A DNA stretch of 64,000 bases from Candidatus Curtissbacteria bacterium (lineage in GTDB: Bacteria; Patescibacteriota; Microgenomatia; Curtissbacterales; GWA2-41-24): the NCBI GenBank assembly GCA_024654445.1, contig JANLHP010000017.1:33009-97008 (forward strand). The letters run 5' to 3'. Positions within the stretch are counted from its first letter, which is position 1; each line of letters opens with the position of its first letter. The translations under genes were made by a program, and so were the position numbers. The notes under the pieces are model-generated. The model was given only the letters and a program-made list of their open reading frames with translations, had not been told where the DNA came from and did not search any database. Positions 1 through 64,000 of the stretch are shown here, piece after piece.

Positions 1-420
1 TCTCTTCGGTTTGGGCAAACGAGCAACATTAATTTAAAGGGTTTGCTGTTAGGCGGAATGATCATCGGGTCGTTGGGTGTTCTTGACGATATTACGACGA
101 GCCTGGTTGCAACGATTTCGGAAATTGCAAAAAGTAATCCGAAATTAAAATTCGCCCAGCTGGCAAAAAGCGGTTACAGGGTGGGTGTTGAGCATATAAC
201 ATCCCTCGTAAATACTTTGGTTCTCGCATATGCAGGAGTTGCTCTTCCAATTTTTCTATTCATTGTTTTGAACCCTACGAAGCAACCACTGTGGTTTATA
301 TTAAATAGCGAATTTTTGGCAGAAGAAGTAATAAGAACTATGGCAGGAAGCTTTGGGTTACTTTTGGCGGTGCCAATTACAACAATTTCTGCCGCTTGGT
401 ATTTTTCAAGAAAAAAATAA
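1..420 (+). CDS. C-terminal fragment of polytopic membrane protein (YibE/F-like); 5' partial, frame open to window start
   Basis: Frame of ORF 43..420 has no stop back to nt 1; hydrophobic helices; resembles YibE/F family C-terminus; TAA stop at 418-420. Confidence 0.4.
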   Translation, partial: SLRFGQTSNINLKGLLLGGMIIGSLGVLDDITTSLVATISEIAKSNPKLKFAQLAKSGYRVGVEHITSLVNTLVLAYAGVALPIFLFIVLNPTKQPLWFILNSEFLAEEVIRTMAGSFGLLLAVPITTISAAWYFSRKK

Positions 421-1140
421 TTACTTTAATTTGTCTAAATTTTCGTAAGCCTTTTTAAACTTGGCTTCATCAAACTTCAACGCATAGAAGTTGTGGACTG
501 TGCCTTCGGCTGTTTTTGCATTGATCACTCCCTCTATGCTGAAGAGACAATCTGGAAAGTCTTTTTTATTACCAGTAATCAAAATTGATTTCCCGCCAGA
601 AAACATTAAGCGGCCAGTTAAATGAAGATCAACAAAGCTCGCGTTTAAGGCAACGTTATTTTGAGCATATATTTTGGAAATTAAAGGGGCGTTCTCTTGA
701 ATTTTCATGAAGATTGATTGATGATTAATGGCTGGCAAAAAGTAAGGTTTCGACAAAAAATCTTGCTTTAATCTCATTTGCTCAGGAAGAAAAACGCTTC
801 TTAAAAACTCAAATTCTGTGGTTGCGTCTATTAACAACCAAGATTGTTTCAGTACGTCATATAGTTGCAGGAAAACTTCTTCGTCGTTAAAAAGCTTACC
901 CAGAAAGTCACAGTCAAGAAAATATATTGGCTGCTTAATAAGTCTTGTAAACCTTCGCTAAAGAAGATCTTGCTTTCGAGGTTCTGGGGTTGGTTCATTC
1001 TCTTTAACGATTTTTCTATTCTTTCTTATAAGATCTAGGGGTTCTTCGAGAACACTTTGTTCGTCGTAAACCTCTTTTGTAGATGTTGTAGGATAATTAT
1101 TTTCGATATGGGGTTTAGGATTTTTAGGAAAATTTGTCAT
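421..1140 (-). pseudogene. Hypothetical protein split by one in-frame TAG (958-960); ORFs 958..1140 and 421..837 are in the same frame with about 40 open codons between TAG and the TTG used by the ORF track
   Basis: Manual translation: ...RKQDLL-TAG-RRFTRLIKQPIYFLDCDFLGKLFNDEEVFLQLYDVLKQSWLLIDATTEF...; no ATG/GTG between TAG and codon 837; function unrecognised. Confidence 0.35.
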
Positions 1141-1184
1141 GAGTATATTTTAACAGATTTTTCAATTAGGCTTTCAGGCCGATT

Positions 1185-1673
1185 TTATTCACTTCGGCGG
1201 AATTTTCTGGATACTTTTTTAGCCCCCCAATATGCTCCTCCTAACATAGCAGCGAGTATACTTAGGCCAACAACAAAATCCCCCGCAGTTACTTCTGTCT
1301 TCGGACTGGAAGGAGATGGACTTGGTGTTATTACTGAAGATTCGCCTTTCACTTCGGGAGACGGGCTTGGTGTAGGAGTCGGGGTTGGCGTTGGAACTTG
1401 AGTTACACTTGGACTAGGCGTGGCTTTAGGTGGAGCAACAACAGGAGTCGTGTTGGGTGTAATAGTATAGTTTGAAGGTGGTGGCGGTAGACTGCCTCCA
1501 TGACTGTGGTATTCTCCGTAATCCAATCCCCAGTCTTCACAATTTGTTCTGCAGGTGTGCCCTCCCGAAGAATCGGTGCGGCCAGGGTGGGCATAGACAG
1601 GTGAACTGCTTATTAACAAAAGTAGTAGGGCAAGAACGACTCGTTTCGAATTTGTTGCTATCTGCTTTGTCAT
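1185..1673 (-). CDS. Secreted surface protein: signal peptide, small Cys/His-rich domain (HPGRTDSSGGH..YGEYHSHGG, YHYH-like), Thr/Pro-rich linker (PTPTPTPTPSPSP), C-terminal TM helix plus basic tail
   Basis: N-terminal hydrophobic leader LALLLLLISSSPVYA; low-complexity PT linker; C-terminal GLSILAAMLGGAYWGAKKVSRKFRRSE anchor; start overlaps next gene by 4 nt. Confidence 0.5.
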   Translation of the reverse strand: MTKQIATNSKRVVLALLLLLISSSPVYAHPGRTDSSGGHTCRTNCEDWGLDYGEYHSHGGSLPPPPSNYTITPNTTPVVAPPKATPSPSVTQVPTPTPTPTPSPSPEVKGESSVITPSPSPSSPKTEVTAGDFVVGLSILAAMLGGAYWGAKKVSRKFRRSE

Positions 1674-1936
1674 GGCAATGTTTCACAAGCAGCACCGTCA
1701 CTATCTCTATCTAAATTGTGATAGTCTCCACTCGATCCTCCTTCGTTTTCAAAGAAATCTTGTGCCTCACTCTGATAGGTGAAGTCGGAACAATCATAAT
1801 CACCAGTCTCTTCAAATGACCTTTCCGTCGTCGGATCGTCGTCTCTGTCAAAAGAATCTGCGCCATTCAAATTTTGGGGGTTACTGCAAGCGGAAAGGAT
1901 TAATGCAATAGTAAAAGCTACAATTATTTGTTTCAA
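1670..1936 (-). CDS. Lipoprotein with Excalibur (extracellular Ca-binding) domain
   Basis: Lipobox LSAC after signal peptide; acidic region; C-terminal motif DYDCSDF...DRDSDGAACE matches the Excalibur DxDxDGxxCE signature. Confidence 0.6.
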   Translation of the reverse strand: MKQIIVAFTIALILSACSNPQNLNGADSFDRDDDPTTERSFEETGDYDCSDFTYQSEAQDFFENEGGSSGDYHNLDRDSDGAACETLP

Positions 1937-2055
1937 TAGTTGGCAGCGGCGTTAGTATAGACTTTTTAGGGAAAAAGTCAAAATTTAACTGTAATTGGTA
2001 ATGGCAGTCACAAAATAATGTCATTTTTAAACGGATTAGTTAAACTGAAGTAGCT

Positions 2056-3504
2056 GTGAAACTCAAAAAGAATTTTGTTTTTCTGTGTGTGGTTTTAACG
2101 CTAGGGCTTTTTATGCGCCTTTCCCGGATTCGAGATTTTTATATTTTCGAAGCCGACCAGGAAATAAATTCTTTCATCGTCAAGGATATTTTTATTGATC
2201 ACCATATAAGGCTCATTGGGCAAATGAGCAGCATCGAAGGGATATTTCTTGGTCCACTACTTAATTATTTTCTTTCTCCTTTCTATGCAATTTTTGGTAT
2301 GGACCCAATTGGAGGAGTGGTTGCTGTTACTCTAATTTCCCTTGCAACAATTGCAAGCATATATTTTGTGTTTTCTGAATTTTTTGACACCGTAACTGCG
2401 AGGGTCGCTACTTTTCTGTATTCTGTTTCTCTTCCAATTGTGTTTATAGACAGATGGGTTGTCCCATCTCAAGGAGTTTTTCTTTGGTCTATTTGGTTTA
2501 TTTTTGCTTTACTTTCAATTCTTCGAGGCAATTTTAAAGCATTAATTTTGATTGGGCTTTTAGCTGGAGTTGCCTGGAATATTCACCCCACACTTGTGCC
2601 ATCATTGCTTCTAGTTCCTGTTGCTGTTTTCCTTTCTAGGAAAAAGCCACATCTTCGAGAAGTAATAATTTCGACTGCCATATTTTTAATTTCTTCACTA
2701 CCACTCTTGGCATTCGAAGCACGACATGGTTTTACTATGTTAAAAGCATTGGGGAAACTTTTTACTTCTTCTGATCCAGGGCTTCCTTTGGCACTGAAGT
2801 TAAACTTAGTCGTTTCGGGTTTTTCTTCCGTTGCAAGCAGAATCTTTTTCGAAGCCCATTTCCCGACTTTGGTAAATTTTGCTTCTCTGGTCTTGGTTGT
2901 CTGGTTTGTATACGCCAGAAAATTAATGGCCAAAAATCAATTTTCGATTATAGTAGGTTGGTTTTTATTAACTGTTGCTGCTCAGCTTTTTTCTAAGCGT
3001 GCAATCAGCGAATATTACTTTAATAATTTAATTATTCTTTCTCTTCTTCTTTTTAGCCTGACTCTTTCTTATTTACATAAAAAATCAAATAATCTATTGG
3101 TCCCAATACTACTTTCCTTGGTTTTAGTTTTTAACGTTTATTCACTTTTTTCTCGCGAAGAGAATAAATTTAATTACCTCTATAAAAAGCAGGTTGTGGA
3201 GTTTATTAAATCGGATTCGATGGCTCGTGGTTACCCGTGTATTGGCATAGATTACATCGCGGATTTTGGGAGAGCTGTTGGATTTCGTTACATTTTTTGG
3301 CAAAAGGGCCTTGTTGCCATTAAGCCGGATAGCGGTGCGCCTGTATACAAAATATTTATTCCCAGAGATGAATTGCCAGATGACGTGACCCCCCAATTTG
3401 GTAAATTAGGAGTAATAAGACCGGAAAGTGTAACTTTTAATAACACATCTGTTTGTACTGATCCCATAAATAATCTAGATTCTTTATGGGGGCTTACACT
3501 GTAG
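2056..3504 (+). CDS. GT-C fold membrane glycosyltransferase, family 39/83-like (PMT/ArnT-like)
   Basis: 482 aa, >10 predicted TM helices, GTG start, TAG stop followed 10 codons later by TAA; architecture typical of GT39 proteins. Confidence 0.5.
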   Translation: MKLKKNFVFLCVVLTLGLFMRLSRIRDFYIFEADQEINSFIVKDIFIDHHIRLIGQMSSIEGIFLGPLLNYFLSPFYAIFGMDPIGGVVAVTLISLATIASIYFVFSEFFDTVTARVATFLYSVSLPIVFIDRWVVPSQGVFLWSIWFIFALLSILRGNFKALILIGLLAGVAWNIHPTLVPSLLLVPVAVFLSRKKPHLREVIISTAIFLISSLPLLAFEARHGFTMLKALGKLFTSSDPGLPLALKLNLVVSGFSSVASRIFFEAHFPTLVNFASLVLVVWFVYARKLMAKNQFSIIVGWFLLTVAAQLFSKRAISEYYFNNLIILSLLLFSLTLSYLHKKSNNLLVPILLSLVLVFNVYSLFSREENKFNYLYKKQVVEFIKSDSMARGYPCIGIDYIADFGRAVGFRYIFWQKGLVAIKPDSGAPVYKIFIPRDELPDDVTPQFGKLGVIRPESVTFNNTSVCTDPINNLDSLWGLTL

Positions 3505-3524
3505 TTGTTTAAAATTAGATTGTT

Positions 3525-5000
3525 ATGGAATTTCTAAAAACTTACACCCCAGTGCTTATGGTACTTGTTCTCTTGAGCTTTTTAAGATTTTGTAGAGTTT
3601 TGGATGTCCCAATATTCCTGGATGAAGCAACTTATTTAAGTTTTGCAGATTCGATAAGAAATAATCCCCACAATTTGTTTGTATCTTTTCCTGCCGCTGT
3701 TCTCCCAGTTTTACCTTGGTTTCTGGCATTATCTTATTTTATTTTCGGAAATGCCTTCAACATTTTTAATGTTGCGCGCATTCTCTTAACCACCACTGAT
3801 ATTATTTCCGCATTTTTTGTTTTTCTTATAGGAAGGGAGTTGGTAGACAAAAGATTCGGATTTTTATCTTTAATACTCTACATGCTGATACCTCTGAATT
3901 TTTTCCATGGGAGATTAATTATGCTTGAGCCTTTAATGGAAATGCTATTTTTAATTGGTTTATATTTCTTAATTAAAATTTACAAGAAAATTTATGATAA
4001 AAAATACAGCATTAAACTAATTCTTACTTCCGCACTATTTTTAAGCTTATCGTTTCTAACCAAACCCCTTGCTCTGGTTTCTTTCGGCTCTCTATTGTTT
4101 TTACCTCCGTTTTTTATCCTCAAAAGAAAAGTGAGCGTCCTAATGGCTATGATAAAAATGATTCCAGCCTTTTTTGTTTTTCTTTTTTTTACGCTTTTAA
4201 TTTTGCCATTTGCGATCGTTATATTCCCTGGGTTTGAGAATTATCATGCTATTGGAGGAAATAATGATGTTGTTTTTAATTTCAAACAAAATTTATGGAG
4301 GTCTTATTGGTGGATTAAAGCGTATTTTCCGATTCCAATTCTTTTTGCTATATTTTTTTCATCCATTTTGGGTCTTTTTAAGAAAGACGTCTTGGTGGTT
4401 TGGTTTTCGTTATGGGCACTTTCTGTAATTCTTATAGACTCTTTAGTTGGGACAAAATTTTTCCCAAGACACTTATTTCCAGTAGCGGCCCCTGCTTCTT
4501 TTCTTCTTGCTTATCTAGTGTATGAAATAATGGCTCTGAGAAGATGGATGGGTTTTTTAGCATTAGGTTTTGTGTTGATCCCGCTTCTGCAAAAAGACTT
4601 GTTAATTTTGTCGGATGCTAAAAATTCGGGGCTGGCTTTAGAGGATAAGCAGCAGTTTTACGAAGATTGGACTTCCGGTGTAGGACTTGCGGAGATTGGT
4701 TCTTTTTTGAACTCGGTTTCGAGAAGGGAAAAAATTACTCTTTTTGTCGAAAACGATACTCTTTTAACATGGGCTTTACCTAATATTTATCTTGAAGAGA
4801 ATGTCATTGTTTACCCCTTACCGAATCATTTTCCGTCTAGCTTAAATAATTTTCTTGAAAATAATTCTAATACCAATATTAATTTCATCCTCTTAAACAA
4901 AACGGCGGATGCGCCTGAAGACTGGCCCGTTTTTTTGATATTATCACAAGATAAGGGGCCACACCGGAAGATAAATCTATACAAGTATCACCAAAAATGA
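3525..5000 (+). CDS. GT-C fold membrane glycosyltransferase, family 39/ArnT-like
   Basis: 491 aa polytopic; N-terminal VPIFLDEATYLSFADSI motif region typical of ArnT/PMT-like enzymes; stop overlaps next gene start. Confidence 0.55.
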   Translation: MEFLKTYTPVLMVLVLLSFLRFCRVLDVPIFLDEATYLSFADSIRNNPHNLFVSFPAAVLPVLPWFLALSYFIFGNAFNIFNVARILLTTTDIISAFFVFLIGRELVDKRFGFLSLILYMLIPLNFFHGRLIMLEPLMEMLFLIGLYFLIKIYKKIYDKKYSIKLILTSALFLSLSFLTKPLALVSFGSLLFLPPFFILKRKVSVLMAMIKMIPAFFVFLFFTLLILPFAIVIFPGFENYHAIGGNNDVVFNFKQNLWRSYWWIKAYFPIPILFAIFFSSILGLFKKDVLVVWFSLWALSVILIDSLVGTKFFPRHLFPVAAPASFLLAYLVYEIMALRRWMGFLALGFVLIPLLQKDLLILSDAKNSGLALEDKQQFYEDWTSGVGLAEIGSFLNSVSRREKITLFVENDTLLTWALPNIYLEENVIVYPLPNHFPSSLNNFLENNSNTNINFILLNKTADAPEDWPVFLILSQDKGPHRKINLYKYHQK

Positions 5001-5632
5001 CTAAGTCTGATCTTTACGAAATTTGGAGTAGGGTTCCTGTTGATTATTACCAAAAAGGTGTTAGAAGGAACCCTTATCAAAGAATTTGGCACGAGCGTAA
5101 GATTAGGAAGGCTAAAAGTATAATTAGGGACCTTAAATTTAAAAAGGTTCTGGATGTTGGTTGCGCAAGTGGTTTTATGCTTTCCCAGATAGCTCGTGAG
5201 TTTCCTAATGCAAAGTATTTTGGAATTGACGCGTATGACAAAGCTATTGAGTTTGCAAATAAAAAATATAGCCATATAAACTTTAAAGTTGGTGTTGCCG
5301 AAAAACTTCCTTATAAAGATGAGTCTTTTGACTTGATAATTTGCTACGAAACGATGGAACACGTGACACATCCCAAAGTGGCACTCCTTGAAATGAGGCG
5401 CGTTCTTAAAAAGGATGGGGCTTTAATTTTGGCCATGGATTCTGGGAGTTTACTTTTTAGAGCAGTTTGGTTTGTGTGGGAAAATACAAAAGGAAGAGTT
5501 TGGCAAGACGCTCATCTTCATCCGTTTCATCATGAGGAACTGGAGGCACTAATAAAACGCACCAAGTGGAAAGTTCGCAAAAAGTTTTTTACTCATTTTG
5601 GAATGGAAGTGGTATTTGTTCTGCAGAAATGA
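4997..5632 (+). CDS. Class I SAM-dependent methyltransferase
   Basis: Motif I VLDVGCASGFM, acidic motif II FDLIICYE; 4-nt overlap with upstream GT39 gene (operon). Confidence 0.75.
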   Translation: MTKSDLYEIWSRVPVDYYQKGVRRNPYQRIWHERKIRKAKSIIRDLKFKKVLDVGCASGFMLSQIAREFPNAKYFGIDAYDKAIEFANKKYSHINFKVGVAEKLPYKDESFDLIICYETMEHVTHPKVALLEMRRVLKKDGALILAMDSGSLLFRAVWFVWENTKGRVWQDAHLHPFHHEELEALIKRTKWKVRKKFFTHFGMEVVFVLQK

Positions 5633-5639
5633 CGATTTC

Positions 5640-6203
5640 TTAGCCGCTTGTACATGAACCCCAAAGCCCTTTTTTAAGATTTTGGGCTTCTTTTTGGGCA
5701 GCTCTTAATTTTTCCTGGTATTTAACGTCGGGCGGATATGAAGACGCGTAGGCAAATCCTTCTCTGACCATATATTCGTTGACGAAAACATCGTCAACGT
5801 ACACATACCTTAAAAGTCGTTCGTATTTGTCTGTTTCGGATACGTCTTTTTCAAGCCTAACAGTTTTTCCTTCGACGAGCTCTTTATTTTTGCTTGACGC
5901 TTCTTTTCCATAACATTCAATACCTCTTTTTGGGTGGACAGTTTCTGGTGTGTCCATGCCGATATAACGGAGTTTTTGTCCTCCTTCTATTTCAATTGTA
6001 TCGCCGTCAATAACTTTAGTTACAGTAACTGTTGCTGCATCGTGCACTTGCGGCAAAGGAGATTCCTGCGTTGACTGGCTCAATACTTCTTCGGGTTTCT
6101 GAGAGTTGAGGTTTAAATCTGATTTTGTGAATGCGTCAGCTAGAGTAATTATTGCAACTGCGATGATTGCTAGTGCGAGTGAGGATTTTTTGCGAATGGA
6201 CAC
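5640..6203 (-). CDS. Thermonuclease (staphylococcal nuclease/SNase-like), membrane-anchored/secreted
   Basis: N-terminal TM anchor; SNase motifs VIDGDTIEI, RYIGMDTPE, RLLRYVYVDD; TAA stop. Confidence 0.8.
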   Translation of the reverse strand: MSIRKKSSLALAIIAVAIITLADAFTKSDLNLNSQKPEEVLSQSTQESPLPQVHDAATVTVTKVIDGDTIEIEGGQKLRYIGMDTPETVHPKRGIECYGKEASSKNKELVEGKTVRLEKDVSETDKYERLLRYVYVDDVFVNEYMVREGFAYASSYPPDVKYQEKLRAAQKEAQNLKKGLWGSCTSG

Positions 6204-6264
6204 TTTTGTGATTTTATCATGCTTCTCCTTTGTAATGCCTCGTTTTTTGTTTTAAGATAGAGTT

Positions 6265-6879
6265 ATGCCTAGACGCGATCTGCTGTACGCTGCTTCTGTT
6301 TCAATTCTCACGACTGTATTCTTATTTCCAACACTGATTAATACCGGTTCTCTGGACAAGTTGCCCTTGTCTCCGATTTTGATACTCGCTGCTTATCCGC
6401 TTTTAGCAACATTTGGGACTTTTGTTGCGTACTTTTTGGGTAAACGCCTCGCTATTCTGTGGCAATTTTCAAAGTTTGCATTGGTTGGAGTTTGCAACAC
6501 AGCAATTGATTTCGGAATACTTAATTTACTTATACTCGTCACTAATATTACGAGCGGCGTGAGAATCATTCCGCTTAATATAACTTCTTACTCGATTGCG
6601 CTTTTAAACAGCTATTTTTGGAACAAAAGGTGGGTTTTTAGTGCTAGTAAGGGTAGCTTTCTCGCATTTGTAGCCGTAACTTTAGTCGGGCTGGGTATCA
6701 ACACGGGGATTGTTTTTGCTTTGACTACGTTTGCTGATCCTATGTTTGGGCTAGATGAAACTTTGTGGGCGAATTTAGCTAAGGTTTTTGCAACAGTTAT
6801 TTCTCTTGTATGGAATTTTATGGGGTACCGTATAATCGTTTTTGGGTCTTCAAAAAAGCAGGCAGCAGTTTCTTCTTAA
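6265..6879 (+). CDS. GtrA family membrane protein (polysaccharide/lipid-linked sugar translocation) with N-terminal TM extension
   Basis: FALVGVCNTAIDFGILNLL, YSIALLNSYFWNKRWVF, VWNFMGYRIIVF - typical GtrA 4-TM core. Confidence 0.7.
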   Translation: MPRRDLLYAASVSILTTVFLFPTLINTGSLDKLPLSPILILAAYPLLATFGTFVAYFLGKRLAILWQFSKFALVGVCNTAIDFGILNLLILVTNITSGVRIIPLNITSYSIALLNSYFWNKRWVFSASKGSFLAFVAVTLVGLGINTGIVFALTTFADPMFGLDETLWANLAKVFATVISLVWNFMGYRIIVFGSSKKQAAVSS

Positions 6880-8087
6880 ACTACCTTTTTATTTCTCAAG
6901 AGTTTGTAGGAATTAAGTTTCTCGCTAACTAAAGCACCAGATCCTATAAGAACTACAAATAGGGTAACAAGCCAGCCAATTACAGGTATCGTTGTAAGAA
7001 TTCCGTAAATTAACAGACCTGCAATAAGAGCTAAATAGTTATTTTCTTTTCCTTGTGCAAATCTAAGAATTATTCTCCCAACCGCGATCGCGACGAATAA
7101 TTTTGCGAGGTAGAGGACAAATATAAAGTCGACAAGTAAGGCTAGAGCAATTGGGATGCCTACGATTGTAATTGTCAAAACAACCACAGCTAAAGGTGTC
7201 ACGACTAGCGTCAAGAGTCCAACGCCAAGATTTTTCAGAGGTCTTTCGACTACGCTGTCCACAGTCCTTTCCGTAAAGTTCGGCAGGAATTTAATGAACA
7301 GGAGGCCGATTATAAGAGCTGCCAAAAAGCTAATTGCTTTGAAGATCAAGAAGGCGGCGCCTAGAGCTTTTTCTGCATCTTGCTGACTTTGCCTTTGAGG
7401 TACATTTTTAACGGTAGAGCCAGTGACTTGTGCTCCTTGTTGGATTTGCGCATCTTTTTCGCTCCAGTAATTTACATCGCCCTTAACTTGAGCTTTTGAT
7501 GTTAAGGTTAACTGTCCTACGCCTGCAGTAATGTTGCTGCCAACCGTATTTCCGATTGTTGCGTCGCCAGACGCTAAGGTTATTCCTTTGCCAACTGGGG
7601 CAAAAAGACTAAAGCTTCCTGAAGCATTAACCACGCTACCTCCGATGTTTGCTGAATCGGTAAAATTAACTGCTCCTGCAGTGGTTGTTACGTTTCCCCC
7701 AATGTCACCTGAAATTATTACTTCCCCGCCAGCCGCTCGGACGTCATTTTTAACATTACCCATGATGTTAACGGAGCCTCCTGCAACCAGAAGGTCGCCG
7801 TTTACTGTGCCTTCAACGATAACGTTTCCACCAGCGGCGTATACGTCCCCATTAACGGTGCCTGCAATGGTAACTTTTTCTCCTGTTGCAAAATAATCAC
7901 CTTCTATCGTTTCTCCTTGAGGTAAAAGCGCAACTTCTTGATGTACCATGTTTGGCGCGGCAAGAGCCGGAGTAACGAGCGTAAACAATGCGATTACTGT
8001 TAAAAATATGGCTGCTATTTTGTTTCTTGTCATCTTTGTCGTCTCTTTCTCGTTCAGAATAGTCCTTTGATTTTTACTTGTCAACAC
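6876..8087 (-). CDS. Bactofilin-like beta-helix repeat protein with signal peptide and C-terminal multi-TM domain
   Basis: Repeats TVNGDVYAAGGNVIVEGTVNGDLLVAGGSVNIMGNVKNDVRAAGGEVIISGDIGGNV (GxVxGDxxxxGGxV periodicity); C-terminal 6 TM helices; overlaps gtrA stop. Confidence 0.5.
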   Translation of the reverse strand: MLTSKNQRTILNEKETTKMTRNKIAAIFLTVIALFTLVTPALAAPNMVHQEVALLPQGETIEGDYFATGEKVTIAGTVNGDVYAAGGNVIVEGTVNGDLLVAGGSVNIMGNVKNDVRAAGGEVIISGDIGGNVTTTAGAVNFTDSANIGGSVVNASGSFSLFAPVGKGITLASGDATIGNTVGSNITAGVGQLTLTSKAQVKGDVNYWSEKDAQIQQGAQVTGSTVKNVPQRQSQQDAEKALGAAFLIFKAISFLAALIIGLLFIKFLPNFTERTVDSVVERPLKNLGVGLLTLVVTPLAVVVLTITIVGIPIALALLVDFIFVLYLAKLFVAIAVGRIILRFAQGKENNYLALIAGLLIYGILTTIPVIGWLVTLFVVLIGSGALVSEKLNSYKLLRNKKVV

Positions 8088-8631
8088 TATTATTTAGATA
8101 GGCTGCGACTTTTTTCAAAGCCTTTGAGCGGTGCGAAATTTTGTTTTTCAATTCCTGCGGCATTTCGGAATAAGTTTGTTTGTAACCATTTGGGATAAAT
8201 ATCCTGTCGAAACCGAATCCTCCCACGCCTCTGTCTTTTTTGGTGATCGTACCGCTCACTTGGCTTTTGAAGATCTTGAGGTTCTTGCCATCGTAAATCG
8301 CGATAGCCGCTGTCACAGTTGCTTCGGGTTTTTTACCGGTTGTGAGTTTAGCAACTCCTTCGGTTCCTAAAGTTTCAAGAAAAAATTTAATAAAAGGTCC
8401 AGGAAGACCTCTTAATTCTTTTATGTCAACGCTTACATCTTCTACAAGTACGGGTTTTTGGATTTTTTCAAATGCGGACTTCGCTTTTGCCGTAATTACC
8501 TTGTCAATATTCATTGACTGGATTTCGGGAATGTTGATTTTTGAAACTTTGTGATTCGTTCCCAAAATCGCGTTTATTTCGGCAATTTTGTTTCTATTGC
8601 TGGTAACAACTACCAAGTCAGAGAGATTCAT
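8074..8631 (-). CDS. rdgB: Non-canonical purine NTP pyrophosphatase (RdgB/HAM1 family, dITP/XTPase)
   Basis: VVVTSNRNKIAE (TGNxxKxxE), FGFDRIFIP, SHRSKAL motifs. Confidence 0.8.
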   Translation of the reverse strand: MNLSDLVVVTSNRNKIAEINAILGTNHKVSKINIPEIQSMNIDKVITAKAKSAFEKIQKPVLVEDVSVDIKELRGLPGPFIKFFLETLGTEGVAKLTTGKKPEATVTAAIAIYDGKNLKIFKSQVSGTITKKDRGVGGFGFDRIFIPNGYKQTYSEMPQELKNKISHRSKALKKVAAYLNNSVDK

Positions 8632-9127
8632 AATTTAGAAACACCTCCACAAGCACAAAACAAGGAGTGTCTTGCTCTTCTAATGCACGCTCTGAGTGTC
8701 CTTGAACACTTAGACTCTGGCAATTATTTTGAAAATCAAGGATTTCGGTGACTCTGGACGGTAGCCTAGAATGCATTAACCTAATTTCAAAGAAAGTTTA
8801 CAAAAACGGGGACCAATTTTCAAGAAGCCAAAAGGAACTAAATTACCTAAAGCCAAAACTCAATTTTATCTCCCGCAGGAAGCAGAACCAAACCTCGGAT
8901 GGGCATCGCTAGTCCAGTAGTAGGGCAACCCCGGCCGACCGTACCACAAGCGCAGAAACGGAGCGCCGCCAGACTCAACTTGTGTGCCAGGTAGATCAAC
9001 ATAATGTTCTTTTAGTATATCGGGGTTGGAAATATAAAGGGCAATTCCATCTAAAATTGTTGCTCCTCTTTCATCGTCTTCGAAATTGAACGCAGATTAT
9101 ATAGCTACTATGGGTTACTTGTCAAGC

Positions 9128-10648
9128 TCATTCGTATTCTATTGTTGCTGGTGGTTTTTGGGTGATGTCGTAAACAACGCGATTGACCCCTCGAACTTCG
9201 TTGACGATTCGGCTGGAGATTTTTTCCAGAACCTCATGTGGAATTTTGGACCAATCGGCGGTCATAAAGTCTGTGGTGTCTACAGATCTAAGGGATACGA
9301 TATAGGAATAAGTGCGGCTATCACCCATTACGCCTACAGACTTGACAGGTAGAAGGGCTGCCAGTGATTGTCCTACCTTATTATATATGTCATGGAATTT
9401 AAGCTCTGAAATGAATATTTCATCGACTTCTCGCAGTATCGAAAGTCTCTCTTCTGTCACCTCACCTAGGACTCTAATCGCGAGGCCTGGTCCTGGAAAT
9501 GGATGGCGGTTTGTAAAATCGCGGCTAATGCCAAGCAGATTGCCTATTTTTCTTACTTCGTCTTTATAGAGGTCGCGTAATGGTTCGATGAGCGTGAGCT
9601 TTAATCCTGAAGGCAGCGTAACGTTGTGATGGCTTTTGATTTTGTCCGCGTGTTTAGATGTCTGAGCAGATTCAATTCGGTCAGGGTAAATTGTTCCCTG
9701 ACCTAAAAACTTAACATTGCCGATTTTCTTGGCTTCTTCTTCTAATATTTTAAAGTAGAGCTTGGCGATAACTTTCCTTTTTTCTTCTGGGTCACTTACG
9801 CCTTTTAACCCTTTGATGAACCTGCTACTTACGTCTGTTATTTTGAAATTCTTAAAGCCTACGGTTTTAATAACGTTTTTAAGGTCGGAAACGTCATAAT
9901 TCCTGAGCAAGCCGGTATTTATAAAAACCATATGAAGATTTTTGGGTACTGCTTCTTTTATGAGTATCGCCGCGACAAGAGAGTCTACTCCACCTGAGAT
10001 TGCCATCAGAACTTTTTCGTCGCCGATTTGGTTTTTGAGATCGGATACGATTTGTTCTTTTACTTTTTTGATTGTCCAATCACGATTGGCACCAGAAACA
10101 CCAAAAAGAAAATTGCTTAGGATTTCCTTACCTTTTGTTGTGTGAGAAACTTCTGTGTGGAATTGAATTCCAAAGAAATTATGTTTGAGATTTTGTATTG
10201 CAGCAAATTTGGCGCTTTGAGTGGATCCTATTGCTGTGAATCCTTGAGGCAGTTTGCTCACCTGGTCTCCATGAGAGAACCAAACAGTTTGTGGGCTTTT
10301 TAGGTTTTTAAACAGTGGAGATTTTGAAATTTTTAACTCGACCTTACCAAATTGTTTTTTGGTGTGCGGAACTACTTTACCCCTCAGTTGATATGCCATT
10401 AGTTGCTGGCCATAACATATACCTAAAATCGGCAACTTGAGTTTGTAAATTTTAGGATCGATTTTTGGCGCTCCTTTTTCGTAACAAGAGTAAGGGCTAC
10501 CGGAAAGTATAATTGCTTCGGGATTTATTTTTTTTATTTCGGTAGGAGATATTTCCGGTGAAACGAGTTCACTTTTAACATCTAGGTCTCTTATTCTTCT
10601 TGCAATAAGGTGGGCAAATTGCCCACCAAAGTTAACAACAATTACCAT
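9128..10648 (-). CDS. guaA: GMP synthase (glutamine-hydrolysing)
   Basis: GATase ICYGQQLM Cys, ATP-PPase P-loop ISGGVDSLV, conserved C-terminal dimerisation domain ...PPATIEYE; TGA stop. Confidence 0.95.
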   Translation of the reverse strand: MVIVVNFGGQFAHLIARRIRDLDVKSELVSPEISPTEIKKINPEAIILSGSPYSCYEKGAPKIDPKIYKLKLPILGICYGQQLMAYQLRGKVVPHTKKQFGKVELKISKSPLFKNLKSPQTVWFSHGDQVSKLPQGFTAIGSTQSAKFAAIQNLKHNFFGIQFHTEVSHTTKGKEILSNFLFGVSGANRDWTIKKVKEQIVSDLKNQIGDEKVLMAISGGVDSLVAAILIKEAVPKNLHMVFINTGLLRNYDVSDLKNVIKTVGFKNFKITDVSSRFIKGLKGVSDPEEKRKVIAKLYFKILEEEAKKIGNVKFLGQGTIYPDRIESAQTSKHADKIKSHHNVTLPSGLKLTLIEPLRDLYKDEVRKIGNLLGISRDFTNRHPFPGPGLAIRVLGEVTEERLSILREVDEIFISELKFHDIYNKVGQSLAALLPVKSVGVMGDSRTYSYIVSLRSVDTTDFMTADWSKIPHEVLEKISSRIVNEVRGVNRVVYDITQKPPATIEYE

Positions 10649-10653
10649 AGTCT

Positions 10654-11625
10654 TTAGATCAGCTTACTGAGCGCATCAACAATCCGTTTCTGGGGATCTT
10701 CTGTCGTGTCTATTTCTAATTTTTCGCCTGTTAACTTTTCGTAAACTTCTATATATCGTTTTGCGATTTTTATAATGAGGTCTGGGGGCATTTGTGGGAT
10801 TTTACCGCGTCCTACAAATCCTTGCTGGCTAAACCAAATTCGCATAAATTCTTTATCGTAATTTTCAACCTCTTGTCCCTTTTTAAACCTTTCTTTGTAA
10901 GTTTCTTTGCGCCAATATCTGCTGCTGTCGGGTGTATGAATTTCGTCTATTAGTGTTAACTTTCCTCTTTTGTCGAGACCGAATTCGTATTTTGTATCCG
11001 CAAGGATAAATCCGGCATTACCAGCAATTTTGGTTCCCCTTTCAAATAATTTCAGGGCTACTTTTTCGATTTGTTTCCAAATTGCAGGAGAAATTATTTT
11101 TTGCTTGAAGATTTCTTGTTTTGTGATTGGTTCATCGTGGCCTCCTTTACCTGTTGCTCTGGTCGTCGGGGTAAGTACGGGTTTTGGTAGTTTTTGATTT
11201 TTAATAAGCTTGTCAGGAAATTTAATTCCGTAAATGATTCTTTTTCCTTCTGAGTATTGCTTCCAAAGAGATGTGTCTGTTACCCCAGTGATGTATCCTC
11301 TCACGACAATTTCAATGGGTAGTGCTTGAGCTTCTGAAACTAGCATGACGTTTGGATCGATCACTCCGATCATGTGGTTTGGAATTATGTCTCTCGTTTC
11401 TTCGAACCAAAACTCCGAGAGCTTATTTAATACTGCGCCTCTAAATGGCACCAACCCTAAAACTCTGTCGAAAGCGGAGATTCTGTCGGTTGCAATTAAG
11501 ATTCGCAAGCCATTTCTGGTGTACCAATCGCGGACCTTACCACTGTTTCTCTTGCCGAGTTGAGGTACCTTTACTGTGCTTACCTCGCGGCCTATGTTAT
11601 TTTTGATTATGCTATCTGAAGTCAT
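10654..11625 (-). CDS. purC: Phosphoribosylaminoimidazole-succinocarboxamide synthase (SAICAR synthetase, long form)
   Basis: [16 protein letters not shown] motifs; 323 aa. Confidence 0.85.
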
Positions 11626-12140
11626 TTTGCTAGCTGTAAATATTTTTTATATCCTGAGTTTTCTAACTTTTTAGCTTTCTCTCCTACTGTCTTTTTCATT
11701 TTGGCTTTGTATCGAGTTAGCTTACTACTTAAATTTTTATTGTTTGTTGCCAGAATTTCGATCGCAAGGAGGGCCGCATTTGTCGAGCCATTGATGGCAA
11801 CTGTTGCAACAGGAATGCCTGGGGGCATTTGAGCTATTGATAAAAAAGAGTCGATGCCATCCATTGTTTTCGTTTTGATAGGGACGCCGATTACTGGAAG
11901 AGTAGTAATGGAAGCTGTCATTCCCGGTAGGTGGGCCGCGCCGCCCGCGCCGGCTATTATTACTTTAATGCCCTTTGATTTTGCGCTTCTTGCGAACTTG
12001 TACATTCTGTCCGGGGTTCTGTGTGCGGAAACCACGGTCAGCTCATAGCCTACGCCAAAATCATCGAGCACAGTAGCTGACTCTTTCATTATTTCCAGAT
12101 CCGAATCGCTGCCCATGATTATCGCTATTTCTTTTTTCAT
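11622..12140 (-). CDS. purE: N5-carboxyaminoimidazole ribonucleotide mutase
   Basis: [30 protein letters not shown] motifs. Confidence 0.9.
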
Positions 12141-13285
12141 ATTGTAATTAGTTTTCTTGCTTTTTGTGCTTTTGCCAGTGCCTCTTTTACATTTTCTCCA
12201 AGCGCGGTTACATGCCCCATTTTGCGTTCTTTTTTAGTCTGGGCTTTGCCGTAAATATGGACAAATACGTTTTCCAGTTTTTGAGCAGATTCGATACCTT
12301 TGGGCACAGCAGGAGAATTTCTTGTGCCCAAGATGTTGACCATGACGGCCGCGGGACTTGTCATTTTAATCGATTTTAAGGGTAATTTACAAACAGCTCT
12401 TACGTGGTGTTCAAACTGTGACGCGTTAGTTGCTTCTATGGTGTAGTGGCCGCTGTTGTGAACGCGGGGAGCAATTTCGTTAACAAGAACTTTGTTATTT
12501 TTTGTCAGGAACATCTCTATCGCGAAGACTCCATTGCCCTTCAACATTTTTGCCACTTTTCCGGTTATTATATTTGCCTGTTTTTTGACCGTGTCGGTCA
12601 CGCGAGCGGGGGCAATTACGATATGGCAGATGTCGTTTTTCTGAATTGTTTCCACAAGAGGATATATTTTGGTTGTTTTGCCGCTTTTGACGACTTGAAT
12701 TGCAAGTTCACTTTTAAAAGGGACTAGCTTTTCGACATAAAGGTCGCGAGTACCTAATTTTAAGAGAGCCTTTTTAATGTCTGACTCTTTGGCAAGCCTC
12801 GCGTTGCCCCGTCCGTCAAATCCGTGATGGCGCGCTTTTATAACGAGAGGAAAGCCGAACTTTTTCGCTGCGCGTTTTATATCATCTATTGTTTCGACAG
12901 ATAAAAAGTCTGGTACGGGTACATTGGCCTTTTTTAAGATTTGTTTTTGGAGATATTTATCTTGGATTATTTTAAGAGTTTTGGGTGAAGGGTGAATTGA
13001 TTTGCCGGCACCTTTAAGTTCCACGAGAGATTGGGCATGCGCCGACTCAATTTCGTATGTTAAAAAATCAACGAGACTTGCAAGTTTTTTAATCATCTTT
13101 GGGTCTTTGTAATTACCCACAACTTGTTTATCTGCAATTTGCCCGGCAGGGCTTTGGGGGGTGGGGTCCAAAACGACAGTTTTTATGTTTAGATTTTGGG
13201 CGGCTTGGACCAACATTCTGCCCAGTTGGCCTCCGCCGATTATCCCTAAGCTGCTTTTTTTATTTTTTGAAGTAATATTTCGCAT
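12137..13285 (-). CDS. purK: N5-carboxyaminoimidazole ribonucleotide synthase (ATP-grasp)
   Basis: [13 protein letters not shown]-terminus, ATP-grasp core; 4-nt overlap with purE. Confidence 0.85.
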
Positions 13286-14634
13286 TTTTCTTTTGCAAGT
13301 CCTATGTGGGTTTTATAATCAGAAAGTTTATCTATATCTTTGCTATTTAAATACTTTGTAATCTTCTCGTCTTTTTTTAAATTTTCAAAAAGGGGATTTG
13401 TTCCAAGCCGGTTATTGAACTCATAAGCGACAAGGGCGTGTTCGCGTAAAACTTCATGCATTTCTTGTCTGTCGGCGCCTCTTTTTGTCGATTCTAGTAA
13501 AATGAGCTCAATCGCGGCAAAGGGGCCGAAATTCTCCAAGTTTTTTTCAATATTTTTTTGGTTAATGACCAGGCCGCTTACAATTGATTTGGTTGATAAT
13601 AGAATTTCATTTGTTGCGAGAAATGCGTCAGGTAGAACTATTCTCCTGGATGCGGAATCGTCAAGGGTCCGCTCCAGTAGTGAATTTGCTGCATTGTCCC
13701 AGGAGACTTTCGTAAGAGATGCAACATATCTTGCGAGTGAACAAATTTTTTCTGCAGTTATTGGGTTTCTTTTAAATGGCATTGCGGAAGACCCTACCTG
13801 CTTCTTCCCGAATGGTTCCATCCACTCTCCAAATCCTGCGGATTGCATGATTCTTAAATCAAAAGCGAATTTGCTTGCGCTCTGCGCGATGGATGACAGC
13901 AAGCTTAAAATTAGAAAATCCAATTTTCTCGGGTATACTTGTCCGGTGACGTCAAACGCTTCAATTCCGAGTTCTGACATCACATCTTCCTCGAAATTTT
14001 TTGCCTTACTTCCAAGTAATGCTACATATGACGCATAAGTTCCAACTGCTCCTTTTGTTCCTTTGCCTTTAACGTTTTCTTTAACAAAGTTAAGTAGTTG
14101 TAGGTCGATTAAAAGGTCCTGAGCATAAAGTGTGAACCTGTAACCCAATGTTGTTGGCTCGGCTGGCTGCAGATGCGTGTAGGCCATACATACCAGCTCT
14201 TTATATTCGCTTATTTTTTTGGAAAATTCGGCAAGAGCTTGTTTTAATTCTGTTTCGATTATTTCCAAAGCAGAAAGTAGAATAATTGCATCTGCGTTGT
14301 CTTCTATGTCCTGCGATGTGGCGCCAAGATGGATTTTACCTCCACCAATTTTTGATTGAGCCGCGAATGTTTTAAGCTCGGCCATTAGATCATGTTTAAT
14401 TTCTGCTTCTATTTCGTGAGCTTTTTCTATGTCGATTTTTTGTGAATTGTCTCTTATATCCAAAAATTCTGCTTTTGTAAGAAGACCTGCTTTATGCTGA
14501 ACTCTGGCGATCGCCGTCCATACTTTGCGCCACGTTTTTCTTCTATTTATTTCGGAGAAAAGTTGCCGCATTTGGTCGCTGCCATAACGCCAGGAAAATG
14601 CGGATTGATATGTGTTGAAATTAATTTCTGTCAT
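13246..14634 (-). CDS. purB: Adenylosuccinate lyase
   Basis: Fumarate-lyase signature GSSAMPFKRNP; 462 aa; TAG stop followed after one codon by TAA. Confidence 0.9.
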   Translation of the reverse strand: MTEINFNTYQSAFSWRYGSDQMRQLFSEINRRKTWRKVWTAIARVQHKAGLLTKAEFLDIRDNSQKIDIEKAHEIEAEIKHDLMAELKTFAAQSKIGGGKIHLGATSQDIEDNADAIILLSALEIIETELKQALAEFSKKISEYKELVCMAYTHLQPAEPTTLGYRFTLYAQDLLIDLQLLNFVKENVKGKGTKGAVGTYASYVALLGSKAKNFEEDVMSELGIEAFDVTGQVYPRKLDFLILSLLSSIAQSASKFAFDLRIMQSAGFGEWMEPFGKKQVGSSAMPFKRNPITAEKICSLARYVASLTKVSWDNAANSLLERTLDDSASRRIVLPDAFLATNEILLSTKSIVSGLVINQKNIEKNLENFGPFAAIELILLESTKRGADRQEMHEVLREHALVAYEFNNRLGTNPLFENLKKDEKITKYLNSKDIDKLSDYKTHIGLAKEKCEILLQKIKKAA

Positions 14635-14646
14635 ATTTTTGATCTC

Positions 14647-14736
14647 GTCATTCTGGAGACCGAAGGTCGATAGAATCTAAACGATTGAGATCCTATTCGT
14701 AGAAAAGCTCTGCTTATCGGTCGTTTCACTCCCTCC
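14647..14736. repeat. Palindromic intergenic repeat family R2, copy A (GTCATTCTGGAG...CGATAGAATCTA...CTCCAGGATGAC)
   Basis: Terminal inverted repeats gtcattctggag / ctccaggatgac; shared core with copies at 17146, 24477, 51897, 56146. Confidence 0.8.
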
Positions 14737-14748
14737 AGGATGACAGTT

Positions 14749-15864
14749 TTACGTTGTCACCTTCTTGAGTTTCCCGCTTCTGATTGCTGTTTTTATTTCC
14801 ATCGCTACGCGCCTCCCCATACTTATGCTTTGACCAAATAAATATCCACTGTAAGGAGTCGCGAAGATTCCGGGAGAACCTGGCATCCTAGGGGAAACGT
14901 CGAAAACAACTATTTCCTTTTTGGGTGGCCCTGGAGTAATGACGGATTGCAAACTGAACGGCCCAATGACCCCTGGGGGGTACATATTTTTTGCAGCCGC
15001 AACAAATTTTTCCCCGGCTTCAAATGCCCCTTCCAGCATTGATTCGAGAGTGGTAACTGCGATGTGTCCCGCTTCTTCGTATTTGATGTCGAAAAACTGT
15101 TGATCGTTAATGGATAATTGTTCGCTGGCCGGAAGTTTAAGAAACCCTTCAAGATTTGTTTGGCGTCTGGTGTCAGTTCCGATCAACTCAAGTCGATTTA
15201 AAATAGGGGAGTAGAAAAAATTAAAATTCACTTGAACGCCCAGAACGAATTCTTCAATCGTTGCAGCGTCTAAATCTTTTTTAGTTATTTTTCCTTCTTT
15301 AATTAATATCCTGGCTCTTTGCTGATATGAAGTGGGGGAGTTAGCTAAAAAGAAGGCTCTCTCGAAGCCTCTTTGCTTTTCGGGAACTTTAACAATTACT
15401 AATCTGTCGATCTCTTGCGGATTTTGATAGATCTTGGGAAAGCGAATAACAGCAGTTTTTAAAATGTCATATTGATTTCTTTCTTCTGTTCGCTCTTCGG
15501 CGCGGAGTAAAAACCTATTTCCAAATATTGGGATTTTAAAATCCTTCTCGATTGCGTCATAATCACCGATGTAAACCTCGAATGAGCGGTGGGGGATAAA
15601 AATTGCATTTTTGGCCTTTAGAATTTTCTGGAATCGGGGGTCTAAAATATCTTTAAACTTGTCGACATATAAAACTTCGTCCACACAGCCCGTAGGTCCT
15701 GAGCTTGCCGAAGGGCTTCTGCTAGTTGTCTTAAAGTACTTTGCGTAAGTCTTGTCTCTCCCCTCCTCTACTATTACAATAGTTGCCAACCCTTCGTCTT
15801 TAGCTCCTCGGCAGACGTCTAAAGCGCTATGGCTTCCTATGACTGCTACCGCTACCCTAGCCAT
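14749..15864 (-). CDS. PurP-like ATP-grasp protein (archaeal-type 5-formaminoimidazole-4-carboxamide ribonucleotide synthetase paralog, divergent)
   Basis: N-terminus VAVIGSHSALDV; IPHRSFEVYIG, FFYSP, SMGRRVAMEIK - same family as the ORF at 17216 but more divergent. Confidence 0.6.
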   Translation of the reverse strand: MARVAVAVIGSHSALDVCRGAKDEGLATIVIVEEGRDKTYAKYFKTTSRSPSASSGPTGCVDEVLYVDKFKDILDPRFQKILKAKNAIFIPHRSFEVYIGDYDAIEKDFKIPIFGNRFLLRAEERTEERNQYDILKTAVIRFPKIYQNPQEIDRLVIVKVPEKQRGFERAFFLANSPTSYQQRARILIKEGKITKKDLDAATIEEFVLGVQVNFNFFYSPILNRLELIGTDTRRQTNLEGFLKLPASEQLSINDQQFFDIKYEEAGHIAVTTLESMLEGAFEAGEKFVAAAKNMYPPGVIGPFSLQSVITPGPPKKEIVVFDVSPRMPGSPGIFATPYSGYLFGQSISMGRRVAMEIKTAIRSGKLKKVTT

Positions 15865-17137
15865 AGATTACCTCGTTTCTTGCGGGTCCGACACCGATAA
15901 AATCAACCGGCACACCCACAAATTCTTCAATCTTCTGGATATATTTTTTGGCGTTTTTGGGAAGGTCGGCAAATTTCCTGACTTTGGTGATGTCTTCTTG
16001 CCATCCCGGCAGAGTTTGATAAACCGGTTTACATTTTTCAAGTTTGTCCGCGTCGCCCGGAATGTATCCTACTTTTTTACCGTTTAGCAAGTAGCCTATG
16101 CAAATTTTAATTTCGTCAAATTCGGTTAAGATATCTAATTTTGTTACGGCAAGATGTTTTATGTTATTTACTTCACAAGCTGCTTTTAATAGGACGAGGT
16201 CCAGCCATCCAGGGTCTCTGACGCGGCCCGACGTTGTTCCCACTTCCCCACCCTTTTCTATAATTATTTTTCTTTCTTTGCCCTTTATTATTGTCGGCAT
16301 TGGGCCCGCGCCTACTCTTGTCGTATAGGCTTTTGTTATACCAATTGGGTGGTTAATAACAGAAGGGTTTAAATCGAACGACCGTAGAATCCCAACTAGC
16401 CCCGGGTTGGAAGAAGTAACGTACGGGTACGTACCCGCGTCGATATCAAGAAAATATCCTTGGGCGCCTTCGAATAGAACGTTTTGCTTGTTTTTAATCG
16501 CTTCATTTAATATTTCGTTGGTATCAGCAACATAAGGCTTAATGATTTTTGCGTAGTCGGTAAATTTTTGGTGAATTTCGCGGTAAGAAAGTTTTAGGTT
16601 GAAAAACTTATTTTGAACCGTGAGTTCTTCTTTTAATTTTTTAGCAAAATCGGCACTTACCAAGTCTTTAACCCGAAGACCAACTCTTTCGGTTCTGTCG
16701 GCGTATGCTGGGCCCACTCCCCTTTTCAGCGTTCCTAATTTGGAACTTCTCATTTGTTCTCGAAGCGCGTCGCGGAGCTTATGCCACGGCATAACTAAAG
16801 TTGCCCTATGATCGATTCTTAAATTTTTCCAAGAAACGCCAGCAGCTCTAAGTTGCTCCAATTCGTCGTCGATAAGCGATTCCAAATCGACCAAGACGTT
16901 TTTGCCAACTAAACATTTTGTTTTTGGGTTAAATATTCCGGAGGGCATTATATGAAGAGCAAAAGTGCCAAATTCGTTTTTGATCGTATGGCCTGTATTT
17001 GATCCGCCGTTAAATCTGGCAACAACGGCTGCCCTTTGTCCTAAATCGTCAATAAGCCGTCCTTTACCCGAGTCTCCCCAATCGACTCCGATTACGGCAG
17101 CAACACCTGACCAGTTTTTTAAATTATTACTTTTCAC
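15857..17137 (-). CDS. purA: Adenylosuccinate synthetase
   Basis: GVDWGDSGKGRLID P-loop, GGSNTGHTI, conserved C-terminus. Confidence 0.95.
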   Translation of the reverse strand: MKSNNLKNWSGVAAVIGVDWGDSGKGRLIDDLGQRAAVVARFNGGSNTGHTIKNEFGTFALHIMPSGIFNPKTKCLVGKNVLVDLESLIDDELEQLRAAGVSWKNLRIDHRATLVMPWHKLRDALREQMRSSKLGTLKRGVGPAYADRTERVGLRVKDLVSADFAKKLKEELTVQNKFFNLKLSYREIHQKFTDYAKIIKPYVADTNEILNEAIKNKQNVLFEGAQGYFLDIDAGTYPYVTSSNPGLVGILRSFDLNPSVINHPIGITKAYTTRVGAGPMPTIIKGKERKIIIEKGGEVGTTSGRVRDPGWLDLVLLKAACEVNNIKHLAVTKLDILTEFDEIKICIGYLLNGKKVGYIPGDADKLEKCKPVYQTLPGWQEDITKVRKFADLPKNAKKYIQKIEEFVGVPVDFIGVGPARNEVIYG

Positions 17138-17145
17138 TAAATTTT

Positions 17146-17208
17146 GTCATTCTGGAGACTGAAGGTCGATAGAATCTATTTGACCCTATCGCTTCGCTCC
17201 AGGGTGAC
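17146..17208. repeat. R2 palindromic repeat, copy B
   Basis: gtcattctggagactgaaggtcgatagaatcta...cgctccagggtgacgg. Confidence 0.8.
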
Positions 17209-17215
17209 GGTAATA

Positions 17216-18229
17216 TTAATCTAAAATTTTGTTTAACTTTTTTGTTCTAATCGCGTCTTTTATTTCCATTGCGATTCTTCTGCCTGTTGAAACGGGTTTA
17301 TCCCAGTAAAGGGCAGCGTATGGTGAACCATTTATAAATAAGTTAGTTCCAGCAACTATTCGGCAGGAGATTTCTATTATAGAAAATTTTTGCTCCGGAG
17401 TGATAATCGTCTCAAGACAAAATGGGCCCCATATTCCCTTTTTCATTAATTTTTGCGAAGTTGCCACAACTCTTTCCCCCATTTCGAACGCTTCTGCAAG
17501 AAGCGACTCTCGCAGAGTTAACGGTGAGTTTCCAACGACGACGAACGACGGTTCTATTCCAAGACCTGTTTGGTTTTGGACTGGGATTCGCCCTAGAGAG
17601 TCTACGTTAGACTCGTATCTTTTGTCTATTGATAAAATCTCGAGTTCTTTTGATATTGGGGAATAAAAATAATGAATATAAAGAGGAACGCCGATGACGT
17701 ACTCTTGGACGATAAACCTTTGTGGTTTAAACCCTTTTAGACGCCTTAGTAACTCTTTTTCGTTTTTTGCAAAAAAGTACCCTTCGCCTCCCGCTGCCCC
17801 AAAAGCTTTAACAATTACCGGGCTGTCTATCTTGTCTCCTTTTTTATAACGCTTTGGGACTGGAATGTCTGATTGTATTAGCCACTCTCTTTGCATTTTG
17901 CGGTCTGATTCCCAGTCTAAAACTTCTTTATTGCCAAAATAAGGAACTTTCATTTTTTTGTTTTCGTCTATACCCAGATAAGCGACAAAAGATCCGTGAG
18001 GAATTATGATGCAGTTTTCTTTTATTAAAGTTTTTTCTACTTGTGGAAATTCCGCGTATGTGGGGATTTCTATTATCTTGTCGATGAAGTTAAAGCGTTT
18101 GTAGAGGTCTAGTCTGTTTGAGGTCGCGACCAGAACTGTTTTGAATTTTTCGTCGTGTGCGCCTTTTAAAATTTGGAGAGCAGAGTGGGAACCGAGAGTT
18201 GCTATTTTGTAGGATTTTCGTCCCGCCAT
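17216..18229 (-). CDS. purP: 5-formaminoimidazole-4-carboxamide-1-beta-D-ribofuranosyl 5'-monophosphate synthetase (archaeal-type, formate/ATP-dependent)
   Basis: Near-collinear to recalled archaeal PurP: IATLGSHSALQILKGA, YKRF, IPHGSFVAY, VPYFGN, LDWESDR, IHYFYSP, DKRYESN, GPFCLE, GRRIAMEIK. Confidence 0.8.
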   Translation of the reverse strand: MAGRKSYKIATLGSHSALQILKGAHDEKFKTVLVATSNRLDLYKRFNFIDKIIEIPTYAEFPQVEKTLIKENCIIIPHGSFVAYLGIDENKKMKVPYFGNKEVLDWESDRKMQREWLIQSDIPVPKRYKKGDKIDSPVIVKAFGAAGGEGYFFAKNEKELLRRLKGFKPQRFIVQEYVIGVPLYIHYFYSPISKELEILSIDKRYESNVDSLGRIPVQNQTGLGIEPSFVVVGNSPLTLRESLLAEAFEMGERVVATSQKLMKKGIWGPFCLETIITPEQKFSIIEISCRIVAGTNLFINGSPYAALYWDKPVSTGRRIAMEIKDAIRTKKLNKILD

Positions 18230-18253
18230 CTTTGTATTCTACAGACTCTGAGG

Positions 18254-19735
18254 CTAAATTGCAAAAAAGGCGGCGGCTAGAACAAGGAGGATATAAAGCA
18301 GAGACCAGGGGATAATTTTTTTAATGATGTGCCTTTCCTTTCCTTTTAAGTCGACTGCTGTTTGGGCGGCAATAATGTTTGGGATTGAAATCATATTTCC
18401 TGCTGTTGCGCCTAGAAGCTGCAATGAAAGGATAATGGAAATATTTATACCTGCTTGTTCTGCGGCATGAGCTTGTGCAGGGCCGAAAAGTAAGTTTGAG
18501 ACCGTTGCGCTTCCCGCGATAAATGCGCCGAATGCTCCTATAAATGGCGACAAAAGCGGCAGTAGGGGTGTCTCTAAGTTTTTAAAGGCTTGGGTCGCTA
18601 GCTGGCTGTTGACCATTACTTGCATTAGCCCCACAACTAAAAAAATTATTGTTGCAATATAGGGTATTTTGACGAAAGCTTCTTTTGCGCCTTTAAAGAC
18701 GTCTCTTAAAGTTAAGCTTGATACAGCAATAATGACGACTGCCGATATCAAAAATATAGTTCCGGGATTAAAAAGGACAAAAGTATGAGAAATGTTCTCG
18801 TTAATTTCTGCCGTTAACCTCAGGGGTATAAGTTTCGCAATTATCAAGAGTGAAACAAGTAAAGCGTAAGGCATTAAAGCTTTAGTCGGCGAAATCCTCA
18901 CTTTGGGTTCTGATGGATCTTTAATTTTGAAGTCATTATTGAATTTAAACAGTCCTAATTTTAGGGCTAAAAGAACAACCGCCGTTCCGATGGTGGCTCC
19001 CGCAATTGATGGAAATTCCAACCCCAGATATAAACCAAAATAATAAGGAATAACAAAACAGAGTCCTGAAAATATGGCAAAGGGCGAAGCTTTTATAAAA
19101 AATTGCCACACTGGTTTCTTTAATGCATAAGTAAGAATTGCCAGTACCATAAGAGGCACAAAAACTCCAACTATTGCTCCTAACTCAACAGTGTTTTGGG
19201 CTATTTCTTGCATATTAAAATTATGAAAACCTATTTTAATTGGAGTTCCTACCGCACCGAAAGTAACAGGTGCGCTGTTTGCAACTAGTGCGATAACCAC
19301 TGCCCAAATCGGTTTTATTCCTGTTCTTAATAAAAGATACGCAACGATTAGTGCCGGGATTCCAAAGCCGGCTGTGCTTTCCAGAAACGCTCCAAAAAAC
19401 CACGCCAATAAAATTGTTTGTACTCGGATGTCTGGTGATATTTTATGCAGGTATGTTTCGAGGGAAGAAATTACGTCCGCTTTTTGCATTAAATATAAAA
19501 AGGTGAGAGCACCGAAAACAATTAACACAATGTCGAGCGAGACAAAAGCGCCTTTTAAGAGGCTTGAAAGAATAACTTGATAGGACGTATGTAGATAAAA
19601 CGTGCTTAAGATTATGGCAGCAAACAAACTTATGAGTGCTGATATTTTTAGCTTGTTTTTGAAGAGTAAAAGGCCACCTACAAGTATTAATATCGGCAGA
19701 AGCGACAAAAAAGTTTGCACAAAATATTTTAACAA
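18254..19735 (-). CDS. L-lactate permease family (LctP) transporter
   Basis: WFFGAFLESTAGFGIPALIVAYLL...ANSAPVTFGAVGTPI and C-terminal LLFGPAQAHAAEQAGI...GNMISIPNIIAA align to the E. coli LldP conserved blocks. Confidence 0.75.
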   Translation of the reverse strand: MLKYFVQTFLSLLPILILVGGLLLFKNKLKISALISLFAAIILSTFYLHTSYQVILSSLLKGAFVSLDIVLIVFGALTFLYLMQKADVISSLETYLHKISPDIRVQTILLAWFFGAFLESTAGFGIPALIVAYLLLRTGIKPIWAVVIALVANSAPVTFGAVGTPIKIGFHNFNMQEIAQNTVELGAIVGVFVPLMVLAILTYALKKPVWQFFIKASPFAIFSGLCFVIPYYFGLYLGLEFPSIAGATIGTAVVLLALKLGLFKFNNDFKIKDPSEPKVRISPTKALMPYALLVSLLIIAKLIPLRLTAEINENISHTFVLFNPGTIFLISAVVIIAVSSLTLRDVFKGAKEAFVKIPYIATIIFLVVGLMQVMVNSQLATQAFKNLETPLLPLLSPFIGAFGAFIAGSATVSNLLFGPAQAHAAEQAGINISIILSLQLLGATAGNMISIPNIIAAQTAVDLKGKERHIIKKIIPWSLLYILLVLAAAFFAI

Positions 19736-19825
19736 ATAATTATTACGAAGTTAACCGAGGGTTGCGATTTTGTAACTTTTTCGTCCCGCCGCCCGAAATT
19801 AAACTTGCAAGTCTTAATCTTTCGC

Positions 19826-20944
19826 TCATCTTAAATCTAGTGATTCGGATTTGAATGTAAGATTTTTGGGCAGAATTTGGACTTCGCGCGGGCCCTTTTT
19901 GACATAGCCTGCATTGTAAATTTTTAACTTTTGAGACTTTGCTGCAGTTTCTACTTTATTCAAATCTTTTGGATTTATAAAAATACCGAAGCCTGCTCCC
20001 ATATTAAAATTTCCATACATATCTTTCTCGCTTATTTGACCTTGCTCTTGCATGAACGTGAATTCTTCCTGAGGAGTTGGGATCATTTCGATTACATATG
20101 ATAATTTTTTTGGATGGCGCATAATTTTTCGCCAACCGTGTCCGGTAATGTTGACCATGTAATGAATGTCTACTTTTTGATCGAACAATTCGTCGATAAA
20201 TTTAGCATATATAATCGTTGGTCTTCTTAGGGCTTCGCCAAACATTTTGCCGCTTGGCATAGGTGTTGCTAGACCTTGAGGTAATTTTTTCGCAATTCTT
20301 CTTGCGAGCGTTAAACCGTTGGCGTGAATGCCTGACGATTCCAACAGGATTATTAAATCCCCAGCTCCTAATTTTTCCCCAAGCACAAGTCTTGATTTTG
20401 GTCTGATTACGCCAGTGGCAGCACCTGCAAGTTCGATTGTGTTTTTGTGAACGATATTGGTTAAGGTGGGCGTCTCTCCCCCGCCCCAGGTTGCCCCAGC
20501 CAGATTACAAGCACGCTTCCATCCTAAGAGCAATTCTCGGACTCTTTTTTTATCACTGAACCAGGAAGAATGACCCACCGCAAAATATGCATTAATGACT
20601 TCGGGCTTTGCGCCAACGGTAATTAAATCGTTTACTATCATTGCTACTGTGTCCTGCGAAATTACACTGTAGTAACTCTTACCGGTAATTTTGATCATCT
20701 CATCTTCTACAATATTTTTAGTACCGAGTCCTTCTATAACAAATGCGCGGTAATGATCGCCGCAATCGTAGACATAGGATGATTCTCCTCTTGATTCGGG
20801 TACTTCTTTTTCTTTTAGTCTCAGGAGGTTTTTGGCAGTAGATTTTGCCAGTTTTTGCGCACTCTTTTTGACAGGATCCATTGCTCTATAAGAGACTCCT
20901 GATTTTTCGTAGATGTCTCGCGGTGTCATATTTGTTTTTGCCAT
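19826..20944 (-). CDS. purM: Phosphoribosylformylglycinamidine cyclo-ligase (AIR synthetase), with ~60-aa divergent N-terminal extension
   Basis: EGLGTK, DTVAMIVNDLITVGAKP, GGETPTL, LIILLESSGIHANGLTLARR, ITGHGW, MYGNFNMGAGF collinear with E. coli PurM blocks; TGA stop. Confidence 0.75.
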   Translation of the reverse strand: MAKTNMTPRDIYEKSGVSYRAMDPVKKSAQKLAKSTAKNLLRLKEKEVPESRGESSYVYDCGDHYRAFVIEGLGTKNIVEDEMIKITGKSYYSVISQDTVAMIVNDLITVGAKPEVINAYFAVGHSSWFSDKKRVRELLLGWKRACNLAGATWGGGETPTLTNIVHKNTIELAGAATGVIRPKSRLVLGEKLGAGDLIILLESSGIHANGLTLARRIAKKLPQGLATPMPSGKMFGEALRRPTIIYAKFIDELFDQKVDIHYMVNITGHGWRKIMRHPKKLSYVIEMIPTPQEEFTFMQEQGQISEKDMYGNFNMGAGFGIFINPKDLNKVETAAKSQKLKIYNAGYVKKGPREVQILPKNLTFKSESLDLR

Positions 20945-21030
20945 GATTGTCCGAAATTGCCAAGACTTTTTGATGCGAGTTTATTGGCAAATTCTGCTGA
21001 CCATTTTAACGATTTGTCTTTTAAAATCCC

Positions 21031-21861
21031 CTATAGAAATCCCGCGGCAAACGTATCCCCTGCCCCCGTTGTATCTACGATATTGTTCACTTTATGTCTG
21101 CCCGTTAAGAACTGCTTTTTGTTTGTGGTAATTAAAGCGCCTTTTTTGGAAAGAGTGCAAACTACAATTTTTGGACCAAATTTAAGTAAATAATTGCTTC
21201 CTGCTCTTGGAGGTTTTCCGGTTAATTTTTTAAGTTCATGCTCATTTAAGAAAATAATATCGCTCTTTTTAATAATGGGTTTAATTTTAGTTTTAGCTCT
21301 TTGAATATAAAAGCCGCTAGGATTAAAACTAATCATTGGGCCTTTTACGCTTTCTAAAAAATCTAGGGTTTTATTAATACCTTTTTCTACATCGACAACA
21401 AGTGGCGTAATGTGAACAATCTTTGCTTTGTTGATAAAGTTGTAATCTAAACTTGAAAAAAAGTCTCTTTCGTGTTTATTTTCTTCTGACAAGAATGTTC
21501 TTTGTTTGCCTACTCTTGTTAGGATACAAGGGCACATCGGTGTTTTGCCGGCTCGTAAGATTTTTGTTTTTTCTAGATTGATATTTTTTATCCAATAATC
21601 GCCGTCTTCATCTTTGCCAATTACTCCAAGATATGCGCTTTTAGTTTTTAACGTGTATAGCGCTGATAGTGTATTTGGCGCAATTCCCCCAGGACTTTTG
21701 GTTGTGGGTTTAAGATGTTTTAAGATCTCTTCCCTGGTTATTTTCTTTTCGGAGAAAAGGAAATCGTCTTCGGGGTTTAAGTTGATGCTTTTTAAAAAGT
21801 CGTTATTTGTTTCGAAAAAATAATCGGTGTAGGCAGATCCGATTCCAACTATGTCTGCCAT
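21031..21861 (-). CDS. PfkB-family carbohydrate/nucleoside kinase (ribokinase/adenosine kinase-like); ORF ends at in-frame TAG 21031-21033 immediately after DTTGAGDTFAAGFL; homologous C-terminal helix continues in frame to 20926
   Basis: Gly-rich N-terminus, anion-hole motif DTTGAGD; readthrough frame encodes GILKDKSLKWSAEFANKLASKSLGNFGQS matching the conserved PfkB C-terminus (..EAIRFAxAAAAxxVxxxGAQ). Confidence 0.7.
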   Translation of the reverse strand: MADIVGIGSAYTDYFFETNNDFLKSINLNPEDDFLFSEKKITREEILKHLKPTTKSPGGIAPNTLSALYTLKTKSAYLGVIGKDEDGDYWIKNINLEKTKILRAGKTPMCPCILTRVGKQRTFLSEENKHERDFFSSLDYNFINKAKIVHITPLVVDVEKGINKTLDFLESVKGPMISFNPSGFYIQRAKTKIKPIIKKSDIIFLNEHELKKLTGKPPRAGSNYLLKFGPKIVVCTLSKKGALITTNKKQFLTGRHKVNNIVDTTGAGDTFAAGFL

Positions 21862-21882
21862 ATTTTTTTGGGGGCAGGAGAA

Positions 21883-22254
21883 CTAATCACTACTATTAGT
21901 TGTGAAAGCATATGCTATGACATTTGAGTGGCTAACTCTTACCATTAAGTCTGGGTTGTCTCTATGATGAATAACGACCATTTCCTCTCCTGTTACTACT
22001 ACTCTGTCGGGCTCAACATATTCCCAATTTGCAAAAGTTTTGTCGGGCGATTTAACAACAACAAGATGATCAAAGTAGCCACCAAAAAGTATGCCGACTT
22101 TGCGGTCTATTTGGTTACAAATAACTGTGATTTCTGCAGGGGAAAATATGTCTAGTACTTTTATCTCGCCTCTGTTCAAAGTGAAATCTCTTTCAGCTCT
22201 GTTTTGACCGATGAGTCTGTCTACTTCTACAGGGGCCATATTAATTTTTAACAA
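21883..22254 (-). CDS. Hypothetical protein (123 aa)
   Basis: Intact ORF, co-directional, tight spacing; no recognisable motif. Confidence 0.4.
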   Translation of the reverse strand: MLKINMAPVEVDRLIGQNRAERDFTLNRGEIKVLDIFSPAEITVICNQIDRKVGILFGGYFDHLVVVKSPDKTFANWEYVEPDRVVVTGEEMVVIHHRDNPDLMVRVSHSNVIAYAFTTNSSD

Positions 22255-22284
22255 AAGGTAGACTTATCTGTCAATAGAGGGAAA

Positions 22285-22485
22285 CTACTTTTCGTCTTTA
22301 AGGTAGAGGCCGAGGACGCCGAGGACCCCCGCGACGAGGAAGAGCTGAGTTGGCGCAAGAGACGTGAAATCGTTTTGGGTTACCGCTTCATACGCCGCCA
22401 CCATTATGACAACAACTGTTGCCGCGATTAAAAATTGCGACAGCGGATTATTTTTAGACCTCTTTGGAAGTAGCTTTTTTGCCAT
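22285..22485 (-). CDS. Small single-pass/2-TM membrane protein (66 aa)
   Basis: Basic N-terminus then hydrophobic helices; weak. Confidence 0.3.
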   Translation of the reverse strand: MAKKLLPKRSKNNPLSQFLIAATVVVIMVAAYEAVTQNDFTSLAPTQLFLVAGVLGVLGLYLKDEK

Positions 22486-22561
22486 ACAACATTATAATTG
22501 CATCTTTTTGCTTCTTAGTCAATCGGTTTGAGTAAATAGTCTAAATTTGGTAAAATACGTA

Positions 22562-23062
22562 GACTTTTGGGAAGAAGGGCGATTAGGTTTGGAAGAGGGG
22601 CAAGCCCCCCTTCCAGCTTTCCCCCACTCGGGGACGGCTGGTCGATAATTTTTTATAATTCCAGATCAGGAAAGTCCGGACAGCAGGAATCAAGGAACGG
22701 ATTTTTGATCCGACGCGTAAGCGCTAGTTTCTTGAGTACCGAAAGGGAAAAAGGACGGGTCCTGAATTGACAGGATTCGAGAGCCACAGTGACGAAAAGA
22801 TCCTAAGTCGTAAGATATGGATTGAAAGTGAAACGGTCTCCTTCGTTCTGCTTTTGCAGAACTTCGGCGGACTAAAGGCAATCCTTCTTGCTGCAACTCA
22901 GAATTGAGCCGCAATTACCATGATTCCGGGAGGCTCTAAGTAGAGGCATTCTGCATAAAGCAGAACGGAGTGACATTTACATCACTTCGAGACAGATGAT
23001 CGCACAAACCCCACGTCGCTAAAGCTATGAGGGGTGAAACAGAATCCGGCTTACTCTCTTCC
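22562..23062 (+). ncRNA. rnpB: RNase P RNA (bacterial type A), ~500 nt with insertions
   Basis: P4 5' strand AGGAAAGUCCGGAC at 22667-22680 and P4 3' strand ACAGAAUCCGGCUUA at 23038-23053; P1/P2 pairing CUUUUGGGAAGAAG (22564-77) with CUCUUCCCAAAAG (23049-61); overlapping ORFs 22567..22770(+) and 22690..22914(-) are spurious. Confidence 0.8.
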
Positions 23063-23068
23063 CAAAAG

Positions 23069-24097
23069 TTAAACTTCTTGAAGTTCTTCTTCCAGTTTTC
23101 TGTCTTCGACTAAAAACTCTTTAAAAATAATTCTTCCAGCGACAAGCAGCGGGATTGCTAGAAATGCTCCCCCGACTCCTGCTAATTTTGCCCCAATCAA
23201 AAGCGCGATTATAACAACAGTCGGCTGAAGACCTACGGCTCTGGACATAACCATTGGTACGATAAGATGATTTTCCAGCTGTTGAACCACCAGGAAAAGC
23301 GCGGCAACGCCAAGACCGACGACTGGAGAAATTGTGAGACCAACTAAGATTGCAGGAACGGCTGCAATAATTGGACCAATAATTGGGATTATTTCCAAAA
23401 TTCCGGTAACGAGCGCAAGGGGCAGCGCGTATGGAATCCCCAGAACCCTCAAGCCAATATAAGTTATTACTCCGACAATTATGGAAAGAGTTAATTGTCC
23501 CCTAACCCATTTACCTAAGCCGCCTTCAACTTTTGCGATTACGTCTTTTACTTTCTTTTCTTGTCTACCGGAAAACGGGGAAGCGATAAGTCTGACGACG
23601 CTTTTCCACTCCAAGAGAAGGTAGAAGGTAAACACAAGGAAAGTTACTATTAAAAATATGCTAGAAAGTATTGCGCTCGAGATTGCGATTAAATTGCCGC
23701 CTATGGCACGAGCTTGAGATGCAACTACGCTGGAAACATTTTCTACCGGTATTTTGTTAAATATAAGGAAGTCATTGATTGTGCCAGTTATTTGTGGAAG
23801 CTTTGTAACGAATTCTGTCGTTTGAGATATTAATGGTGGGAAGATAATTCCGATTGCAAAAGAAATCAATGCAATAAGTATTACGTAAACGATTAATACA
23901 GAAAGGGCTCTCGGGACCCTTCTTTGTGTCAGGTATTCAACCGGGCCAAGAAGAGCAGAGAGAAGAATCAATGATATAAAGATGAGGATAATTATTTCTC
24001 TTATTTGGACAAGAAACCAAAGTCCGATTAATAAACTTACGGCGAAAATTATTGTTTTATACGAAATCTCGACTCTAACGGTTCTGTCGTCTTTCAT
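23069..24097 (-). CDS. AI-2E family transporter (PerM/YhhT, UPF0118)
   Basis: 8 TM helices; conserved GLxxxxPxLxA-like C-terminal region; 342 aa. Confidence 0.7.
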   Translation of the reverse strand: MKDDRTVRVEISYKTIIFAVSLLIGLWFLVQIREIIILIFISLILLSALLGPVEYLTQRRVPRALSVLIVYVILIALISFAIGIIFPPLISQTTEFVTKLPQITGTINDFLIFNKIPVENVSSVVASQARAIGGNLIAISSAILSSIFLIVTFLVFTFYLLLEWKSVVRLIASPFSGRQEKKVKDVIAKVEGGLGKWVRGQLTLSIIVGVITYIGLRVLGIPYALPLALVTGILEIIPIIGPIIAAVPAILVGLTISPVVGLGVAALFLVVQQLENHLIVPMVMSRAVGLQPTVVIIALLIGAKLAGVGGAFLAIPLLVAGRIIFKEFLVEDRKLEEELQEV

Positions 24098-25114
24098 CTA
24101 TTTGAAGTATATATCAGCTTTGTGTGTGATCGCAATTTTTTCATCTAGCTTATTTTCCCAACCTTTTTGACTGATATCGAAGAGTTCGATTGATTTAAAC
24201 TTATTAAACCAGGTTTTTTGTCGGCGGATAAGGCGGTGTAGGTCTCCTTTTGCAAGGTCGACTGATTCTTCTTTCGACGTTTTCCCTAAAATATAGTCTG
24301 CAAGACGCCTGTATTCCAAACCAAGCGAGTTAATCCATTCAGGGCTAATCCCGCCTTTTATTAGACTTTGAATTTCTTCAATCATTCCATGCTCAAGACG
24401 AGCCTTGAAGGATGCGTCGGCTCTTTTAAAAAGAAAATTATTAGGCGCGGTGAGACCGATGATGAGCACTTTTTCTGTCATCCTGGAGCGTAGTGGAACG
24501 GAGCGATGGGATCTAGATTCTATCGTGGTCGATGCCACTCCAGAATGACGACTTTTGCTTGGCGTCTCTATGGATACCTCTATAGCGCGGATGAGCCGGC
24601 GTGGATTTTTTCTGTCGGATTCGTTCATGGACTTTGCCTTTTGAGGATTTAGTTTTCCTAACTTTAGATAAAGCTCCTGCCTTGATAACTTTTCCAGTTT
24701 TGCGCGTAGTTTTTGGTCAGCTTTTATTCCTAGCGTGTCCATACCGTCCACAAGTGCTTTGATATAAAAACCTGTTCCCCCAACAACAATTGGCATTTTT
24801 TTCAGTTCAGTGATCTGAATTACTGAACTATTGGCGAATTTTAAAAAGTCTGCGACCGTGAATTGTTTGCCAGGTTCTATTAGATCGAAACCGCGGATTT
24901 TTACTCCGTCAACGATCCAATAACCGTTGTGTTTTTCAACCTTAGATTTAAAGCTTACTTTACCGGTTCCGATATCTAGACCTTTATAAACCTGTCGGGA
25001 GTCGGCAGAGATTAATTCACCGTTTGCACATTTGGCTAGTTTTATTCCAAGATCAGTTTTGCCGGTTGCCGTCGGACCATATAGTACCAACATCGTAGAT
25101 TTGCCAGTTTTCAT
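24098..25114 (-). CDS. miaA: tRNA dimethylallyltransferase; carries an in-frame 74-nt insertion of the R2 palindromic repeat
   Basis: P-loop GPTATGKT, SADSRQVYKGLDIGTGK; repeat at 24477-24550 translated as RHSGVASTTIESRSHRSVPLRSRMT between RAIEVSIETPSKS and EKVLIIGLTAPNN. Confidence 0.85.
   Translation of the reverse strand: MKTGKSTMLVLYGPTATGKTDLGIKLAKCANGELISADSRQVYKGLDIGTGKVSFKSKVEKHNGYWIVDGVKIRGFDLIEPGKQFTVADFLKFANSSVIQITELKKMPIVVGGTGFYIKALVDGMDTLGIKADQKLRAKLEKLSRQELYLKLGKLNPQKAKSMNESDRKNPRRLIRAIEVSIETPSKSRHSGVASTTIESRSHRSVPLRSRMTEKVLIIGLTAPNNFLFKRADASFKARLEHGMIEEIQSLIKGGISPEWINSLGLEYRRLADYILGKTSKEESVDLAKGDLHRLIRRQKTWFNKFKSIELFDISQKGWENKLDEKIAITHKADIYFK
24477..24550. repeat. R2 palindromic repeat, copy C (inverted relative to A/B), inside the miaA CDS in frame
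   Basis: gtcatcctggagcg...tagattctatcg...ctccagaatgacg. Confidence 0.8.
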
Positions 25115-26696
25115 CTAAATGAATTTGTGGGTACTTTTTAAAATAGCTTTCATTAATACTAAAGAATGTTTTTTCATGAGGACCAATTGTAACGTATTTT
25201 ATCTTGTATTTTGAAATTAATTTTTCCGCTTCCTCTCCCCCAAGATATATTGTTCTGATGTCTTGTGCCCTTTCTTGGTAAGGCAATCCGTGGGTCCAGG
25301 CCCATCCGTGAAAGCCCAATAGTGTGGTGCGGCCACTTAACGCTGGAATTGGGTGATTGTGGACGGGAGCGGTTACAAAGATTGCATCTTTGTCTGTCAG
25401 ATTTTTAGTTAAAGATGCAATTTCTAAATCATTGTTCGAAAAAATTTGGTAACTGCTTACGGGAGTAAAGGTGCGGAAGATATCTATTGACCCCGCCAGT
25501 ATTGTGAATATAACGATAATAGCTCCAAGTATTTTTCTGTTAACATTTTCTGAAAAGAAATTTTCGTGCAAGAAGAGTGCGACGACGATGCATGATGCGA
25601 AAAACCAATAGAGCATTATCTTGCTGTTATCAAATTCCCAGGGCTGGAATATAAAAATGTTAGATAAGAAAAATATAAATAGAAATGGTAGATAAAGCAA
25701 AAATAGGTTTTTGTACTTTTTATAAAGCCATATAAGAGACCATATTAGAAGTGGCGCAAAAAGTCCTAAATTTTTAAGCCAAAACCAGATTATATTCTCT
25801 GCGCTCGTCCAACCGGGGTCTATTCTTATAAACTTTAGGGCATTACTGCTTTGGGAAATTGACGAGAAGAGTACAAATGACAGAATTGCTGATACAACTG
25901 CGAAGGTTGCCCAGCTTTGAATAAGTTTAGATTTCTTCTTCGCTGTCAAAATGGAGGCCGGCGCAAAGAAAAGCGAAAGGAGAAAAATTACGAAAAGACT
26001 GTGGGCCTGAACTATTGGTAAAGCTCCTGTTATTAAACCCGCTTGAGCAAAGGGTATGAGTTTAACTTTTTTATGTCCTTTAAAAAGCAACAGTAAAACA
26101 ACTAGAGTCATTGGAAATGCAATTAAGAATCCTCTTTGTGGAAGAAAGTAGGCTAGCGTAGTGTTTATAAACCAGTATCCACTTTCTTTAATATCGGTGT
26201 ATTCACCCGGTAAATTGCTTAAAAATTGGAGCGGTAACTGGGCAGATTTTAAGAAATCCGAAAAGAAATAGTAAAAACCGAATCCGCCGTTAACCAAGAA
26301 AAGAAGCAACGTTAAAAATACGGTACCTTCACTTTTGGTGAATTTATTAATAAAAAGTCGTGAGGTGAAGATTAAAACGATACCTGCTGTGAAAGTTGTT
26401 ATAAAAAGTGCAAAGTCTATACTTGATATTTGTGCGATTTTGCTCGTTATAAGATCTGCAAAAATGGGATAGTTAGGTTTCGTGCTTGCAAAAATAGGGC
26501 TTGATATTGTCAGGCTATTCGTCTCTAGGAATCTATTAATAAGGCCAAGATGAAAAACTAAATCGCCGTAAAGGTTAACCTGACCTACATACCAACCATC
26601 GCTTCTTATTTGGAGCATCTGTCTTGCCAGGTGAAAAAACAGAAATCCAAAGAAAATAAATGTGAATGCTGGGAAAATCTGAATCGATTTTCGCAT
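25053..26696 (-). CDS. Large polytopic membrane protein, putative GT-C-type glycosyltransferase with C-terminal periplasmic domain
   Basis: 547 aa, >12 TM helices, soluble C-terminal domain; family not firmly assigned; start overlaps miaA end. Confidence 0.4.
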   Translation of the reverse strand: MRKSIQIFPAFTFIFFGFLFFHLARQMLQIRSDGWYVGQVNLYGDLVFHLGLINRFLETNSLTISSPIFASTKPNYPIFADLITSKIAQISSIDFALFITTFTAGIVLIFTSRLFINKFTKSEGTVFLTLLLFLVNGGFGFYYFFSDFLKSAQLPLQFLSNLPGEYTDIKESGYWFINTTLAYFLPQRGFLIAFPMTLVVLLLLFKGHKKVKLIPFAQAGLITGALPIVQAHSLFVIFLLSLFFAPASILTAKKKSKLIQSWATFAVVSAILSFVLFSSISQSSNALKFIRIDPGWTSAENIIWFWLKNLGLFAPLLIWSLIWLYKKYKNLFLLYLPFLFIFFLSNIFIFQPWEFDNSKIMLYWFFASCIVVALFLHENFFSENVNRKILGAIIVIFTILAGSIDIFRTFTPVSSYQIFSNNDLEIASLTKNLTDKDAIFVTAPVHNHPIPALSGRTTLLGFHGWAWTHGLPYQERAQDIRTIYLGGEEAEKLISKYKIKYVTIGPHEKTFFSINESYFKKYPQIHLDENWQIYDVGTIWSDGNRQN

Positions 26697-28030
26697 ACCA
26701 CATATTATATACTCGAAAGATGAACAAAACTTTTCTCTACGTCTTGATTTTCTTAACCTTAGTTTCCTTTGTAATTCGTATCTACCGATTTACATCTCCA
26801 GGCAAATATTACTTCGACGAGGTGTACCACGTTGTAACAGCAAAGGCATATTCTCAAAATAACCCGGCTGCTTATGATCCGTTTGCACCACCACCCGAAC
26901 AAGGCACTGCTTACGATTGGCTTCATCCTCCTTTGGCTAAATTAATACAAGCCGGGTCTATTAAGGTTTTGGGTGATAATCCTGTGGGCTGGAGACTTCC
27001 AAGTGTAATTTTTGGGACAGCAATTATCCCGCTAACTTTTATCTTGGCCACCCTGCTTTTTGGGCCCCTGGTCGGACTTTTTGCAGCTGCTGTGATTTCG
27101 TTTGAAAATTTAACTTTTGTGATGTCGAGAATTACGATGAACGATGTTTTTGTGGTGGTCTTTATCTTGTTGTCTTTAATATTCGCTGCATTCTACGCAA
27201 AGGCAAGTAAGTCGATGCATATAATTTTAAGCAGCATATTTTTGGGACTGGCAATTTCTTCAAAGTGGTCGGGTGTTTACGCCATTCCTTTAGTTTTTGG
27301 ATATTTGTCTTACATTTCTTTCAAGAAAAGGCGGTGGGACACAAAACTTCTTTTAACGCTACTTTTGCCCCCTCTTATATATCTTTTAAGTTATGGACAG
27401 TTCTGGTTGCAAGGGCATTCGGTCCGCCAGTTTATCGATCTTCATAAGCAAATCTTGTGGTATCAGAACCGCCACGATTTAGTTCATTCTTATGGTACTA
27501 CCCCAATTTACTGCGTACCGGAAGGTCTTGGTGGTCAGAAGAGTTTATGCCCTTGGGTTTTTGATGCCCGCGGGGTTTATTTCTCTTACCATGAACAAGG
27601 CGGAAAAGCCGAATACATCTATGCGCTCGGAAATCCCTTAATTTTTTGGGCCGGGTTCGTTGCTTCTTTCTTTTTAATCGGAAGGTTGGTTGAAAAGAGG
27701 GATAAGCAAAGCTTTTCTGTGAATAAGCAAAGCTTTGCTTCGAAAAAAAAGCTCGCCCTTGTACTTGCTGCTTACTTTATTTTTTGGGTGCCCTGGATAT
27801 TTAGCCCAAGAATAATGTTTTTGTATCACTACCTTCCAGCAATTCCATTTCTTTCAATCGCTCTTGGGATAGTTCTTTCTGATATTTATAAAACACGTCG
27901 AAGTTATATTGCCGTATTTGCGTTAGTTGCATTTGCTTTGGTTTTCTTCTATCTATACCCAATTTCCTCAGGATATCCAATCGAGATCAAATCGATTGGT
28001 AGGTATATGTGGTTTGATAGCTGGCGATAG
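26666..28030 (+). CDS. Glycosyltransferase family 39 (PMT-like, phospholipid-carrier-dependent)
   Basis: N-terminal YFDEVYHVVTAKAY...DPF...HPPLAKL loop motif typical of GT39; 454 aa polytopic; TAG stop. Confidence 0.6.
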   Translation: MLGKSESIFAYHILYTRKMNKTFLYVLIFLTLVSFVIRIYRFTSPGKYYFDEVYHVVTAKAYSQNNPAAYDPFAPPPEQGTAYDWLHPPLAKLIQAGSIKVLGDNPVGWRLPSVIFGTAIIPLTFILATLLFGPLVGLFAAAVISFENLTFVMSRITMNDVFVVVFILLSLIFAAFYAKASKSMHIILSSIFLGLAISSKWSGVYAIPLVFGYLSYISFKKRRWDTKLLLTLLLPPLIYLLSYGQFWLQGHSVRQFIDLHKQILWYQNRHDLVHSYGTTPIYCVPEGLGGQKSLCPWVFDARGVYFSYHEQGGKAEYIYALGNPLIFWAGFVASFFLIGRLVEKRDKQSFSVNKQSFASKKKLALVLAAYFIFWVPWIFSPRIMFLYHYLPAIPFLSIALGIVLSDIYKTRRSYIAVFALVAFALVFFYLYPISSGYPIEIKSIGRYMWFDSWR

Positions 28031-28033
28031 ATA

Positions 28034-28129
28034 TTTAAGGAGACAACCTACGGTTTTCTCCTTAATATTCCTCTTTCCCTAAGAGGACAATTTTGAACTA
28101 GCAAAAGCTAGATTCAAAATTAATTTTAG
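28034..28129. repeat. Intergenic structured repeat family R1, copy 1 (between convergent gene ends)
   Basis: tttaaggagacaacctacggttttctccttaatattcctctttccctaagaggacaattttgaactagcaaaagctagattcaaaattaattttag; 6 copies in window. Confidence 0.85.
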
Positions 28130-28133
28130 GTGC

Positions 28134-29333
28134 TTAGTGAATAGCAGAACGAGGATTTGCGTTTTGGTTTATTAGAGAATCGAGAATTTGGAATCTTCGA
28201 TCTTTTTCCTTGTGGGTTATGTTGTCTTCGAATGCTTTTGTGGCTGCTGTATTGGGTCTAAGTGAATATTTGTTAACGTAAGCATAGGTAAAACCAACTT
28301 CCTTGGCGAGCTTTACTGTGTTTTCGAATTGTTCTTTGGTTTCACCCGGAAAACCGACAATTATGTCTGTTGAAATTTGAGCGTCTTTGACTTTGTTTTT
28401 TATTTTTTGGGTCAGCTTAATGTACTGATCTCTTGTGTACCATCTGTTCATTCGTTTTAGAACTGAGTCGTCTCCGGACTGAACTGCAAGATGGATGTTT
28501 CTGTCTACTTTGGGATTCTTCGCGATAGTTTCTATAAGCTCATCCGAAAAATCCCAGGGATTAGAAGAAATAAACTTCACTTTTTCGATTCCGCGAGTTT
28601 TGCAAACTTCTTCCAATAGATAAGGAAAAAGGGTAGGTATTCTGTATCGTCCCAAATGTTTTACCATCACTGGTTTTACCTTTTTACCATTTGGAAGCAA
28701 ATAACCTTTTTGAGCGTTTTTGACTAAATCTGTTCCATAGGAGTTAACGTTTTGACCTAAAAGCGTTACTTGGCGACAGCCGAGTTTTGCTAGTTCATCT
28801 ATTTCACCAAGAATGTCTGCAAATGGTCTAGAGACTTCTCTCCCCCTTGTGAAAGGGACTACGCAGAATGTGCAGAAATTGTTACAACCATTAGAAATTG
28901 GTACCCAGGAATGTTCGACCGTATGTCTCAGCGCCGGGTAATCAAAGCCGACTTCTTCGAGCGGTAAAAATTCGTCGACTTCGGGCATACGATTTCTTAA
29001 GGCTTTTAAATACTTTCCAGTTTCGTCTCTCGCTGCCATTCCAACCATACACCCAGTAATGACGATTTTGGGTTTTTCTTTTCTATTTGCTGTTATATTT
29101 TTGACCAAGCCCGTTACTCTATCTTCTGCGCTTTGACGGATCATGCAGGTATTAATGACAACAGCGCTTGCGGTTTTCATTGATTTTGCAACCTTGTACC
29201 CTCGCGCTACGTAGTAGCTGGAAATCCTTTCGCTGTCAGCTATATTTTGCTGGCAACCAAACGTCTTAATATAAAAAGTAGAATCTTTCATCGCTTGAAA
29301 TTTTAGCACAGAATTAGATGATTTTGGGAGCAA
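28134..29333 (-). CDS. miaB: MiaB-family radical-SAM methylthiotransferase (tRNA 2-methylthio-N6-isopentenyladenosine synthase-like)
   Basis: MTTase N-domain FGCQQN, radical SAM Cys triad NGCNNFCTFC, TRAM-like C-terminus; true start probably M15 (MKDSTFYIKTFGCQ). Confidence 0.7.
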   Translation of the reverse strand: MLPKSSNSVLKFQAMKDSTFYIKTFGCQQNIADSERISSYYVARGYKVAKSMKTASAVVINTCMIRQSAEDRVTGLVKNITANRKEKPKIVITGCMVGMAARDETGKYLKALRNRMPEVDEFLPLEEVGFDYPALRHTVEHSWVPISNGCNNFCTFCVVPFTRGREVSRPFADILGEIDELAKLGCRQVTLLGQNVNSYGTDLVKNAQKGYLLPNGKKVKPVMVKHLGRYRIPTLFPYLLEEVCKTRGIEKVKFISSNPWDFSDELIETIAKNPKVDRNIHLAVQSGDDSVLKRMNRWYTRDQYIKLTQKIKNKVKDAQISTDIIVGFPGETKEQFENTVKLAKEVGFTYAYVNKYSLRPNTAATKAFEDNITHKEKDRRFQILDSLINQNANPRSAIH

Positions 29334-29682
29334 AAATAATTATGCCGATTGCGGCTGCGGCGACTGAAAGAATAAGGACCGCGCCTGCAGCACAGTGCTT
29401 TGCAAGCCTAGCTTTCGGATGCTCGTCTGGATGTAAAATGTCGCATGTTTCTTCGATTGCCGTATTCATTGTTTCTGCAGAAATGACTGCTGATATTGTT
29501 AAAATTAATACTAGCCATTCTAAGGGCGAGACTGTGTAGAAAAGACCCAAAACAACAACGGCAATTGCAGTTATTGTATGAATTTTGAAATGTGTTCCTT
29601 TTTTGAAGCTGTACGCTATTCCTTCAATTGCAAAAGAGAAGCTTTTCACTTGATGGACTAAAAATGAGTCTCGTTTTACCAT
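29314..29682 (-). CDS. dgkA: Diacylglycerol kinase / undecaprenol kinase (DgkA family)
   Basis: 3 TM helices, AIEETCD... motif region, 122 aa. Confidence 0.65.
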   Translation of the reverse strand: MVKRDSFLVHQVKSFSFAIEGIAYSFKKGTHFKIHTITAIAVVVLGLFYTVSPLEWLVLILTISAVISAETMNTAIEETCDILHPDEHPKARLAKHCAAGAVLILSVAAAAIGIIIFAPKII

Positions 29683-29785
29683 TATTTAATTATACATAGC
29701 GGCACATATCTGGCAAGCTATAGGATTTGGCTACGTTGACTTTTAGCCTCGAAAAGAGTATATTTCGGCCAGAAAGAGTAATAAA

Positions 29786-30097
29786 ATGACAGAAAAAGAT
29801 ACAGAGAGACTAGGAACTGTTGTAAGCAACAGTAATGACGACGCCGTCAAAAAAGCGAAGTATGATTCAATACGCGATGAGATTCAGGGTATTTTCCCAA
29901 AACCTCCAATAGACGCAGAACTTTCTGGCGTAGAAATACTCGACCCAAGGACAATAAACGGATCTCACGTTCCATCTACGGTGAAATCTAGTTCATTGAC
30001 TACCCCTGAACAGGTTGGCGATCATGAGTCTAAAAAGGGACTTATAATTTTTGCCGATAGAGCTGCTAGATTAAAAGCTAAAAGGAAAGCTGCTTGA
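29786..30097 (+). CDS. Hypothetical protein (103 aa)
   Basis: ATG-started ORF in otherwise empty gap; no motif. Confidence 0.3.
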   Translation: MTEKDTERLGTVVSNSNDDAVKKAKYDSIRDEIQGIFPKPPIDAELSGVEILDPRTINGSHVPSTVKSSSLTTPEQVGDHESKKGLIIFADRAARLKAKRKAA

Positions 30098-30108
30098 TTC
30101 TTCTTAAA

Positions 30109-30381
30109 TTATTTAATTAGTCTTCTGAGAGTTTTTCCGGCTGTGAAGCCGGGGAGTTTGTGCCCGCCAATTTGTATGGCGTCGCCGGTTTGGGGATTGC
30201 GACCTTTCCTGGTTTTTCGATTTCTAACCTTGAACGTTCCGAAACCCGTAATTACAACTTTATCACCTTTTGCAAGTGATTCACGGATCGTTCCAAAAAC
30301 AGCATTGACTGCGTCAAAACCCGACTTTTTGGTTAAACCTACTTTTTTGGAAACTCTTTCGGCAAGTTCGTTTTTCGTCAT
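30109..30381 (-). CDS. hup: HU family DNA-binding protein
   Basis: MTKNELAERVS..., GFGTFKVRNRKTRKGRNPQTGDAIQI arm motif. Confidence 0.9.
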   Translation of the reverse strand: MTKNELAERVSKKVGLTKKSGFDAVNAVFGTIRESLAKGDKVVITGFGTFKVRNRKTRKGRNPQTGDAIQIGGHKLPGFTAGKTLRRLIK

Positions 30382-30469
30382 AATTTTCCCCTATTTTTTA
30401 GGAAACCTTGCGGTTTCCTTTGACAGTCTTACAAACTAGAATTATATTCACTCAAGCTAAGTTAGTCAA

Positions 30470-31969
30470 TCACTTTGCAATATCGACTGCCCTTGTTTCA
30501 CGAATAACTGTAACGGTTATCTGTCCGGGGTATGCAAGCTCTTTTTCTAATCTTTCTTTAATTTCGTGGGCGAGAATCACGATCTTATCATCGTCTAAAA
30601 TCTGCGGATTAACTATAACTCTTACTTCTCTCCCTGCTTGAATTGCGTAGGCTTTGTCGACACCTTCGTAGTTCATGGCGATATTTTCAATTTCTGTAAG
30701 TCTCTTAATGTAGTCCTCTACTGCTTCATGGCGCGCACCTGGTCTTGCGCCAGAAACCGCGTCTGCGATATGAACGATAATAGATTCGTTATGGGAGAAA
30801 GGCTCGTCTTCATGATGCTGAGCGATACAATCGATAACCTGTTGAGGGAAATTCCATTTTTTGGCCAGCTCCACACCTAGCTGCACATGAGTCCCTTCTT
30901 TGTCTACCTGAGTTTTTCCGATATCATGGAAGAGGCCTCCAGTTGCTGCAATTGTACTGTTTGCCCCTAATTCTTCTGCGAGTTTTTTAGCAATTTTACC
31001 GGTTTCCAAAGACGCGATTAATTGGTTTTGGCCGTATGAATATCGGAATTTGAGTCGACCTAAGGTGTCGAGAGCTTCCTGGGGTAGATTGTAAAGGCCA
31101 AGCTCGTGAGCGGCTTTCCTTCCAGCTTCTGACATGTCTTCTTCGACTTGTTGCCTTGCTTTTTCTACGAGCTGCTCGATCCGAGTTGGTTGGATCCTTG
31201 CATCTTTTACTAACCATTCGAGCGCCATTCTGGCAATTTCCCTTCTTACAGAATCAAAGGAAGAAAGCCTTACTTCACCTTCTATATCACTGTCGAGTTC
31301 AACGTCTACTCCAGTCGCAAGTTCGAAGGCGCGAATGTTTCTGCCTTCTTTCCCGATAATTCGGCCTTTGATATCGTCTGATTCAAGCTTTATTGTGCTA
31401 ACCGTGTATTCCGCGACCCAATCAGTGGCGCCTGCCATCATGGAATTTATTAAAATTTCTTTTGCTTTCTCATCTGCCGATGCTTTAATTTCCTCTTCGG
31501 CTTCTTTAATTCTTTTTGCGATTTCGCTTTTTAATTTTTCTTCTGTATTTTCTAGAATTATTTTCTTGGCTTCTTCGGATGTAAGGCTGGTTACTTTTTG
31601 GAGTTTTTCAGAAAGATCGTCTCTTAGTTTTTCGAGTTCTTTTTCCTGCTTGAGAATCGCTTGGGTTTTACTTTGGAAACTTCCTTCTTGGCGAGACAAT
31701 TCCTCGATCTTTGATTCTAGGGATTCCTCTTTTTGGGCAATCCTCTTTTCAATTTCGAGGGATTCTTGCCTAAGTTTTCTGGCTTCGTCTTCCGCGGCTT
31801 TTTTAATGCGGAAGGCTTCGTCTCTTGCGTCCTGAACTATGTTTCTTGCGTGTGATGATTGATCGCTATTGCCTCCTGAGTTTCCCACAGAAACGACGAC
31901 CTTTTTGGGTTCATTCACTTGGTCTCGTTGATCGTTATATTGAGTTTTTTTACCAAAAACTTTAGCCAT
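30470..31969 (-). CDS. rny: Ribonuclease Y
   Basis: Coiled-coil N-half, KH domain IIGKEGRNIRAFELATGVDV, HD domain GLFHDIGK...HH; 499 aa; the 233-aa Ser-rich antisense ORF 31134..31835 is an artefact. Confidence 0.85.
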   Translation of the reverse strand: MAKVFGKKTQYNDQRDQVNEPKKVVVSVGNSGGNSDQSSHARNIVQDARDEAFRIKKAAEDEARKLRQESLEIEKRIAQKEESLESKIEELSRQEGSFQSKTQAILKQEKELEKLRDDLSEKLQKVTSLTSEEAKKIILENTEEKLKSEIAKRIKEAEEEIKASADEKAKEILINSMMAGATDWVAEYTVSTIKLESDDIKGRIIGKEGRNIRAFELATGVDVELDSDIEGEVRLSSFDSVRREIARMALEWLVKDARIQPTRIEQLVEKARQQVEEDMSEAGRKAAHELGLYNLPQEALDTLGRLKFRYSYGQNQLIASLETGKIAKKLAEELGANSTIAATGGLFHDIGKTQVDKEGTHVQLGVELAKKWNFPQQVIDCIAQHHEDEPFSHNESIIVHIADAVSGARPGARHEAVEDYIKRLTEIENIAMNYEGVDKAYAIQAGREVRVIVNPQILDDDKIVILAHEIKERLEKELAYPGQITVTVIRETRAVDIAK

Positions 31970-32107
31970 TTAATTGTGAGAAATGCAAAATATTTCCTGC
32001 TTCTGAGGAACTGGTGTAAGTTTAAATACGAATGGAGAAAGATCCCGTTTGGTAATTCATTTTTCACACTTACAAAAATGCTATTTCTCTTTCTTTAATT
32101 TAAAATT

Positions 32108-32764
32108 CTAGCCCTTTTTCGGTAAATTTGCAAATATTTCGCGGATTATTTCTACGCTGAATCCTCGCGCCCCTAAATACATATACACCTTTTTTTTAAG
32201 ATCTAAATTGGAAAGATTTTGCCACCTTTTGATCTTTTTTTGAATAGCTTTTTGGGCAAGTTCCAACTCGTTAACTGCACCTTCTAACATCTTCGCAATC
32301 AAATCTTCTTCGACGCCTTTGGCTTTTAATTCGGATCTTAATGCGATTTTCCCTTTTGGCTTAGAGCGCATTCTTGATTCAATGAACCACTTTGCAAACT
32401 GTTGGTCGTTGATGTATTTGTATTTTTTTAACTTTTTTATGACAATTGCTATCTGTAGACTTTCTTTTGCTTCATGGAATTTAATTTTTTGTCTTAGTGA
32501 AATCTTTTTTATCAAATAATCTGCAACTTCTTTTTCGCTTCTCGGCCTGTACGATAAAAAGTGGGCGGCAAGGTCTGTAAGCCTCCCTATTTCTTCTTTG
32601 GCCAAGATATTTGTTACGTCTTCTTCGGTAATGTTTTTACCGATTTTTAAGTTGTGTTCGAAAACGGCAATTTCTTTAACTCCAAAGGCGAATTTTCCAT
32701 CGAGGAAAATATTGAATCTCTGGGGGTTTTTCTTTTGAGGTTCTATAGAAGTTATCTGTGGCAC
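32108..32764 (-). CDS. recX: RecA regulator RecX
   Basis: Immediately downstream of recA; helical-repeat protein of RecX size and composition. Confidence 0.6.
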   Translation of the reverse strand: MPQITSIEPQKKNPQRFNIFLDGKFAFGVKEIAVFEHNLKIGKNITEEDVTNILAKEEIGRLTDLAAHFLSYRPRSEKEVADYLIKKISLRQKIKFHEAKESLQIAIVIKKLKKYKYINDQQFAKWFIESRMRSKPKGKIALRSELKAKGVEEDLIAKMLEGAVNELELAQKAIQKKIKRWQNLSNLDLKKKVYMYLGARGFSVEIIREIFANLPKKG

Positions 32765-32772
32765 AAACAGAT

Positions 32773-33855
32773 TTACACTTGAGGTGATTCTCCTGTTAAT
32801 GACTCTAAAATTTCGTCGTCTTCGCTTTCGTGGTTTATGACTTTTGTTGGCTTAATCCCTGACCCTTTTTTGACTTTTGCCCAAATTTCTTTTTCTAGGC
32901 TTTGGGCTTCTTTTTTATGTTCAGCAAGATATGCCTTGGCGCTTTCTCTACCTTGGCCAATCAGTTTTGTGCCGAGGCGGAAAAATGCGCCTGACTTGGA
33001 GACTAGCCCAAGTTCTACGGCAACATCCAAGAGTCCCGCCTCTCTTGATATGCCTTCTTCGGCCATTATGTCGAATTCTGCAATTCTAAAGGGAGGAGCA
33101 ACTTTATTTTTGACAACTTTTACTCGATGCCGGCTGCCGATTACTTTGTCGCCTTCCTTTATATTATCAATCCTGCGAATATCAAGCCTGACAGAAGAAT
33201 AAAACTTGAGAGCTCGACCACCCGGAGTCACTTCAGGATTCCCAAACATGATGCCGATTTTTTCTCGGAGTTGGTTAGTGAAAATGGCGATGGTTTTGGA
33301 TTTTGAGATTGCACCAGTTAATTTTCTGAGGGCCTGGGACATTAATCTGGCCTGAATTCCCATTACGGAATCGCCCATCTCGCCTTCTATTTCCGCCCTA
33401 GGGACAAGAGCTGCAACCGAATCGATAACTATGACGTCGACTGCCCCAGAGCGAATTAATGTTTCTGTTATTTCCAATGCTTGTTCACCGGTGTCTGGTT
33501 GAGAGATGAGTAGGTCTTCAAGATTAACGCCAATCTTTTGGGCCCATACAGGATCGAGGGCGTGTTCGGCGTCGATTAACGCAACGTTGCCGCCATTTTT
33601 CTGCGCTTGGGCAATTATAGAAAGGGCTACTGAAGTTTTTCCGGAAGCTTCCGGGCCATAAATTTCAATAATTCTACCCCGGGGCAAACCGCCAACGCCG
33701 AGGGCGAGATCTACTGGAATTATCCCTGTGGAGATAACCTCTATGTCCCATTTGCCTACAGATTCCCCCATCTTCATGATGGAGCCTTTCCCATAGGCTT
33801 TTTCTATTTGGGAGATGGCAGTTGCGATTGCTTGTTTTTTAGCGTCGGAACTCAT
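32773..33855 (-). CDS. recA: Recombinase RecA
   Basis: Walker [14 protein letters not shown]1/L2 loops, 360 aa. Confidence 0.97.
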
Positions 33856-34084
33856 TTTTTGAAAGGTAAGGTTCGGAGCAGAGTCAAATCAGGGTTATTT
33901 TTACTACAGTTAATCCTAAAATACAATAAGCAGTTTTACGAGTGAGAAAATTGCCTCGACGATATATAATATCCCCTGTTAGGGGAGCAGTATAAAAACC
34001 TTCTTCGCTCGCAGTATTTGATAATTTTACTGCTCGCTTGAAGAACTTTGATTTTTCGCAAGCGAAAAAGTAGTGGCAGATTTT

Positions 34085-34155
34085 CGGGGTGTAGTATAGT
34101 GGTAGTACGTACGCATGGGGTGTGTATAGTCTCGGTTCGATTCCGAGCACCCCGA
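34085..34155 (+). tRNA. tRNA-Pro (anticodon GGG), 71 nt, CCA not encoded
   Basis: Acceptor CGGGGUG/CACCCCG, D-loop AGUGGUAG, anticodon stem UACGC/GUGUA with loop AUGGGGU, T-arm CUCGG-UUCGAUU-CCGAG, discriminator A. Confidence 0.65.
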
Positions 34156-34308
34156 CATAGCTGTCAAAAAGTGTTGTATCGGGATTCGATTTCGAGCGAA
34201 GCGAAGAAATATCAGGTGAGCTTGCGAGAGCTGATATTCTCCCCTCCCCGACATCTTCTTATGTTTGTGGTTGACTGCTTTTATAAAAGCGCATATCATT
34301 AACTTGAA

Positions 34309-34770
34309 GTGCGTAAGCTGCTCTTATTTGTATTACTATTGATTTTGGTTGGTGTACCCCTCATTTACTTTTTGTATTCAAAGGGATACCTTAGTAGATC
34401 TGATTCTTCGCAAGTTACCAGTCAACTTACTCCGGGCATAGAAGGATTTGAACTCATACAGCTTAACTCTGTTGGAAATGTTGAAGGGACATTACATTCA
34501 TCAAGAAACTATGACGGAAAATGGTTTAGGCACAGTGTGTCGGGGGAGCTCCCGAGTCCTCCAGAGGGAAAATTTTATGAGGCTTGGTTGGCGAAGGGGA
34601 ATTTATTTCTTTCAACTGGTGAACTTTATCCTGAAGGAGCCGAAATGAGAATTGATTTTCGAGATGATATAGATCTAACAGATTACAATAAAGTTGTTGT
34701 TACTCTTGAAACTAGGTTAAATGGTCTGGATGGAAAACCTGAAGAGCATATTTTTGAAGGAAATTTCTAA
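34309..34770 (+). CDS. Hypothetical secreted/membrane-anchored protein (153 aa)
   Basis: N-terminal signal/anchor MRKLLLFVLLLILVGVPLIYFL; no known motif. Confidence 0.4.
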   Translation: MRKLLLFVLLLILVGVPLIYFLYSKGYLSRSDSSQVTSQLTPGIEGFELIQLNSVGNVEGTLHSSRNYDGKWFRHSVSGELPSPPEGKFYEAWLAKGNLFLSTGELYPEGAEMRIDFRDDIDLTDYNKVVVTLETRLNGLDGKPEEHIFEGNF

Positions 34771-34821
34771 TATCGCTGGATTACTTCTTCGCTCATTAAA
34801 TTTGCTTTCCATAGGATAAGT

Positions 34822-35276
34822 TTGAGAAACTATGTAGACCTACGAGGTGTTTTTTTTATGCCTAAAAAGATAAGAAAAAATAAATTGGACGTTCTGGAAG
34901 GATTCTCTTTCCAACTTACTCATTGGATTGGTACTCCATTGTCTATAATCTTGCATACTTTATTATTCATGGGGATTTTTGCGCTCTCAATTTTTGGTGT
35001 CAGCACAGATAAGATTCTACTCATTTTGACAACAGCTGTATCGCTTGAAGCAATTTACATGGCAATTTTTATTCAAATGACGGTTAATAGAAATACTGCA
35101 TCCCTGGAAGCAGTTGAGGATGAAATCGAAGATATCCGGTGAAAGTTGAAGAAATATCTGAGGACATCGAAGAGGATGACACGCAAGATAAAGCAATAAT
35201 GGCAACGCTAAATCAAATAAATCAGGGTCTCAAAAAGTTACAGCGAGATATATCTTTGCTCGTTGGGAAAAAATGA
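34822..35276 (+). pseudogene. DUF1003-family membrane protein with apparent +2 frameshift near 35140 (ORF track stops at 35142; coiled-coil C-terminus continues in another frame to 35276)
   Basis: TM core FSFQLTHWIGTPLSIIL...; after EDEIEDIR-TGA the shifted frame reads VKVEEISEDIEEDDTQDKAIMATLNQINQGLKKLQRDISLLVGKK, typical acidic/coiled tail of this family. Confidence 0.45.
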
Positions 35277-35284
35277 TTTGAGCT

Positions 35285-35737
35285 TTATCGCTTTGGAGAT
35301 TGTTTCCCTTTTCGCGCTTTTTGCGCGTTTCCGTACTTTCGTCTTTCTTTAACTCTGGGGTCGCGTGTCAAAAGATGAGCTTTTTTAAGAATCGCTCTAT
35401 ATTCTGGACTCGCCGCACTCAACGCTCTTGATAGTCCAAGTATTATCGCGTCGATCTGGCTGGCTTTGCCTGAACCCACAACCCTGATTGTCGCGTAAAA
35501 TGTATCGTTTGTTTTAGTTAACCTGAAAGGCTTTTGCCACATGCTTTTGGCGACTGCTGACGTGAAGTATTTTTCTGCAGGAGTATCATTTACAAGTGTC
35601 TCTCCTTTACCCGTAAAAAGTCTTATGCTCGCAGTTGCTTCTTTCCTTCGTCCGTGCACGGAAATATATCCGGGTGTTTTTTTGTTTGTAGTTATTGGCG
35701 GTGATGCTACCTCAGTTGTTTTTAATTCGTCGTTCAT
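35285..35737 (-). CDS. rpsI: 30S ribosomal protein S9 (with N-terminal extension)
   Basis: C-terminal KARKGKQSPKR; conserved S9 core. Confidence 0.9.
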   Translation of the reverse strand: MNDELKTTEVASPPITTNKKTPGYISVHGRRKEATASIRLFTGKGETLVNDTPAEKYFTSAVAKSMWQKPFRLTKTNDTFYATIRVVGSGKASQIDAIILGLSRALSAASPEYRAILKKAHLLTRDPRVKERRKYGNAQKARKGKQSPKR

Positions 35738-36150
35738 TTTGGTTTAGAAAATTTATCTTGAAAAGGGTTTTCGGAACCAGGAAAAATGTAAAGTTTTTTA
35801 AGCATACCTCTTGCTAATTTATTTTTCGGTAACATTCCTTTGACTGAATGCCTAATTAACTCCTCACTTTTTTGGCTTCTTACTTGTTGTGCAGTTTTAA
35901 CCTTAAGGCCGCCTGGGTACCCTGAATGTCGATAATAAGGTTTATTAATTTCTTTCTTTCCAGACAGTTCGACTTTCGCTGAGTTAACCACAACAACGTT
36001 ATCTCCACAATCCATATACGGCGCGTAGTAAGGTTTGTTTTTACCCATAAGGATGTGCGCGACTTCTGTGGAGAGTCTTCCTAGTATTTTTCCTTTTGCG
36101 TCTATTTGGCGCCACTCTCTTTTTATTTCTGCAGCTTTCGGGTTTTTCAT
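35734..36150 (-). CDS. rplM: 50S ribosomal protein L13
   Basis: REWRQIDAKGKILGRLSTEVA... Confidence 0.9.
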   Translation of the reverse strand: MKNPKAAEIKREWRQIDAKGKILGRLSTEVAHILMGKNKPYYAPYMDCGDNVVVVNSAKVELSGKKEINKPYYRHSGYPGGLKVKTAQQVRSQKSEELIRHSVKGMLPKNKLARGMLKKLYIFPGSENPFQDKFSKPK

Positions 36151-36632
36151 TTCTTTTTGACTTCTGTTGACTTTGGCTTGGCAGATTTGGTCGTTTCTGT
36201 ATCTACCGGTTTTTTGGCTAGAGTGGCCGCCCCTTTAGCTGTCTCCGGTTTGCTAGCCACGACAGCGACTTTAGGTTTTTCGAATTCTAAAATCTCTAGT
36301 CTTGCCATCGGAGAAGAATCTCCGGTCCTTGTATTTAGCTTGATAATTCGAGTGTAACCACCCGGTCTCTCTTTAAAGCCTGGTCCAATTTCCCTAATTA
36401 GTTTTTGGAAGGCATCTCGACTAAGAGTCGCGGCCAGACGTCTATTTTTGGATAACTTATTTTTAGCCGCAAGTGTAATGAGTTCTTCGATGTGGCCTTT
36501 TGCGAACTTCGCTTTTGTCAGAGTTGTCGTAATTTTTCCAGACACAAGTAGAGCGCTTGCTAAATTGTTCGTAAGCGCCTTTCTTGCGTTAGTATCCCTT
36601 CCAAGTTTGCGTCCAGAGTTTAAGTGTCTCAC
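36147..36632 (-). CDS. rplQ: 50S ribosomal protein L17 with ~40-aa Lys/Ala/Thr-rich C-terminal tail
   Basis: MRHLNSGRKLGRDTNARKAL L17 N-terminus. Confidence 0.9.
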   Translation of the reverse strand: MRHLNSGRKLGRDTNARKALTNNLASALLVSGKITTTLTKAKFAKGHIEELITLAAKNKLSKNRRLAATLSRDAFQKLIREIGPGFKERPGGYTRIIKLNTRTGDSSPMARLEILEFEKPKVAVVASKPETAKGAATLAKKPVDTETTKSAKPKSTEVKKK

Positions 36633-37552
36633 TTTGCCTCTATTCCTTTCTCTCTAAGCTTTTCCTCAACGAGGGAAATCGATTTAGGACCCATATTTTT
36701 CATCTTTAAGAGTTCTCTTCTGTCTCTGTCCAGAAAATCTCCTATCGTTTCTATCTTTCCCGATTTAAGACTATTTGTGAGTCTTACGGGAAGGTCGAGT
36801 TCTTCAAGAGAAGTGTTTCTTAGTTCACCAGTTACTTCAGTAACTTGTGTTTCTGGGACCTCTTTTTTCTTCGCCTGCTGAGGTTCGTAAATTGTTGCAA
36901 AATGATCTACCAAAATCTTAGCTGATTGTCTTAGTGCGTCTGACGCTTTTATGGTTCCGTCCGTTGTTATTTCCAGTGTTAATTTGTCAAAGTTTGTAAC
37001 CCTTCCGATACGTGTTGCTTCTACTTTGTAATTAACATTAATAACGGGTGAAAAATTGGCATCCAGAGGAATTAATCCAATTTCGCCGGTTTTTCTCTCT
37101 GTTGCAAGAGAATAACCACTGCCGACTTCTGCAACCATTTGTACGGAAAGTCTGCTCTTGCTGTCTGCAAGATGTGCGATAGTCAAATCGGCATTGACTA
37201 TTTCTACGCCTGCGCTTCTTTCAATATCGCTAGCCTTAACTTCTTTTGGACCTCTTACATCAAGAGATAATTTAACTGGCTTGTCTGAAGTTATTTTTAA
37301 TCTTACTTTTTTGAGATTAAGAATAAATTCGACAATATCCTCGGACATTCCGGAAAGGGTAGAAAATTGATGACGAACACCAGCTATTTTGACTTGAGTA
37401 ATAGCTGCGCCGGAAAGAGAACTTAAGAGTACTCTTCTGAGGGAATTTCCGATTGTGTGACCATATCCTTGATCTAAAGGTTCAATAATAAACTTACCAA
37501 AATTTGGTGTTTCTTTTTCTGTTTGGACTTCTATCTGTGATAAATCAAGCAT
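36629..37552 (-). CDS. rpoA: DNA-directed RNA polymerase subunit alpha
   Basis: alpha NTD plus CTD (ELDLPVRLTNSLKSGKIETIGDF). Confidence 0.95.
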   Translation of the reverse strand: MLDLSQIEVQTEKETPNFGKFIIEPLDQGYGHTIGNSLRRVLLSSLSGAAITQVKIAGVRHQFSTLSGMSEDIVEFILNLKKVRLKITSDKPVKLSLDVRGPKEVKASDIERSAGVEIVNADLTIAHLADSKSRLSVQMVAEVGSGYSLATERKTGEIGLIPLDANFSPVINVNYKVEATRIGRVTNFDKLTLEITTDGTIKASDALRQSAKILVDHFATIYEPQQAKKKEVPETQVTEVTGELRNTSLEELDLPVRLTNSLKSGKIETIGDFLDRDRRELLKMKNMGPKSISLVEEKLREKGIEAK

Positions 37553-37573
37553 CTAATTCACCTCCTTTTTTTA

Positions 37574-37680
37574 ATTTAAGGGACAACCTACGGCCTGCCT
37601 GTCGGCAGACAGGTTTTCCCTTAATATTCCTTTTCCTTTAATGGACAAAATTAAACTGGCTAAGCCAGATTTAATTTTAG
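37574..37680. repeat. R1 repeat, copy 2 (with extra internal hairpin ctgtcggcagacag)
   Basis: tttaagggacaacctacggcctgcctgtcggcagacaggttttcccttaatattccttttcctttaatggacaaaattaaactggctaagccagatttaattttag. Confidence 0.85.
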
Positions 37681-37706
37681 ATTTTATGATAGCTCTTTCC
37701 ATAATT

Positions 37707-38315
37707 TTATCTTGAATAGAACTCAACGATTAATCTTTCGTTTACTTCAACGTCTAAATCTTCACGTTTGGGCATAGCTGCAACTTTTCCAACAGTAGCT
37801 TTTCTTTCCAGCCACGGAGGAAGTTTCGCATCTTTTGTGTCCTCTATCAGTTTTTTAATGAAATCGAGGTTGGCAGTTTTTGTCGACAGAGAAATGACAT
37901 CACCAATTTTAACATTGAAGGATGGTATTGTCACTTTCTTTCCGTTGACTAAGACGTGCCCGTGCGAAACGAGTTGCCTTGCTTGACTTCGGCTTGATGC
38001 AAGGTTTAAGCGATAAACGACGTTGTCGAGTCGGGTTTCCAGAATACTAAGAAGTGCCTCGCCGGTTGCGACTTTCTTGCCCGCCGCCATTTTATAGTAC
38101 TTGGCGAATTGTCGTTCTAATATGCCGTACATTCTTTTTACTTTTTGTTTTTCTCGCAACTGAATTCCGTATTCGGAAAGCTTTCTTCTCATCTTTGCAC
38201 CGTGCTGACCTGGAGGTCCTGCATTTTTTCTAGTAACTGGACACTTGGGTGAACCACAAAGGGCAACGCCTTCTGCTCGACAAAGTCTATGTTTTGGTCC
38301 TGTATATCTTGCCAT
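37707..38315 (-). CDS. rpsD: 30S ribosomal protein S4
   Basis: MARYTGPKHRLCR, Zn-ribbon-like Cys, S4 domain. Confidence 0.95.
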   Translation of the reverse strand: MARYTGPKHRLCRAEGVALCGSPKCPVTRKNAGPPGQHGAKMRRKLSEYGIQLREKQKVKRMYGILERQFAKYYKMAAGKKVATGEALLSILETRLDNVVYRLNLASSRSQARQLVSHGHVLVNGKKVTIPSFNVKIGDVISLSTKTANLDFIKKLIEDTKDAKLPPWLERKATVGKVAAMPKREDLDVEVNERLIVEFYSR

Positions 38316-38316
38316 T

Positions 38317-38712
38317 TTATGCTCTTCTCCTTTTTGTTGCTCTTGGCCCGTTGTGTGGAATCGGCGTTACGTCTGCAATCATTGTTATATCCAGACCGGC
38401 AGACTTGAATGCTCTAATTGCTCCATCTCTCCCCGGCCCGGGACCTTTAATATAAAGCTCGATTTTCGTGACTCCGAGTTCTTTGGCTTTTTTGGCTAGG
38501 TTATCAACTGTTGAAGTTGCAGCATAAGGAGTCGCTTTTCTTGCGCCCTTAAATCCGGATGCCCCAGCAGATCCCCATAAAACAGTATTACCGTTTTCAT
38601 CGGTAATTGTGATTATGGTGTTGTTGAAAGTTGCAGTAACGTAAGCCCTTGCAGTGCTTAAACTTTTTCTACTTCTTTCTTTTGGCTTTGATTTGGTTTT
38701 TGCTTGTGCCAT
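38317..38712 (-). CDS. rpsK: 30S ribosomal protein S11
   Basis: Conserved S11 core and C-terminus. Confidence 0.95.
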   Translation of the reverse strand: MAQAKTKSKPKERSRKSLSTARAYVTATFNNTIITITDENGNTVLWGSAGASGFKGARKATPYAATSTVDNLAKKAKELGVTKIELYIKGPGPGRDGAIRAFKSAGLDITMIADVTPIPHNGPRATKRRRA

Positions 38713-38715
38713 ATA

Positions 38716-39114
38716 TTATTGCTGTTTAGGTGGTTGGTTTGTAACCACTTCTTTTCTGACAGTTCCTATTGTTATTCGTTTGCCTCTTTTGGTTCTGGCG
38801 TTGGTTCTGGTTCTTTGTCCTCGTGCCGGTAAATTTTTCGTGTGTCTCGTACCCCTGTAGCTTCCAATTTCTTGCAACCTTTTAATGTTTCCTTGAACTT
38901 CGCGCCTTAGGTCGCCTTCGACTTTATATTCTTCAAGCGCTTTTTGCAACTTGCTTACTTCACCTTCCGTTAAGTTCTTCGTTCTTGTGCTTGGGTCTAT
39001 TTGACATTTAATTAGAATATCTTTTGTCACCTTTGGCCCAACTCCATATATATAAGGAAGGGAGGCTTCTATTCGTTTTTCGTTTGGTAAGTCTACTCCT
39101 GCAATTCTTGCCAT
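38716..39114 (-). CDS. rpsM: 30S ribosomal protein S13 (true start [10 protein letters not shown]; track ORF begins 36 nt upstream at a GTG inside rpmJ)
   Basis: [17 protein letters not shown]13 N-terminus. Confidence 0.9.
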
Positions 39115-39115
39115 G

Positions 39116-39229
39116 TTATCCTTGTCTTTGCTTATGACGAGGGTTAACACAAATTACGTAAAGGACCCCTCGTCTTTTGACGATTTTACAATTTACACAT
39201 CTTTTTCTAACGCTTGCTTGAACTTTCAT
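39116..39229 (-). CDS. rpmJ: 50S ribosomal protein L36 (37 aa; absent from the ORF track)
   Basis: Manual translation [37 protein letters not shown]; Zn-ribbon C..C..C..H; TAA stop one nt before rpsM ATG. Confidence 0.9.
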
Positions 39230-39234
39230 ACACT

Positions 39235-39328
39235 TTAAAGGGACACCTACGGTTTCCCTTTAATATTTCCTTTCTCTTTTAGTGGACGATTTTGTACTGG
39301 CAAAGCCAGATCCAAAATTAATTTTATA
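39235..39328. repeat. R1 repeat, copy 3 (between infA and rpmJ)
   Basis: tttaaagggacacctacggtttccctttaatatttcctttctcttttagtggacgattttgtactggcaaagccagatccaaaattaatttta. Confidence 0.8.
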
Positions 39329-39341
39329 TTTTAAACTCATA

Positions 39342-39581
39342 TTACCTAAGTCTGTACGATATTCTCCCTTTTGTTAAATCGTAAGGCGTCATTTCAATCC
39401 TAACTCTGTCTCCGGGAAGGATTCTTACATAATGGATTCTCATTTTTCCGGAAAGATGGCAGAGAACAACCTTGTCTTCTTCAACGCTTGGCAGCGATCC
39501 TCTTGCGATTTTAACCCTAAACATTGTGTTGGGCAGAGCTTCAATTACTTCTCCTTCGACTTCAATGATTCCTGGCTTCAT
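39342..39581 (-). CDS. infA: Translation initiation factor IF-1
   Basis: [20 protein letters not shown]...[33 protein letters not shown]. Confidence 0.95.
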
Positions 39582-39613
39582 GACTTTTGATCCGAAACTG
39601 TATTGTACATAAT

Positions 39614-40363
39614 TTAAAGATACGGCGTCAAGACTATAGGGCCACTTTTTGTGACTGCTATTGTTTTTTCAAACAACCCTCCGAGCGATCCGTCTTCAGT
39701 ACTTATGGTCCAACCATCAGATTCCATCATTATATTACCAGAGCCTTCAGCGTAAATCGCTTCGACTGCAAGCGTCATACCTTCTTTAATTTTTAGTCCT
39801 GTTCCTTCTTCCCCAAAACCTGGAACCATTGGCTCTTCATGAAGTTCTCTACCAATCCCGTGACCCGTCAAGTTTTTTACAACAGAATACCCAGCTTCTT
39901 CTATATTTATTTGCAATGTCGCTGAAATATCTCCGATATGATTGCCTGGCTTTGCCTTTTTGATGGCTTCCTCCAAAGCTTTCCGGCCAACTTCTAAAAA
40001 CTTTTCAGTGGACGGTTTGACTTTGCCTACCGGAACAGAAATAGCCATGTCACTATGGAAACCTTCGTAAAGTGCCCCTGTGTCGATGCTCAAAATATCG
40101 CCCTCCTCTAATTTTCTCTCTGTTGGTATGCCATGTACCACCTGATTATTTATCGTAATGCACGTCGCCCATTTGTAATCTTCGACTGTCGGAAAGGAAA
40201 GTTTCGCTCCATGTTTTTCTATTTCGTCTTGCGCGATTTTATCAAGATCTATACACTTTGCTCCGACTTTTACATTTTGTAAGACTTTTTTTAGAGCAAG
40301 GGCGGCAATTTTCCCAGAAATCTTCATTGACTCTATTTGCTTATCATTTTTTACCATCTTCAT
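39614..40363 (-). CDS. map: Methionine aminopeptidase type I
   Basis: Pita-bread fold metal ligands D..D..H..E..E pattern; 249 aa. Confidence 0.9.
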
Positions 40364-40892
40364 TTTCTTGTACTCTTGCCCTTATGTCTTCGTGAATTTC
40401 CTCAATAGTTCTTTCGCCGTCGATTTCAATTAACATTCCACTTTTTTCAAATTCAGAAATAAGTGGTTCAGTTTCCGAATGAAATAATTCCAGTCTTCTT
40501 TTTATAATATCTTCGCTGTCATCATGCCTTCCCCTTTTTGTGAGCCTTGTGAGCGCCTCATCGTCCGACACCTTAACGTAAATTGCTTTGTCTGCTTTGT
40601 AAGGCAGCTGTTCAAGTTGGGTTATGTTTCTTGGATAACCGTCCAAAACAAAACCACCTTTTGCGTCTGGTTTCTCTAACCTTTGTTTGAGTGCTTCTAT
40701 TGTTATTTCGTTCGGAACAAGATTTCCTGTTTCGAGCGCGTATCTAATTTTTGCCGCATCTTCGTCATTGTCTTCGGCTTTATCCCTAAGAATTTGGCCC
40801 ATTTCGACGTAAGGCAAATTTAATTTCTCTGCAAGCATTTTTGCCTGCGTCGATTTTCCTGATCCCTGAGGGCCAAGAAATATTAGTTTCAT
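40344..40892 (-). CDS. adk: Adenylate kinase (short form)
   Basis: P-loop GPQGSGKSTQA; 182 aa. Confidence 0.9.
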   Translation of the reverse strand: MKLIFLGPQGSGKSTQAKMLAEKLNLPYVEMGQILRDKAEDNDEDAAKIRYALETGNLVPNEITIEALKQRLEKPDAKGGFVLDGYPRNITQLEQLPYKADKAIYVKVSDDEALTRLTKRGRHDDSEDIIKRRLELFHSETEPLISEFEKSGMLIEIDGERTIEEIHEDIRARVQENEDGKK

Positions 40893-42181
40893 TATTTGCG
40901 CCTCCTCAAAAATGAATCATAATCTCTCATTACAAGTTGTGATCCTACCTGCTTGGTTGTTTCCAAAACTACCGAAACGACTATTAAAAGACCTGTACCC
41001 CCAACCATAAGCGTTGAAATCCCCGTTAGTCTTTGACCGATTGACGGAAGAATTGCGATAAGTCCTAAAAATAAAGCGCCAAAAAGCGTGATCCGAAGCG
41101 AGACATAATCCAAAAATGCTTTTGTTGGTTTTCCGGGACGAATTCCGGGGAGAAATCCTCCTTGTTTCATTAACATTTCGGAAATTTGTTTTGTGTTAAA
41201 AGCGACTGTGGTGTAGAAATACGTGAAAGCAACCACAAGTACAAAATATGTGACGTTATAGGCGATGCCTACAGGATTGAATGCTCTTTGAATGGTTTGT
41301 GCTAAATTTGCGACAAAAACGTTCGGTGATGATTGAAGAAAATTTGCAAATGTAGTTGGTAAGAGAATCAATGATACTGCGAAAATTATTGGTATAACAC
41401 CTGCTTGATTTACTCTTAGTGGTATGTAACTTGAAACGACACTAGTTGCCGCATTTGCTGCCCTTCTTGAGTAATTTACAGGAATTGGCCTTCGTGCTTC
41501 CGTAACTATAACTATGGAGACGATGACCAAAAGAGCCATTGCTAAAAAGATTAGGATATTTCTGATTTGACTCGGGTCGAAAACGGACGCGGTCTGAAAT
41601 AAAGTTACGGGTAACCTTGCTACTATTCCTGCGAAAATTATCATTGATATTCCGTTGCCTATGCCCTTTTCTGTAATCAGTTCTCCTAACCACATCAACA
41701 GAATCGTGCCGGCGGCCATCGTCGCGACGAGTGAAAGAAGGCTTAAGGGTGTAATCGTAGAGATGATTTGAGAGTTTCTCAAAAGAATATACATACCAAA
41801 TGACTGCATTACAGCAAGGGGAACAGTGAGGTACCTTGTGTACTGGTTAATTTTCTCTCTACCCGATTCTCCTTCCTTTGCCATCTCGTCTAGTTTTGGA
41901 ATTACCAATTGCAAAAGCTGCATGATAATGCTGGCGTTAATGTAAGGATTTAGGCCGAGGGACATAACAGAAAAATTAGCTAAGGTTCCGCCGGAAAAAA
42001 TGTCGAGAAGAGAGAGTAGCTGACTTTGAGCAAAAATGTTTTTGATTGATGCTAAGTCGACACCTGGAACAGGGACGAAGGCGAAAATTCTAAACACGAG
42101 AAATATAAATGCTGTGAAAAGTATTTTCTTTCTTAATTCTTTTACTCTGAATATTTTCCTGATTAGTTCTAAATATTTCAT
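40892..42181 (-). CDS. secY: Preprotein translocase subunit SecY
   Basis: 10 TM, conserved SecY blocks; 429 aa. Confidence 0.95.
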   Translation of the reverse strand: MKYLELIRKIFRVKELRKKILFTAFIFLVFRIFAFVPVPGVDLASIKNIFAQSQLLSLLDIFSGGTLANFSVMSLGLNPYINASIIMQLLQLVIPKLDEMAKEGESGREKINQYTRYLTVPLAVMQSFGMYILLRNSQIISTITPLSLLSLVATMAAGTILLMWLGELITEKGIGNGISMIIFAGIVARLPVTLFQTASVFDPSQIRNILIFLAMALLVIVSIVIVTEARRPIPVNYSRRAANAATSVVSSYIPLRVNQAGVIPIIFAVSLILLPTTFANFLQSSPNVFVANLAQTIQRAFNPVGIAYNVTYFVLVVAFTYFYTTVAFNTKQISEMLMKQGGFLPGIRPGKPTKAFLDYVSLRITLFGALFLGLIAILPSIGQRLTGISTLMVGGTGLLIVVSVVLETTKQVGSQLVMRDYDSFLRRRK

Positions 42182-42702
42182 TTGCTAGGTATTTCTTTTT
42201 TAGGTGAAGGTTTAACTGGTTTTTTGGTTGTTGTTTTTTCTGTCTTTTGGACATCACCAGGTAGGATTTTACCTCCTGCTTGGGTGATTTTTTCTGCTGC
42301 GCTTTTTGATGTCGGGAGAGCAATGTTAAGAGAATTTGTTAGAATTCCTTCGCCTAAAATTTTGACTCCATAGACTTTTGCATCTGCCTTATCAACGATT
42401 CTTAATTCTATTAGGGTCTCTAGATTAACTGCTGATCCTTTGGGAATGCTACTTAAGTCGCGCAGGTTTACAACTAGAGGTTTTTTAGATATCTTTTTAT
42501 TCCCTTTGCCTCTTCTATAGGGGAGCCTTTTGAAAAGAGGCCTTTGACCACCTTCAAAATGAGGATGTCCAATTGATAGTTTTCCTCTTGCATTTTGACC
42601 TTTTTGCCCCCTGCCGCTGGTTTTCCCTTTCCCTGATCCCGGCCCTCGGCCAATCCTTTTCGGGGAGTTCTTTTTTAGTTTTGGTAATTTATCAAGTTTC
42701 AT
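42178..42702 (-). CDS. rplO: 50S ribosomal protein L15 with Lys/Pro-rich C-terminal tail
   Basis: GRGPGSGKGKTSGRGQKGQ; directly follows rpsE with no L30 gene between. Confidence 0.9.
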   Translation of the reverse strand: MKLDKLPKLKKNSPKRIGRGPGSGKGKTSGRGQKGQNARGKLSIGHPHFEGGQRPLFKRLPYRRGKGNKKISKKPLVVNLRDLSSIPKGSAVNLETLIELRIVDKADAKVYGVKILGEGILTNSLNIALPTSKSAAEKITQAGGKILPGDVQKTEKTTTKKPVKPSPKKEIPSK

Positions 42703-43154
42703 CTTTCAAGACTTTTAAGCGCTTCCAAAGTTGCGTAAACGTTGGAAGCTTGATTTTTAGTTCCAAGAACTTTACTTGAAATATTCCTAATTCCAGCTGC
42801 TTCTACTACGCTTCTTACTGCGCCGCCTGCAATTACACCCGAACCTTCGGGAGCGGGTTTAAGGATGATTTTTGCGGCTCCTCTTTTAATATAAACATCG
42901 TGAGGAATCGTTCCGTTTACCAAAGGCACCTCTATTAAATGCTTTTTGGCGTAAGCGATTCCTTTTCTTATTCCAGAAGATACGTCTTTTGCTTTTCCAA
43001 GACCCACACCTACTCTGCCTTTTTTATCGCCTATTACCATCAAAACGGAAAAGCCTATTTTGTTTCCGCCCTGAGTTTTTTTGGATACCCTGTTGACTTG
43101 AATGACTTTTTCGTCGAATTCTTTAGGTTGGTCTTGATAATATGGATTTGCCAT
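42699..43154 (-). CDS. rpsE: 30S ribosomal protein S5
   Basis: dsRBD plus S5 C-domain. Confidence 0.95.
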   Translation of the reverse strand: MANPYYQDQPKEFDEKVIQVNRVSKKTQGGNKIGFSVLMVIGDKKGRVGVGLGKAKDVSSGIRKGIAYAKKHLIEVPLVNGTIPHDVYIKRGAAKIILKPAPEGSGVIAGGAVRSVVEAAGIRNISSKVLGTKNQASNVYATLEALKSLER

Positions 43155-43156
43155 TT

Positions 43157-43504
43157 TTAGAAGATTAACCCTCCTTCTCTCGCGCCTTCTGCGAGCGCTT
43201 TAACTCTTCCACTATATTTGTAGCCTCCACGGTCGAAAACTACTTTTTTGATTTTTTTAACAAGCGCGGCTTTTGCGAGTTCTGTTCCTACCTTCTTCGC
43301 TTTTTCGACTTTATTTTCCTTCTCGCCAGACTTGATGGCACTTGATGCCGCAACAAGCGTTTTAGAGTTTGTGTCGTCTATTATTTGTGCGTACAAGAAT
43401 TTATTAGATCTGTACACAGTCAGTCGTGGCTGTTCGCTGGTTCCCGAAATTCTTCTTCTTATTTTGAAATGTCGCTTTTGTCTTTTAAGTTGTTTGTTTA
43501 CCAT
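43157..43504 (-). CDS. rplR: 50S ribosomal protein L18
   Basis: L18 conserved core. Confidence 0.9.
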
Positions 43505-43507
43505 AGA

Positions 43508-44050
43508 TTATTGCGCAGTTTTGACTGCTTTGCCTGCCTTTCTTCTTACAATCTCACCGGCGTATTTGATACCTTTCCCTTTGTAAGGCTCAGGCGGTCT
43601 TACTCTTCTGATTTTAGCGGCTACTTCACCGACCAGAACTTTATCGGCGCCGCTTATTATTATTTTGTTTTCTTTGGCTTCGATATTTATACCTTTGATT
43701 TGTTCAAAGGTCACGGGATGCGAATATCCAATATTCAATACCAGACTCTCGCCTTGTTTTGCTGCGCGGTAACCAACACCAACGAGTTCCAAAACTTTTT
43801 CGTGCCCATCTGTTACACCCTTTACCATATTTGCAATAACGCTTCTGGTTAACCCGTGAAGAGATTTAGCAAATTTTGTTTCTGAAAGGCGATTTACGTC
43901 TACTTTCCCGTCATTCACATCGACTTTTATTTCTGGACGAATTTGGAATGACAATTCACCCTTTGGGCCCACTACGTTAATTTGAGAATCCATCACGGAA
44001 ACCGTAACGCCTTGTGGGATCGGTACTGGTTGTTTTCCTATCTTTGACAT
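43508..44050 (-). CDS. rplF: 50S ribosomal protein L6
   Basis: MSKIGKQPVPIPQGVTV. Confidence 0.95.
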   Translation of the reverse strand: MSKIGKQPVPIPQGVTVSVMDSQINVVGPKGELSFQIRPEIKVDVNDGKVDVNRLSETKFAKSLHGLTRSVIANMVKGVTDGHEKVLELVGVGYRAAKQGESLVLNIGYSHPVTFEQIKGINIEAKENKIIISGADKVLVGEVAAKIRRVRPPEPYKGKGIKYAGEIVRRKAGKAVKTAQ

Positions 44051-44110
44051 AATATGCTCCTTTCAGTCGCAAGAATCTCAAAGTTCAAAGTGCAAAGTTC
44101 AAAATTGAGG
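44051..44110. promoter_or_regulatory. Conserved leader motif R3 upstream of rplF (minus-strand sense TTTGAACTTTGCACTTTGAACTTTGAG...TGCGACTGAAAGGAGCA-ATG)
   Basis: Same 45-60 nt motif with SD GAAAGGAG recurs at 44547..44607 and 46880..46945. Confidence 0.6.
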
Positions 44111-44170
44111 AAGCCAAAAGATTTTTGGCTTTTTATTTTGATATTTGATATTTGATATTTGATATTTTTG
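44111..44170. repeat. Hairpin (gccaaaagatttttggc) followed by microsatellite (TTTGATA)x4-5
   Basis: gccaaaagatttttggctttttattttgatatttgatatttgatatttgatattttt. Confidence 0.8.
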
Positions 44171-44171
44171 G

Positions 44172-44546
44172 TTACCATACAATACATATCACTTCTCCCC
44201 CTAATTTTTTAGACCTTGCATCGCTTCCCGTCATAACACCTTGAGGTGTAGAAACAATTGTTATGCCTCTTCCGCCTTTTATAGACTTAATATCTTTGCT
44301 TTTTGTGTAAACTCTAAGACCTAATTTAGAGACTTTTTTGACTTCTTTTAACTTTGGTTTATTGTTTTCGTATAAGAGACCTACTTCGAGTTTAGTGTCT
44401 GTTTTTTGAACGCTAGCGATAAATTTACTTTTTTCTAAAACTTTAGCAATCTCAAATTTGAATTTTGAATGCGGCATAGAAACGGTTTGTTTCCGGGCCA
44501 TATAACCATTTTTTATCGCAACTAACATGTCTGCTATTGGATCCAC
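44172..44546 (-). CDS. rpsH: 30S ribosomal protein S8
   Basis: MDPIADMLVAIKNG. Confidence 0.95.
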   Translation of the reverse strand: MDPIADMLVAIKNGYMARKQTVSMPHSKFKFEIAKVLEKSKFIASVQKTDTKLEVGLLYENNKPKLKEVKKVSKLGLRVYTKSKDIKSIKGGRGITIVSTPQGVMTGSDARSKKLGGEVICIVW

Positions 44547-44607
44547 TGTTTTGCTCCTTTCTGTCGCAAAAATTTTAAATTTAAAATTTCAAATTTAAAG
44601 TTAATTA
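44547..44607. promoter_or_regulatory. R3 leader motif upstream of rpsH
   Basis: minus-sense ...TTTAAATTTGAAATTTTAAATTTAAAATTTTTGCGACAGAAAGGAGCAAAACA-ATG. Confidence 0.55.
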
Positions 44608-44793
44608 TTACCATGATGATTTTTTCACTCCTGGCACTTCTCCTTTATGAACAAGTTCCCTGAAACAAAGCCTGCACATACCAAATTTTCTTAGATAAGC
44701 CCTTGGCCTGCCGCATAGACGGCAACGGTTTCTGTGCCTTACTTCAAATTTCTGCTTTTTATCGTTTTTAATAACTTTAGATTTTCTTGCCAT
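44608..44793 (-). CDS. rpsN: 30S ribosomal protein S14 type Z (Zn-binding)
   Basis: [23 protein letters not shown]; 61 aa. Confidence 0.95.
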
Positions 44794-44795
44794 TT

Positions 44796-45338
44796 TTAAA
44801 CTTTTCTAAATGGAACTCCAATTTGTTCCAATAATTTTTTGGATTTCTCTGGATCACTATTTTTGATAACGATTGTGACAACTAAACCTCTAACTTTGTC
44901 TACTTTCGAATAATCAACTTCCGAAAATAGAACTTGTTCCGCAATACCGAGACTGTAATTGCCCGCACGGTCAAATTTATCTGTCGTAAGCCCGCGGAAA
45001 TCTCTCATTTTTGGTAGAACTATAATTGTTAATTTTTCTAAAAAGTTCCATGCCTTCTTGCCTCTTAGGGTAACTGCAAGTCCTATTTCGTCTCCTTGTC
45101 TCAGAGAGAATCCCGAGATAGCTTTTTTTGCTTTCGTAACCCTTGGTTTTTGTCCAGAAATAGCTGCCAGTTGTTCCGCTGCTTTTGCCATTACTTCTTT
45201 GTTCCCTGCAGCTTCTGCTAGCCCCATATTCAAAACGACTTTTTCGATACGGGGAACCGAGAGGTTGTTCGTAAGTTTTAATTCCTCTTTTAACTTTGGT
45301 AACACTTGTTCGTTGTATATTGCCTGCAGTGATGCCAT
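44796..45338 (-). CDS. rplE: 50S ribosomal protein L5
   Basis: L5 core. Confidence 0.95.
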
Positions 45339-45339
45339 T

Positions 45340-45645
45340 TTATATTTCTCCTTTACACTTCTTGCATATCCTTTTTTTAGTTTTACCTTCTATTTGAAAC
45401 CCAACCCTTGTCGGTTTACCGCATTTAGGGCAAATAAGAGCTGCTTTAGATATAACAATTGGTCTTGTTATTTCATATATACCGGCCTTTTGAGTTGCGG
45501 TCGCTTTTTTATGCCTTTTATAAACGTTTACTCCAGCGACCACTATTTTGCTTTCTTTGGCCAAAACTTTTTCGACTTTGCCTTTTTTACCTTTGTCTTT
45601 GCCTACGTTTATTAAGACTTCATCACCGGCTTTAATTTTTAACAT
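45340..45645 (-). CDS. rplX: 50S ribosomal protein L24 (start taken as MLKIKAGDEV)
   Basis: KOW motif KIKAGDEVLINVGKDKGKKGKV. Confidence 0.9.
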   Translation of the reverse strand: MLKIKAGDEVLINVGKDKGKKGKVEKVLAKESKIVVAGVNVYKRHKKATATQKAGIYEITRPIVISKAALICPKCGKPTRVGFQIEGKTKKRICKKCKGEI

Positions 45646-45646
45646 T

Positions 45647-46015
45647 TTAAACGACCTCCTTGGCGAGTGACGCAATTTTAGCGAAACCTTTTTCTTTTAC
45701 TTCCTGCGCGATGGGTCCGAATATTCTGGTTCCCCTAGGTGCTTTTGTTTGGTCTATTATCACGGCAGCGTTTTCGGAAAACCTGACGTATGAGCCGTCT
45801 CTTCTTCTCGTTTCTTTTCTTGTTCTGACAATTACAGCCTTAACCTTTTCGTGATCTTTAACTTGTCCTGTTGGACTTGCTCCGTGGACAACACACGTCG
45901 CAATTTCTCCAAGCCTGAGAAACCTTTTCCCTGTGCCCTTACCCATACCAATTACATAGAGACCTTTTGCGCCACTATTGTCTGCAACAATTAGTTTTGA
46001 TCTTTTAATGAGCAT
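45647..46015 (-). CDS. rplN: 50S ribosomal protein L14
   Basis: MLIKRSKLIVADNSGAK. Confidence 0.95.
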   Translation of the reverse strand: MLIKRSKLIVADNSGAKGLYVIGMGKGTGKRFLRLGEIATCVVHGASPTGQVKDHEKVKAVIVRTRKETRRRDGSYVRFSENAAVIIDQTKAPRGTRIFGPIAQEVKEKGFAKIASLAKEVV

Positions 46016-46246
46016 TTAAGATACAACCTCCAAAACTTTAAAATGGACATCTTTTGAAAAAGGTTTTGATTCTATGATTTTGACGGTTTGACCAACCTTA
46101 ACTTCTAGATCGTTATGCGCTTTAAATTTTTTGGTTCTTGTAATTTGCTTTTTGTACAGAGGATGCTTTATCTTGCTTGCTACATTAACAACGACTGTGT
46201 TTTGCATTTTGACAGAAACCACTGTACCTTGTTTAACTTGTGGCAT
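46016..46246 (-). CDS. rpsQ: 30S ribosomal protein S17
   Basis: S17 OB fold; 76 aa. Confidence 0.95.
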   Translation of the reverse strand: MPQVKQGTVVSVKMQNTVVVNVASKIKHPLYKKQITRTKKFKAHNDLEVKVGQTVKIIESKPFSKDVHFKVLEVVS

Positions 46247-46469
46247 TTTTGTCCTCCTTCGCTACTTTGTCTGCACTTATTTTTGCCGAAAGTATAGTCT
46301 TAGCTATTGCTATTTCTTTTCTCTTTGAATTTGCCATGTGTACGTTTTTAACTTTTCCCATTCTTGTTTCTAGCTGAGTGTTAGCAACTTCTTTTCTAAA
46401 ATCTTGAATTGTTTTTTTAAGATCATCTACTGTTTTATTTTTTAAACTATCAAATTCGTTTTTTTTCAT
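46233..46469 (-). CDS. rpmC: 50S ribosomal protein L29
   Basis: Position between rplP and rpsQ, helical 78-aa protein. Confidence 0.85.
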   Translation of the reverse strand: MKKNEFDSLKNKTVDDLKKTIQDFRKEVANTQLETRMGKVKNVHMANSKRKEIAIAKTILSAKISADKVAKEDKNATS

Positions 46470-46471
46470 CT

Positions 46472-46879
46472 TTATCCTTTTGTTACTATTTTTGTCTTAA
46501 GTGGTAACTTATGAGCTGCAAGTCTCATTGCCTCCATGGCAACTTTTTCCTCTACTGCTCCCATTTCAAAAATGATTACTCCAGGTCTTACAACTGCAAC
46601 GTATTGGTCAACGTCACCTTTACCAGAACCCATACGGGTTTCTGCTGGCTTTTTGGTAACAGGTTTGTCTGGAAAAATCCTAATCCAAATACGCCCACCT
46701 CTTTTGGTATAGTGAGTCATTGCGCGCCTTGCCGCTTCAATTTGCCTGGCAGTCACCCAACCCGCCGCCTGACTTTTGAGTCCATATGAACCAAAGGCGA
46801 GGACGCTGCCTCTTATCGAGACGCCACCCATTTTCCCTCTAAATTGTTTCCTAAATTTTGCTCTTTTTGGCGCTAACAT
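46472..46879 (-). CDS. rplP: 50S ribosomal protein L16
   Basis: [17 protein letters not shown]. Confidence 0.95.
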
Positions 46880-46945
46880 GGTTTGCTCCTTTCAGTCGCA
46901 GAAAGTTTAAAGTTCAAAGTGCAAAGTTCAAAGTTAAGGAGGTTA
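46880..46945. promoter_or_regulatory. R3 leader motif upstream of rplP; followed (46990..47030) by tttgatttttgacttttgatttttgatg short tandem repeats
   Basis: minus-sense TTTGAACTTTGCACTTTGAACTTTAAACTTTCTGCGACTGAAAGGAGCAAACC-ATG. Confidence 0.6.
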
Positions 46946-47033
46946 ACTTCGTTAACTTTTAATTTTATTGTTCGAGCGAAGTCGAGAACTTCCATAAATT
47001 TGATTTTTGACTTTTGATTTTTGATGTTGTTAT

Positions 47034-47675
47034 TCATGCTTCTTGTTTTAATATCCAAACTTTTACTCCCACGATTCCTGCTTTTGGAACTTTAACGTGT
47101 ATTTTGGCAAAGTCTATTTCCGCTCTAATTGTGTGCAGTGGTATGGCACCGTCTTTTACAGTTTCACGACGTGCTATTTCCGAACCACCAAGTCTTCCTG
47201 CAAGCGATATTCTTACGCCTTTTGCGCCCGATCTTTTTGCTCGTTCCAAAGATTGAGACATTACTCTCCTAAACGGTATTCTTCTTGTCAGCTGGTCGCC
47301 GATGTTTGTCGCAACCAGATAGGCATTTAGGTCCGGAGATTTAACTTCCTCAAATTTTATTTCTAATTTACCCGGATCCGAGATTTTAAATTTTTTGATT
47401 AACGCTTCTTTAAGTTGTTCAATCCCCGTACCTCCTCTGCCGATTGCGACACCGGGTCTTGCTACGTGAATAAATATGGTTCTTTTGTCGAAGGACCTTT
47501 CGATTTCTACTTCAGTTATACCTGCAGCTCTAAGGTTTTCCATTAAGTACTTTCTCAGCTGTTGATCTTCAAGTAGCTGCTTTGCGTATACTTCACCCTT
47601 TGGCGCAAACCATCTTGACTTCCAGGTGTAAACGGTTCCTAATCTGAATCCGAAAGGACTAACTTTTTGTCCCAT
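47034..47675 (-). CDS. rpsC: 30S ribosomal protein S3 (start taken as MGQKVSPFGFRLG)
   Basis: KH and S3-C domains. Confidence 0.95.
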   Translation of the reverse strand: MGQKVSPFGFRLGTVYTWKSRWFAPKGEVYAKQLLEDQQLRKYLMENLRAAGITEVEIERSFDKRTIFIHVARPGVAIGRGGTGIEQLKEALIKKFKISDPGKLEIKFEEVKSPDLNAYLVATNIGDQLTRRIPFRRVMSQSLERAKRSGAKGVRISLAGRLGGSEIARRETVKDGAIPLHTIRAEIDFAKIHVKVPKAGIVGVKVWILKQEA

Positions 47676-48054
47676 TTTCCCCTCCTTCAATAACTTTTTC
47701 TTTTGGCTCTGACTTTGCTTTTGGCTGACCTTCAAGAACAATCCTTATGTGGCTTGTCCGTTTAAGAATCGGGTGAGCTCTGCCTCTTGAGACTGCTCTG
47801 TATCTTTTAAACACGGGTCCTTTTGTCACTATTATTGACTTGAACGATAATGTGCCTTCATCTAAATTAAAATTATTCTTGGCGTTTGCTATTGCCGATG
47901 CAATTACCTTCTTTACGGGTTTTGCCGCAGATTTGTCAACAAAATCCAGGACTGCAATGCCGTCAGCCGGTTTTACTTTTTTGATTTGATCAGTAACAAT
48001 GCTGACTTTTTGCGGTGATATTCTTATGTTTTTAGCTGTTGCAATTACTTCCAT
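47659..48054 (-). CDS. rplV: 50S ribosomal protein L22 (with C-terminal extension)
   Basis: L22 core; 131 aa. Confidence 0.9.
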   Translation of the reverse strand: MEVIATAKNIRISPQKVSIVTDQIKKVKPADGIAVLDFVDKSAAKPVKKVIASAIANAKNNFNLDEGTLSFKSIIVTKGPVFKRYRAVSRGRAHPILKRTSHIRIVLEGQPKAKSEPKEKVIEGGENGTKS

Positions 48055-48075
48055 TTGTAACCTCCGGTTACTTAC

Positions 48076-48118
48076 TAATTTGAACTAATTTTGCTAATTT
48101 ATACGAATATTTGTTCAT
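48076..48118. promoter_or_regulatory. Conserved leader motif R4 upstream of rplV (TAATTTGAACTAATTTTGCTAATTTATACGAATATTTGTTCAT; SD ACCGGAGGTT)
   Basis: Near-identical 43-nt element at 56953..56996 upstream of rpsG. Confidence 0.6.
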
Positions 48119-48153
48119 ATTCGGTTTAATTTGTTCGTATTCGTTAAAAAATT

Positions 48154-48438
48154 TCATTTTTTTGCTGATGATTTTTCTGTCATTTTGCCGTGTCCTCTAA
48201 AAGTTCTGGTTGGCGCGAATTCACCGAGCCTGTGACCTACCATTGGTTCGGAAACGAAAACATTAATGAATGTTCTGCCGTTATGAACGGAGAACGTATG
48301 ATTTACAAATTCGGGCGCAATCTGGCTAGCCCTAGCCCAAGTTTTAATAGGTGCTTTTTGTGCAGCCTGTTTTTGGGCCATAACTTTCTTCATTAATTTT
48401 TCGTCAACGTATGGACCTTTCTTACTCGATCTACTCAT
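48154..48438 (-). CDS. rpsS: 30S ribosomal protein S19
   Basis: [15 protein letters not shown]; TGA stop. Confidence 0.95.
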
Positions 48439-48443
48439 TTTGA

Positions 48444-48539
48444 CTTTAAGGGCAAACCTAACGGTTTTCCCTTAATATTCCCTTTCCCTTTATTGGACAA
48501 ATTTGGACTGGCAAACCCAGATCCAAATTTTAATTTTAG
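48444..48539. repeat. R1 repeat, copy 4 (between rplB and rpsS)
   Basis: ctttaagggcaaacctaacggttttcccttaatattccctttccctttattggacaaatttggactggcaaacccagatccaaattttaattttag. Confidence 0.85.
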
Positions 48540-48556
48540 ATTTTTAAAATTAATTG

Positions 48557-49384
48557 TCATTTACGTCGTCTCGATAATATGAATTTGCTTGATGGCTTAT
48601 TCCTGTTTCTTGTTTTCTTACCCATTGCCGGTTTACCCCATGGAGTTTTTGGATTCATTCCTGTGCCGGATTTTGCTTCTCCACCACCGTGTGGATGAGA
48701 ACCGGGATCCATGGCAACACCTCTAACTTTTGGTTTCATGCCCATGTGTCTGGCCCTTCCCGCTTTTCCGATTGAAATCTTTTTCCATTCGACGTTTCCC
48801 ACTTGGCCAACTGTTGCATAACAGGTAGCGTTAACTTTTCTGACTTCTTTTGAGGGAAGTTTTATGTGTACCCAAGTTCCTTCTTTTGCGGCAACTATTG
48901 CTCCCGCCCCTGCACTTCTAACGATCTGGCCGCCTCTGCCGGGAATGAGTTCTACATTGTGGATTACAGTCCCAATAGGCATTCTGCCAAGAGGTAGCGC
49001 GTTACCCGGTTTGATCACTGCAGCTTGGCCGCTGACCACGTTAATATTTACATTCAGACCAACTGGAGCAAGAATATATCTTTTTTCGCCGTCGACATAA
49101 TGCAAAAGGGCGATATTTGCAGATCTGTTAGGATCGTATTCAATGCTAGCTACTTTTGCCATAATTTCCCTTTTGTTTCTTTTAAAATCTACTTGCCTAA
49201 AATTTCTTTTATGGCCGCCACCCTTTCCTCTGACCGACACTTTACCGGTGCCTGCCCTTCCCCCTGTTTTGTTGAGTGCGGAGACAAGAGTTTTTTCGGG
49301 CTTTGTTTTTGTTATTTCTTCAAACGTTAGCCCTGATTTAAATCTTTGTCCTGGTGTTGTTGGTCTGTAAATTTTAATTGCCAT
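48557..49384 (-). CDS. rplB: 50S ribosomal protein L2
   Basis: [14 protein letters not shown]; 275 aa. Confidence 0.97.
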
Positions 49385-49750
49385 TTATTTTTCCTTCCCT
49401 TCTATATTTGCTATTTCGACGTCTTTTTCTTTGCCGGATGTTTTTGTTTTTTTGGAAGCGGTTTTTGGTGAAAGTATTGCAATCTTTTGGCCCGCTTTTA
49501 AAGTTACTATTGCTTTTTTGCCCCCTCCGCTTTTTGTGAATTTTTTAGTTTTGTTGACCCTTTTTGTTTTTGGTTTAACAGAGGCAATGTTTACGTTGAC
49601 AACGTCTACTGAAAATAAGTTTTGGACATATTTTGCAATTTCTTCTTTTGTAGAGTGCTTTTCTACCATAAAAGTGTAGATACCTTTTTCCATGAGGCCA
49701 TACGCTTTTTCAGAAAGTATTGCTTTTTGCACTATGTTTTTATTTGTCAT
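49385..49750 (-). CDS. rplW: 50S ribosomal protein L23 with Lys-rich C-terminal tail
   Basis: L23 core; 121 aa. Confidence 0.9.
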   Translation of the reverse strand: MTNKNIVQKAILSEKAYGLMEKGIYTFMVEKHSTKEEIAKYVQNLFSVDVVNVNIASVKPKTKRVNKTKKFTKSGGGKKAIVTLKAGQKIAILSPKTASKKTKTSGKEKDVEIANIEGKEK

Positions 49751-50444
49751 TAAATTTTTCTACCGCCTCCTTCGAGAGTAAAAGGTTTCTTACTTGTAAT
49801 ACTCGATACGCGTTAAGTCCCTGAGGAGTGTCGATAAGAATTCCTTTGATATTTCTGGATGCGAGTTTTATATTTTGGCTTTTTTGTGAAACTACAAGTA
49901 TCGTTTTTCCAGAAATTTCCAGCCTTTTCAAAAGATTTGCAACGATTTTTGTTTTTGGTTCAACTTTTTCTAAATTAGTAATTACTTTTATTTGTCCTGC
50001 TTCAGTTTTAGTGGAGAGAGCGGAGATTAATGCTTTGTGCTTCATTTTTTTAGGCAGGGATAACTTCACAATTTTTGTTTGTGGCCCAAATGTTATTCCT
50101 CCACCAACCCAAAGCGGAGACCTTCGAGACCCCGCTCGTGCCCTTCCTGTTCCCTTTTGTCTCCATGGCTTCGCTCCTCCACCTCTTACTTCACCACGGG
50201 TTTTGGTATTTGCAGTATTGCTTGCTTCATTGAACCTATAGATTCTGAGGGCTTGCGTTAAAAGCTTCTCGTTCGGCTCTTGACCAAATATTTCTTTTGG
50301 CAGTGCCACCACTCCGGCTGCCTTTCCTTGCATGTCGAAAGCTTTTGCACTTGGTCTTTTAACAGCCGCAGTTTTTGCGACAGGTTTTTTAGCAACTGCC
50401 ACTTTTGGTTTTAGTTCAGTTTGAGCTTTAACACTTTCACTCAT
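49740..50444 (-). CDS. rplD: 50S ribosomal protein L4 with ~35-aa N-terminal Ala/Lys/Pro-rich extension
   Basis: L4 core; 234 aa. Confidence 0.9.
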   Translation of the reverse strand: MSESVKAQTELKPKVAVAKKPVAKTAAVKRPSAKAFDMQGKAAGVVALPKEIFGQEPNEKLLTQALRIYRFNEASNTANTKTRGEVRGGGAKPWRQKGTGRARAGSRRSPLWVGGGITFGPQTKIVKLSLPKKMKHKALISALSTKTEAGQIKVITNLEKVEPKTKIVANLLKRLEISGKTILVVSQKSQNIKLASRNIKGILIDTPQGLNAYRVLQVRNLLLSKEAVEKFNDK

Positions 50445-51259
50445 TTATCTTTCCCTCCGCTTTGATCAGGTCGTTCGACTCTGAGGGATGAGCCCTCGGG
50501 CTCAGATTCGATGAGACCTTCGTCTTTTTGCTCAGTTTTTTGGGGTTTTTCTTCCCCCTTTGGTTTATCGCCATCTTCGGACTTGCCTTCAGTCTTCTTT
50601 TCTCCTTCTCCTTCTCCTTCATCTTCATCCGGTTTTTCTTCCGGAGGCGCAATATATCTTTTAACTTTTCCTGTTTTTTCGATTATTAAATAGCCGTTTT
50701 TGGCGCCTGGCACTGCTCCTTTTACTAGTAGCAAGTTGTTGGCAATATCAACTTCTATTACTTCCAGCCCTATCGTTGTTGATTGTGCGCTCCCATAATG
50801 CCCCGCCATTTTTTTGCCTTTTAAAACCCGCCCCGGCGTTGTTCCCTGCCCGATAGATCCTGGAGCACGATGTCTGTCTGATTGTCCATGGGTTTTAGGA
50901 CCTCCGTGGAATCCCCATCTTTTAATTCCCCCTGCAAAACCTTTTCCTTTTGATATTCCAGTTACTTTAACGGCATCTCCTTTTGCAAAAAGGGAGACAG
51001 TTATCTTATCTCCAATTTTTATTTCGCCTTCACTTTTAACTTCTTTTCTAAACTTTGGTGCGTAGCCAAGATCTGTTATAAATTTATTGTCAGTTTTTTT
51101 GACTTGTTTCTTTGTGCCAAAGCCTAAAAGGACTTTCTTATCCCTTAACTGAGCAATAACGTTCGGTTCAACGCGCAAAACAGTAACGGGGATTCTTTGA
51201 CCCCTCGTGTCATAGCCTGATTTCATTTCTCCTTTTATTCCAATAATTGTGTTTAACAT
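50441..51259 (-). CDS. rplC: 50S ribosomal protein L3 with ~65-aa acidic/Lys-rich C-terminal tail
   Basis: L3 core then PPEEKPDEDEGEGEGEKKTEGKSEDGDKPKGEEKPQK... Confidence 0.9.
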   Translation of the reverse strand: MLNTIIGIKGEMKSGYDTRGQRIPVTVLRVEPNVIAQLRDKKVLLGFGTKKQVKKTDNKFITDLGYAPKFRKEVKSEGEIKIGDKITVSLFAKGDAVKVTGISKGKGFAGGIKRWGFHGGPKTHGQSDRHRAPGSIGQGTTPGRVLKGKKMAGHYGSAQSTTIGLEVIEVDIANNLLLVKGAVPGAKNGYLIIEKTGKVKRYIAPPEEKPDEDEGEGEGEKKTEGKSEDGDKPKGEEKPQKTEQKDEGLIESEPEGSSLRVERPDQSGGKDK

Positions 51260-51532
51260 TTAAGTTTCCCAAAAAGTACTAAAAAAGCAGGACTCCTTGA
51301 AATTAATCACATTCCTGTGAGTTTCAGGTGCCCCACCAATTAACGTCTCTCGTTAATCGATTATTATTTAATTGTTTTTTCGCCTCTCGATGTACTCATT
51401 ACATCTTTAGCTCAATATCAACTCCAGCCGGGAGTTCCAAATGAGTCAAGGAATCAACTGTTTTTAGAGAGTGAAACACTATCAAACAACGACTTTGATA
51501 GTAGTGAAACTCTCGCAAGACAGTTGACGAAC

Positions 51533-51841
51533 TTACATCTTAAGTTCTATATCCACACCTGCTGGCAATTCAAGATGAGTAAGTGAGTCAATTGTCTTAT
51601 TCGTTGGTTCGATGATGTCAATAAAGCGTTTATGGATTCTCATTTCGAATTGCTCTCTCGCGTCTTTGTCTGTATGAGGCGAAGTGAGTACGGTGAATTT
51701 TCCGATTTTGGTCGGGAGTGGAACTGGCCCGGAAATTTTGGCTCCGGTTGAGAGCCCAGTATTTATAATATCCCGACAAGCAATATCGATTACCCTGCCG
51801 TCGTACGCTTTAAGTTTTATTCTAATTCTACCTTTAGGCAT
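51533..51841 (-). CDS. rpsJ: 30S ribosomal protein S10
   Basis: [14 protein letters not shown]. Confidence 0.95.
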
Positions 51842-51896
51842 CTTTTAATGTGCTCCTTTTTTCCCTTCGACTACGCTCAGGGAATATTTACTTTTT

Positions 51897-51953
51897 GTCA
51901 TCCTGAACTCGATTCAGGATCCAGATTCTATCGCTTCGCTCCAGAATGACAGT
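51897..51953. repeat. R2 palindromic repeat, copy D (tuf-rpsJ spacer)
   Basis: gtcatcctgaactcgattcaggatccagattctatcgcttcgctccagaatgacag. Confidence 0.8.
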
Positions 51954-52191
51954 TATTGGTCGAGAAATTCTGTAGTGCAAAAAGAGCCGAGAGTTAATTA
52001 ACTTAAGCGGTTAGGCTTGAAGATTAAACTGGTTGAATTCATGTAATGTGTTCTTTCTTCGACTCGACTCGAACAAAATCACTCGAACAATTGTAACAGT
52101 GCAAATTGTACAAAAAAAGACCTCTTTGTGCAACTTATCTGCAAGCTTCTGTTAGGCTTGTAGTAAGTGGCTGTTTGAGATCTTGTCTTAT

Positions 52192-53373
52192 TTAGGCAAC
52201 TATCTTGCTTACAACGCCGGCACCAACAGTGTGGCCGCCTTCACGAATTGCGAATCTAAGGCCCTCGTCCATAGCAACTGGAGCAATTAACTTGACCTTC
52301 ATTTTGACGTTGTCGCCAGGCATAACCATTTCGGTTCCTTCAGGAAGTGTGGCTTCACCTGTGACGTCTGTGGTTCTAATGTAGAATTGTGGCCTGTAAC
52401 CAGTGAAAAATGGTGTGTGCCTTCCGCCTTCTTCTTTAGTTAAGATGTAGACTTCTGCTTCGAATTCGGTGTGAGGTGTAGCGGTACCCGGTTTTGCCAA
52501 AACTTGTCCTCTTTCAACATCGTCTTTTTCAACGCCTCGAAGAAGAACGCCGACGTTGTCACCGGCTTGACCTTCATCGAGTTGTTTTCGGAACATTTCG
52601 ACACCTGTAACGACAGTTTTCTTGGTTGGTCTGATTCCAACAATTTCGATTTCGTCGTTAACTTTTACGATTCCCCGCTCTACTCTTCCTGTAACAACTG
52701 TTCCTCGGCCTTTAATAGAAAAGACGTCTTCTACAGGCATAATAAATGGTTTGTCGAGGTCTCTTACTGGTGTTGGAATCTTTTCGTCGACTGCTGCCAT
52801 CAGATCTTCGATCGCTTTTTCCGATTCTGCATCGCCTTCGAGGGCCTTTTTTGCGGATCCGCGGATGATTGTTGCGTTTTTACCGTCGAATTCGTATTTG
52901 TCCAAAAGCTCCCTGACTTCTAGTTCGACCAAGTCGAGCAGTTCAGGGTCGTCTACCATGTCGACTTTGTTGAGGAAAACGACGATCGCTGGAACATTGA
53001 CCTGTTTGGCAAGAAGTACATGCTCTCGTGTTTGAGGCATAGGGCCGTCTGGTGCGCTAACAACTAGAATCGCACCATCCATTTGTGCTGCACCTGTAAT
53101 CATGTTTTTGATGTAATCAGCGTGACCCGGGGCGTCGATGTGGGCGTAGTGCCTTTTTTCTGTTTCGTATTCTACGTGGGTAATATTAATAGTAATTCCA
53201 CGTTGTCGCTCTTCTGGAGCGCTGTCGATCTGCTCAAAGCTTCGGGCTTCGGCGTGACCTTTTTTGGCAAGAACAGTGGTAATCGCACTTGTAAGCGTGG
53301 TTTTACCGTGGTCGACGTGACCAATTGTTCCAATATTTACGTGCGGTTTAGTTCTTTCAAATTTTTCAGCCAT
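52192..53373 (-). CDS. tuf: Elongation factor Tu
   Basis: [19 protein letters not shown]; 393 aa. Confidence 0.99.
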
Positions 53374-53478
53374 GTTTCTTTTTAAAACAACAGATCAGCC
53401 AAAAGAGGCTGATTCGTTTGCTAAGTTTAATATAAAAACTTTCCCAAATGCAAGTAGTTAAAACGTTTTATGTCGGTT

Positions 53479-55626
53479 TTAACTTTCTTTGCTTTCGCCT
53501 CTATTTTTAGCAACTATTTTATCTGCTATATTACTTGGTACTTCTTCGTAGTGGGATGGTTCCATATAAGCGGACCCTCGACCTTGAGTCATTGAGCGGA
53601 GAGTTGTGACGTAGCCGGACATTTCTGCAAGAGGAACGATGGCGTTGATGATGACGCTGTTGCCATGGTGGTCAGAACCGTGAATTTGAGCCCGTTTTGC
53701 GGAAAGATCACCAATGACATCGCCCATAAATTCTTCGGGGATTGTTACTTCAACTTTCATAATTGGCTCGATTAGCACGAGTTCGGCGTTTTTTGCGGCC
53801 GCTTCTAAGGCCATGCTGCCCGCGATTTTAAAGGCGATGTCACTTGAATCAACGTCGTGGAAACTACCGTCGTAGACTGCTGCTTTTACGTCAACAAGCG
53901 GATAGCCTGCAAGAACTCCCATGTCGAGTTTTTCCTTTACACCTTTTTCGACTGAGCCGATAAATTCCTGAGGAATCGCACCACCTTTAATTTCGGAAAC
54001 AAATTGAGAACCTTCACCTCTTGGTTGCGGCTCGACCCTGATGAAACAATGTCCGTATTGACCGCGGCCGCCGGATTGTTTGATGTATTTGCCTTCGCCC
54101 TTACCGGTTTGCTTGATCGTTTCGCGGTAAGCAACTTGTGGGCTACCGATATTTGCAGAAACTTGGAATTCCCTTTTCATCCTGTCTACCAAAATTTCTA
54201 GGTGGAGTTCACCCATACCTGAAATAATAGTTTGGCCTGTTTCCGGATCTCCTTTTATACGGAATGTTGGATCTTCTTCGGAAAGTCTGCCCAGAGCATA
54301 ACCGAGTTTTTCCTGGTCGGCTTTAGTTGTCGGTTCGATAGCAAGAGAAATAACAGGTTCTGGGAAAGAAATATTTTCGAGAACAATAGGGGCTGCGGGG
54401 TCGCAAAGAGTGTCACCAGTTACAGTATTTTTGAGCCCGACGACGGCGACGATTTCACCGGCGTATGATTCCGGGATTTCTTCCCTTGTGTTTGCGTGCA
54501 TCAAAAGAATTCTTCCGATTCGCTCTGTATTCTTTTTAGTGGAGTTCATAACGGAAGCACCGGCCTTCATAACTCCAGAATAAACCCGAACGTAAGTAAT
54601 TTTACCGACATGGGGGTCGATTTGGATTTTGAAAGCAATTCCACAAAATGGAGAATCTTTATCTTGTTTTCTTTTTTCCGCCTCTCCCGTTTTTGGATTG
54701 ATACCTTCGATTTCCGGAATATCCATAGGGGACGGCAAGTATTCAACAACTGCGTCAAGAAGTGGCTGGACGCCTTTGTTTCTAAGGCTAGATCCTGCCA
54801 GAACAGGGACAATTTTGTAATCGATTACTGCTTTTCTTAAAACCTTTTTGAGTTCTTCGACAGATAATTCCTCGCCTGCGAGATATTTCTCGAGTAGTGT
54901 GTCGTCACCTTCGGCAATTTTTTCAATAAGTTCGTGTCTGTATTTTTCGACGTTTTCTTTTTCGCTATCTGGAATCGGTACTTCTGTAAATTTCATTCCG
55001 GATTTATCGCCTTCATCCCAGGTGTATGCTTTTTGAGTTAAAAGATCGATTATGCCTTTAAAATCATTTTCTTTCCCAAGCGGAAGATTATAAGGATAAG
55101 CAGGGGCTCCAAGTTTATCACGAATGGACTTTAAGGTAGCGTAGTAGTCTGCGCCAAGTTTATCCATTTTGTTAACAAAACATACTCTTGGAACTTTGTA
55201 TTTGTCAGCTTGTCTCCAAACCGTTTCAGATTGCGACTGAACTCCTTCTTCGGCATCCAAGACTGTAACGCCACCGTCCAAAACGCGAAGCGATCTTTCG
55301 ACTTCTGCGGTGAAGTCAACGTGTCCTGGCGTGTCGATAATATTGATTCTAGTTTCTACGTCTTTATAAGGACCGGACTTTGGAGTCCAAAAAGTAGTGA
55401 CAGCTGCAGAAACTATGGTAATTCCTCTTTCTCTTTCCTGCTCCATCCAATCTGTTACCGTTGTTCCTTCATCGATGTTGCCGAGTTTGTAAGATCTACC
55501 TGTGTAATAGAGAATTCGCTCTGTAGTCGTCGTTTTGCCCGCGTCGATGTGGGCAATAATGCCAATGTTCCTTATTCTATCCAGCGGATACAACCTATTT
55601 GTTTTTTCCTGTTGAGCTTGGGCCAT
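53479..55626 (-). CDS. fusA: Elongation factor G
   Basis: AHIDAGKTT, DTPGHVDF, NKMD; 715 aa. Confidence 0.99.
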   Translation of the reverse strand: MAQAQQEKTNRLYPLDRIRNIGIIAHIDAGKTTTTERILYYTGRSYKLGNIDEGTTVTDWMEQERERGITIVSAAVTTFWTPKSGPYKDVETRINIIDTPGHVDFTAEVERSLRVLDGGVTVLDAEEGVQSQSETVWRQADKYKVPRVCFVNKMDKLGADYYATLKSIRDKLGAPAYPYNLPLGKENDFKGIIDLLTQKAYTWDEGDKSGMKFTEVPIPDSEKENVEKYRHELIEKIAEGDDTLLEKYLAGEELSVEELKKVLRKAVIDYKIVPVLAGSSLRNKGVQPLLDAVVEYLPSPMDIPEIEGINPKTGEAEKRKQDKDSPFCGIAFKIQIDPHVGKITYVRVYSGVMKAGASVMNSTKKNTERIGRILLMHANTREEIPESYAGEIVAVVGLKNTVTGDTLCDPAAPIVLENISFPEPVISLAIEPTTKADQEKLGYALGRLSEEDPTFRIKGDPETGQTIISGMGELHLEILVDRMKREFQVSANIGSPQVAYRETIKQTGKGEGKYIKQSGGRGQYGHCFIRVEPQPRGEGSQFVSEIKGGAIPQEFIGSVEKGVKEKLDMGVLAGYPLVDVKAAVYDGSFHDVDSSDIAFKIAGSMALEAAAKNAELVLIEPIMKVEVTIPEEFMGDVIGDLSAKRAQIHGSDHHGNSVIINAIVPLAEMSGYVTTLRSMTQGRGSAYMEPSHYEEVPSNIADKIVAKNRGESKES

Positions 55627-55717
55627 ATTTTTATTGTGTCAATGTGTCAAAGTATCATGTATCACTGTTTATGCTTTGACACTTTAAGTCTTAGACGCTT
55701 TGATTCATTTTAATCTC

Positions 55718-55993
55718 TTACTTGGAAAGCTTTTCTTTGGTGGAGTTAGCTTGACCGATTCCAATTGGAGGACGTTCTATCTTTCTTATTTCTGCTTTAA
55801 TTTCGGCAACCATGGCCCGAAGCACAGAAACTTCTTCGTCCGCGAGTTCCCAGGCGGCGTTTTCGTTCCAAGCAGCACCAGAATCTTGATAAGCTTCTCC
55901 ATAACGAGTCAGAGCATCTTTGAGTTTGACCTCCTCGAGCTCTTTTAGCTTTGTCCTAAGTTGTTTTAACTTCTGTCCTTTTGATAATGCCAT
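55718..55993 (-). CDS. Hypothetical small coiled-coil protein inserted between rpsG and fusA (start taken at MALSKGQKLK; track ORF extends into R1 repeat)
   Basis: 91 aa, Lys/Glu heptad-like N-half, acidic Trp-containing middle (AAWNENAAWELADEE); no recognisable family. Confidence 0.45.
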   Translation of the reverse strand: MALSKGQKLKQLRTKLKELEEVKLKDALTRYGEAYQDSGAAWNENAAWELADEEVSVLRAMVAEIKAEIRKIERPPIGIGQANSTKEKLSK

Positions 55994-56001
55994 GTTTCTG
56001 A

Positions 56002-56134
56002 TTTTAAGGGACAACCTAATAAGCAAAGCTTGCGGTCCTCGTCCTTCGGACTGCGGGCCTAACGGTTTTCCCTTAATATTCCCTTTCCCTTAATGGAGAA
56101 ATTTAAACTAGCAAAGCTAGATTTAAATTTCGAT
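56002..56134. repeat. R1 repeat, copy 5 (with extra internal UUCG-tetraloop hairpin gtccttcggac)
   Basis: ttttaagggacaacctaataagcaaagcttgcggtcctcgtccttcggactgcgggcctaacggttttcccttaatattccctttcccttaatggagaaatttaaactagcaaagctagatttaaattt. Confidence 0.85.
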
Positions 56135-56145
56135 TGTATTGCACT

Positions 56146-56199
56146 GTCATTCTGAATGAAATGAAGAATCTAGATCCTTCGCTGCGCTCAGGATGACAT
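56146..56199. repeat. R2 palindromic repeat, copy E
   Basis: gtcattctgaatgaaatgaagaatctagatccttcgctgcgctcaggatgacat. Confidence 0.75.
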
Positions 56200-56319
56200 T
56201 TATACGCAAATTTCATTTAAGCAGAAAATGCTTCCCTTATACAAGGGTCATTTCGGCTTGTTCCGCGACATCCGTTTTGAGCAAAATCCAAGAGGATAAC
56301 GGAGGATTCTTAAGCGGGA

Positions 56320-56349
56320 ATTATATGCTAGACATTTGGTAAAAGTCAA
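56320..56349 (-). promoter_or_regulatory. Near-consensus sigma70 promoter (minus strand): -35 TTGACT, 18-nt spacer, -10 TATAAT; drives small ORF-fusA-tuf with R2+R1 copies in the 5' UTR
   Basis: revcomp of 56318-56350 = aTTGACTtttaccaaatgtctagcaTATAATtc. Confidence 0.6.
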
Positions 56350-56437
56350 TTTGTTAATTTACCATCTGAAATGGGAAAAAGCTTTTAGATAGTTACTACG
56401 GACCGAAAGGTCCGGAACTATCGCAAGGCGGAACACA

Positions 56438-56932
56438 TTACCACCGGAAATGTGAGAACGCCTTATTCGCCTCTGCCATGCGATGCATTTCTTCCCTTTT
56501 GGCGACAGCTTTACCTGCACCTTGAGCTGCTTCTTGAAGTTCGGCCACGATTTTCGCGGCAATCGGTGGTAATTTGCCTATTTTTTCGACGTCTTTTGGA
56601 GACCTGCTTCTAGCTGCATCTACCAACCAAGTTAAGGCAAGAGATTGCCTTCTTGGTCCACGTACTTCAATAGGCACCATGTAAGAGGCACCGCCAACTC
56701 TTCTTGGTTTAACTTCCATTTTAGGGGTGATATTTTCGAGGGCTCTTTCGAATAAAACGATTGGGTCTTCGCCTTTTCTCTCTATTTCTGCAAAAGCTCC
56801 GTAAACCGCTTTTTCGGCGATGGTTTTTTTACCGTCTTTCATTACCTTGTTGATGAATTTGGTCACAAGAGGGCTATTGTAGATTGGGTCTGCGCCCACT
56901 TGCCTTTTTATGATTTTTCCGGTTCTAGGCAT
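56438..56932 (-). CDS. rpsG: 30S ribosomal protein S7
   Basis: MPRTGKIIKRQ...ANKAFSHFRW; TAA stop then hairpin CCGGACCUUUCGGUCCG. Confidence 0.97.
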   Translation of the reverse strand: MPRTGKIIKRQVGADPIYNSPLVTKFINKVMKDGKKTIAEKAVYGAFAEIERKGEDPIVLFERALENITPKMEVKPRRVGGASYMVPIEVRGPRRQSLALTWLVDAARSRSPKDVEKIGKLPPIAAKIVAELQEAAQGAGKAVAKREEMHRMAEANKAFSHFRW

Positions 56933-56952
56933 AGAAACCTCCGGTTTCTTGC

Positions 56953-56996
56953 AAATTTGAACTAATTTTGACTAATTTAATCGAATATTCGTTCAT
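56953..56996. promoter_or_regulatory. R4 leader motif upstream of rpsG
   Basis: aatttgaactaattttgactaatttaatcgaatattcgttcat; SD ccggaggtt. Confidence 0.6.
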
Positions 56997-57025
56997 GGTA
57001 GGTTCATTCGTTTGCATTTGTAGCG

Positions 57026-57505
57026 TTAGCCTTCGGCTGGCGGAGCTGCTGCTGCAGATGCTCCGGCTGTCGTGGCTGCTTGAGCGCCGCTTGTCGCGCC
57101 AGATTTCTTAGTTCCATAAAGGGATCTTCCTTGTTTTCTGTTGTTAACGCCAGTTGTGTCGTATTTACCGCGAATAATGTGATATTTAACGCCGGGTAAA
57201 TCTTTGACACGTCCGCCTCTGACTAAAACTACAGAGTGCTCTGCAAGTTCGTGTCCGATTCCCGGAATGTAAGCTGTAATTTCTTGTTTGTTGGAAAGCC
57301 TTACACGTGCGACTTTTCGAAGAGCAGAATTTGGTTTTTTAGGAGTCATTGTTTTTACCACGACACAAACTCCCCTCTTTTGTCCGGAAGGATAGCTTGT
57401 GTATCTATTAGTTCTAGAGTTGAAGGCACGTCTCAAAGCGGTTGCCCTAATGCGCTTTATCTTAGACGTCCTGCCTTTTCTAATTAATTGATTTACTGTT
57501 GGCAT
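57026..57505 (-). CDS. rpsL: 30S ribosomal protein S12 with ~35-aa Ala/Gly/Thr-rich C-terminal tail
   Basis: [12 protein letters not shown]...[10 protein letters not shown]; 159 aa vs ~124 typical. Confidence 0.95.
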
Positions 57506-57579
57506 AATTTATCTCAATTTCAAAATTTAAAGTTTAAAAGTCAAAATTACAACTCAAAACTTAAAAGTTGCGTTGGGAG

Positions 57580-57608
57580 ATTATAACAATCTGGGCGTAG
57601 TATGTCGA
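57580..57608 (-). promoter_or_regulatory. Sigma70-like promoter for rpsL-rpsG: -35 TCGACA, 17-nt spacer, -10 TATAAT
   Basis: minus-sense ctCGACAtactacgcccagattgtTATAATctcccaacgc; ~67-nt AT-rich leader with TTTTGA/TTTAAA repeats. Confidence 0.55.
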
Positions 57609-57825
57609 GATCTGGTAGTAAAATAAAAATTTGATCCGAACAATTTTAAGGCTTGAGGGGCTGGCAATATTTCTTTTATCCTTTCAGCTTCAGCCATATT
57701 TGTGATTAAATCTAGCTTTCTGTTGGACGATTTTGGCGCGGTCGGGGTTGGTTGGAATCAGGTGACCGATGATATCAGCAGGTCGCTTCGCGCTCCTCTG
57801 ATATAATTTTTGTTTCTAATGGAGT

Positions 57826-60800
57826 TTAAGACTCGGTGCTTATTTTTGCCCTATCAGGGCTCGTAGGAATTAACCTACCAATTATGACGTTTTCCTTTAG
57901 ACCAAGAAGCGGATCGTACTTGCCTTCGCTAGCTGCGTCTGTAAGGATTCTAGTTGTTTCCTGGAAGGATGCAGCAGACAAGAAGCTTTCTGTGTAAAGG
58001 GCAGCTCTCGTGATACCAAGGATAACAACTTGGGCTGTCGCTGGCTCTCCGCCTTCTGCCAAGACTTTTCCGTTTTCGCCTTCGAATCGGTTCTTGTCGA
58101 CTAACTCGCCCGGTAGAAGAGTCGTGTCGCCGGATGTTTCGATTCTGACTTTTTCGCTCATCTTTCTGACGATTGCCTCAAAATGCTTGTCGTTAATTGC
58201 AACACCCTGGCTTTCGTACACTTGTTGAGCACCCGCAATTATGTACTTCTGAGCTGCGCGCAAGCCGGAAATTGCCAGAACCTCTTTGATGTCGAGATAT
58301 CCAGATGAAAGAGGAGTACCGGCCGCAATTAAGTCTCCGTCTGCGACTAAAAGGTCGACTGCGGATGGAATAAAGTATTCTTTTTCTTGGGCTGGTTTGA
58401 TTCTGGTGCTTTTAATTGTGACGGCGTAACCTTCTTCGTTCTCTTCGACTTTAACTTTGCCGGCAATTTCTGCAAGCTGAGCGACAAATTTTGGAACTCT
58501 TGCTTCAAAGAGTTCTTCGACCCTTGGAAGACCCTGAGTAATATCGAGACCTACGATACCACCAGTGTGGAACGTTCTCATAGTAAGCTGCGTTCCAGGT
58601 TCTCCGATACTCTGGGCGGCAATTACGCCAACTGGTGTTCCAATTTTAACTAACTCTCTGGTTACCAAATCTCTTCCGTAACACAATGCGCAGAGGCCAT
58701 GCTTTGCCTGGCAAGTAAGAACGGACCTTACAAGTACTTCTTCTATGCCGGCCTTTTCGATTTCTGCGACTTTTTCTTCGGTGATTTCTTCGCCTGCTTT
58801 TACAATCGCATTTTTGCCCTTTGATGAAAGTACATCTTTGGCAGCGTATCTTCCGTGAATCCTTGAAGCAAGGGGCGCTTGTCTTTTGTCACGTTTGGAG
58901 AATTCTATTCCTTCTGTCGTACCGCAGTCTTCAAGTCTAATTATCGCATCGTGAGCAACGTCAACAAGCCTTCGAGTTAGATATCCAGATTCCGCTGTCT
59001 TAATAGCCCGATCGGCTAGTCCCTTCCTTGCGCCTCGGGCACTTGTGAAGTACTCGAATACGGAAAGACCTTCACGGAAGTTGGATTTAACTGGCAGTGG
59101 AACGATTTGACCTGATGGGTCTGTAACGAGTCCTCGAATTGCTGAAAGCTGTTTAATCTGCTCTGCGGTTGCCCTTGAACCGCCGGAATCCGAGATAATC
59201 TTGATGGCGTTTGTCCCGGGAAGATTTCTCCATGTCAGGTCTGCAAGTTCGTTGGTTGTTGTAAGCCATACTTCCTGGGATAGGCGTCTTTCTTCTTCTT
59301 TTGTGATAAGACCCATCTTGAAGTTCTTTTCGATCGCTTCGACTTCTTTTTCGGCTTTGGCAATAATATTCGGTTTGTCTCCTACAATCTGACAGTCAAA
59401 AACAGAAACCGAAAGACCTGAGAACGTTGCGCCTTCGAACCCTAAGCTCTTAAGTCTGTCGATAATTCCAAGAACTTCTTCTTCGGGGAGTGTGTCGATA
59501 CTCTTGTTGATGATGCCTTTGATTGCAGCAGCTGTTATGGGTTCGTTTATGAACCGGAGTGACTCCGGAAGTTGAATGTTAAAAATAACTCTGCCCGCCG
59601 TTGTGTCAATGATTTCTTTTCCGAGTTTGATTTTAATTCTTTGTCTTATGCCAACCCTTCCGGTCGCGACCCCAATTACAACTTCTTCTTCGTCGCGGAA
59701 GATGCCTTCGTAAGGTTCTTTCCCCTCGTCGATAGAAGTTAAGTAGTAAACACCTAGCGCCATTTCTTTATTTGGCAAAGTAATTGGAGAGCCGTCTGCG
59801 GGTCTAAGCAAGTTTTTAGAAGCAACCATCAGGCTTATCGCTTCTGCTTGAGACGCTTCAGAAAGAGGAACATGAACCGCCATTTGGTCTCCGTCGAAGT
59901 CGGCGTTAAACCCGGCACATATACAAGGGTGAATTCTGATCGCGTCGCCTTCTATTAGAATCGGGTAGAAAGCTTGGATACCAAGGCGGTGGAGAGTCGG
60001 GGCTCTATTTAAAAGAACTGGATGATTTTTAGTAATTTCTTCGAGGATATCCCAAATTTCTCCGCTTCTTCTCTCTAAAAAGTGTTTCGCGCTTTTGACA
60101 TTCGGGGCATGACCTCTTGATATGATTTCGCGCAGTACAAATGGCTTAAACATTTCGAGCGCCATTTCTTTAGGAATACCTGTTTGGTGCAGGTCGAGTT
60201 CCGGTCCGACGACGATTACGGACCTACCGGAGTAATCAACACGTTTTCCAAGAAGGTTTTGTCTGAATCTTCCCTGTTTTCCTCGAAGCATGTCAGAAAG
60301 TGATCTTAGTTCTTGTGATGCCCGAGTTGTTTTAACTTTTTGAGAATCGATGAGAGCATCGACTGCTTCTTGGAGCATTCTTTTTTCGTTTCTCAGAATG
60401 ATCTCCGGAGCCCCAAGCTCTATTAACTTTTTGAGTCGGTTATTTCTGTTGATGACTCTTCTGTAAAGATCGTTAAGGTCCGAAGTTGCGAACCTTCCAC
60501 CTGAAAGCTGAACCATAGGGCGAAGATCTGGCGGCAGAACAGGGAGAGTTTTTATAATCATCCAGGTTGGGGAAATTTGCGCCTTTCGCATTCCTTCAAC
60601 AACCCTCAATCTTTTTGCGGCTTTGATGTATTTCTGGCTGCTGGCGGTCGTTAATTCTTTTCTAAGATTAGCCGCAAGTTGTGCAAGGTCTATTTTCTCA
60701 AGAACAGCCAGGACGGATTCAGCACCCATTCCAACTTTTAAGAACTCGTGCGCTTCGTAGTCTGCAATTTTTTGATATTCGTCTTCAGAAATTAAATCGA

Positions 60801-61518
60801 GAGGTTTGACAGAGTTGACCATACTGGTAATGCTCTTGTAGATTTCCTCGAGTCTGGAAACTTCCTTGGCGTTTTCGTCCCGGAGCATTGCCTGTCTTTG
60901 GCGCGTGATCAGCTGCATTTCTTCGATTTTAAGTTCTGATTGTTCTTTTGCTGTCGATTTACCTTTGACTTCCGCGACCTCTTTTTTGCCTTCTTTTTCC
61001 TGCTCTTCTAAGTTTTTCTTTAAAAGTACTTGTTGTTCTTTTCTCTTTGCTTCCAGATCCTGTTCTAAGCGTTTTATGATTTCTGCTCTTTTATCTTCGT
61101 CGAGGTCGATGACGATGTATGACGCGAAATAAATTACAGCGTCTAAGCTCCTTGGGGAAACATCAAGAAGAAGCCCGAGCTTCGACGGGCTGCCTTTGAA
61201 AAACCAGTTGTGAACAACCGGAGCAGCAAGTGTAATGTGGCCCATTCTTTCACGACGGACTCTAGATTGGGTTACTTCAACGCCACATTTGTCACAAATT
61301 ATTCCGCGGTACCTGATCCTTTTGTATTTACCGCAGTAACACTCCCAGTCTTTTGTGGGGCCGAAAATGCGTTCGTCGAAAAGTCCGTCTTTTTCCGGCT
61401 TCAGCGTTCTGTAGTTAATGGTTTCAGGTTTTGTGACCTCACCAAAAGACCACGTCTTGATGTCGTCTGCTGACGCGAGTGTTAATTTTAAGGCTTCAAA
61501 ATCGATTAGTTCGTTCAT
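57826..61518 (-). CDS. rpoC: DNA-directed RNA polymerase subunit beta'
   Basis: Zn-binding CxxC..CxxC N-terminus, NADFDGD catalytic motif; 1230 aa. Confidence 0.99.
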   Translation of the reverse strand: MNELIDFEALKLTLASADDIKTWSFGEVTKPETINYRTLKPEKDGLFDERIFGPTKDWECYCGKYKRIRYRGIICDKCGVEVTQSRVRRERMGHITLAAPVVHNWFFKGSPSKLGLLLDVSPRSLDAVIYFASYIVIDLDEDKRAEIIKRLEQDLEAKRKEQQVLLKKNLEEQEKEGKKEVAEVKGKSTAKEQSELKIEEMQLITRQRQAMLRDENAKEVSRLEEIYKSITSMVNSVKPLDLISEDEYQKIADYEAHEFLKVGMGAESVLAVLEKIDLAQLAANLRKELTTASSQKYIKAAKRLRVVEGMRKAQISPTWMIIKTLPVLPPDLRPMVQLSGGRFATSDLNDLYRRVINRNNRLKKLIELGAPEIILRNEKRMLQEAVDALIDSQKVKTTRASQELRSLSDMLRGKQGRFRQNLLGKRVDYSGRSVIVVGPELDLHQTGIPKEMALEMFKPFVLREIISRGHAPNVKSAKHFLERRSGEIWDILEEITKNHPVLLNRAPTLHRLGIQAFYPILIEGDAIRIHPCICAGFNADFDGDQMAVHVPLSEASQAEAISLMVASKNLLRPADGSPITLPNKEMALGVYYLTSIDEGKEPYEGIFRDEEEVVIGVATGRVGIRQRIKIKLGKEIIDTTAGRVIFNIQLPESLRFINEPITAAAIKGIINKSIDTLPEEEVLGIIDRLKSLGFEGATFSGLSVSVFDCQIVGDKPNIIAKAEKEVEAIEKNFKMGLITKEEERRLSQEVWLTTTNELADLTWRNLPGTNAIKIISDSGGSRATAEQIKQLSAIRGLVTDPSGQIVPLPVKSNFREGLSVFEYFTSARGARKGLADRAIKTAESGYLTRRLVDVAHDAIIRLEDCGTTEGIEFSKRDKRQAPLASRIHGRYAAKDVLSSKGKNAIVKAGEEITEEKVAEIEKAGIEEVLVRSVLTCQAKHGLCALCYGRDLVTRELVKIGTPVGVIAAQSIGEPGTQLTMRTFHTGGIVGLDITQGLPRVEELFEARVPKFVAQLAEIAGKVKVEENEEGYAVTIKSTRIKPAQEKEYFIPSAVDLLVADGDLIAAGTPLSSGYLDIKEVLAISGLRAAQKYIIAGAQQVYESQGVAINDKHFEAIVRKMSEKVRIETSGDTTLLPGELVDKNRFEGENGKVLAEGGEPATAQVVILGITRAALYTESFLSAASFQETTRILTDAASEGKYDPLLGLKENVIIGRLIPTSPDRAKISTES

Positions 61519-61524
61519 TTTTGA

Positions 61525-61620
61525 CTTTAAGGAGACAACCTACGATTTTCTCCTTAATATTCCTCTTTCCCTAAAAAGATAATTTTAAACTGGCAAATCT
61601 AGATTTAAAATTCATTTTAG
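61525..61620. repeat. R1 repeat, copy 6 (between rpoB and rpoC)
   Basis: tttaaggagacaacctacgattttctccttaatattcctctttccctaaaaagataattttaaactggcaaatctagatttaaaattcattttag. Confidence 0.85.
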
Positions 61621-64000
61621 TCACTTCTCTACTTCTGCAAGGTCCATGCCGCTTGCAGCTTCAGGCGTAAGGCCGCCTTCTGTTGCAATAATTTCTGCTC
61701 CTGATTCTCGAGCAAGTTCGGCTGCTTCTTTTGAGACCTCTTCCTCTTTAGGCGAAACTTCCGCTTCTAAGGTTTTTGCGCCAATTGTCTGGACGTTTAA
61801 GGAAAGACTGTTTAATTCTTTAACCAAAACCTTAAATGATTCCGGAATAAGGGCTTGTGGAATTTCGGTTCCTTTGATGATAGCTTCAAACGCTTTTGCG
61901 CGTCCTACAATGTCGTCGGATTTAATCGTTAACATTTCTTGCAGGGTGTAAGCAGCTCCATACGCTTCGAGCGCCCAGACTTCCATTTCTCCAAGTCTCT
62001 GACCACCCATTTGAGCTTTTCCACCCAAAGGCTGTTGGGTAATTAGAGAGTACGGGCCTGTGCTTCTTGCGTGAGTTTTGTCTTCGACCATGTGAATTAA
62101 TTTCATAATATAGCCGCGACCAACAACGATTGGGCGATCGAAGGCTTTACCGGTTCGGCCATCGTAAAGTGTGAGCCTGCCGTCTTCAGGAAGGTTTGCT
62201 TTTCGGAGCTCATCGGTAATTCGATCTTCCGAAATGTGTTCGAAAACTGGAAGAGCAACTTTATAGTTTAGTTTATCTACGGCAAGACCAAGATGAGCTT
62301 CCAGAAGCTGGCCCAAGTTCATACGCGAAAGAACAGAAAGCGGACTGATGATGATATCAACTGGGGTGCCATCTGAAAGGTATGGCATATCTTGAGCGGC
62401 AACGATTTTCGAAATAACACCTTTGTTTCCGTGGCGTCCCGCTAATTTGTCACCGACTACTACTTTTCGCATTTGGGCAACTTTTACGTATATTTTGGAA
62501 ATTGCGCCGTGTTCCAACTCGTCGCCTTTTTCGCGCGACAGAATCTTAACGTCTATTACTGTTCCTTTTTCTCCGTGAGACATGCGAAGAGACGTGTCTC
62601 TTACTTCCCTTGCCTTTTCTCCAAAGATCGCACGAAGTAGTCTTTCTTCTGCTGTTAATTCTGTTTCGCCTTTTGGAGCAATTTTGCCGACTAAAATATC
62701 ATTTTGGCCGACTTCTGCTCCGACTACAACAATTCCGTTTTCGTCTAAGTTTCTAAGATCTTCTTCGGAAACGTTGGGGATGTCTCTTGTAGTTTCTTCC
62801 GGACCAAGCTTTGTTTCGACAACGGAAGTTTCATACTCTTCAATGTGAATTGAAGTCAAAACGTCTTCTTTGAAAAGCTTGTCGGAAATGACGATTGAAT
62901 CCTCGTAACCCAGACCGTCGAAGCTCATGTAGGCAATTGTTAAGTTTTGACCAAGCGCTAGCTCTCCATTTTGGGTCGCGGGACCATCTACCAAAACATC
63001 GCCGCGCTTAACTTTTTGACCCACGGTTACAATGGGTTTTTGAGAATAACACGTGCTTTGAGGAGATCTTAAGAATTTCTGAATGGGGATCGTAATTTCG
63101 CGAGAGTTATTTCCATCCTTAATTGTGTAAACTACTTTCTTGCTGTCCGCGTAAGTTACTTCACCGTCGCCTTCTGCGATAGAAACTCTACCCATATTTT
63201 TACCAACCACTTCTTCCATTCCAGTCCCGACGACGGGAGAATTAGGGCTGATAAGAGGTACTGCTTGGCACTGCATGTGTGTTCCCATGAGTGCCCGGTT
63301 TGCTTCGTCATGAGCCAAAAATGGAATTAGGGCGGCTGATGTACCTGTGATTTGTCTGGGGATAACGTCTATGTAATCGACAACGTTTTGGGGGGCAGTT
63401 GTAAATTCCCCTTTGTATCTTACTGGCAACCTGTCTTCCACAAAGTAACCTTTGCCGTCTAGTGGCACCTGTGCATGTGTAATGTAGTAATCTTCTTCGT
63501 CGTCTGCTGCCAGATAAACGATTTCGTCTGTTACTCTACCTTTTCCGTTTTGGTCTTTTTCAACTTTTCTGTAAGGAGCTTCTAAAAATCCGTACTCGTT
63601 AATTTTGGCGTAAAGCGACATGTAGGTAACAAGACCGATGTTGGGACCTTCGGGCGAACGAATTGGACAAATTCTGGAGTACTGAGAATGGTTGATGTCA
63701 CGAATCGAAAACGCAGCTCTTTCTCTTGCAATTCCGCCAGTGCCCATAACTGTAAGTCTTCTTAAATTGTCTAGTTCGGAAAGTGGGTTGGTCTGGTCTA
63801 GAATTGTCGAAAGTTGGGAAGATCGGAAAAATTCGTTGACCGCAGAAATCACCGGTCTTGCGTTAATTAATGATGATGGGGTAGGGGTTGTATCTGTTGG
63901 GGTCAAGCTCATTCTTTCCCTAATTACTCTTTCTAACCTCAAAATTCCGACCCTGAAAGCATTTTGAGAAACGAGTTCACCTACTCTTCTTACTCTTCGG
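61621..64000 (-). CDS. rpoB: DNA-directed RNA polymerase subunit beta (3' portion; N-terminus beyond window)
   Basis: Frame open to window edge (..RRVRRVGELVSQNAFRVGILRLERVIRERMSL..); conserved C-terminal blocks; TGA stop. Confidence 0.98.
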   Translation of the reverse strand, partial: RRVRRVGELVSQNAFRVGILRLERVIRERMSLTPTDTTPTPSSLINARPVISAVNEFFRSSQLSTILDQTNPLSELDNLRRLTVMGTGGIARERAAFSIRDINHSQYSRICPIRSPEGPNIGLVTYMSLYAKINEYGFLEAPYRKVEKDQNGKGRVTDEIVYLAADDEEDYYITHAQVPLDGKGYFVEDRLPVRYKGEFTTAPQNVVDYIDVIPRQITGTSAALIPFLAHDEANRALMGTHMQCQAVPLISPNSPVVGTGMEEVVGKNMGRVSIAEGDGEVTYADSKKVVYTIKDGNNSREITIPIQKFLRSPQSTCYSQKPIVTVGQKVKRGDVLVDGPATQNGELALGQNLTIAYMSFDGLGYEDSIVISDKLFKEDVLTSIHIEEYETSVVETKLGPEETTRDIPNVSEEDLRNLDENGIVVVGAEVGQNDILVGKIAPKGETELTAEERLLRAIFGEKAREVRDTSLRMSHGEKGTVIDVKILSREKGDELEHGAISKIYVKVAQMRKVVVGDKLAGRHGNKGVISKIVAAQDMPYLSDGTPVDIIISPLSVLSRMNLGQLLEAHLGLAVDKLNYKVALPVFEHISEDRITDELRKANLPEDGRLTLYDGRTGKAFDRPIVVGRGYIMKLIHMVEDKTHARSTGPYSLITQQPLGGKAQMGGQRLGEMEVWALEAYGAAYTLQEMLTIKSDDIVGRAKAFEAIIKGTEIPQALIPESFKVLVKELNSLSLNVQTIGAKTLEAEVSPKEEEVSKEAAELARESGAEIIATEGGLTPEAASGMDLAEVEK

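Follow-up and report, generated by a model that had tools for sequence, protein, structure and literature searches.

The locus raises the question of what two archaeal-type PurP paralogs do on either side of purA in a bacterial purine gene cluster, and whether they stand in for PurH. The window (the whole 64-kb stretch of DNA that was analysed) comes from a bacterium, based on its genes for RecA, RecX, RNase Y, EF-Tu, EF-G, single-chain beta-prime, MiaA and MiaB; NCBI names the host Candidatus Curtissbacteria (CPR), a groundwater bacterium with a tiny genome. The cluster order is pfkB-purM-lctP-PurP-purA-PurP-purB-purK-purE-purC-guaA-ham1, with the PurP genes on the minus strand on both sides of purA. 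The profile matches agree with the guaA, purC, purE, purK, purB, purA and purM cluster of the original prediction. The main features are as follows.

9128 to 10648, minus strand: guaA, fused, bacterial type (NF000848, 691 bits).
10654 to 11625, minus strand: purC (NF009251, 404 bits).
11622 to 12140, minus strand: purE, class I (TIGR01162, 219 bits).
12137 to 13285, minus strand: purK (TIGR01161, 411 bits).
13246 to 14634, minus strand: purB, adenylosuccinate lyase, whose product AICAR is the presumed PurP substrate (TIGR00928, 407 bits).
14749 to 15864, minus strand: PurP_A, 371 aa, the paralog that is of PurP III (cluster II) type (DUF1246 and DUF1297, fold match, residue diagnostics).
15857 to 17137, minus strand: purA, adenylosuccinate synthase, bacterial long type (PF00709, E=2e-152; NF002223, 483 bits).
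17138 to 17215: 78-bp spacer between PurP_B and purA; purH occupies the same position in sister lineages.
17216 to 18229, minus strand: PurP_B, 337 aa, ATP-grasp protein of PurP II (cluster Ib) type, presumed to be the catalytic AICAR formyl ligase that uses formate and ATP.
18254 to 19735, minus strand: LctP-family monocarboxylate permease, between purM and PurP_B (TIGR00795, 262 bits, under the cut-off).
19826 to 20944, minus strand: purM (TIGR00878, 198 bits, under the cut-off of 236; same family as the purM of relatives).

The stop of purA overlaps the start of PurP_A by 8 nt, and the order PurP_B-purA-PurP_A is typical for the Curtissbacteria clade. The permease is a genome-specific insertion, missing at that position in the other 82 loci compared. 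Neither purF, purD, purN, purL and purQ nor purT are found in the 64 kb, and tblastn over the window agrees with the original prediction that purH is absent from it. The sole Rfam match in the window is a tRNA-Pro outside the cluster; no riboswitch or ncRNA is found in the purine cluster, and the 465-nt gap after guaA contains no structured RNA. Terminator-like sites occur at chance level, and the terminator and promoter scans do not delimit the operon.

Concerning the identity of the two ORFs, each contains both Pfam domains in order and over its full length (DUF1246, E=2e-41 and 3e-41; DUF1297, E=3e-64 and 3e-69), at exactly the coordinates predicted, and all the motifs quoted at the outset are found in the 337-aa translation. 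The best matches among solved structures are PurPs only: P. furiosus PF1517 (2R84, 362 bits) for the 337-aa ORF and M. jannaschii PurP (2R7K, 242 bits) for the 371-aa ORF. The identity between PurP_A and PurP_B is 30%. The AF2 model of PurP_A (pLDDT 84, pTM 0.86) matches the PurP structures 2R7K/L/M with E~3e-35 and TM 0.78-0.81, far ahead of other ATP-grasp enzymes (~1e-9 at best). An identity of the RimK/LysX type, or as another ATP-grasp enzyme, is thus ruled out by the fold and HMM evidence. Neither ORF reaches the NCBIfam PurP equivalog cut-offs (400 vs 580 for PurP_B, 289 vs 556 for PurP_A); NCBI names PurP_B 'formate--phosphoribosylaminoimidazolecarboxamide ligase' and PurP_A 'DUF1297 domain-containing protein'.

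The PurP subgroups can be told apart by diagnostic residues. The formyl-contacting His27 and Arg314 (M. jannaschii numbering) are kept in all PurP-like proteins, and cluster II has His in place of Asn258 and a loop with two additional residues, at most one conserved Gly and several basic residues (Brown 2011). The formyl contacts are His12 and Arg326 in PurP_A, and His15 and Arg290 in PurP_B; they are invariant in the 83 A and 78 B sequences from CPR. PurP_B also contains Ser80, Ser242 and, at the AICAR carboxamide contact, Asn234 (Asn in 78/78 CPR B sequences). Its Gly-rich loop, GAAGGEG, retains the length and all four glycines (GAAGGxG) when compared with (K/R)GG(K/R)G at positions 161-165; it reads AGGEG there, the first basic residue being replaced by Ala, as in the CPR loop variants listed, and the second by Glu in the window. 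PurP_A contains Ser94 and Ser275, thus keeping the AICAR-phosphate as well as the formyl contact residues, and has His267 in place of Asn258 (His in 83/83 CPR A sequences). Its loop, KVPEKQRGFERAFF, is two residues longer and the Gly-rich P-loop is lost; across the A sequences this region has 17 residues (vs 15), which include 0.7 Gly and 4.2 Lys+Arg on average. The diagnostics of Brown 2011 hold in all 83 A and all 78 B sequences, and the rule pairing His258 with the long loop and Asn258 with the Gly loop is true for 61/62 non-CPR family representatives. Nitrosocosmicus is also among the named representatives of the PurP family.

By these published diagnostics, the 337-aa protein is of the archaeal PurP II type (cluster Ib, PF1517-like). 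It aligns end to end with PF1517 (PDB 2R84-2R87; 337 vs 334 aa) and shares with it Asn258, the length and glycines of the Gly-rich loop, His27/Arg314 and the phosphate contacts Ser94/Ser266, as well as a purine gene context and a cluster II partner that is always present. It differs from archaeal PurP II in its bacterial host, in the Ala (CPR) and Glu (window) of its loop, in falling under the equivalog cut-offs and, in many relatives, in sharing an operon with purH and purN. The 371-aa protein is assigned to PurP III (cluster II) on the same diagnostics and by elimination of the other groups. It carries both indels that set group III apart from groups I, II and IV, and its match to group IV (2PBZ) reaches just 89 bits, so it is unlike that group. 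His258, the longer Gly-poor basic loop, His27, Arg314, Ser94, Ser266 and the strict co-occurrence with PurP II are common to PurP_A and archaeal PurP III (PF0421; no solved structure), a likeness drawn from the published diagnostics; PurP_A differs in its bacterial host and in an additional insertion, modelled with low confidence, around residues 47-60. M. jannaschii PurP (MJ0136, PurP I) has the same fold and domain pair and is the source of the presumed chemistry; however, PurP I acts by itself, with one copy per genome that is paired with PurO, and neither protein of the window belongs to group I.

In the NJ tree, the split of groups I/II from the rest has 100% bootstrap, with PurP_B inside together with PF1517 and PurP_A outside. 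The CPR A sequences are monophyletic with 97% and the CPR B sequences with 72% bootstrap; the sister groups of both clades are unstable. Among named relatives, those nearest to PurP_A are 'DUF1297' proteins of Micrarchaeota and Aenigmarchaeota (DPANN). These archaea share habitats and size fractions with CPR bacteria, which would fit an assembly or binning error that placed a piece of archaeal DNA in a bacterial contig. Against this, the genes lie on one strand, interleaved with bacterial-type purA, guaA and purK/purE and with overlapping stop and start codons, the GC content of the pair equals that of its surroundings, and bacterial markers are found on the same window. The chance of such an artefact is negligible: the arrangement recurs in >80 independent assemblies from many studies, which refutes it. 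A single origin is indicated, because CPR-A and CPR-B are monophyletic, the best 80 of 195 confirmed relatives all belong to Microgenomates lineages, and the GC content is the same as in the surroundings. It seems fairly probable that the ORFs are bacterial orthologues of archaeal PurP II and III, acquired once from archaea by an ancestor of the Microgenomates (CPR) and then inherited vertically in the purine operon. Horizontal acquisition, as first proposed, is the best reading of a pattern in which each CPR paralog forms one clade in a family otherwise described from archaea only.

Based on a genome scan, at least 195 species genomes of Microgenomates contain the PurP pair, usually translationally coupled. 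Both genes are found in 79/83 loci, and the remaining four loci end at contig edges. PurP_A directly follows PurP_B in 52 loci, with gaps of -8 to +4 nt in 31 of them; where the two are not adjacent, only purA and/or purH intervene (in locus L085 a phosphatase gene too). The next gene after PurP_A is purB in 77/83 loci. Values of dN/dS are 0.02-0.15 for both paralogs, the same as for purB, indicating purifying selection. The pair is thus conserved, tightly coupled, under purifying selection and associated with the genes of steps 8-10 (purB, purH) and with purA. Phosphatase genes recur next to PurP_A among the related loci.

The distribution of purH and purN in relatives bears on the proposed functions. 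purH is found in the same operon in 35/83 related loci plus L083-L085, often between the PurP genes and otherwise adjacent to them, and it is bona fide bifunctional (NF002049, 523 bits vs a cut-off of 402). Loci L058 and L083 have the order PurP_B-purH-purA-PurP_A, and L083 also has the RecA-RecX-RNaseY-MiaA-AI-2E synteny found upstream in the window; the window, without purH, shows a derived state that arose by loss from the PurP_B/purA site. Loci L001, L019 and at least 12 others carry purN in this operon, and it is fused as purN::purD in L083 and as purF::purN in L085; all ten canonical purine steps are encoded in relatives. The suggestion that the pair replaces PurH is therefore weakened: the window does lack purH, but 35/83 related loci have a genuine one in the operon. 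The folate-independent rationale is likewise weakened by the purN and purH of relatives. The original prediction had also suggested that the second paralog may substitute for a PurN- or PurT-like formylation; as a formate-dependent enzyme acting on GAR, it would make the whole pathway folate-independent. PurT is an ATP-grasp enzyme as well, the window has neither purN nor purT, and an all-formate pathway would account for two extra ligases in streamlined genomes. A replacement of PurN/PurT is nevertheless unlikely because purN accompanies the pair in the operons of close relatives; in addition, the paralog shows no variation at the residues that contact the formyl group and the 5'-phosphate of AICAR. 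In archaea PurP III goes with PurP II regardless of PurT/PurN: it stands alongside PurT in Pyrococcus and Sulfolobales, and archaea without PurN/PurT are mostly without PurP III. We consider the GAR function very improbable.

In the mechanism that we propose instead, PurP II and PurP III would act as one unit. PurP II would be the ATP-grasp ligase, using formate and ATP to form formyl phosphate and then converting AICAR to FAICAR, and PurP III would be a partner without a P-loop that still binds the AICAR/FAICAR nucleotide. With the pair, step 9 would have a formate-dependent route parallel to the folate-dependent transformylase of PurH as PurT parallels PurN, and the cyclohydrolase domain of PurH, where present, would complete IMP synthesis. 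In Curtissbacteria, after the deletion of purH between PurP_B and purA, the cyclohydrolase would be encoded elsewhere or the pair would carry out both steps. The arrangement in Daviesbacteria, Levybacteria and related lineages, where one operon encodes the folate-dependent PurH and the PurP pair, which would use formate and ATP, would by analogy resemble the PurN/PurT duality of E. coli; the differences are that the latter concerns step 3 and not step 9, that other protein families are involved and that PurT is a single protein.

FAICAR synthetase activity (EC 6.3.4.23) has been demonstrated for PurP I of M. jannaschii only, and no activity has ever been demonstrated for any PurP II or PurP III. 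PF1517 and PF0421 of P. furiosus are each inactive alone, and FAICAR synthetase assays on the pair were negative in vitro. Binding of ATP and AICAR is on record for PF1517, and it has been suggested that II and III assemble into a hetero-hexamer. [quoted passage not shown] The formate route looks redundant, and odd in ~1-Mb genomes, because the purN and full purH of relatives cover every canonical step. This redundancy and the negative assays are consistent with a role outside steps 9/10, in the recycling or detoxification of AICAR/ZMP or on another aminoimidazole-type nucleotide, the place in the operon then serving co-regulation. Korarchaeum, which has the pair and purB with the rest of the pathway missing, the window itself, which keeps the pair without purF, purD, purN, purL and purQ in 64 kb, and the recurrent phosphatase genes beside PurP_A point the same way. 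However, the residues in contact with AICAR and the formyl group are conserved, PF1517 binds both ATP and AICAR, the Sulfolobus extracts do use formate for this conversion, and the genes are embedded among purB, purH and purA; we regard such a role as rather unlikely.

A different division of labour would make PurP III the missing IMP cyclohydrolase: PurP II would formylate AICAR, PurP III would cyclise FAICAR, and PurH would be fully replaced in Curtissbacteria, Crenarchaeota and Pyrococcus. PurP III has the formyl (His, Arg) and nucleotide-phosphate contacts with the ATP P-loop gone, and the change of the carboxamide-contacting Asn to His, a plausible acid/base residue, is found in 83/83 sequences. 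The lineage of the window lost purH from the module, and the large Curtissbacteria contigs (including those of 0.98-1.08 Mb) gave no PurH at least 49% identical to that of L058; the search reached no lower than this identity, and the PurH of Daviesbacteria shares only ~40% identity with the query. No PurO or MGS match is found in the window ORFs at 6876-8087, 25053-26696, 21883-22254, 2056-3504 and 3525-5000, or in the small ORFs of L001. On the other hand, PurP III is equally strongly selected in lineages with a full PurH adjacent, and it is also kept in archaea with PurO, PurJ or PurH. Enzymes with the ATP-grasp fold are also not known to catalyse cyclohydrolase chemistry, which counts against this role. 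[quoted passage not shown] On balance, PurP III is a doubtful candidate for this enzyme. There is also little likelihood that Curtissbacteria are without any purH, purO and purJ and that PurP II/III alone convert AICAR to IMP, with PurP III as the IMP cyclohydrolase or as an obligatory activating subunit. If the pair alone did make IMP, the same gap would be solved for Crenarchaeota, Thaumarchaeota and Pyrococcus.

A 2019 survey of 1,403 complete genomes found PurP II in 62 archaea, PurP III in 61 and neither in bacteria. Both genes are already annotated in NCBI, whereas that survey holds PurPs to be archaea-only; our search of the literature on PurP or DUF1297 in CPR, Patescibacteria, Curtissbacteria and Microgenomates found no report of bacterial PurPs. 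A gene treated as an archaeal signature is thus, as a full II and III pair, a stable and selected trait of a whole CPR class, and the pair adds to the archaeal-type enzymes known from CPR bacteria. The presence of PurP in a genome should be used with caution for inferring 'no PurH' or 'no folate'. What PurP II/III do, and which protein is the IMP cyclohydrolase of Crenarchaeota and Thermococcales, are questions standing since 2008-2011; a bacterial pair is suited to co-expression in E. coli pur mutants and thereby opens both questions to direct experiment. The CPR proteins presumably work at moderate temperature. Natural variants are also at hand in ~1-Mb genomes, in which purH lies between the PurP genes, lies after them or has been deleted.

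All genes of the purine cluster of the window are co-directional on the minus strand; the ORF starts are longest-ORF calls, so the intergenic gaps are approximate. The cluster and its neighbours are as follows:

21031-21861, minus strand, pfkB-family kinase
19826-20944, minus strand, purM
18254-19735, minus strand, LctP-family permease
17216-18229, minus strand, PurP_B (337 aa)
15857-17137, minus strand, purA
14749-15864, minus strand, PurP_A (371 aa)
13246-14634, minus strand, purB
12137-13285, minus strand, purK
11622-12140, minus strand, purE
10654-11625, minus strand, purC
9128-10648, minus strand, guaA
8074-8631, minus strand, ham1/rdgB

The host is a bacterium, since RecA, RecX, RNase Y, MiaA, MiaB, EF-Tu, EF-G and a single-chain beta-prime subunit are encoded in the window. 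The GC content of the cluster (0.41-0.42) equals that of its surroundings. Both PurPs are found in NCBI nr under a Candidatus Curtissbacteria MAG (CPR/Patescibacteria, Microgenomates), PurP_A as 'DUF1297 domain-containing protein' and PurP_B as 'formate--phosphoribosylaminoimidazolecarboxamide ligase'; the genes already carry annotation in public databases and, as NCBI entries, are not new. They are bacterial members of a family known from archaea, and our literature search turned up no description of a bacterial PurP.

The DUF1246 and DUF1297 domains span the full length of both proteins, which share 30% identity, and three PurP entries are the only significant PDB matches for either. Both ORFs thus belong to the PurP family and lie in a bacterial purine cluster, as the original prediction held, and every PurP motif that it cited for 17216-18229 is found. 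The AlphaFold2 model of PurP_A (pLDDT 84.4, pTM 0.86) matches M. jannaschii PurP with an E value of 3e-35 (TM 0.78-0.81) versus about 1e-9 for other ATP-grasp enzymes; RimK/LysX enzymes, named beforehand as best matches that would speak against PurP, are therefore not the closest fold. The model of PurP_B is also confident (pLDDT 81.8).

Archaeal PurPs split into four groups (Brown et al. 2011; Cruz et al. 2019). Group I includes M. jannaschii MJ0136, the sole PurP for which FAICAR synthetase activity has been demonstrated; group II (cluster Ib) includes P. furiosus PF1517, which binds ATP and AICAR but showed no activity in vitro; group III (cluster II) includes PF0421, likewise inactive, and in every case accompanies a group II protein; group IV contains TK0431 (PDB 2PBZ). 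The formyl contacts His27 and Arg314 are kept across all groups, Asn258, which contacts the AICAR carboxamide, is always His in cluster II, and the (K/R)GG(K/R)G P-loop is replaced there by a glycine-poor basic loop with two additional residues (Brown et al. 2011). Both window proteins were aligned with 161 CPR homologues and 62 non-CPR family representatives. PurP_A contains His12, Ser94, His267, Ser275 and Arg326 and the loop KVPEKQRGFERAFF, and the cluster II state is seen in all CPR 'A' sequences (83/83). PurP_B contains His15, Ser80, Asn234, Ser242 and Arg290 and the loop GAAGGEG, with the cluster I state in 78/78 CPR 'B' sequences. The pairing of His with the long loop and of Asn with the Gly loop also holds for 61 of the 62 non-CPR representatives. 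In neighbour-joining (NJ) trees with simple distances, the I/II clade (2R7K, 2R84, PurP_B) splits from the PurP_A clade with 100% bootstrap. Further signatures of the PurP_A clade are PHRSF, EER..NQY with a 2-residue insertion, D.R.QTN, FD.S.R.PG.P and a 2-residue deletion before PY; the two indels are consistent with those separating group III in Cruz et al. 2019. Because the residue and loop diagnostics, the indels and the NJ split (in a tree without a named cluster II sequence from a cultured archaeon) agree, the window is assigned a PurP II and PurP III pair, which is the standard archaeal configuration and not an arbitrary duplication.

The PurP_B loop (residues ~143-149) reads GAAGGEG versus G-A-(K/R)-G-G-(K/R)-G in the archaeal enzymes. 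At the first basic position of this loop the CPR variants listed have Ala, and the second position is mostly Lys, with some His or Asn, in the CPR orthologues listed and Glu in the window. The loop of the PurP III partner is strongly basic (mean 4.2 Lys+Arg) and might compensate for the PurP II loop within a complex.

The neighbourhood was compared across 83 loci (the window, the related loci L001 and L002, and 80 genome loci) after clustering of the ORFs. The pairing is strict: both PurPs are present in 79 loci and the remaining four end at contig ends. The coupling is also tight, as PurP_A directly follows PurP_B in 52 loci, with a gap of -8 to +4 nt in 31 of them; the other loci have purA, purH or both between the two. 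Genes found downstream are purB (77 loci), purE (74) and purC (68), and upstream the relatives carry purF, purN, purD, purL and purQ. An assembly artefact is excluded, since the arrangement recurs in more than 80 independent assemblies. Selection acts alike on PurP_A, PurP_B and purB: close pairs, the least saturated ones among them, give dN/dS of ~0.02-0.15 (most pairs have saturated dS), and neither paralog is decaying. Phosphatase genes (Cof-type HAD-IIB, HAD-IA, His_Phos_1) repeatedly adjoin PurP_A or purH within the operons (family f23 in L023, L029, L048, L056, L058 and L063; L083:13838-14584; L085:11548-12192; family f13 in 16 loci); these may be nucleotide or sugar-phosphate phosphatases tied to the module.

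Scanning one genome per species gave at least 195 confirmed relatives of PurP_A, and the best 80 of these are from Curtiss-, Davies-, Gottesman-, Roizman-, Woese-, Levybacteria or other Patescibacteria. The family is small (546 clusters at 50% identity among 1.84 billion proteins), and PurP II and PurP III were recorded from 62 and 61 archaea, respectively, and from no bacteria (Cruz 2019). Monophyly has NJ bootstraps of 97% for CPR 'A' and 72% for CPR 'B', with unstable sister groups. Among relatives that carry a name, those closest to the A side are DPANN archaea (Micrarchaeota, Aenigmarchaeota), and the closest within the PurP II clade is Nitrosocosmicus. Since the family is otherwise archaeal and clusters I and II are both thought to be older than archaeal diversification, the most economical reading would be that the pair passed once, in the distant past, from archaea to the CPR; the monophyly of both clades likewise favours the horizontal acquisition suggested earlier. 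Records titled 'MAG TPA_asm: uncultured Gammaproteobacteria bacterium' (L004, L005, L012, L021, L022, L027, L031-L034 and many more) carry the Microgenomates purine operon and nest within the clades of Curtiss- and Daviesbacteria; such titles are apparently placeholders or mislabels.

Concerning purH, 35 of the 83 loci carry a 510-aa family that is a genuine bifunctional PurH (NF002049 523 bits, cut-off 402; MGS and AICARFT_IMPCHas). It immediately follows PurP_A in Daviesbacteria and lies between PurP_B and PurP_A in Levybacteria-type loci (L050, L080, L084, L085) and between PurP_B and purA in L058 and L083. L058 branches beside the Curtissbacteria clade, and L083 (PurP_B-purH-purA-PurP_A) shares the upstream synteny RecA-RecX-RNase Y-MiaA-AI-2E transporter-PurP_B with the window; the Curtissbacteria order PurP_B-78 bp-purA-PurP_A is thus a derived state in which the module has lost purH. 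With the L058 PurH as query, none of the matches listed, which extend to 49% identity, fell on a contig with the length of one of the large Curtissbacteria contigs (268,154, 978,144, 975,962 and 1,080,257 bp, among others); Daviesbacteria PurH is ~40% identical to the query. Of the original prediction that the pair replaces PurH, the absence of purH from the window is borne out (tblastn, 64 kb), but the replacement idea is weakened by the 35 loci with purH in the PurP operon. The purH loss in Curtissbacteria, the Asn-to-His change and the P-loop loss would also fit PurP III as the missing IMP cyclohydrolase; its retention beside PurH speaks against this, and we consider the role rather unlikely.

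We favour PurP II and PurP III as a single unit acting on AICAR. PurP II, whose ATP-grasp P-loop keeps its length and glycines, would use ATP to activate formate and then formylate AICAR, while PurP III would serve as partner subunit, having kept the nucleotide-phosphate and formyl contacts, lost the P-loop and acquired His at the carboxamide contact. A II/III hetero-hexamer has been proposed (Cruz 2019), and PF1517 and PF0421 were negative when assayed separately (Brown et al. 2011). In PurH-bearing genomes the pair would run alongside the folate-dependent transformylase as a second, formate-dependent route, and the PurH cyclohydrolase domain would complete IMP synthesis. Against this view, the relatives already encode every canonical step, so plain redundancy would be surprising in ~1-Mb genomes, and activity has never been recorded for any PurP II or III. 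That the pair instead works outside steps 9 and 10 seems improbable to us.

The second paralog had also been suggested to substitute for PurT or PurN. A Formyl_trans_N gene (purN) heads the operon in the Curtissbacteria relatives L001 and L019 and in at least 12 further loci, and two unusual fusions occur besides, purN::purD (640 aa, L083:18865-20787) and purF::purN (708 aa, L085:1782-3908); where the operon encodes purN, the second paralog is dispensable as GAR formyltransferase. Substitution is unlikely given purN in relatives, the retention of the contacts to AICAR and formyl, and the occurrence of archaeal PurP III alongside PurT, and a PurT-like activity of PurP III is very improbable. 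The operons are valuable mainly because they occur naturally with and without purH in bacteria, a tractable setting in which to address two questions still open in 2019: what the II/III pair does, and which protein is the crenarchaeal/Thermococcales IMP cyclohydrolase.

No purF, purD, purN, purL, purQ or prs is detectable by tblastn in the whole 64-kb window; the early half of the pathway is moved or lost in this genome, with purM, K, E, C, B and the PurP pair intact. The pfkB-family kinase (21031-21861, minus strand) heads the cluster and directly precedes purM (19826-21861), whereas L011 and L018 have pfkB-purL-purQ-purM; it is weakly similar to archaeal ribose-1-phosphate/nucleoside kinases and may be a further archaeal-type nucleotide-salvage enzyme of this CPR lineage. 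The LctP-family (lactate/glycolate-type) permease between purM and PurP_B (18254-19735, minus strand) is found in the window alone (1/83 loci), and its place beside a ligase presumed to use formate hints at import of monocarboxylates. A perfect sigma-70 consensus (TTGACA-18-TATAAT, 9096-9125, minus strand) lies immediately past the guaA stop and occurs once in the window (expected 0.01). From there to ham1 (8632-9095, ~465 nt) we found no convincing ORF, Rfam match or excess structure (z +1.4); since guaA and ham1 overlap in L001, the stretch is an insertion specific to the window genome. Two minus-strand ORFs, 25053-26696 (547 aa) and 6876-8087 (403 aa), have no Pfam/NCBIfam match even at E=0.1; the latter is kept in five related loci (family f27).

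Follow-up and report, generated by a model that had tools for sequence, protein, structure and literature searches.

The PfkB-family kinase gene located directly upstream of purM in the window (the entire 64,000-nt stretch of Candidatus Curtissbacteria DNA that was analysed) is interrupted by an in-frame TAG, which probably originated as a recent, lineage-specific nonsense mutation and left a truncated gene or young pseudogene, at best an allele with crippled function. The kinase ORF begins with an ATG at position 21861 on the minus strand, comprises 276 codons and ends in ...VDTTGAGDTFAAGFL-TAG, and its frame continues beyond the stop as GILKDKSLKWSAEFANKLASKSLGNFGQSWQKQI-TGA, with the TGA found at 20928..20926 (Table 1). 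The base change is most likely a true mutation and not an assembly error, and the stop most likely reflects an ordinary gene-inactivating mutation and no change in stop-codon decoding.

Table 1 Features surrounding the two TAG codons discussed in the text, in positions of the window.
Feature	Position	Strand	Details
PfkB-family kinase gene, 5' part	21861..21031	-	276 codons and premature TAG
Premature TAG of the kinase	21033..21031	-	Tyr codon in most orthologues
C-terminal kinase segment, stranded	21030..20926	-	34 codons and TGA
purM-like AIR synthase gene	20944..19826	-	Pfam AIRS and AIRS_C; MCR4324535.1
Small ORF, 60 aa	1140..958	-	Own stop TAG 960..958; antitoxin position; MCR4324517.1
PIN-domain (VapC-like) ORF	957..421	-	In frame with the small ORF

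The preliminary description of this DNA had stated that the kinase ORF stops at the TAG while its homology goes on in the same frame, and the coordinates, Pfam and tblastn all agree with this. When the TAG was read through, the product matched Pfam PF00294 with 126.8 bits (cut-off 25.8), in an alignment that crosses the TAG and covers residues 39–304 of 311 (HMM positions 19–294 of 302), and tblastn with the closest orthologue as query gave a single HSP spanning the stop (21861..20938, 69.6% identity). The complete PfkB domain is thus not found in one uninterrupted ORF, as the TAG follows residue 276. The N-terminal GG (G58-G59) and the C-terminal DTTGAGD with the catalytic Asp (residues 263–269) are both encoded upstream of the stop and are invariant in alignment A1. 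In the same alignment the tail beyond the TAG is conserved against 19 orthologues, with A296, S299 and G304 invariant. The tail is the ancestral kinase C-terminus, as its earlier alignment to the PfkB C-terminus had implied. An AlphaFold model of the read-through kinase placed two helices in the tail (residues 285–299 and 304–310), with pLDDT values of 88–98 up to residue 310. As these helices are modelled with confidence and the tail falls inside the Pfam domain, the lost segment is part of the fold; in ribokinase and adenosine kinase structures this C-terminal segment contributes to the nucleotide pocket and to the monovalent-cation site, and it presumably does so here. The truncated 276-aa kinase is therefore most likely inactive. 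No in-frame ATG, GTG or TTG was found in the 34 codons after the TAG, and the tail is thus not independently translatable.

The downstream purM gene is intact and could be aligned with its orthologue in the related locus L081 over residues 6–366. Its ATG at 20944 lies inside the kinase tail, so that the extended kinase ORF overlaps purM by 19 nt. The overlap of the terminal TGA with the first 19 nt of purM, likewise pointed out initially, has counterparts of 4, 8 and 22 nt in relatives and hence represents an ancestral arrangement.

The full-length orthologues listed (302–324 aa) all have a sense codon at the TAG column, mostly encoding Tyr and otherwise Phe, His, Asn or Cys, which bears out the proposal that the TAG occupies a sense-codon site; among the listed sequences, only the kinase of the window has a stop at this column. 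The solved distant homologues 4e3a and 3ubo have GFLYG or GFLFG at the site. In a DNA alignment of six relatives (A3) the codon is TAT in three (L081, L082 and L089), L090 has TAC, and the remaining two have TTT (Phe) and CAT (His), respectively. One T>G change converts the TAT of the closest relatives into TAG, and with TAT or TAC in four of the six relatives the stop is one mutational step from the ancestral codon. We accordingly propose a simple course of events, in which a recent, lineage-specific TAT (Tyr) to TAG substitution would have occurred in the kinase gene, ribosomes would halt at the TAG through normal stop recognition, the product would be a 276-aa protein without the final ~35 residues of the PfkB fold, and the 34 codons past the TAG would persist as untranslated relics. 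No second lesion was found in the tail or elsewhere in the kinase gene, which implies that the event is very recent; a sequence error or rescue by suppression would look alike. No other kinase more than 71% identical was found in a database of 5.8 billion sequences, the next-closest relative being 71% identical, and among the matches listed from a profile search of genome contigs with the kinase alignment there were distant PfkB relatives of 23–36% identity and no Curtissbacteria.

The gene neighbourhood is consistent with decay. Orthologous kinases are encoded within purine-biosynthesis clusters and are paired with a HAD-like protein; the HAD-like gene (411–418 aa) abuts the kinase start on the upstream side in all six relatives compared. 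In the window, tblastn detected no HAD-like partner gene, and the genome appears to have lost it from this position, which fits gene decay or the loss of a two-gene module. The region 21862-23068, considered as a possible decayed copy of the 411-aa partner gene, showed no similarity to it by tblastn; besides an RNase P RNA and a conserved 66-aa ORF, it contains a 123-aa ORF that had no match in Pfam or NCBIfam. The segment 9131-26570 is otherwise collinear with L081, and the other 12 shared genes could be aligned over their full or nearly full length with no frameshifts.

This last result also bears on whether the TAG could be an artefact of assembly, sequencing or consensus building, or else a minority allele that became fixed in the MAG consensus, in which case the organism would have TAT or TAC at the site and a full-length 311-aa kinase. 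Such an artefact would account for a kinase gene that is otherwise perfect, with a fully conserved tail and a purM overlap like that of relatives, and for a TAG that is only one base from the ancestral codon. No independent assembly confirming the base was found: an exact search of JGI metagenome contigs with a 33-nt stretch around the TAG, its third base left free, gave no match. NCBI contains the identical 276-aa protein, encoded on a 268,154-bp contig of a Candidatus Curtissbacteria MAG. However, collinearity with a relative extends over the surrounding 17 kb and the other shared genes are (nearly) full length without frameshifts, which indicates a low error rate, and the loss of the adjacent partner gene is a genuine difference in structure that fits decay. 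Substitution errors in short-read consensus sequences are rare, and pseudogenes typically make up a few percent of bacterial genes. We therefore regard an artefact as unlikely.

The preliminary description had gone further and read the homology past the stop, together with the purM overlap, as arguing against genuine termination at the TAG. The use of TAG across the window does not support this reading, as the codon works as a terminator for other conserved genes. TAG terminates 11 of the 69 ORFs examined, ten of them besides the kinase, including the conserved genes purA, purB and miaA and those encoding RecX and a protein mannosyltransferase, where the stops coincide with the ends of orthologues or Pfam models. 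The TAG of purA follows HMM position 416 of 416 by two residues, the PMT_4TMC match reaches position 202 of 202 one residue before the TAG, and RecX and purB likewise have TAG at their HMM ends; purA, purB and miaA also match their L081 orthologues from end to end. One of the ten encodes 131 aa and is located in the ribosomal-protein cluster. Among about 69 ORFs, the kinase is the only conserved gene interrupted by TAG, the other three same-frame TAG junctions being genuine gene boundaries; miaA and the AI-2E transporter gene are separate genes in relatives. It was correctly noted that TAG ends purB and the GT39 (PMT-type) gene with further stops 1 and 10 codons on, but the suggestion that this reflects the backup stops of a leaky UAG did not hold, as the spacing equals chance expectation. 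Measured to the next in-frame stop, the median distance was 21 codons for TAG, 12 for TAA and 6 for TGA, and no excess of nearby backup stops after TAG was found once same-frame neighbouring genes had been removed (Mann-Whitney p = 0.51).

These data weigh on partial UAG suppression, by a supF-like tRNA-Tyr(CUA), another suppressor tRNA or a weak RF1, which would yield some full-length kinase as well as a VapB-like/VapC-like fusion from a second locus. Its attraction is that two ORFs in 64 kb are followed, in frame behind a TAG, by conserved coding sequence that lacks a canonical start, and that the TAG of the kinase replaces a Tyr codon, so that a Tyr-inserting suppressor would restore the ancestral residue exactly. 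Against this, the ten other TAG-ended ORFs stop at orthologue or HMM ends, backup stops are not in excess, and the only tRNA in the window is Pro-GGG, with none carrying a CUA anticodon. The kinase stop is also not conserved in any of the listed full-length orthologues, whereas programmed readthrough would be expected to show a conserved stop, and no stimulatory RNA structure was found 3' of the TAG (a 131-nt fold of -22.2 kcal/mol compared with -19.75 ± 3.06 for shuffled sequences, z = -0.80). Literature searches on either topic, UAG suppression or pseudogenes, for Curtissbacteria and for the Candidate Phyla Radiation turned up nothing specific. In a screen of 250,000 genomes, Pfam domains aligned to in-frame stops were attributed to pseudogenes in the cases examined, and the known bacterial stop reassignments are all reported to concern UGA, UAG reassignment in cellular bacteria not being known (PMC8629427). 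Partial suppression consequently seems improbable, and the specific version in which an amber suppressor such as tRNA-Tyr(CUA) acts alongside RF1, making UAG ambiguous, restoring the Tyr of the kinase and producing a VapB-VapC fusion, is extremely improbable. Were suppression to occur, it would be a rare instance in nature of a cellular bacterium decoding UAG ambiguously, and the first natural partial UAG suppression in a bacterium of the Candidate Phyla Radiation.

The second locus invoked for suppression is the TAG at 958-960, which had been put forward as another interruption and after which the frame stays open for 178 codons. Comparison with homologous loci shows that it is instead the genuine boundary between the two genes of a VapBC-like cassette. 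The small 60-aa ORF ending at this TAG, annotated by NCBI as a separate gene (MCR4324517.1), shares 34–36% identity with 58-aa ORFs that precede a 191-aa gene in L085 and L086/L087 and that end in TAG followed by TAA, and the TAG is thus the normal stop of the small gene. In the homologous cassettes the small ORF and the PIN gene are kept in separate frames, the PIN homologues (186–191 aa) beginning with an ATG and sharing 20 nt with the small ORF. With the small ORF closed by TAG and TAA and the PIN gene in another frame, a fusion is not the ancestral design, which counts further against suppression. The PIN ORF of the window has no canonical start ahead of the conserved DxD motif, the first being a TTG at 837, downstream of the invariant D76 and D78. 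A start at ATG 998 in another frame, combined with a 1-nt indel, gave only a weak match (E = 0.82, 7/23 identities), and some homologues agree just as well with the in-frame reading. Neither Pfam and PADLOC nor a PDB profile search gave anything useful on the family of the PIN protein, which was identified by fold search alone: the model of the homologue P0122 (pLDDT 90.5) matched VapC/PIN structures in Foldseek with a probability of 1.00 and a target-normalised TM-score of up to 0.73, at E-values of only about 2e-3.

It could also be argued that the kinase is functional in its shortened 276-aa form and the TAG its real stop, as the GG and DTTGAGD motifs both precede it and the NCBI annotation treats the protein as intact. 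No listed full-length orthologue is so short, however, and the missing segment is conserved, confidently modelled and located within the Pfam domain, which makes this reading highly improbable. The chance that UAG is reassigned throughout the genome, whether to Gln (as recoded phages do) or to pyrrolysine, is practically nil, and at the scale of the window it is refuted: the in-frame TAG itself is all that speaks for it, whereas the conserved TAG-closed genes end exactly where their orthologues do, in-frame TAG does not recur in conserved genes, the Tyr, Phe, His, Asn or Cys found at the site suits neither Gln nor Pyl, and the window, with its ribosomal-protein cluster, recA and purine genes, is core chromosome and not phage. 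From the causes listed in the preliminary description, a nonsense mutation or an assembly error is thus favoured, while readthrough or suppression and local reassignment are unsupported. Homology past a stop does not by itself indicate recoding, which calls for a conserved stop, genome-wide recurrence or a suppressor tRNA.

For annotation, the preferred reading of a nonsense mutation means that MCR4324536.1, deposited as an intact 276-aa 'carbohydrate kinase family protein' with no pseudogene flag, most likely represents a truncated allele or a pseudogene, with consequences for reconstructing the purine and nucleoside metabolism of this small-genome bacterium.

When compared with known systems, the cassette at the second TAG resembles VapBC type II toxin-antitoxin loci in that a small ORF precedes a PIN-fold gene, with a 20-nt overlap in homologous loci, but the pair in the window has no Pfam or PADLOC match, the PIN protein carries a C-terminal extension of ~50 residues, and the PIN ORF lacks a canonical start and is in frame with the small ORF. 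What the kinase has in common with amber suppression and UAG recoding (supE/supF, UAG-recoded phages, pyrrolysine) is an in-frame UAG at a conserved sense position that a suppressor could rescue; unlike in those systems, UAG is an ordinary terminator in the window, one conserved gene is affected, no tRNA-CUA is encoded there and the kinase stop is not conserved among orthologues. The kinase itself belongs with the ribokinase-family PfkB sugar and nucleoside kinases (PF00294), given its strong Pfam match, GG and DTxGAGD motifs and confident ribokinase-like model. Its best, weak NCBIfam matches are to ribose-1-phosphate kinase and ribokinase, and its best solved relatives are rhizobial sugar or adenosine kinases (4e3a, 3ubo); it differs from the family in that the ORF lacks the last ~35 domain residues and reaches no NCBIfam equivalog cut-off. 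With respect to the nonsense-mutation pseudogenes of bacterial genomes and MAGs, the kinase is unusual in having no second lesion, as expected of a very young pseudogene or an artefact, and in having raised no flag during annotation. It resembles them in its lone premature stop, a single base away from the sense codon of orthologues, in a conserved downstream remnant that is untranslatable alone and in the absence of a functionally linked neighbour from its conserved position.

The PfkB-family kinase ORF ends after 276 codons in ...VDTTGAGDTFAAGFL-TAG, and the same frame stays open for 34 further codons (GILKDKSLKWSAEFANKLASKSLGNFGQSWQKQI) until it meets a TGA (20928..20926), so that the extended frame overlaps the purM-like gene by 19 nt. 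This layout, as well as the homology beyond the TAG, agrees with the preliminary description: the Pfam PfkB match spans the stop (residues 39–304 of 311, HMM 19–294 of 302, 126.8 bits), and tblastn with the closest orthologue as query returned one HSP across it (21861..20938, 69.6% identity). Scanning the 34 codons after the TAG revealed no in-frame start codon, and separate translation of the tail is thus impossible. The 276-aa product exactly matches MCR4324536.1, annotated as a "carbohydrate kinase family protein" in a Candidatus Curtissbacteria MAG (NUV69_ locus tags, 268,154-bp contig), and its neighbors are also exact matches (MCR4324535.1, purM-like; MCR4324532.1, purA).

Among the matches listed, every full-length orthologue (302–324 aa) has a sense codon at the TAG position, as had been expected from the sequence, and the kinase is the only short protein besides three partial hits (176–230 aa). 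In an alignment of 20 sequences the corresponding column was mostly Tyr, otherwise Phe, His, Asn or Cys, and was flanked by invariant AAGFL and G; the tail was well conserved, with A296, S299 and G304 invariant. Distant solved homologs carry GFLYG or GFLFG at the same site. At the DNA level, the loci of the six relatives examined (Curtissbacteria and Levybacteria, with kinases 47–71% identical) have TAT (L081, L082 and L089), TAC (L090), TTT (L083) or CAT (L088), and a single third-position T-to-G change in TAT yields TAG. The kinase stop and purM start overlap by 8, 4 and 22 nt in the three nearest relatives, which identifies the TGA at 20926 as the ancestral kinase stop. Among the explanations initially proposed, we favor a recent nonsense mutation, which is the probable one: one T-to-G change would have turned a TAT (Tyr) codon into TAG, truncating the kinase at 276 aa and leaving a truncated gene or young pseudogene.

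An error in the assembly or its consensus could also place a TAG here, as could a minority allele, but the region 9131–26570 is collinear with L081 and the other 12 shared genes are (nearly) full-length without frameshift, the kinase being the only lesioned one. The assembly thus appears accurate, and we consider such an artefact unlikely. The window is core chromosome, with recA, RNase Y and one cluster each of ribosomal-protein and purine-biosynthesis genes.

In all six relatives, a gene encoding 411–418 aa lies directly upstream of the kinase and abuts or overlaps its start; the protein belongs to no Pfam family and gives weak HAD/SerB-like matches. This partner gene was not found in the window, nor were purN, purQ and purSL, its flanks in L081; here three other features take up this space: a conserved small ORF of 66 aa, an ORF of 123 aa and an RNase P RNA. 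Loss of the partner together with the kinase mutation is consistent with decay of a two-gene module, although the partner could be located elsewhere in the genome. In the relatives the pair sits within purine-biosynthesis clusters, e.g. purN-purD-[418 aa]-[PfkB]-purL-purQ-purM in L089, and no purF was seen in these clusters; the pair may perform an uncharacterized step supplying purine synthesis.

The RNase P RNA lies upstream of the kinase locus in what seemed to be an empty gap; it escaped the default Rfam scan, since its score of 45.2 bits (E = 1.2e-12) is below the gathering score of 100. The 66-aa ORF shares 67% identity with a counterpart in the distant relative L089, which marks it as a real conserved small gene; it has no family assignment, and its product, judged from the sequence, looks like a membrane protein. 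The 123-aa ORF, without matches in Pfam and NCBIfam searches, ends in a TAG 21 nt ahead of the kinase ATG and in the same frame. Elsewhere in the purine cluster, the ATP-grasp genes share 74% and 82% identity with their L081 orthologues and approximately 31% with each other; the orthologues of both have DUF1246/DUF1297 domains, which we tentatively assign to the archaeal PurP type. No PurH-type gene was found among the annotated genes of the cluster. Compared to L081, the L-lactate permease gene and purK are extra at their positions, and the 148-aa and AHSA1 genes 3' of purM in L081 are absent. Three PMT/GT39-family genes occur within 64 kb of this small-genome bacterium.

Coordinates of the features discussed (window positions unless a locus is named)
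Feature	Position	Strand	Remarks
Kinase, 5' part	21861..21031	-	276-codon ORF from ATG, Pfam PfkB
Kinase TAG	21033..21031	-	in-frame stop
purM-like gene	ATG 20944	-	start inside kinase tail
Partner gene	L081:8760-9995, L082:2245-3480, L083:4985-6220, L088:3763-5001, L089:3745-5001, L090:3756-4991		upstream of kinase
123-aa ORF	21883-22254	-	position of missing partner gene
66-aa ORF	22285-22485	-	67% identity to 66-aa ORF adjoining miaA, L089 1510-1710
RNase P RNA, class A, divergent, bacterial	22628-23069	+	full model 1-367, large insertions
ATP-grasp genes (two paralogs)	14749-15864, 17216-18229	-	flank purA; L081 orthologues
L-lactate permease gene	18254-19735	-	between purM and first ATP-grasp (PurP-like) gene
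purK	12137-13285	-	between purE and purB
PMT/GT39-family glycosyltransferase genes (three)	2056-3504, 3525-5000, 26666-28030	+
GtrA-family gene	6265-6879
60-aa ORF	1140..958	-	homology to 58-aa ORFs
VapBC-like cassette (60-aa ORF and PIN-fold ORF)	421-1140	-	homologs and fold match

The tests made within the window all argue against an altered reading of UAG. TAG ends 11 of the 69 ORFs examined (TAA 37, TGA 21). In purA, HMM position 416 of 416 is reached two residues ahead of the TAG, and in the PMT_4TMC gene position 202 of 202 one residue ahead; the ends of RecX and purB coincide with those of their Pfam models, and purA, purB and miaA, all TAG-terminated, align end-to-end with their L081 orthologues. 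The "backup stops" proposed in the preliminary description were not supported, as the next in-frame stop is no nearer after TAG (median 21 codons) than after TAA (12) or TGA (6; Mann–Whitney p = 0.51). A tRNA search of the window found Pro-GGG only, and a 131-nt segment spanning the kinase TAG and extending beyond it folded no better than shuffled sequences (z = -0.80). Partial suppression of UAG in the organism thus finds no support within the window, and we regard it as improbable.

Among TAGs in real coding frames, only four are bordered by a long open frame on both sides. Two are ordinary junctions, the next gene's own ATG following 0 or 7 codons on, one of them joining miaA and an AI-2E transporter gene that are separate in relatives; the others are the kinase TAG and that at 958–960, which had been put forward as a second interrupted gene. 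That interpretation was rejected: the 60-aa ORF ending there is homologous to separate 58-aa ORFs preceding a 186–191-aa gene in other uncultured bacteria, where the small ORF likewise ends in TAG, immediately followed by TAA, and the larger gene begins at an ATG inside the small ORF but in another frame, giving an overlap of 20 nt. The larger protein was modeled confidently (pLDDT 90.5), and the model matched VapC/PIN-domain toxins (Foldseek probability 1.00, target-normalized TM-score up to 0.73), and based on this fold the two ORFs look like a VapBC-type cassette, a family without a Pfam or PADLOC model. The PIN-fold ORF has a C-terminal extension of approximately 50 residues. In the window it shares the frame of the small ORF, and no ATG, GTG or TTG precedes its conserved DxD motif; it might start at ATT or ATA, or a 1-nt indel might lie past the other-frame ATG at 998, near TATATTTTCTTGAC, around 905–925. 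Neither reading requires UAG readthrough.

The read-through kinase was confidently modeled as ribokinase-like (pLDDT 92.4, pTM 0.92), with the TAG directly past the helix bearing the GAGD motif (267–275), and residues 277–311 forming helices 285–299 and 304–310 (pLDDT 88–98 up to residue 310). In ribokinases and adenosine kinases, the C-terminal segment supplies part of both the nucleotide pocket and the site for the monovalent cation, and the truncated kinase is therefore probably inactive; that the 276-aa protein is a functional short enzyme seems very improbable.

Genome-wide reassignment of UAG is refuted at the scale of the window, where TAG is a working stop and TAG-ended genes finish at model or orthologue ends, and its probability is negligible. 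The kinase TAG is an ordinary finding whose practical use lies in annotation correction. According to a screen of >250,000 genomes, the known bacterial stop reassignments all concern UGA; in that screen, Pfam domains aligned to in-frame stops were ascribed to pseudogenes in the cases examined (PMC8629427).

What the first reader, a model, noticed from the sequence alone, without database searches (positions are those of the whole stretch)
24477..24550. R2 repeat inserted in frame inside miaA, adding ~25 residues to the protein
The miaA ORF (24098-25114) stays open through a complete R2 copy. Translated, the element reads RHSGVASTTIESRSHRSVPLRSRMT. It is wedged between ...RAIEVSIETPSKS and EKVLIIGLTAPNN.... 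In canonical MiaA this position is a surface linker after the conserved R-A-L-E-V helix. The element length (74 nt plus flank) preserves the reading frame. This mirrors the Rickettsia palindromic elements that colonise protein-coding genes without inactivating them. It is direct evidence that R2 is, or was, mobile. If copies are polymorphic it may also generate protein-level novelty.
Basis: partly seen in the sequence, partly recalled or inferred. Interest (0 to 1): 0.8.

Follow-up and report, generated by a model that had tools for sequence, protein, structure and literature searches.

The report
Palindromic repeat translated inside miaA
A 75-base hairpin-forming repeat sits in frame inside the tRNA-modification gene miaA of a Curtissbacteria (CPR) genome and adds a floppy 25-residue loop; it belongs to a known class of 'tagged' bacterial palindromic repeats (the class that also invades Rickettsia genes), but this family is unusually widespread across phyla and unusually constant in sequence.

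Summary
miaA (24098-25114, minus strand, 338 aa) reads through a complete R2 copy. With its tag bases the element spans 24476-24550, which is 75 nt or 25 codons (RHSG...SRMT). Only one of its six frames is open.

R2 is a head-to-head dimer of TGTC/CGTC-tagged REP hairpins. That class was described by Di Nocera et al. 2013 and includes Rickettsia RPE-4 and RPE-6. The AlphaFold model shows the insert as the only disordered segment, at the hinge between the helical domain and the core.

The interpretation needs correction on three points:
- The same composite dimer sits at the same site and in the same orientation in at least five other Curtissbacteria MiaAs that are only about 60-70% identical. 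These are scattered on the gene tree.
- Insert DNA is 89-96% identical between them, while the rest of the gene has saturated third codon positions (37-47%).
- The family is not CPR-specific. Near-identical elements occur in many phyla, and about 10% lie in frame in housekeeping genes.

Intergenic copies are absent from orthologous sites in relatives, which shows turnover and therefore mobility. Whether the miaA copy is one ancient insertion or a recurrent targeted one is unresolved. Verdict: a new member of a known kind.

The parts
24098..25114 (-). miaA (tRNA dimethylallyltransferase), 338 aa, intact. The true start may be M8, near 25093.
   Evidence: ORF. Pfam IPPT E=2.6e-46. PDB MiaA hits. 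It keeps all 36 columns that are invariant across 119 orthologues. AF2 mean pLDDT 87.5. Foldseek 2ZM5_A TM 0.80.
24476..24550 (-). R2 copy inside miaA. A head-to-head dimer of two tagged REP units, 75 nt = codons R189-T213 (RHSGVASTTIESRSHRSVPLRSRMT).
   Evidence: Disordered in the model, with pLDDT <50 at residues 187-207. 89-96% nt identity to the copies in five orthologues.
24516..24550 (-). Left unit on the mRNA strand: CGTC tag, ATTCT stem, G.T pair, tandem G.A, GTGG-CATCGA-CCAC hairpin, AGAAT, C.
   Evidence: Sequence. The left half folds as a hairpin at -10.4 kcal/mol as RNA. A unit differing at one base from this one (A for T in the loop) occurs at 6 distinct non-miaA sites in metagenomes.
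24514..24515 (-). TA joint between the two units. It is the centre of the conserved core AGAATC-TA-GATCC (TCTAGA).
24476..24513 (-). Right unit, inverted. On the + strand it reads TGTC tag, ATCCT stem ... GGGAT, C.
14647..14744 (+). Intergenic R2 copy (98 nt) filling the purP2-purB gap.
   Evidence: Absent at the orthologous site in L141-L144.
17146..17208 (+). Intergenic R2 copy (63 nt) filling the 78-nt purP-purA gap.
   Evidence: Absent at the orthologous site in L006 and L141-L144.
51897..51950 (-). Intergenic R2 copy (54 nt). Its first unit, GTCATCCTGAACTCGATTCAGGATC, is identical to a unit at a different locus in L144.
56146..56197 (+). Intergenic R2 copy (52 nt), the most canonical form of the cross-phylum family.

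Best explanation
The segment is a non-autonomous palindromic DNA element: a head-to-head dimer of two TGTC/CGTC-tagged REP hairpins.

Anatomy. Each unit has five parts:
- a tag, (T/C)GTC;
- a 5-bp stem, ATTCT/AGAAT on one side and ATCCT/AGGAT on the other;
- tandem G.A pairs;
- a variable G+C stem with a GAA-type loop;
- a short tail.
The two tails meet at a TCTAGA centre.

Shown:
- The element lies in the part of miaA that encodes the hinge between the helical tRNA-clamping domain and the P-loop core.
- It is read through in the only stop-free frame.
- It is predicted to form a disordered 25-residue loop.
- Every invariant MiaA residue is retained.

Inferred:
- Such elements move in trans, through single-stranded hairpin intermediates, without making a target-site duplication. 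The enzyme is unidentified.
- They land in many places. Within essential or useful genes, only in-frame, stop-free copies at permissive loops survive.
- The very high nucleotide conservation of the miaA copy is a property of the element family. Its hairpins and recognition sequences are held constant everywhere, either by continuing activity from conserved master units or by structural constraint. It is not a property of the encoded peptide.
For: Identity and anatomy:
- Five copies in the window share termini and core.
- 113 distinct elements from many phyla show the same architecture.
- The variable stems are hairpins in about 70% of elements against about 10% of shuffles.
- Position -1 is T in 83% and C in 12% of elements. 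Position +1 is A in 81% and G in 12%. There is no target-site duplication.
- The T-A versus C-G difference between the left and right 5-bp stems is consistent across elements, which fits folding within each unit.

Class:
- The anatomy matches the published definition of CGTC-tagged REPs. That definition includes dimers with tags on the outside, intragenic dimers encoding 20-30 aa, and peptides framed RH..G...MT.
- Only one RAYT-like gene was found in 1.08 Mb of flanking DNA, and it is not flanked by these units.

Tolerated loop:
- The AF2 model's only disordered stretch coincides with the insert.
- The fold matches MiaA-tRNA complexes.
- The linker varies from about 14 aa to more than 90 aa among orthologues, and in other lineages it holds other hairpin-forming DNA.

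Generality:
- In-frame copies occur in atpG, ValRS (two per gene), ksgA, holA, a polyprenyl synthase, a class-V aminotransferase and a P-type ATPase.

Mobility and family-level constancy:
- Both purine-operon intergenic copies are absent at orthologous sites in five relatives.
- Identical units occur at non-orthologous sites in other genomes.

Not peptide selection:
- Third codon positions of the insert are 88-96% identical, against 37-47% in the rest of the gene.
- The substitutions seen include S/T, H/Y/C and P/S.
Against: - No mobilising enzyme was identified. Only 64 kb of this genome was examined.
- The same composite dimer (same left unit, same right unit, no spacer, same orientation, same right-hand junction two codons before the beta-strand) is present in six MiaA lineages. 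Free copies with the same left unit have other right halves and spacers.
- If the miaA copy is a single old insertion, element-level activity does not by itself explain why a resident copy stayed about 92% identical while synonymous sites saturated. That would point to selection at this locus, or to some form of homogenisation.
- Translation of the insert and activity of the enzyme are inferred, not measured.
Confidence: 0.6

Rival explanations
1. Single ancient insertion kept by selection on the nucleic acid. R2 entered miaA once in an early Curtissbacteria ancestor and was lost repeatedly. Where it was kept, it is held almost unchanged because the DNA or mRNA hairpin does something at this locus. 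Examples would be a protein-binding or RNase site, translational pausing at a domain boundary, or mRNA stability.
For: - Same composite dimer, site and orientation in six lineages.
- Identity is 0.92-0.96 inside the arms and falls to 0.26 (left) and 0.56 (right) immediately outside.
- Third codon positions are 88-96% identical against 37-47% in the rest of the gene.
- L001 and L005 carry secondary in-frame internal insertions, which suggests long residence.
- L006, the nearest relative of L005, has AGTCAT-N7-ATGAT at the site, like a collapsed element.
- Two ValRS genes at 45% aa identity carry inserts at the same two positions, and insert 2 differs at about 5 of 54 nt by my hand alignment of the sequences.
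- The mRNA strand can form a 14-bp stem at -23.6 kcal/mol.
Against: - The insert-bearing MiaAs are not monophyletic (0/100 bootstraps), and each has closer relatives without the insert. Many losses of a supposedly selected element would therefore be needed.
- Intergenic copies show no such persistence.
- Unit sequences are just as constant at non-orthologous sites, so constancy does not require a function at this locus.
- No Rfam family matches.
Confidence: 0.25
2. Recurrent site-specific insertion. The same active master dimer has inserted independently, and fairly recently, into the same spot of miaA in several lineages. The hinge-coding DNA would be a preferred target, for example a hairpin-rich landing pad.
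For: - Patchy distribution on the MiaA tree.
- Turnover of intergenic copies at the same divergence.
- Identical units in different genomes at different loci.
- The same linker holds other hairpin-forming inserts in other lineages (L139, L140).
- Conservation stops abruptly at the element ends.
Against: - No conserved target motif appears in the flanks of 113 elements beyond the tag bases.
- The miaA-type composite (this right half, with no spacer) was not seen outside miaA among the 10 metagenome matches to the left unit.
- The left-hand junction differs in each lineage.
Confidence: 0.13
3. The segment is an ancestral MiaA protein feature, or the gene is a pseudogene or an assembly artefact.
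For: Orthologues in other Curtissbacteria carry the same peptide. All cross-phylum hits from the genome scan are MAGs.
Against: - Most Curtissbacteria MiaAs and all solved MiaAs lack the segment.
- Its DNA is a member of a dispersed repeat family.
- It appears, with sequence differences, in six independent assemblies from NCBI, ENA, JGI and Logan.
- Units occur in cultured cyanobacteria.
- Host loci span 30-62% GC.
- The ORF is intact and keeps all invariant residues.
Confidence: 0.02

Closest known systems
CGTC-tagged REPs (Di Nocera, De Gregorio & Rocco 2013, BMC Genomics 14:522; PMC3733652)
   Same: - Unpaired tag CGTC, often TGTC.
- Stem beginning with complementary A-T pairs, a short loop and a short C-rich tail.
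- Mostly dimers with the tags on the outside.
- Sited between co-directional genes.
- Intragenic dimers encode 20-30 aa in translation, tRNA-modification and repair genes, with peptides framed like RH.GG...AGMT.
- No dedicated transposase.

   Different: - The unit sequence is different: ATTCT-GA-stem-GAA-stem-GA-AGAAT against, for example, ATTCCCGC-GAAA-GCGGGAAT.
- The stem is interrupted by tandem G.A pairs, and the variable inner stem can be long.
- None of the paper's listed peptides matches VILS../CHSE...
- The paper lists 5 phyla and no CPR, Firmicutes, Chloroflexota, Omnitrophota or Cyanobacteria for CGTC types. This family occurs in all of them.
Rickettsia palindromic elements (RPE; Ogata et al. 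2000; RPE-4/RPE-6 = CGTC-4/CGTC-1 according to PMC3733652)
   Same: Palindromic repeats inserted in frame in housekeeping genes without inactivating them, and encoding surface or loop segments. The same superfamily tag is present.
   Different: - RPEs are confined to Rickettsia and have other sequences. From my own knowledge, RPE-1 is about 100-150 bp.
- Here the family crosses phyla.
- The same insert persists, or recurs, in orthologues whose synonymous sites are saturated.
REPIN-RAYT systems (Bertels & Rainey 2011; PMC3116915)
   Same: Two inverted REP hairpins act as one unit, are non-autonomous, occur in many copies per genome, and mostly lie in intergenic sites within operons.
   Different: - REPINs carry GTAG tags.
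- REPINs are tied to a single-copy RAYT gene flanked by REPs.
- REPs are described as species-specific in sequence, and REPIN-RAYT systems as mostly vertically inherited.
- Here there is no GTAG tag, no RAYT association in 1.08 Mb, and near-identical sequence across phyla.
MITEs such as Correia/NEMIS or Nezha
   Same: Short, with terminal inverted repeats, non-coding, sometimes co-transcribed or translated.
   Different: No target-site duplication and no parent insertion sequence with matching ends was seen. The unit is a single REP-like hairpin that also occurs alone.

Membership tests
CGTC/TGTC-tagged REP superfamily (PMC3733652) | [quoted passage not shown] | tested here: met
   The miaA copy has CGTC on the mRNA strand and TGTC on the other strand. 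Among 113 family members position -1 is T in 83% and C in 12%, followed by GTC.
CGTC/TGTC-tagged REP superfamily (PMC3733652) | Stem of 8-9 bp whose first two positions are complementary A-T pairs; loop of 4-5 nt | tested here: inconclusive
   The stem starts AT...AT (ATTCT/AGAAT), and the canonical unit has 9 stacked positions. Two of those are G.A pairs, and the loop is GAA (3 nt). The miaA unit has an extra G.T pair, a 4-bp inner stem and a 6-nt loop.
CGTC/TGTC-tagged REP superfamily (PMC3733652) | Short unpaired tail, consensus CCA | tested here: met
   The tail is C+TA in most copies and CCA in the copy at 51897-51950.
CGTC/TGTC-tagged REP superfamily (PMC3733652) | Predominantly head-to-head dimers (tags outside) | tested here: met
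   All 5 window copies and all 113 sampled elements have the tags outside. The search pattern itself required this for the sampled set.
CGTC/TGTC-tagged REP superfamily (PMC3733652) | No transposase gene flanked by the units | tested here: met
   tblastn with four RAYT sequences over 1.08 Mb gave one hit (L053), which is flanked by a different repeat. The rest of this genome was not examined.
CGTC/TGTC-tagged REP superfamily (PMC3733652) | Belongs to one of the four defined families CGTC-1 to CGTC-4 | not testable with these tools
   The Figure 2 consensus sequences are not held. The listed CGTC peptides (VIPAKAGI, CHSRESGNP..AGMT..RFRGND) differ from VILSEAKDL/CHSERSEES/RHSGVA, which suggests a further family.
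REPIN-RAYT | GTAG tag and a cognate RAYT gene flanked by the REPs | tested here: not met
   There is no GTAG tag and no RAYT association.
REPIN-RAYT | Species-specific REP sequence, vertical inheritance | tested here: not met
   Near-identical elements occur in hosts of 30-62% GC from many phyla.
MITE | Terminal inverted repeats plus a target-site duplication | tested here: not met
   Terminal inverted repeats are present, but no duplication appears in the flanks of 113 elements.
Rickettsia palindromic elements | In-frame residence in protein-coding genes without inactivation | tested here: met
   miaA is intact. Seven other host genes were confirmed by Pfam.
Rickettsia palindromic elements | Sequence similarity to RPE consensus sequences | not tested
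   No RPE consensus was available. The link rests on the paper's statement that RPE-4 and RPE-6 are CGTC-4 and CGTC-1.
MiaA / IPPT (PF01715) | IPPT domain, P-loop and conserved catalytic motifs, MiaA fold | tested here: met
   Pfam E=2.6e-46. All invariant columns are kept. Foldseek gives 2ZM5_A TM 0.80.

The most novel reading that the evidence does not exclude
This TGTC-tagged hairpin dimer is a pan-bacterial element whose sequence is held nearly constant across phyla by an undiscovered, widely conserved trans-acting partner. Copies embedded at hinge or loop positions of essential genes (miaA, ValRS and others) would then arise in one of two ways. Either they are kept at the nucleotide level over very deep divergence as working cis-elements, or they are delivered there repeatedly by a site-specific, hairpin-targeting mechanism. 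Either way they would be more than passively tolerated junk.
Probability: 0.3. Interest if true: 0.8.

Novelty: new member of a known kind. Interest (0 to 1): 0.55.

Why it matters
Intragenic REP and RPE insertions are known, so the bare finding extends a known phenomenon to CPR bacteria.

The conservation pattern is more notable, for three reasons:
[quoted passage not shown] This family keeps about 40 of its roughly 52 core bases the same in hosts from 30 to 62% GC.
- A copy inside miaA is the most DNA-conserved part of that gene.
- The ValRS pair points the same way, on a smaller and hand-aligned comparison.

If the cause is a conserved partner protein or a targeting mechanism, the family offers two things. 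One is a tractable route to the unresolved question of how tag-bearing REPs without a transposase move; units occur in cultured Planktothrix and Calothrix. The other is a natural marker of permissive insertion sites in essential enzymes of organisms that cannot yet be grown.

Tried and rejected
- Rfam. The gathering-threshold scan of the window and permissive scans of two copies gave only a tRNA and noise. The element is therefore not a described RNA family.
- Literature search for the sequence strings and the encoded peptides gave only primers, vectors or irrelevant hits.
- Exhaustive search of protein representatives with the 30-aa insert gave two hits. The one I inspected (P0122) is an unrelated tandem-repeat protein; P0121 was not examined.
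A composite 72-aa query of the four open frames gave 12 weak short ORFs. Neither could count intragenic copies.
- Phage and plasmid BLAST found half-units only, no full dimer and no informative annotation.
- I first took the inner hairpin GTGGCAACGACCAC to be specific to the miaA copy, and so proof of orthology. I rejected this after the metagenome scan found it at six other sites.
- I first took the five insert-bearing MiaAs to be the closest relatives. I rejected this because their rank was inflated by the shared insert.
- Hammerhead-like, K-turn and attC readings of the tandem G.A motif were considered from memory and dropped, because the required conserved bases are absent.

Full report
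**1. The observation**

The window is from a Candidatus Curtissbacteria MAG. The miaA product is 100% identical to an NCBI protein on a 268-kb contig.

The ORF 24098-25114 on the minus strand is open for 338 aa. It reads ...RAIEVSIETPSKS-RHSGVASTTIESRSHRSVPLRSRMT-EKVLIIGLTAPNN.... It is MiaA: Pfam IPPT matches at E=2.6e-46, and the best solved relatives are B. halodurans, S. epidermidis and E. coli MiaA.

The palindrome GTCAT...ATGAC occupies 24477-24549. With one more base on each side it is 75 nt, which is exactly the 25 inserted codons.

Four more copies lie at 14647-14744, 17146-17208, 51897-51950 and 56146-56197. They share the termini GTCATYCTGRR / YYCAGRATGAC and the centre AGAATCTAGATCC. 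All four are intergenic and nearly fill the gaps between co-directional genes. The terminal motif is far more frequent than in shuffled sequence. By my hand reading of the sequence, only one of the element's six frames lacks a stop codon, and it is the frame miaA uses.

**2. What the element is**

The hits come from:
- Curtiss-, Levy-, Davies-, Berkel-, Kerfeld-, Chisholm- and Saccharibacteria, WWE3 and other Patescibacteria;
- Clostridia, Desulfotomaculum, Syntrophomonas and Desulfobacterota;
- Rickettsiales, Micavibrio and Gammaproteobacteria;
- Omnitrophota, Anaerolineales, Dehalococcoidia and Chloroflexia;
- Bacteroidales, Planctomycetia and Binatia.

The right halves were not part of the pattern, yet they are equally conserved. 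The shared architecture is (T)GTCATTCTGA-[stem-loop]-GAAGAATC-TA-GATCCTTC-[stem-loop]-TCAGGATGAC(A).

Several features define the structure:
- The two variable segments are hairpins in about 70% of 113 distinct elements, against about 10% of shuffles, and they use dozens of different sequences.
- The left 5-bp stem is ATTCT/AGAAT and the right one is ATCCT/AGGAT. So each half pairs within itself: 5 bp, tandem G.A, a G+C stem and a GAA loop.
- Position -1 is T (83%) or C (12%), and position +1 is A (81%) or G (12%). There is no target-site duplication.

The cross-phylum spread is not a binning artefact. Host loci range from 30 to 62% GC. Single units also occur in cultured Planktothrix, Calothrix and Gloeothece plasmids, and they are translated in frame in a Planktothrix MmeI-type gene. 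Rfam has no matching family.

**3. Comparison with the literature**

Di Nocera et al. 2013 (PMC3733652) define CGTC-tagged REPs by these features:
- a CGTC or TGTC tag;
- stems that begin with A-T pairs;
- short loops and a CCA-like tail;
- mostly dimers with the tags outside;
- no dedicated transposase.

They identify Rickettsia RPE-4 and RPE-6 and Neisseria dRS3 as members. They also list intragenic dimers encoding 20-30 aa in aminoacyl-tRNA synthetases, TruB, KsgA, QueA and repair genes. One published dimer peptide, RHAGGGRHLG...PASAGMT, is framed exactly like RHSGVAST...LRSRMT.

R2 meets the tag, tail, dimer and no-transposase criteria. The stem and loop dimensions fit only loosely. Its unit sequence and peptides are not among those listed, and its host phyla go beyond the five in the paper. 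One RAYT-like gene was found in 1.08 Mb of window plus loci, and it is flanked by a different repeat. No paper in the library connects REPs with CPR bacteria. I therefore file R2 as a new member, probably a new family, of a known kind.

**4. The protein**

An AlphaFold model built from 119 orthologues is confident, with mean pLDDT 87.5 and pTM 0.81. The exception is residues 184-214, where pLDDT falls below 50 at 187-207. That stretch lies between helix 171-183 and strand 215-222, and the insert is residues 189-213. The model superposes on the E. coli MiaA-tRNA complexes (2ZM5_A TM 0.80). All 36 invariant columns of the family are retained.

**5. The insert in other genomes**

Five other MiaAs (P0002, P0003, P0004, P0006, P0007) carry the same peptide at the same place. 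Their loci come from NCBI, ENA, JGI and Logan assemblies and are syntenic, with miaA followed by an AI-2E transporter gene.

The six copies compare as follows:
- They are the same composite dimer in the same orientation. The right junction always lies two codons before the beta-strand. L001 and L005 have extra in-frame internal insertions.
- Insert DNA is 89-96% identical between lineages, and 88-96% at third codon positions. The rest of the gene is 60-69% identical, with third positions at 37-47%.
- Identity is 0.92-0.96 inside the arms and drops to 0.26 (left) and 0.56 (right) immediately outside.
- The substitutions seen are not preferentially synonymous.

With the linker removed, the six proteins are not a clade (0/100 bootstraps). 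Each has closer relatives without the insert, for example P0007-P0010 at 72% and P0006-P0055 at 79%. Their high rank was partly due to the insert itself. L006 (P0010) has AGTCAT-N7-ATGAT at the site, which may be the footprint of a deleted element.

**6. Is the constancy special to miaA?**

No. Four observations show it is a family-wide property:
- The left unit of the miaA copies occurs with identical sequence at six other intergenic sites in metagenomes, joined to different spacers and right halves.
- A unit of the window copy at 51897 is identical to one at an unrelated locus in L144.
- Two ValRS genes at 45% aa identity carry inserts at the same two positions. By my hand alignment of the sequences, insert 2 differs at about 5 of 54 nt, and its inner-stem changes preserve pairing.
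- The two intergenic copies in the purine operon are absent from the orthologous sites of five relatives whose purA is 67-70% identical.

So occupancy turns over while the unit sequence stays fixed. This is the clearest evidence here that the family is or was mobile. It also shows that sequence constancy is a family property.

**7. The linker is a recurrent home for hairpin DNA**

Among 119 orthologues the linker between RAIEV and the next beta-strand runs from about 14 aa to more than 90 aa. In L139 it holds a duplicated palindrome, and in L140 it holds inverted heptamer arrays. Both fold better than shuffles, at z = -1.7 and -2.7. This fits a permissive site that filters insertions. It would equally fit a hairpin-rich target.

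**8. Mechanism and what remains open**

Shown:
- the anatomy of the element;
- in-frame read-through, a disordered loop and an intact enzyme fold;
- membership of a cross-phylum tagged-REP family;
- turnover of intergenic copies;
- element-limited nucleotide conservation.

Inferred:
- movement through single-stranded hairpin intermediates using an enzyme supplied in trans;
- survival only of stop-free, in-frame copies at permissive loops;
- neutrality of the peptide.

Open: whether the miaA copy is one ancient insertion kept almost unchanged, or a repeatedly delivered master dimer. The first requires selection on the nucleic acid, or some form of homogenisation. The second requires site- and orientation-specific targeting. 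The data contain points for each, and I could not separate them with the sequence available.

**9. Verdict**

- The bare phenomenon is known from Rickettsia and other bacteria.
- The family, its presence in CPR bacteria, its cross-phylum constancy, and the finding that the insert is the most DNA-conserved part of miaA are not in the literature I could search.

Noticed in passing
L054 and L064 (ValRS genes of two Patescibacteria MAGs): Both ValRS genes, 45% identical in protein, carry two family inserts at the same two positions: after RIPAW(F/Y), and between the catalytic and anticodon-binding domains. By hand alignment, insert 2 differs at about 5 of 54 nt with pairing-preserving stem changes. 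Insert 1 appears to be in the opposite orientation in the two genes.
   Followed up: partly
L127 (Planktothrix agardhii No.66 plasmid p1, NZ_LR882964.1, locus 2880-3100 and 1200-1400): A cultured cyanobacterium has several related units and spaced dimers translated in frame inside an annotated MmeI-type restriction-modification gene (...VILSETKDLSGVV...SSQAQND...).
   Followed up: partly
window 28033-28126, 39232-39325, 48443-48536, 61525-61618, 37599-37687, 56051-56139: A second intergenic repeat family of about 90 nt. It has the hairpin TTAAGGGA...TCCCTTAA, then CCTTTCC, then a second hairpin (ACTGGCAAAGCCAGAT). The copy at 56051-56139 abuts the R2 copy at 56146-56197.
   Followed up: no
window 44047-44111, 44544-44608, 46876-46940: A third repeat family containing CAAAGTTCAAAGTGCAAAGTTCAAA-type short periodic motifs next to GCTCCTTTCAGTCGCA.
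   Followed up: no
L139 10500-10700 and L140 10500-10640 (miaA linkers of other Curtissbacteria): The same MiaA linker holds other hairpin-forming DNA. L139 has a duplicated palindrome CACCTCCGAGG...CCTCGGAGGTG (peptide TSEESKPTSEV, twice). L140 has four AAGTATC repeats facing three AAATACT repeats (peptide KKYQVSSIKYQ...).
   Followed up: partly
L003 and L004 (miaA, about codons 80-100): These two MiaAs carry a further 15-residue insert (PPIHKPDSQSYSKPGSEE) after DLVNP. L004 is identical to L003 in its N-terminal part but diverged in its C-terminal part, so it is either a recombinant or an assembly chimera. L004 and L139 come from the same ENA assembly.
   Followed up: no
L006 about 2150-2200 (miaA linker of P0010): The sequence ACT AGT CAT ATG CTA AAT GAT TAC (TSHMLNDY) looks like the two outer termini of R2 with the interior deleted. 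This may be an excision or deletion footprint.
   Followed up: partly
L053 4448-4807 (Omnitrophota MAG): The only RAYT-like (Y1 transposase) gene found near any element. It is flanked by GGGGxCATGTCCCC repeats, not by TGTC-tagged units.
   Followed up: partly
window 25053-25114: The annotated miaA start (25114) overlaps the end of the upstream 547-aa membrane-protein ORF by 62 nt. Orthologues begin near the eighth codon (MLVLYGPTATGKT), so the real start is probably about 25093.
   Followed up: no
L144 5922-6000 and 11389-11447; L141 1595-1761: Orthologous purine-operon gaps that lack R2 hold other repeats. L144 has a GGTAAGTTCTC...TCGAACAATAA element, present twice in that locus and once next to an R2 unit. 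L141 has a 167-nt AT-rich palindrome.
   Followed up: no
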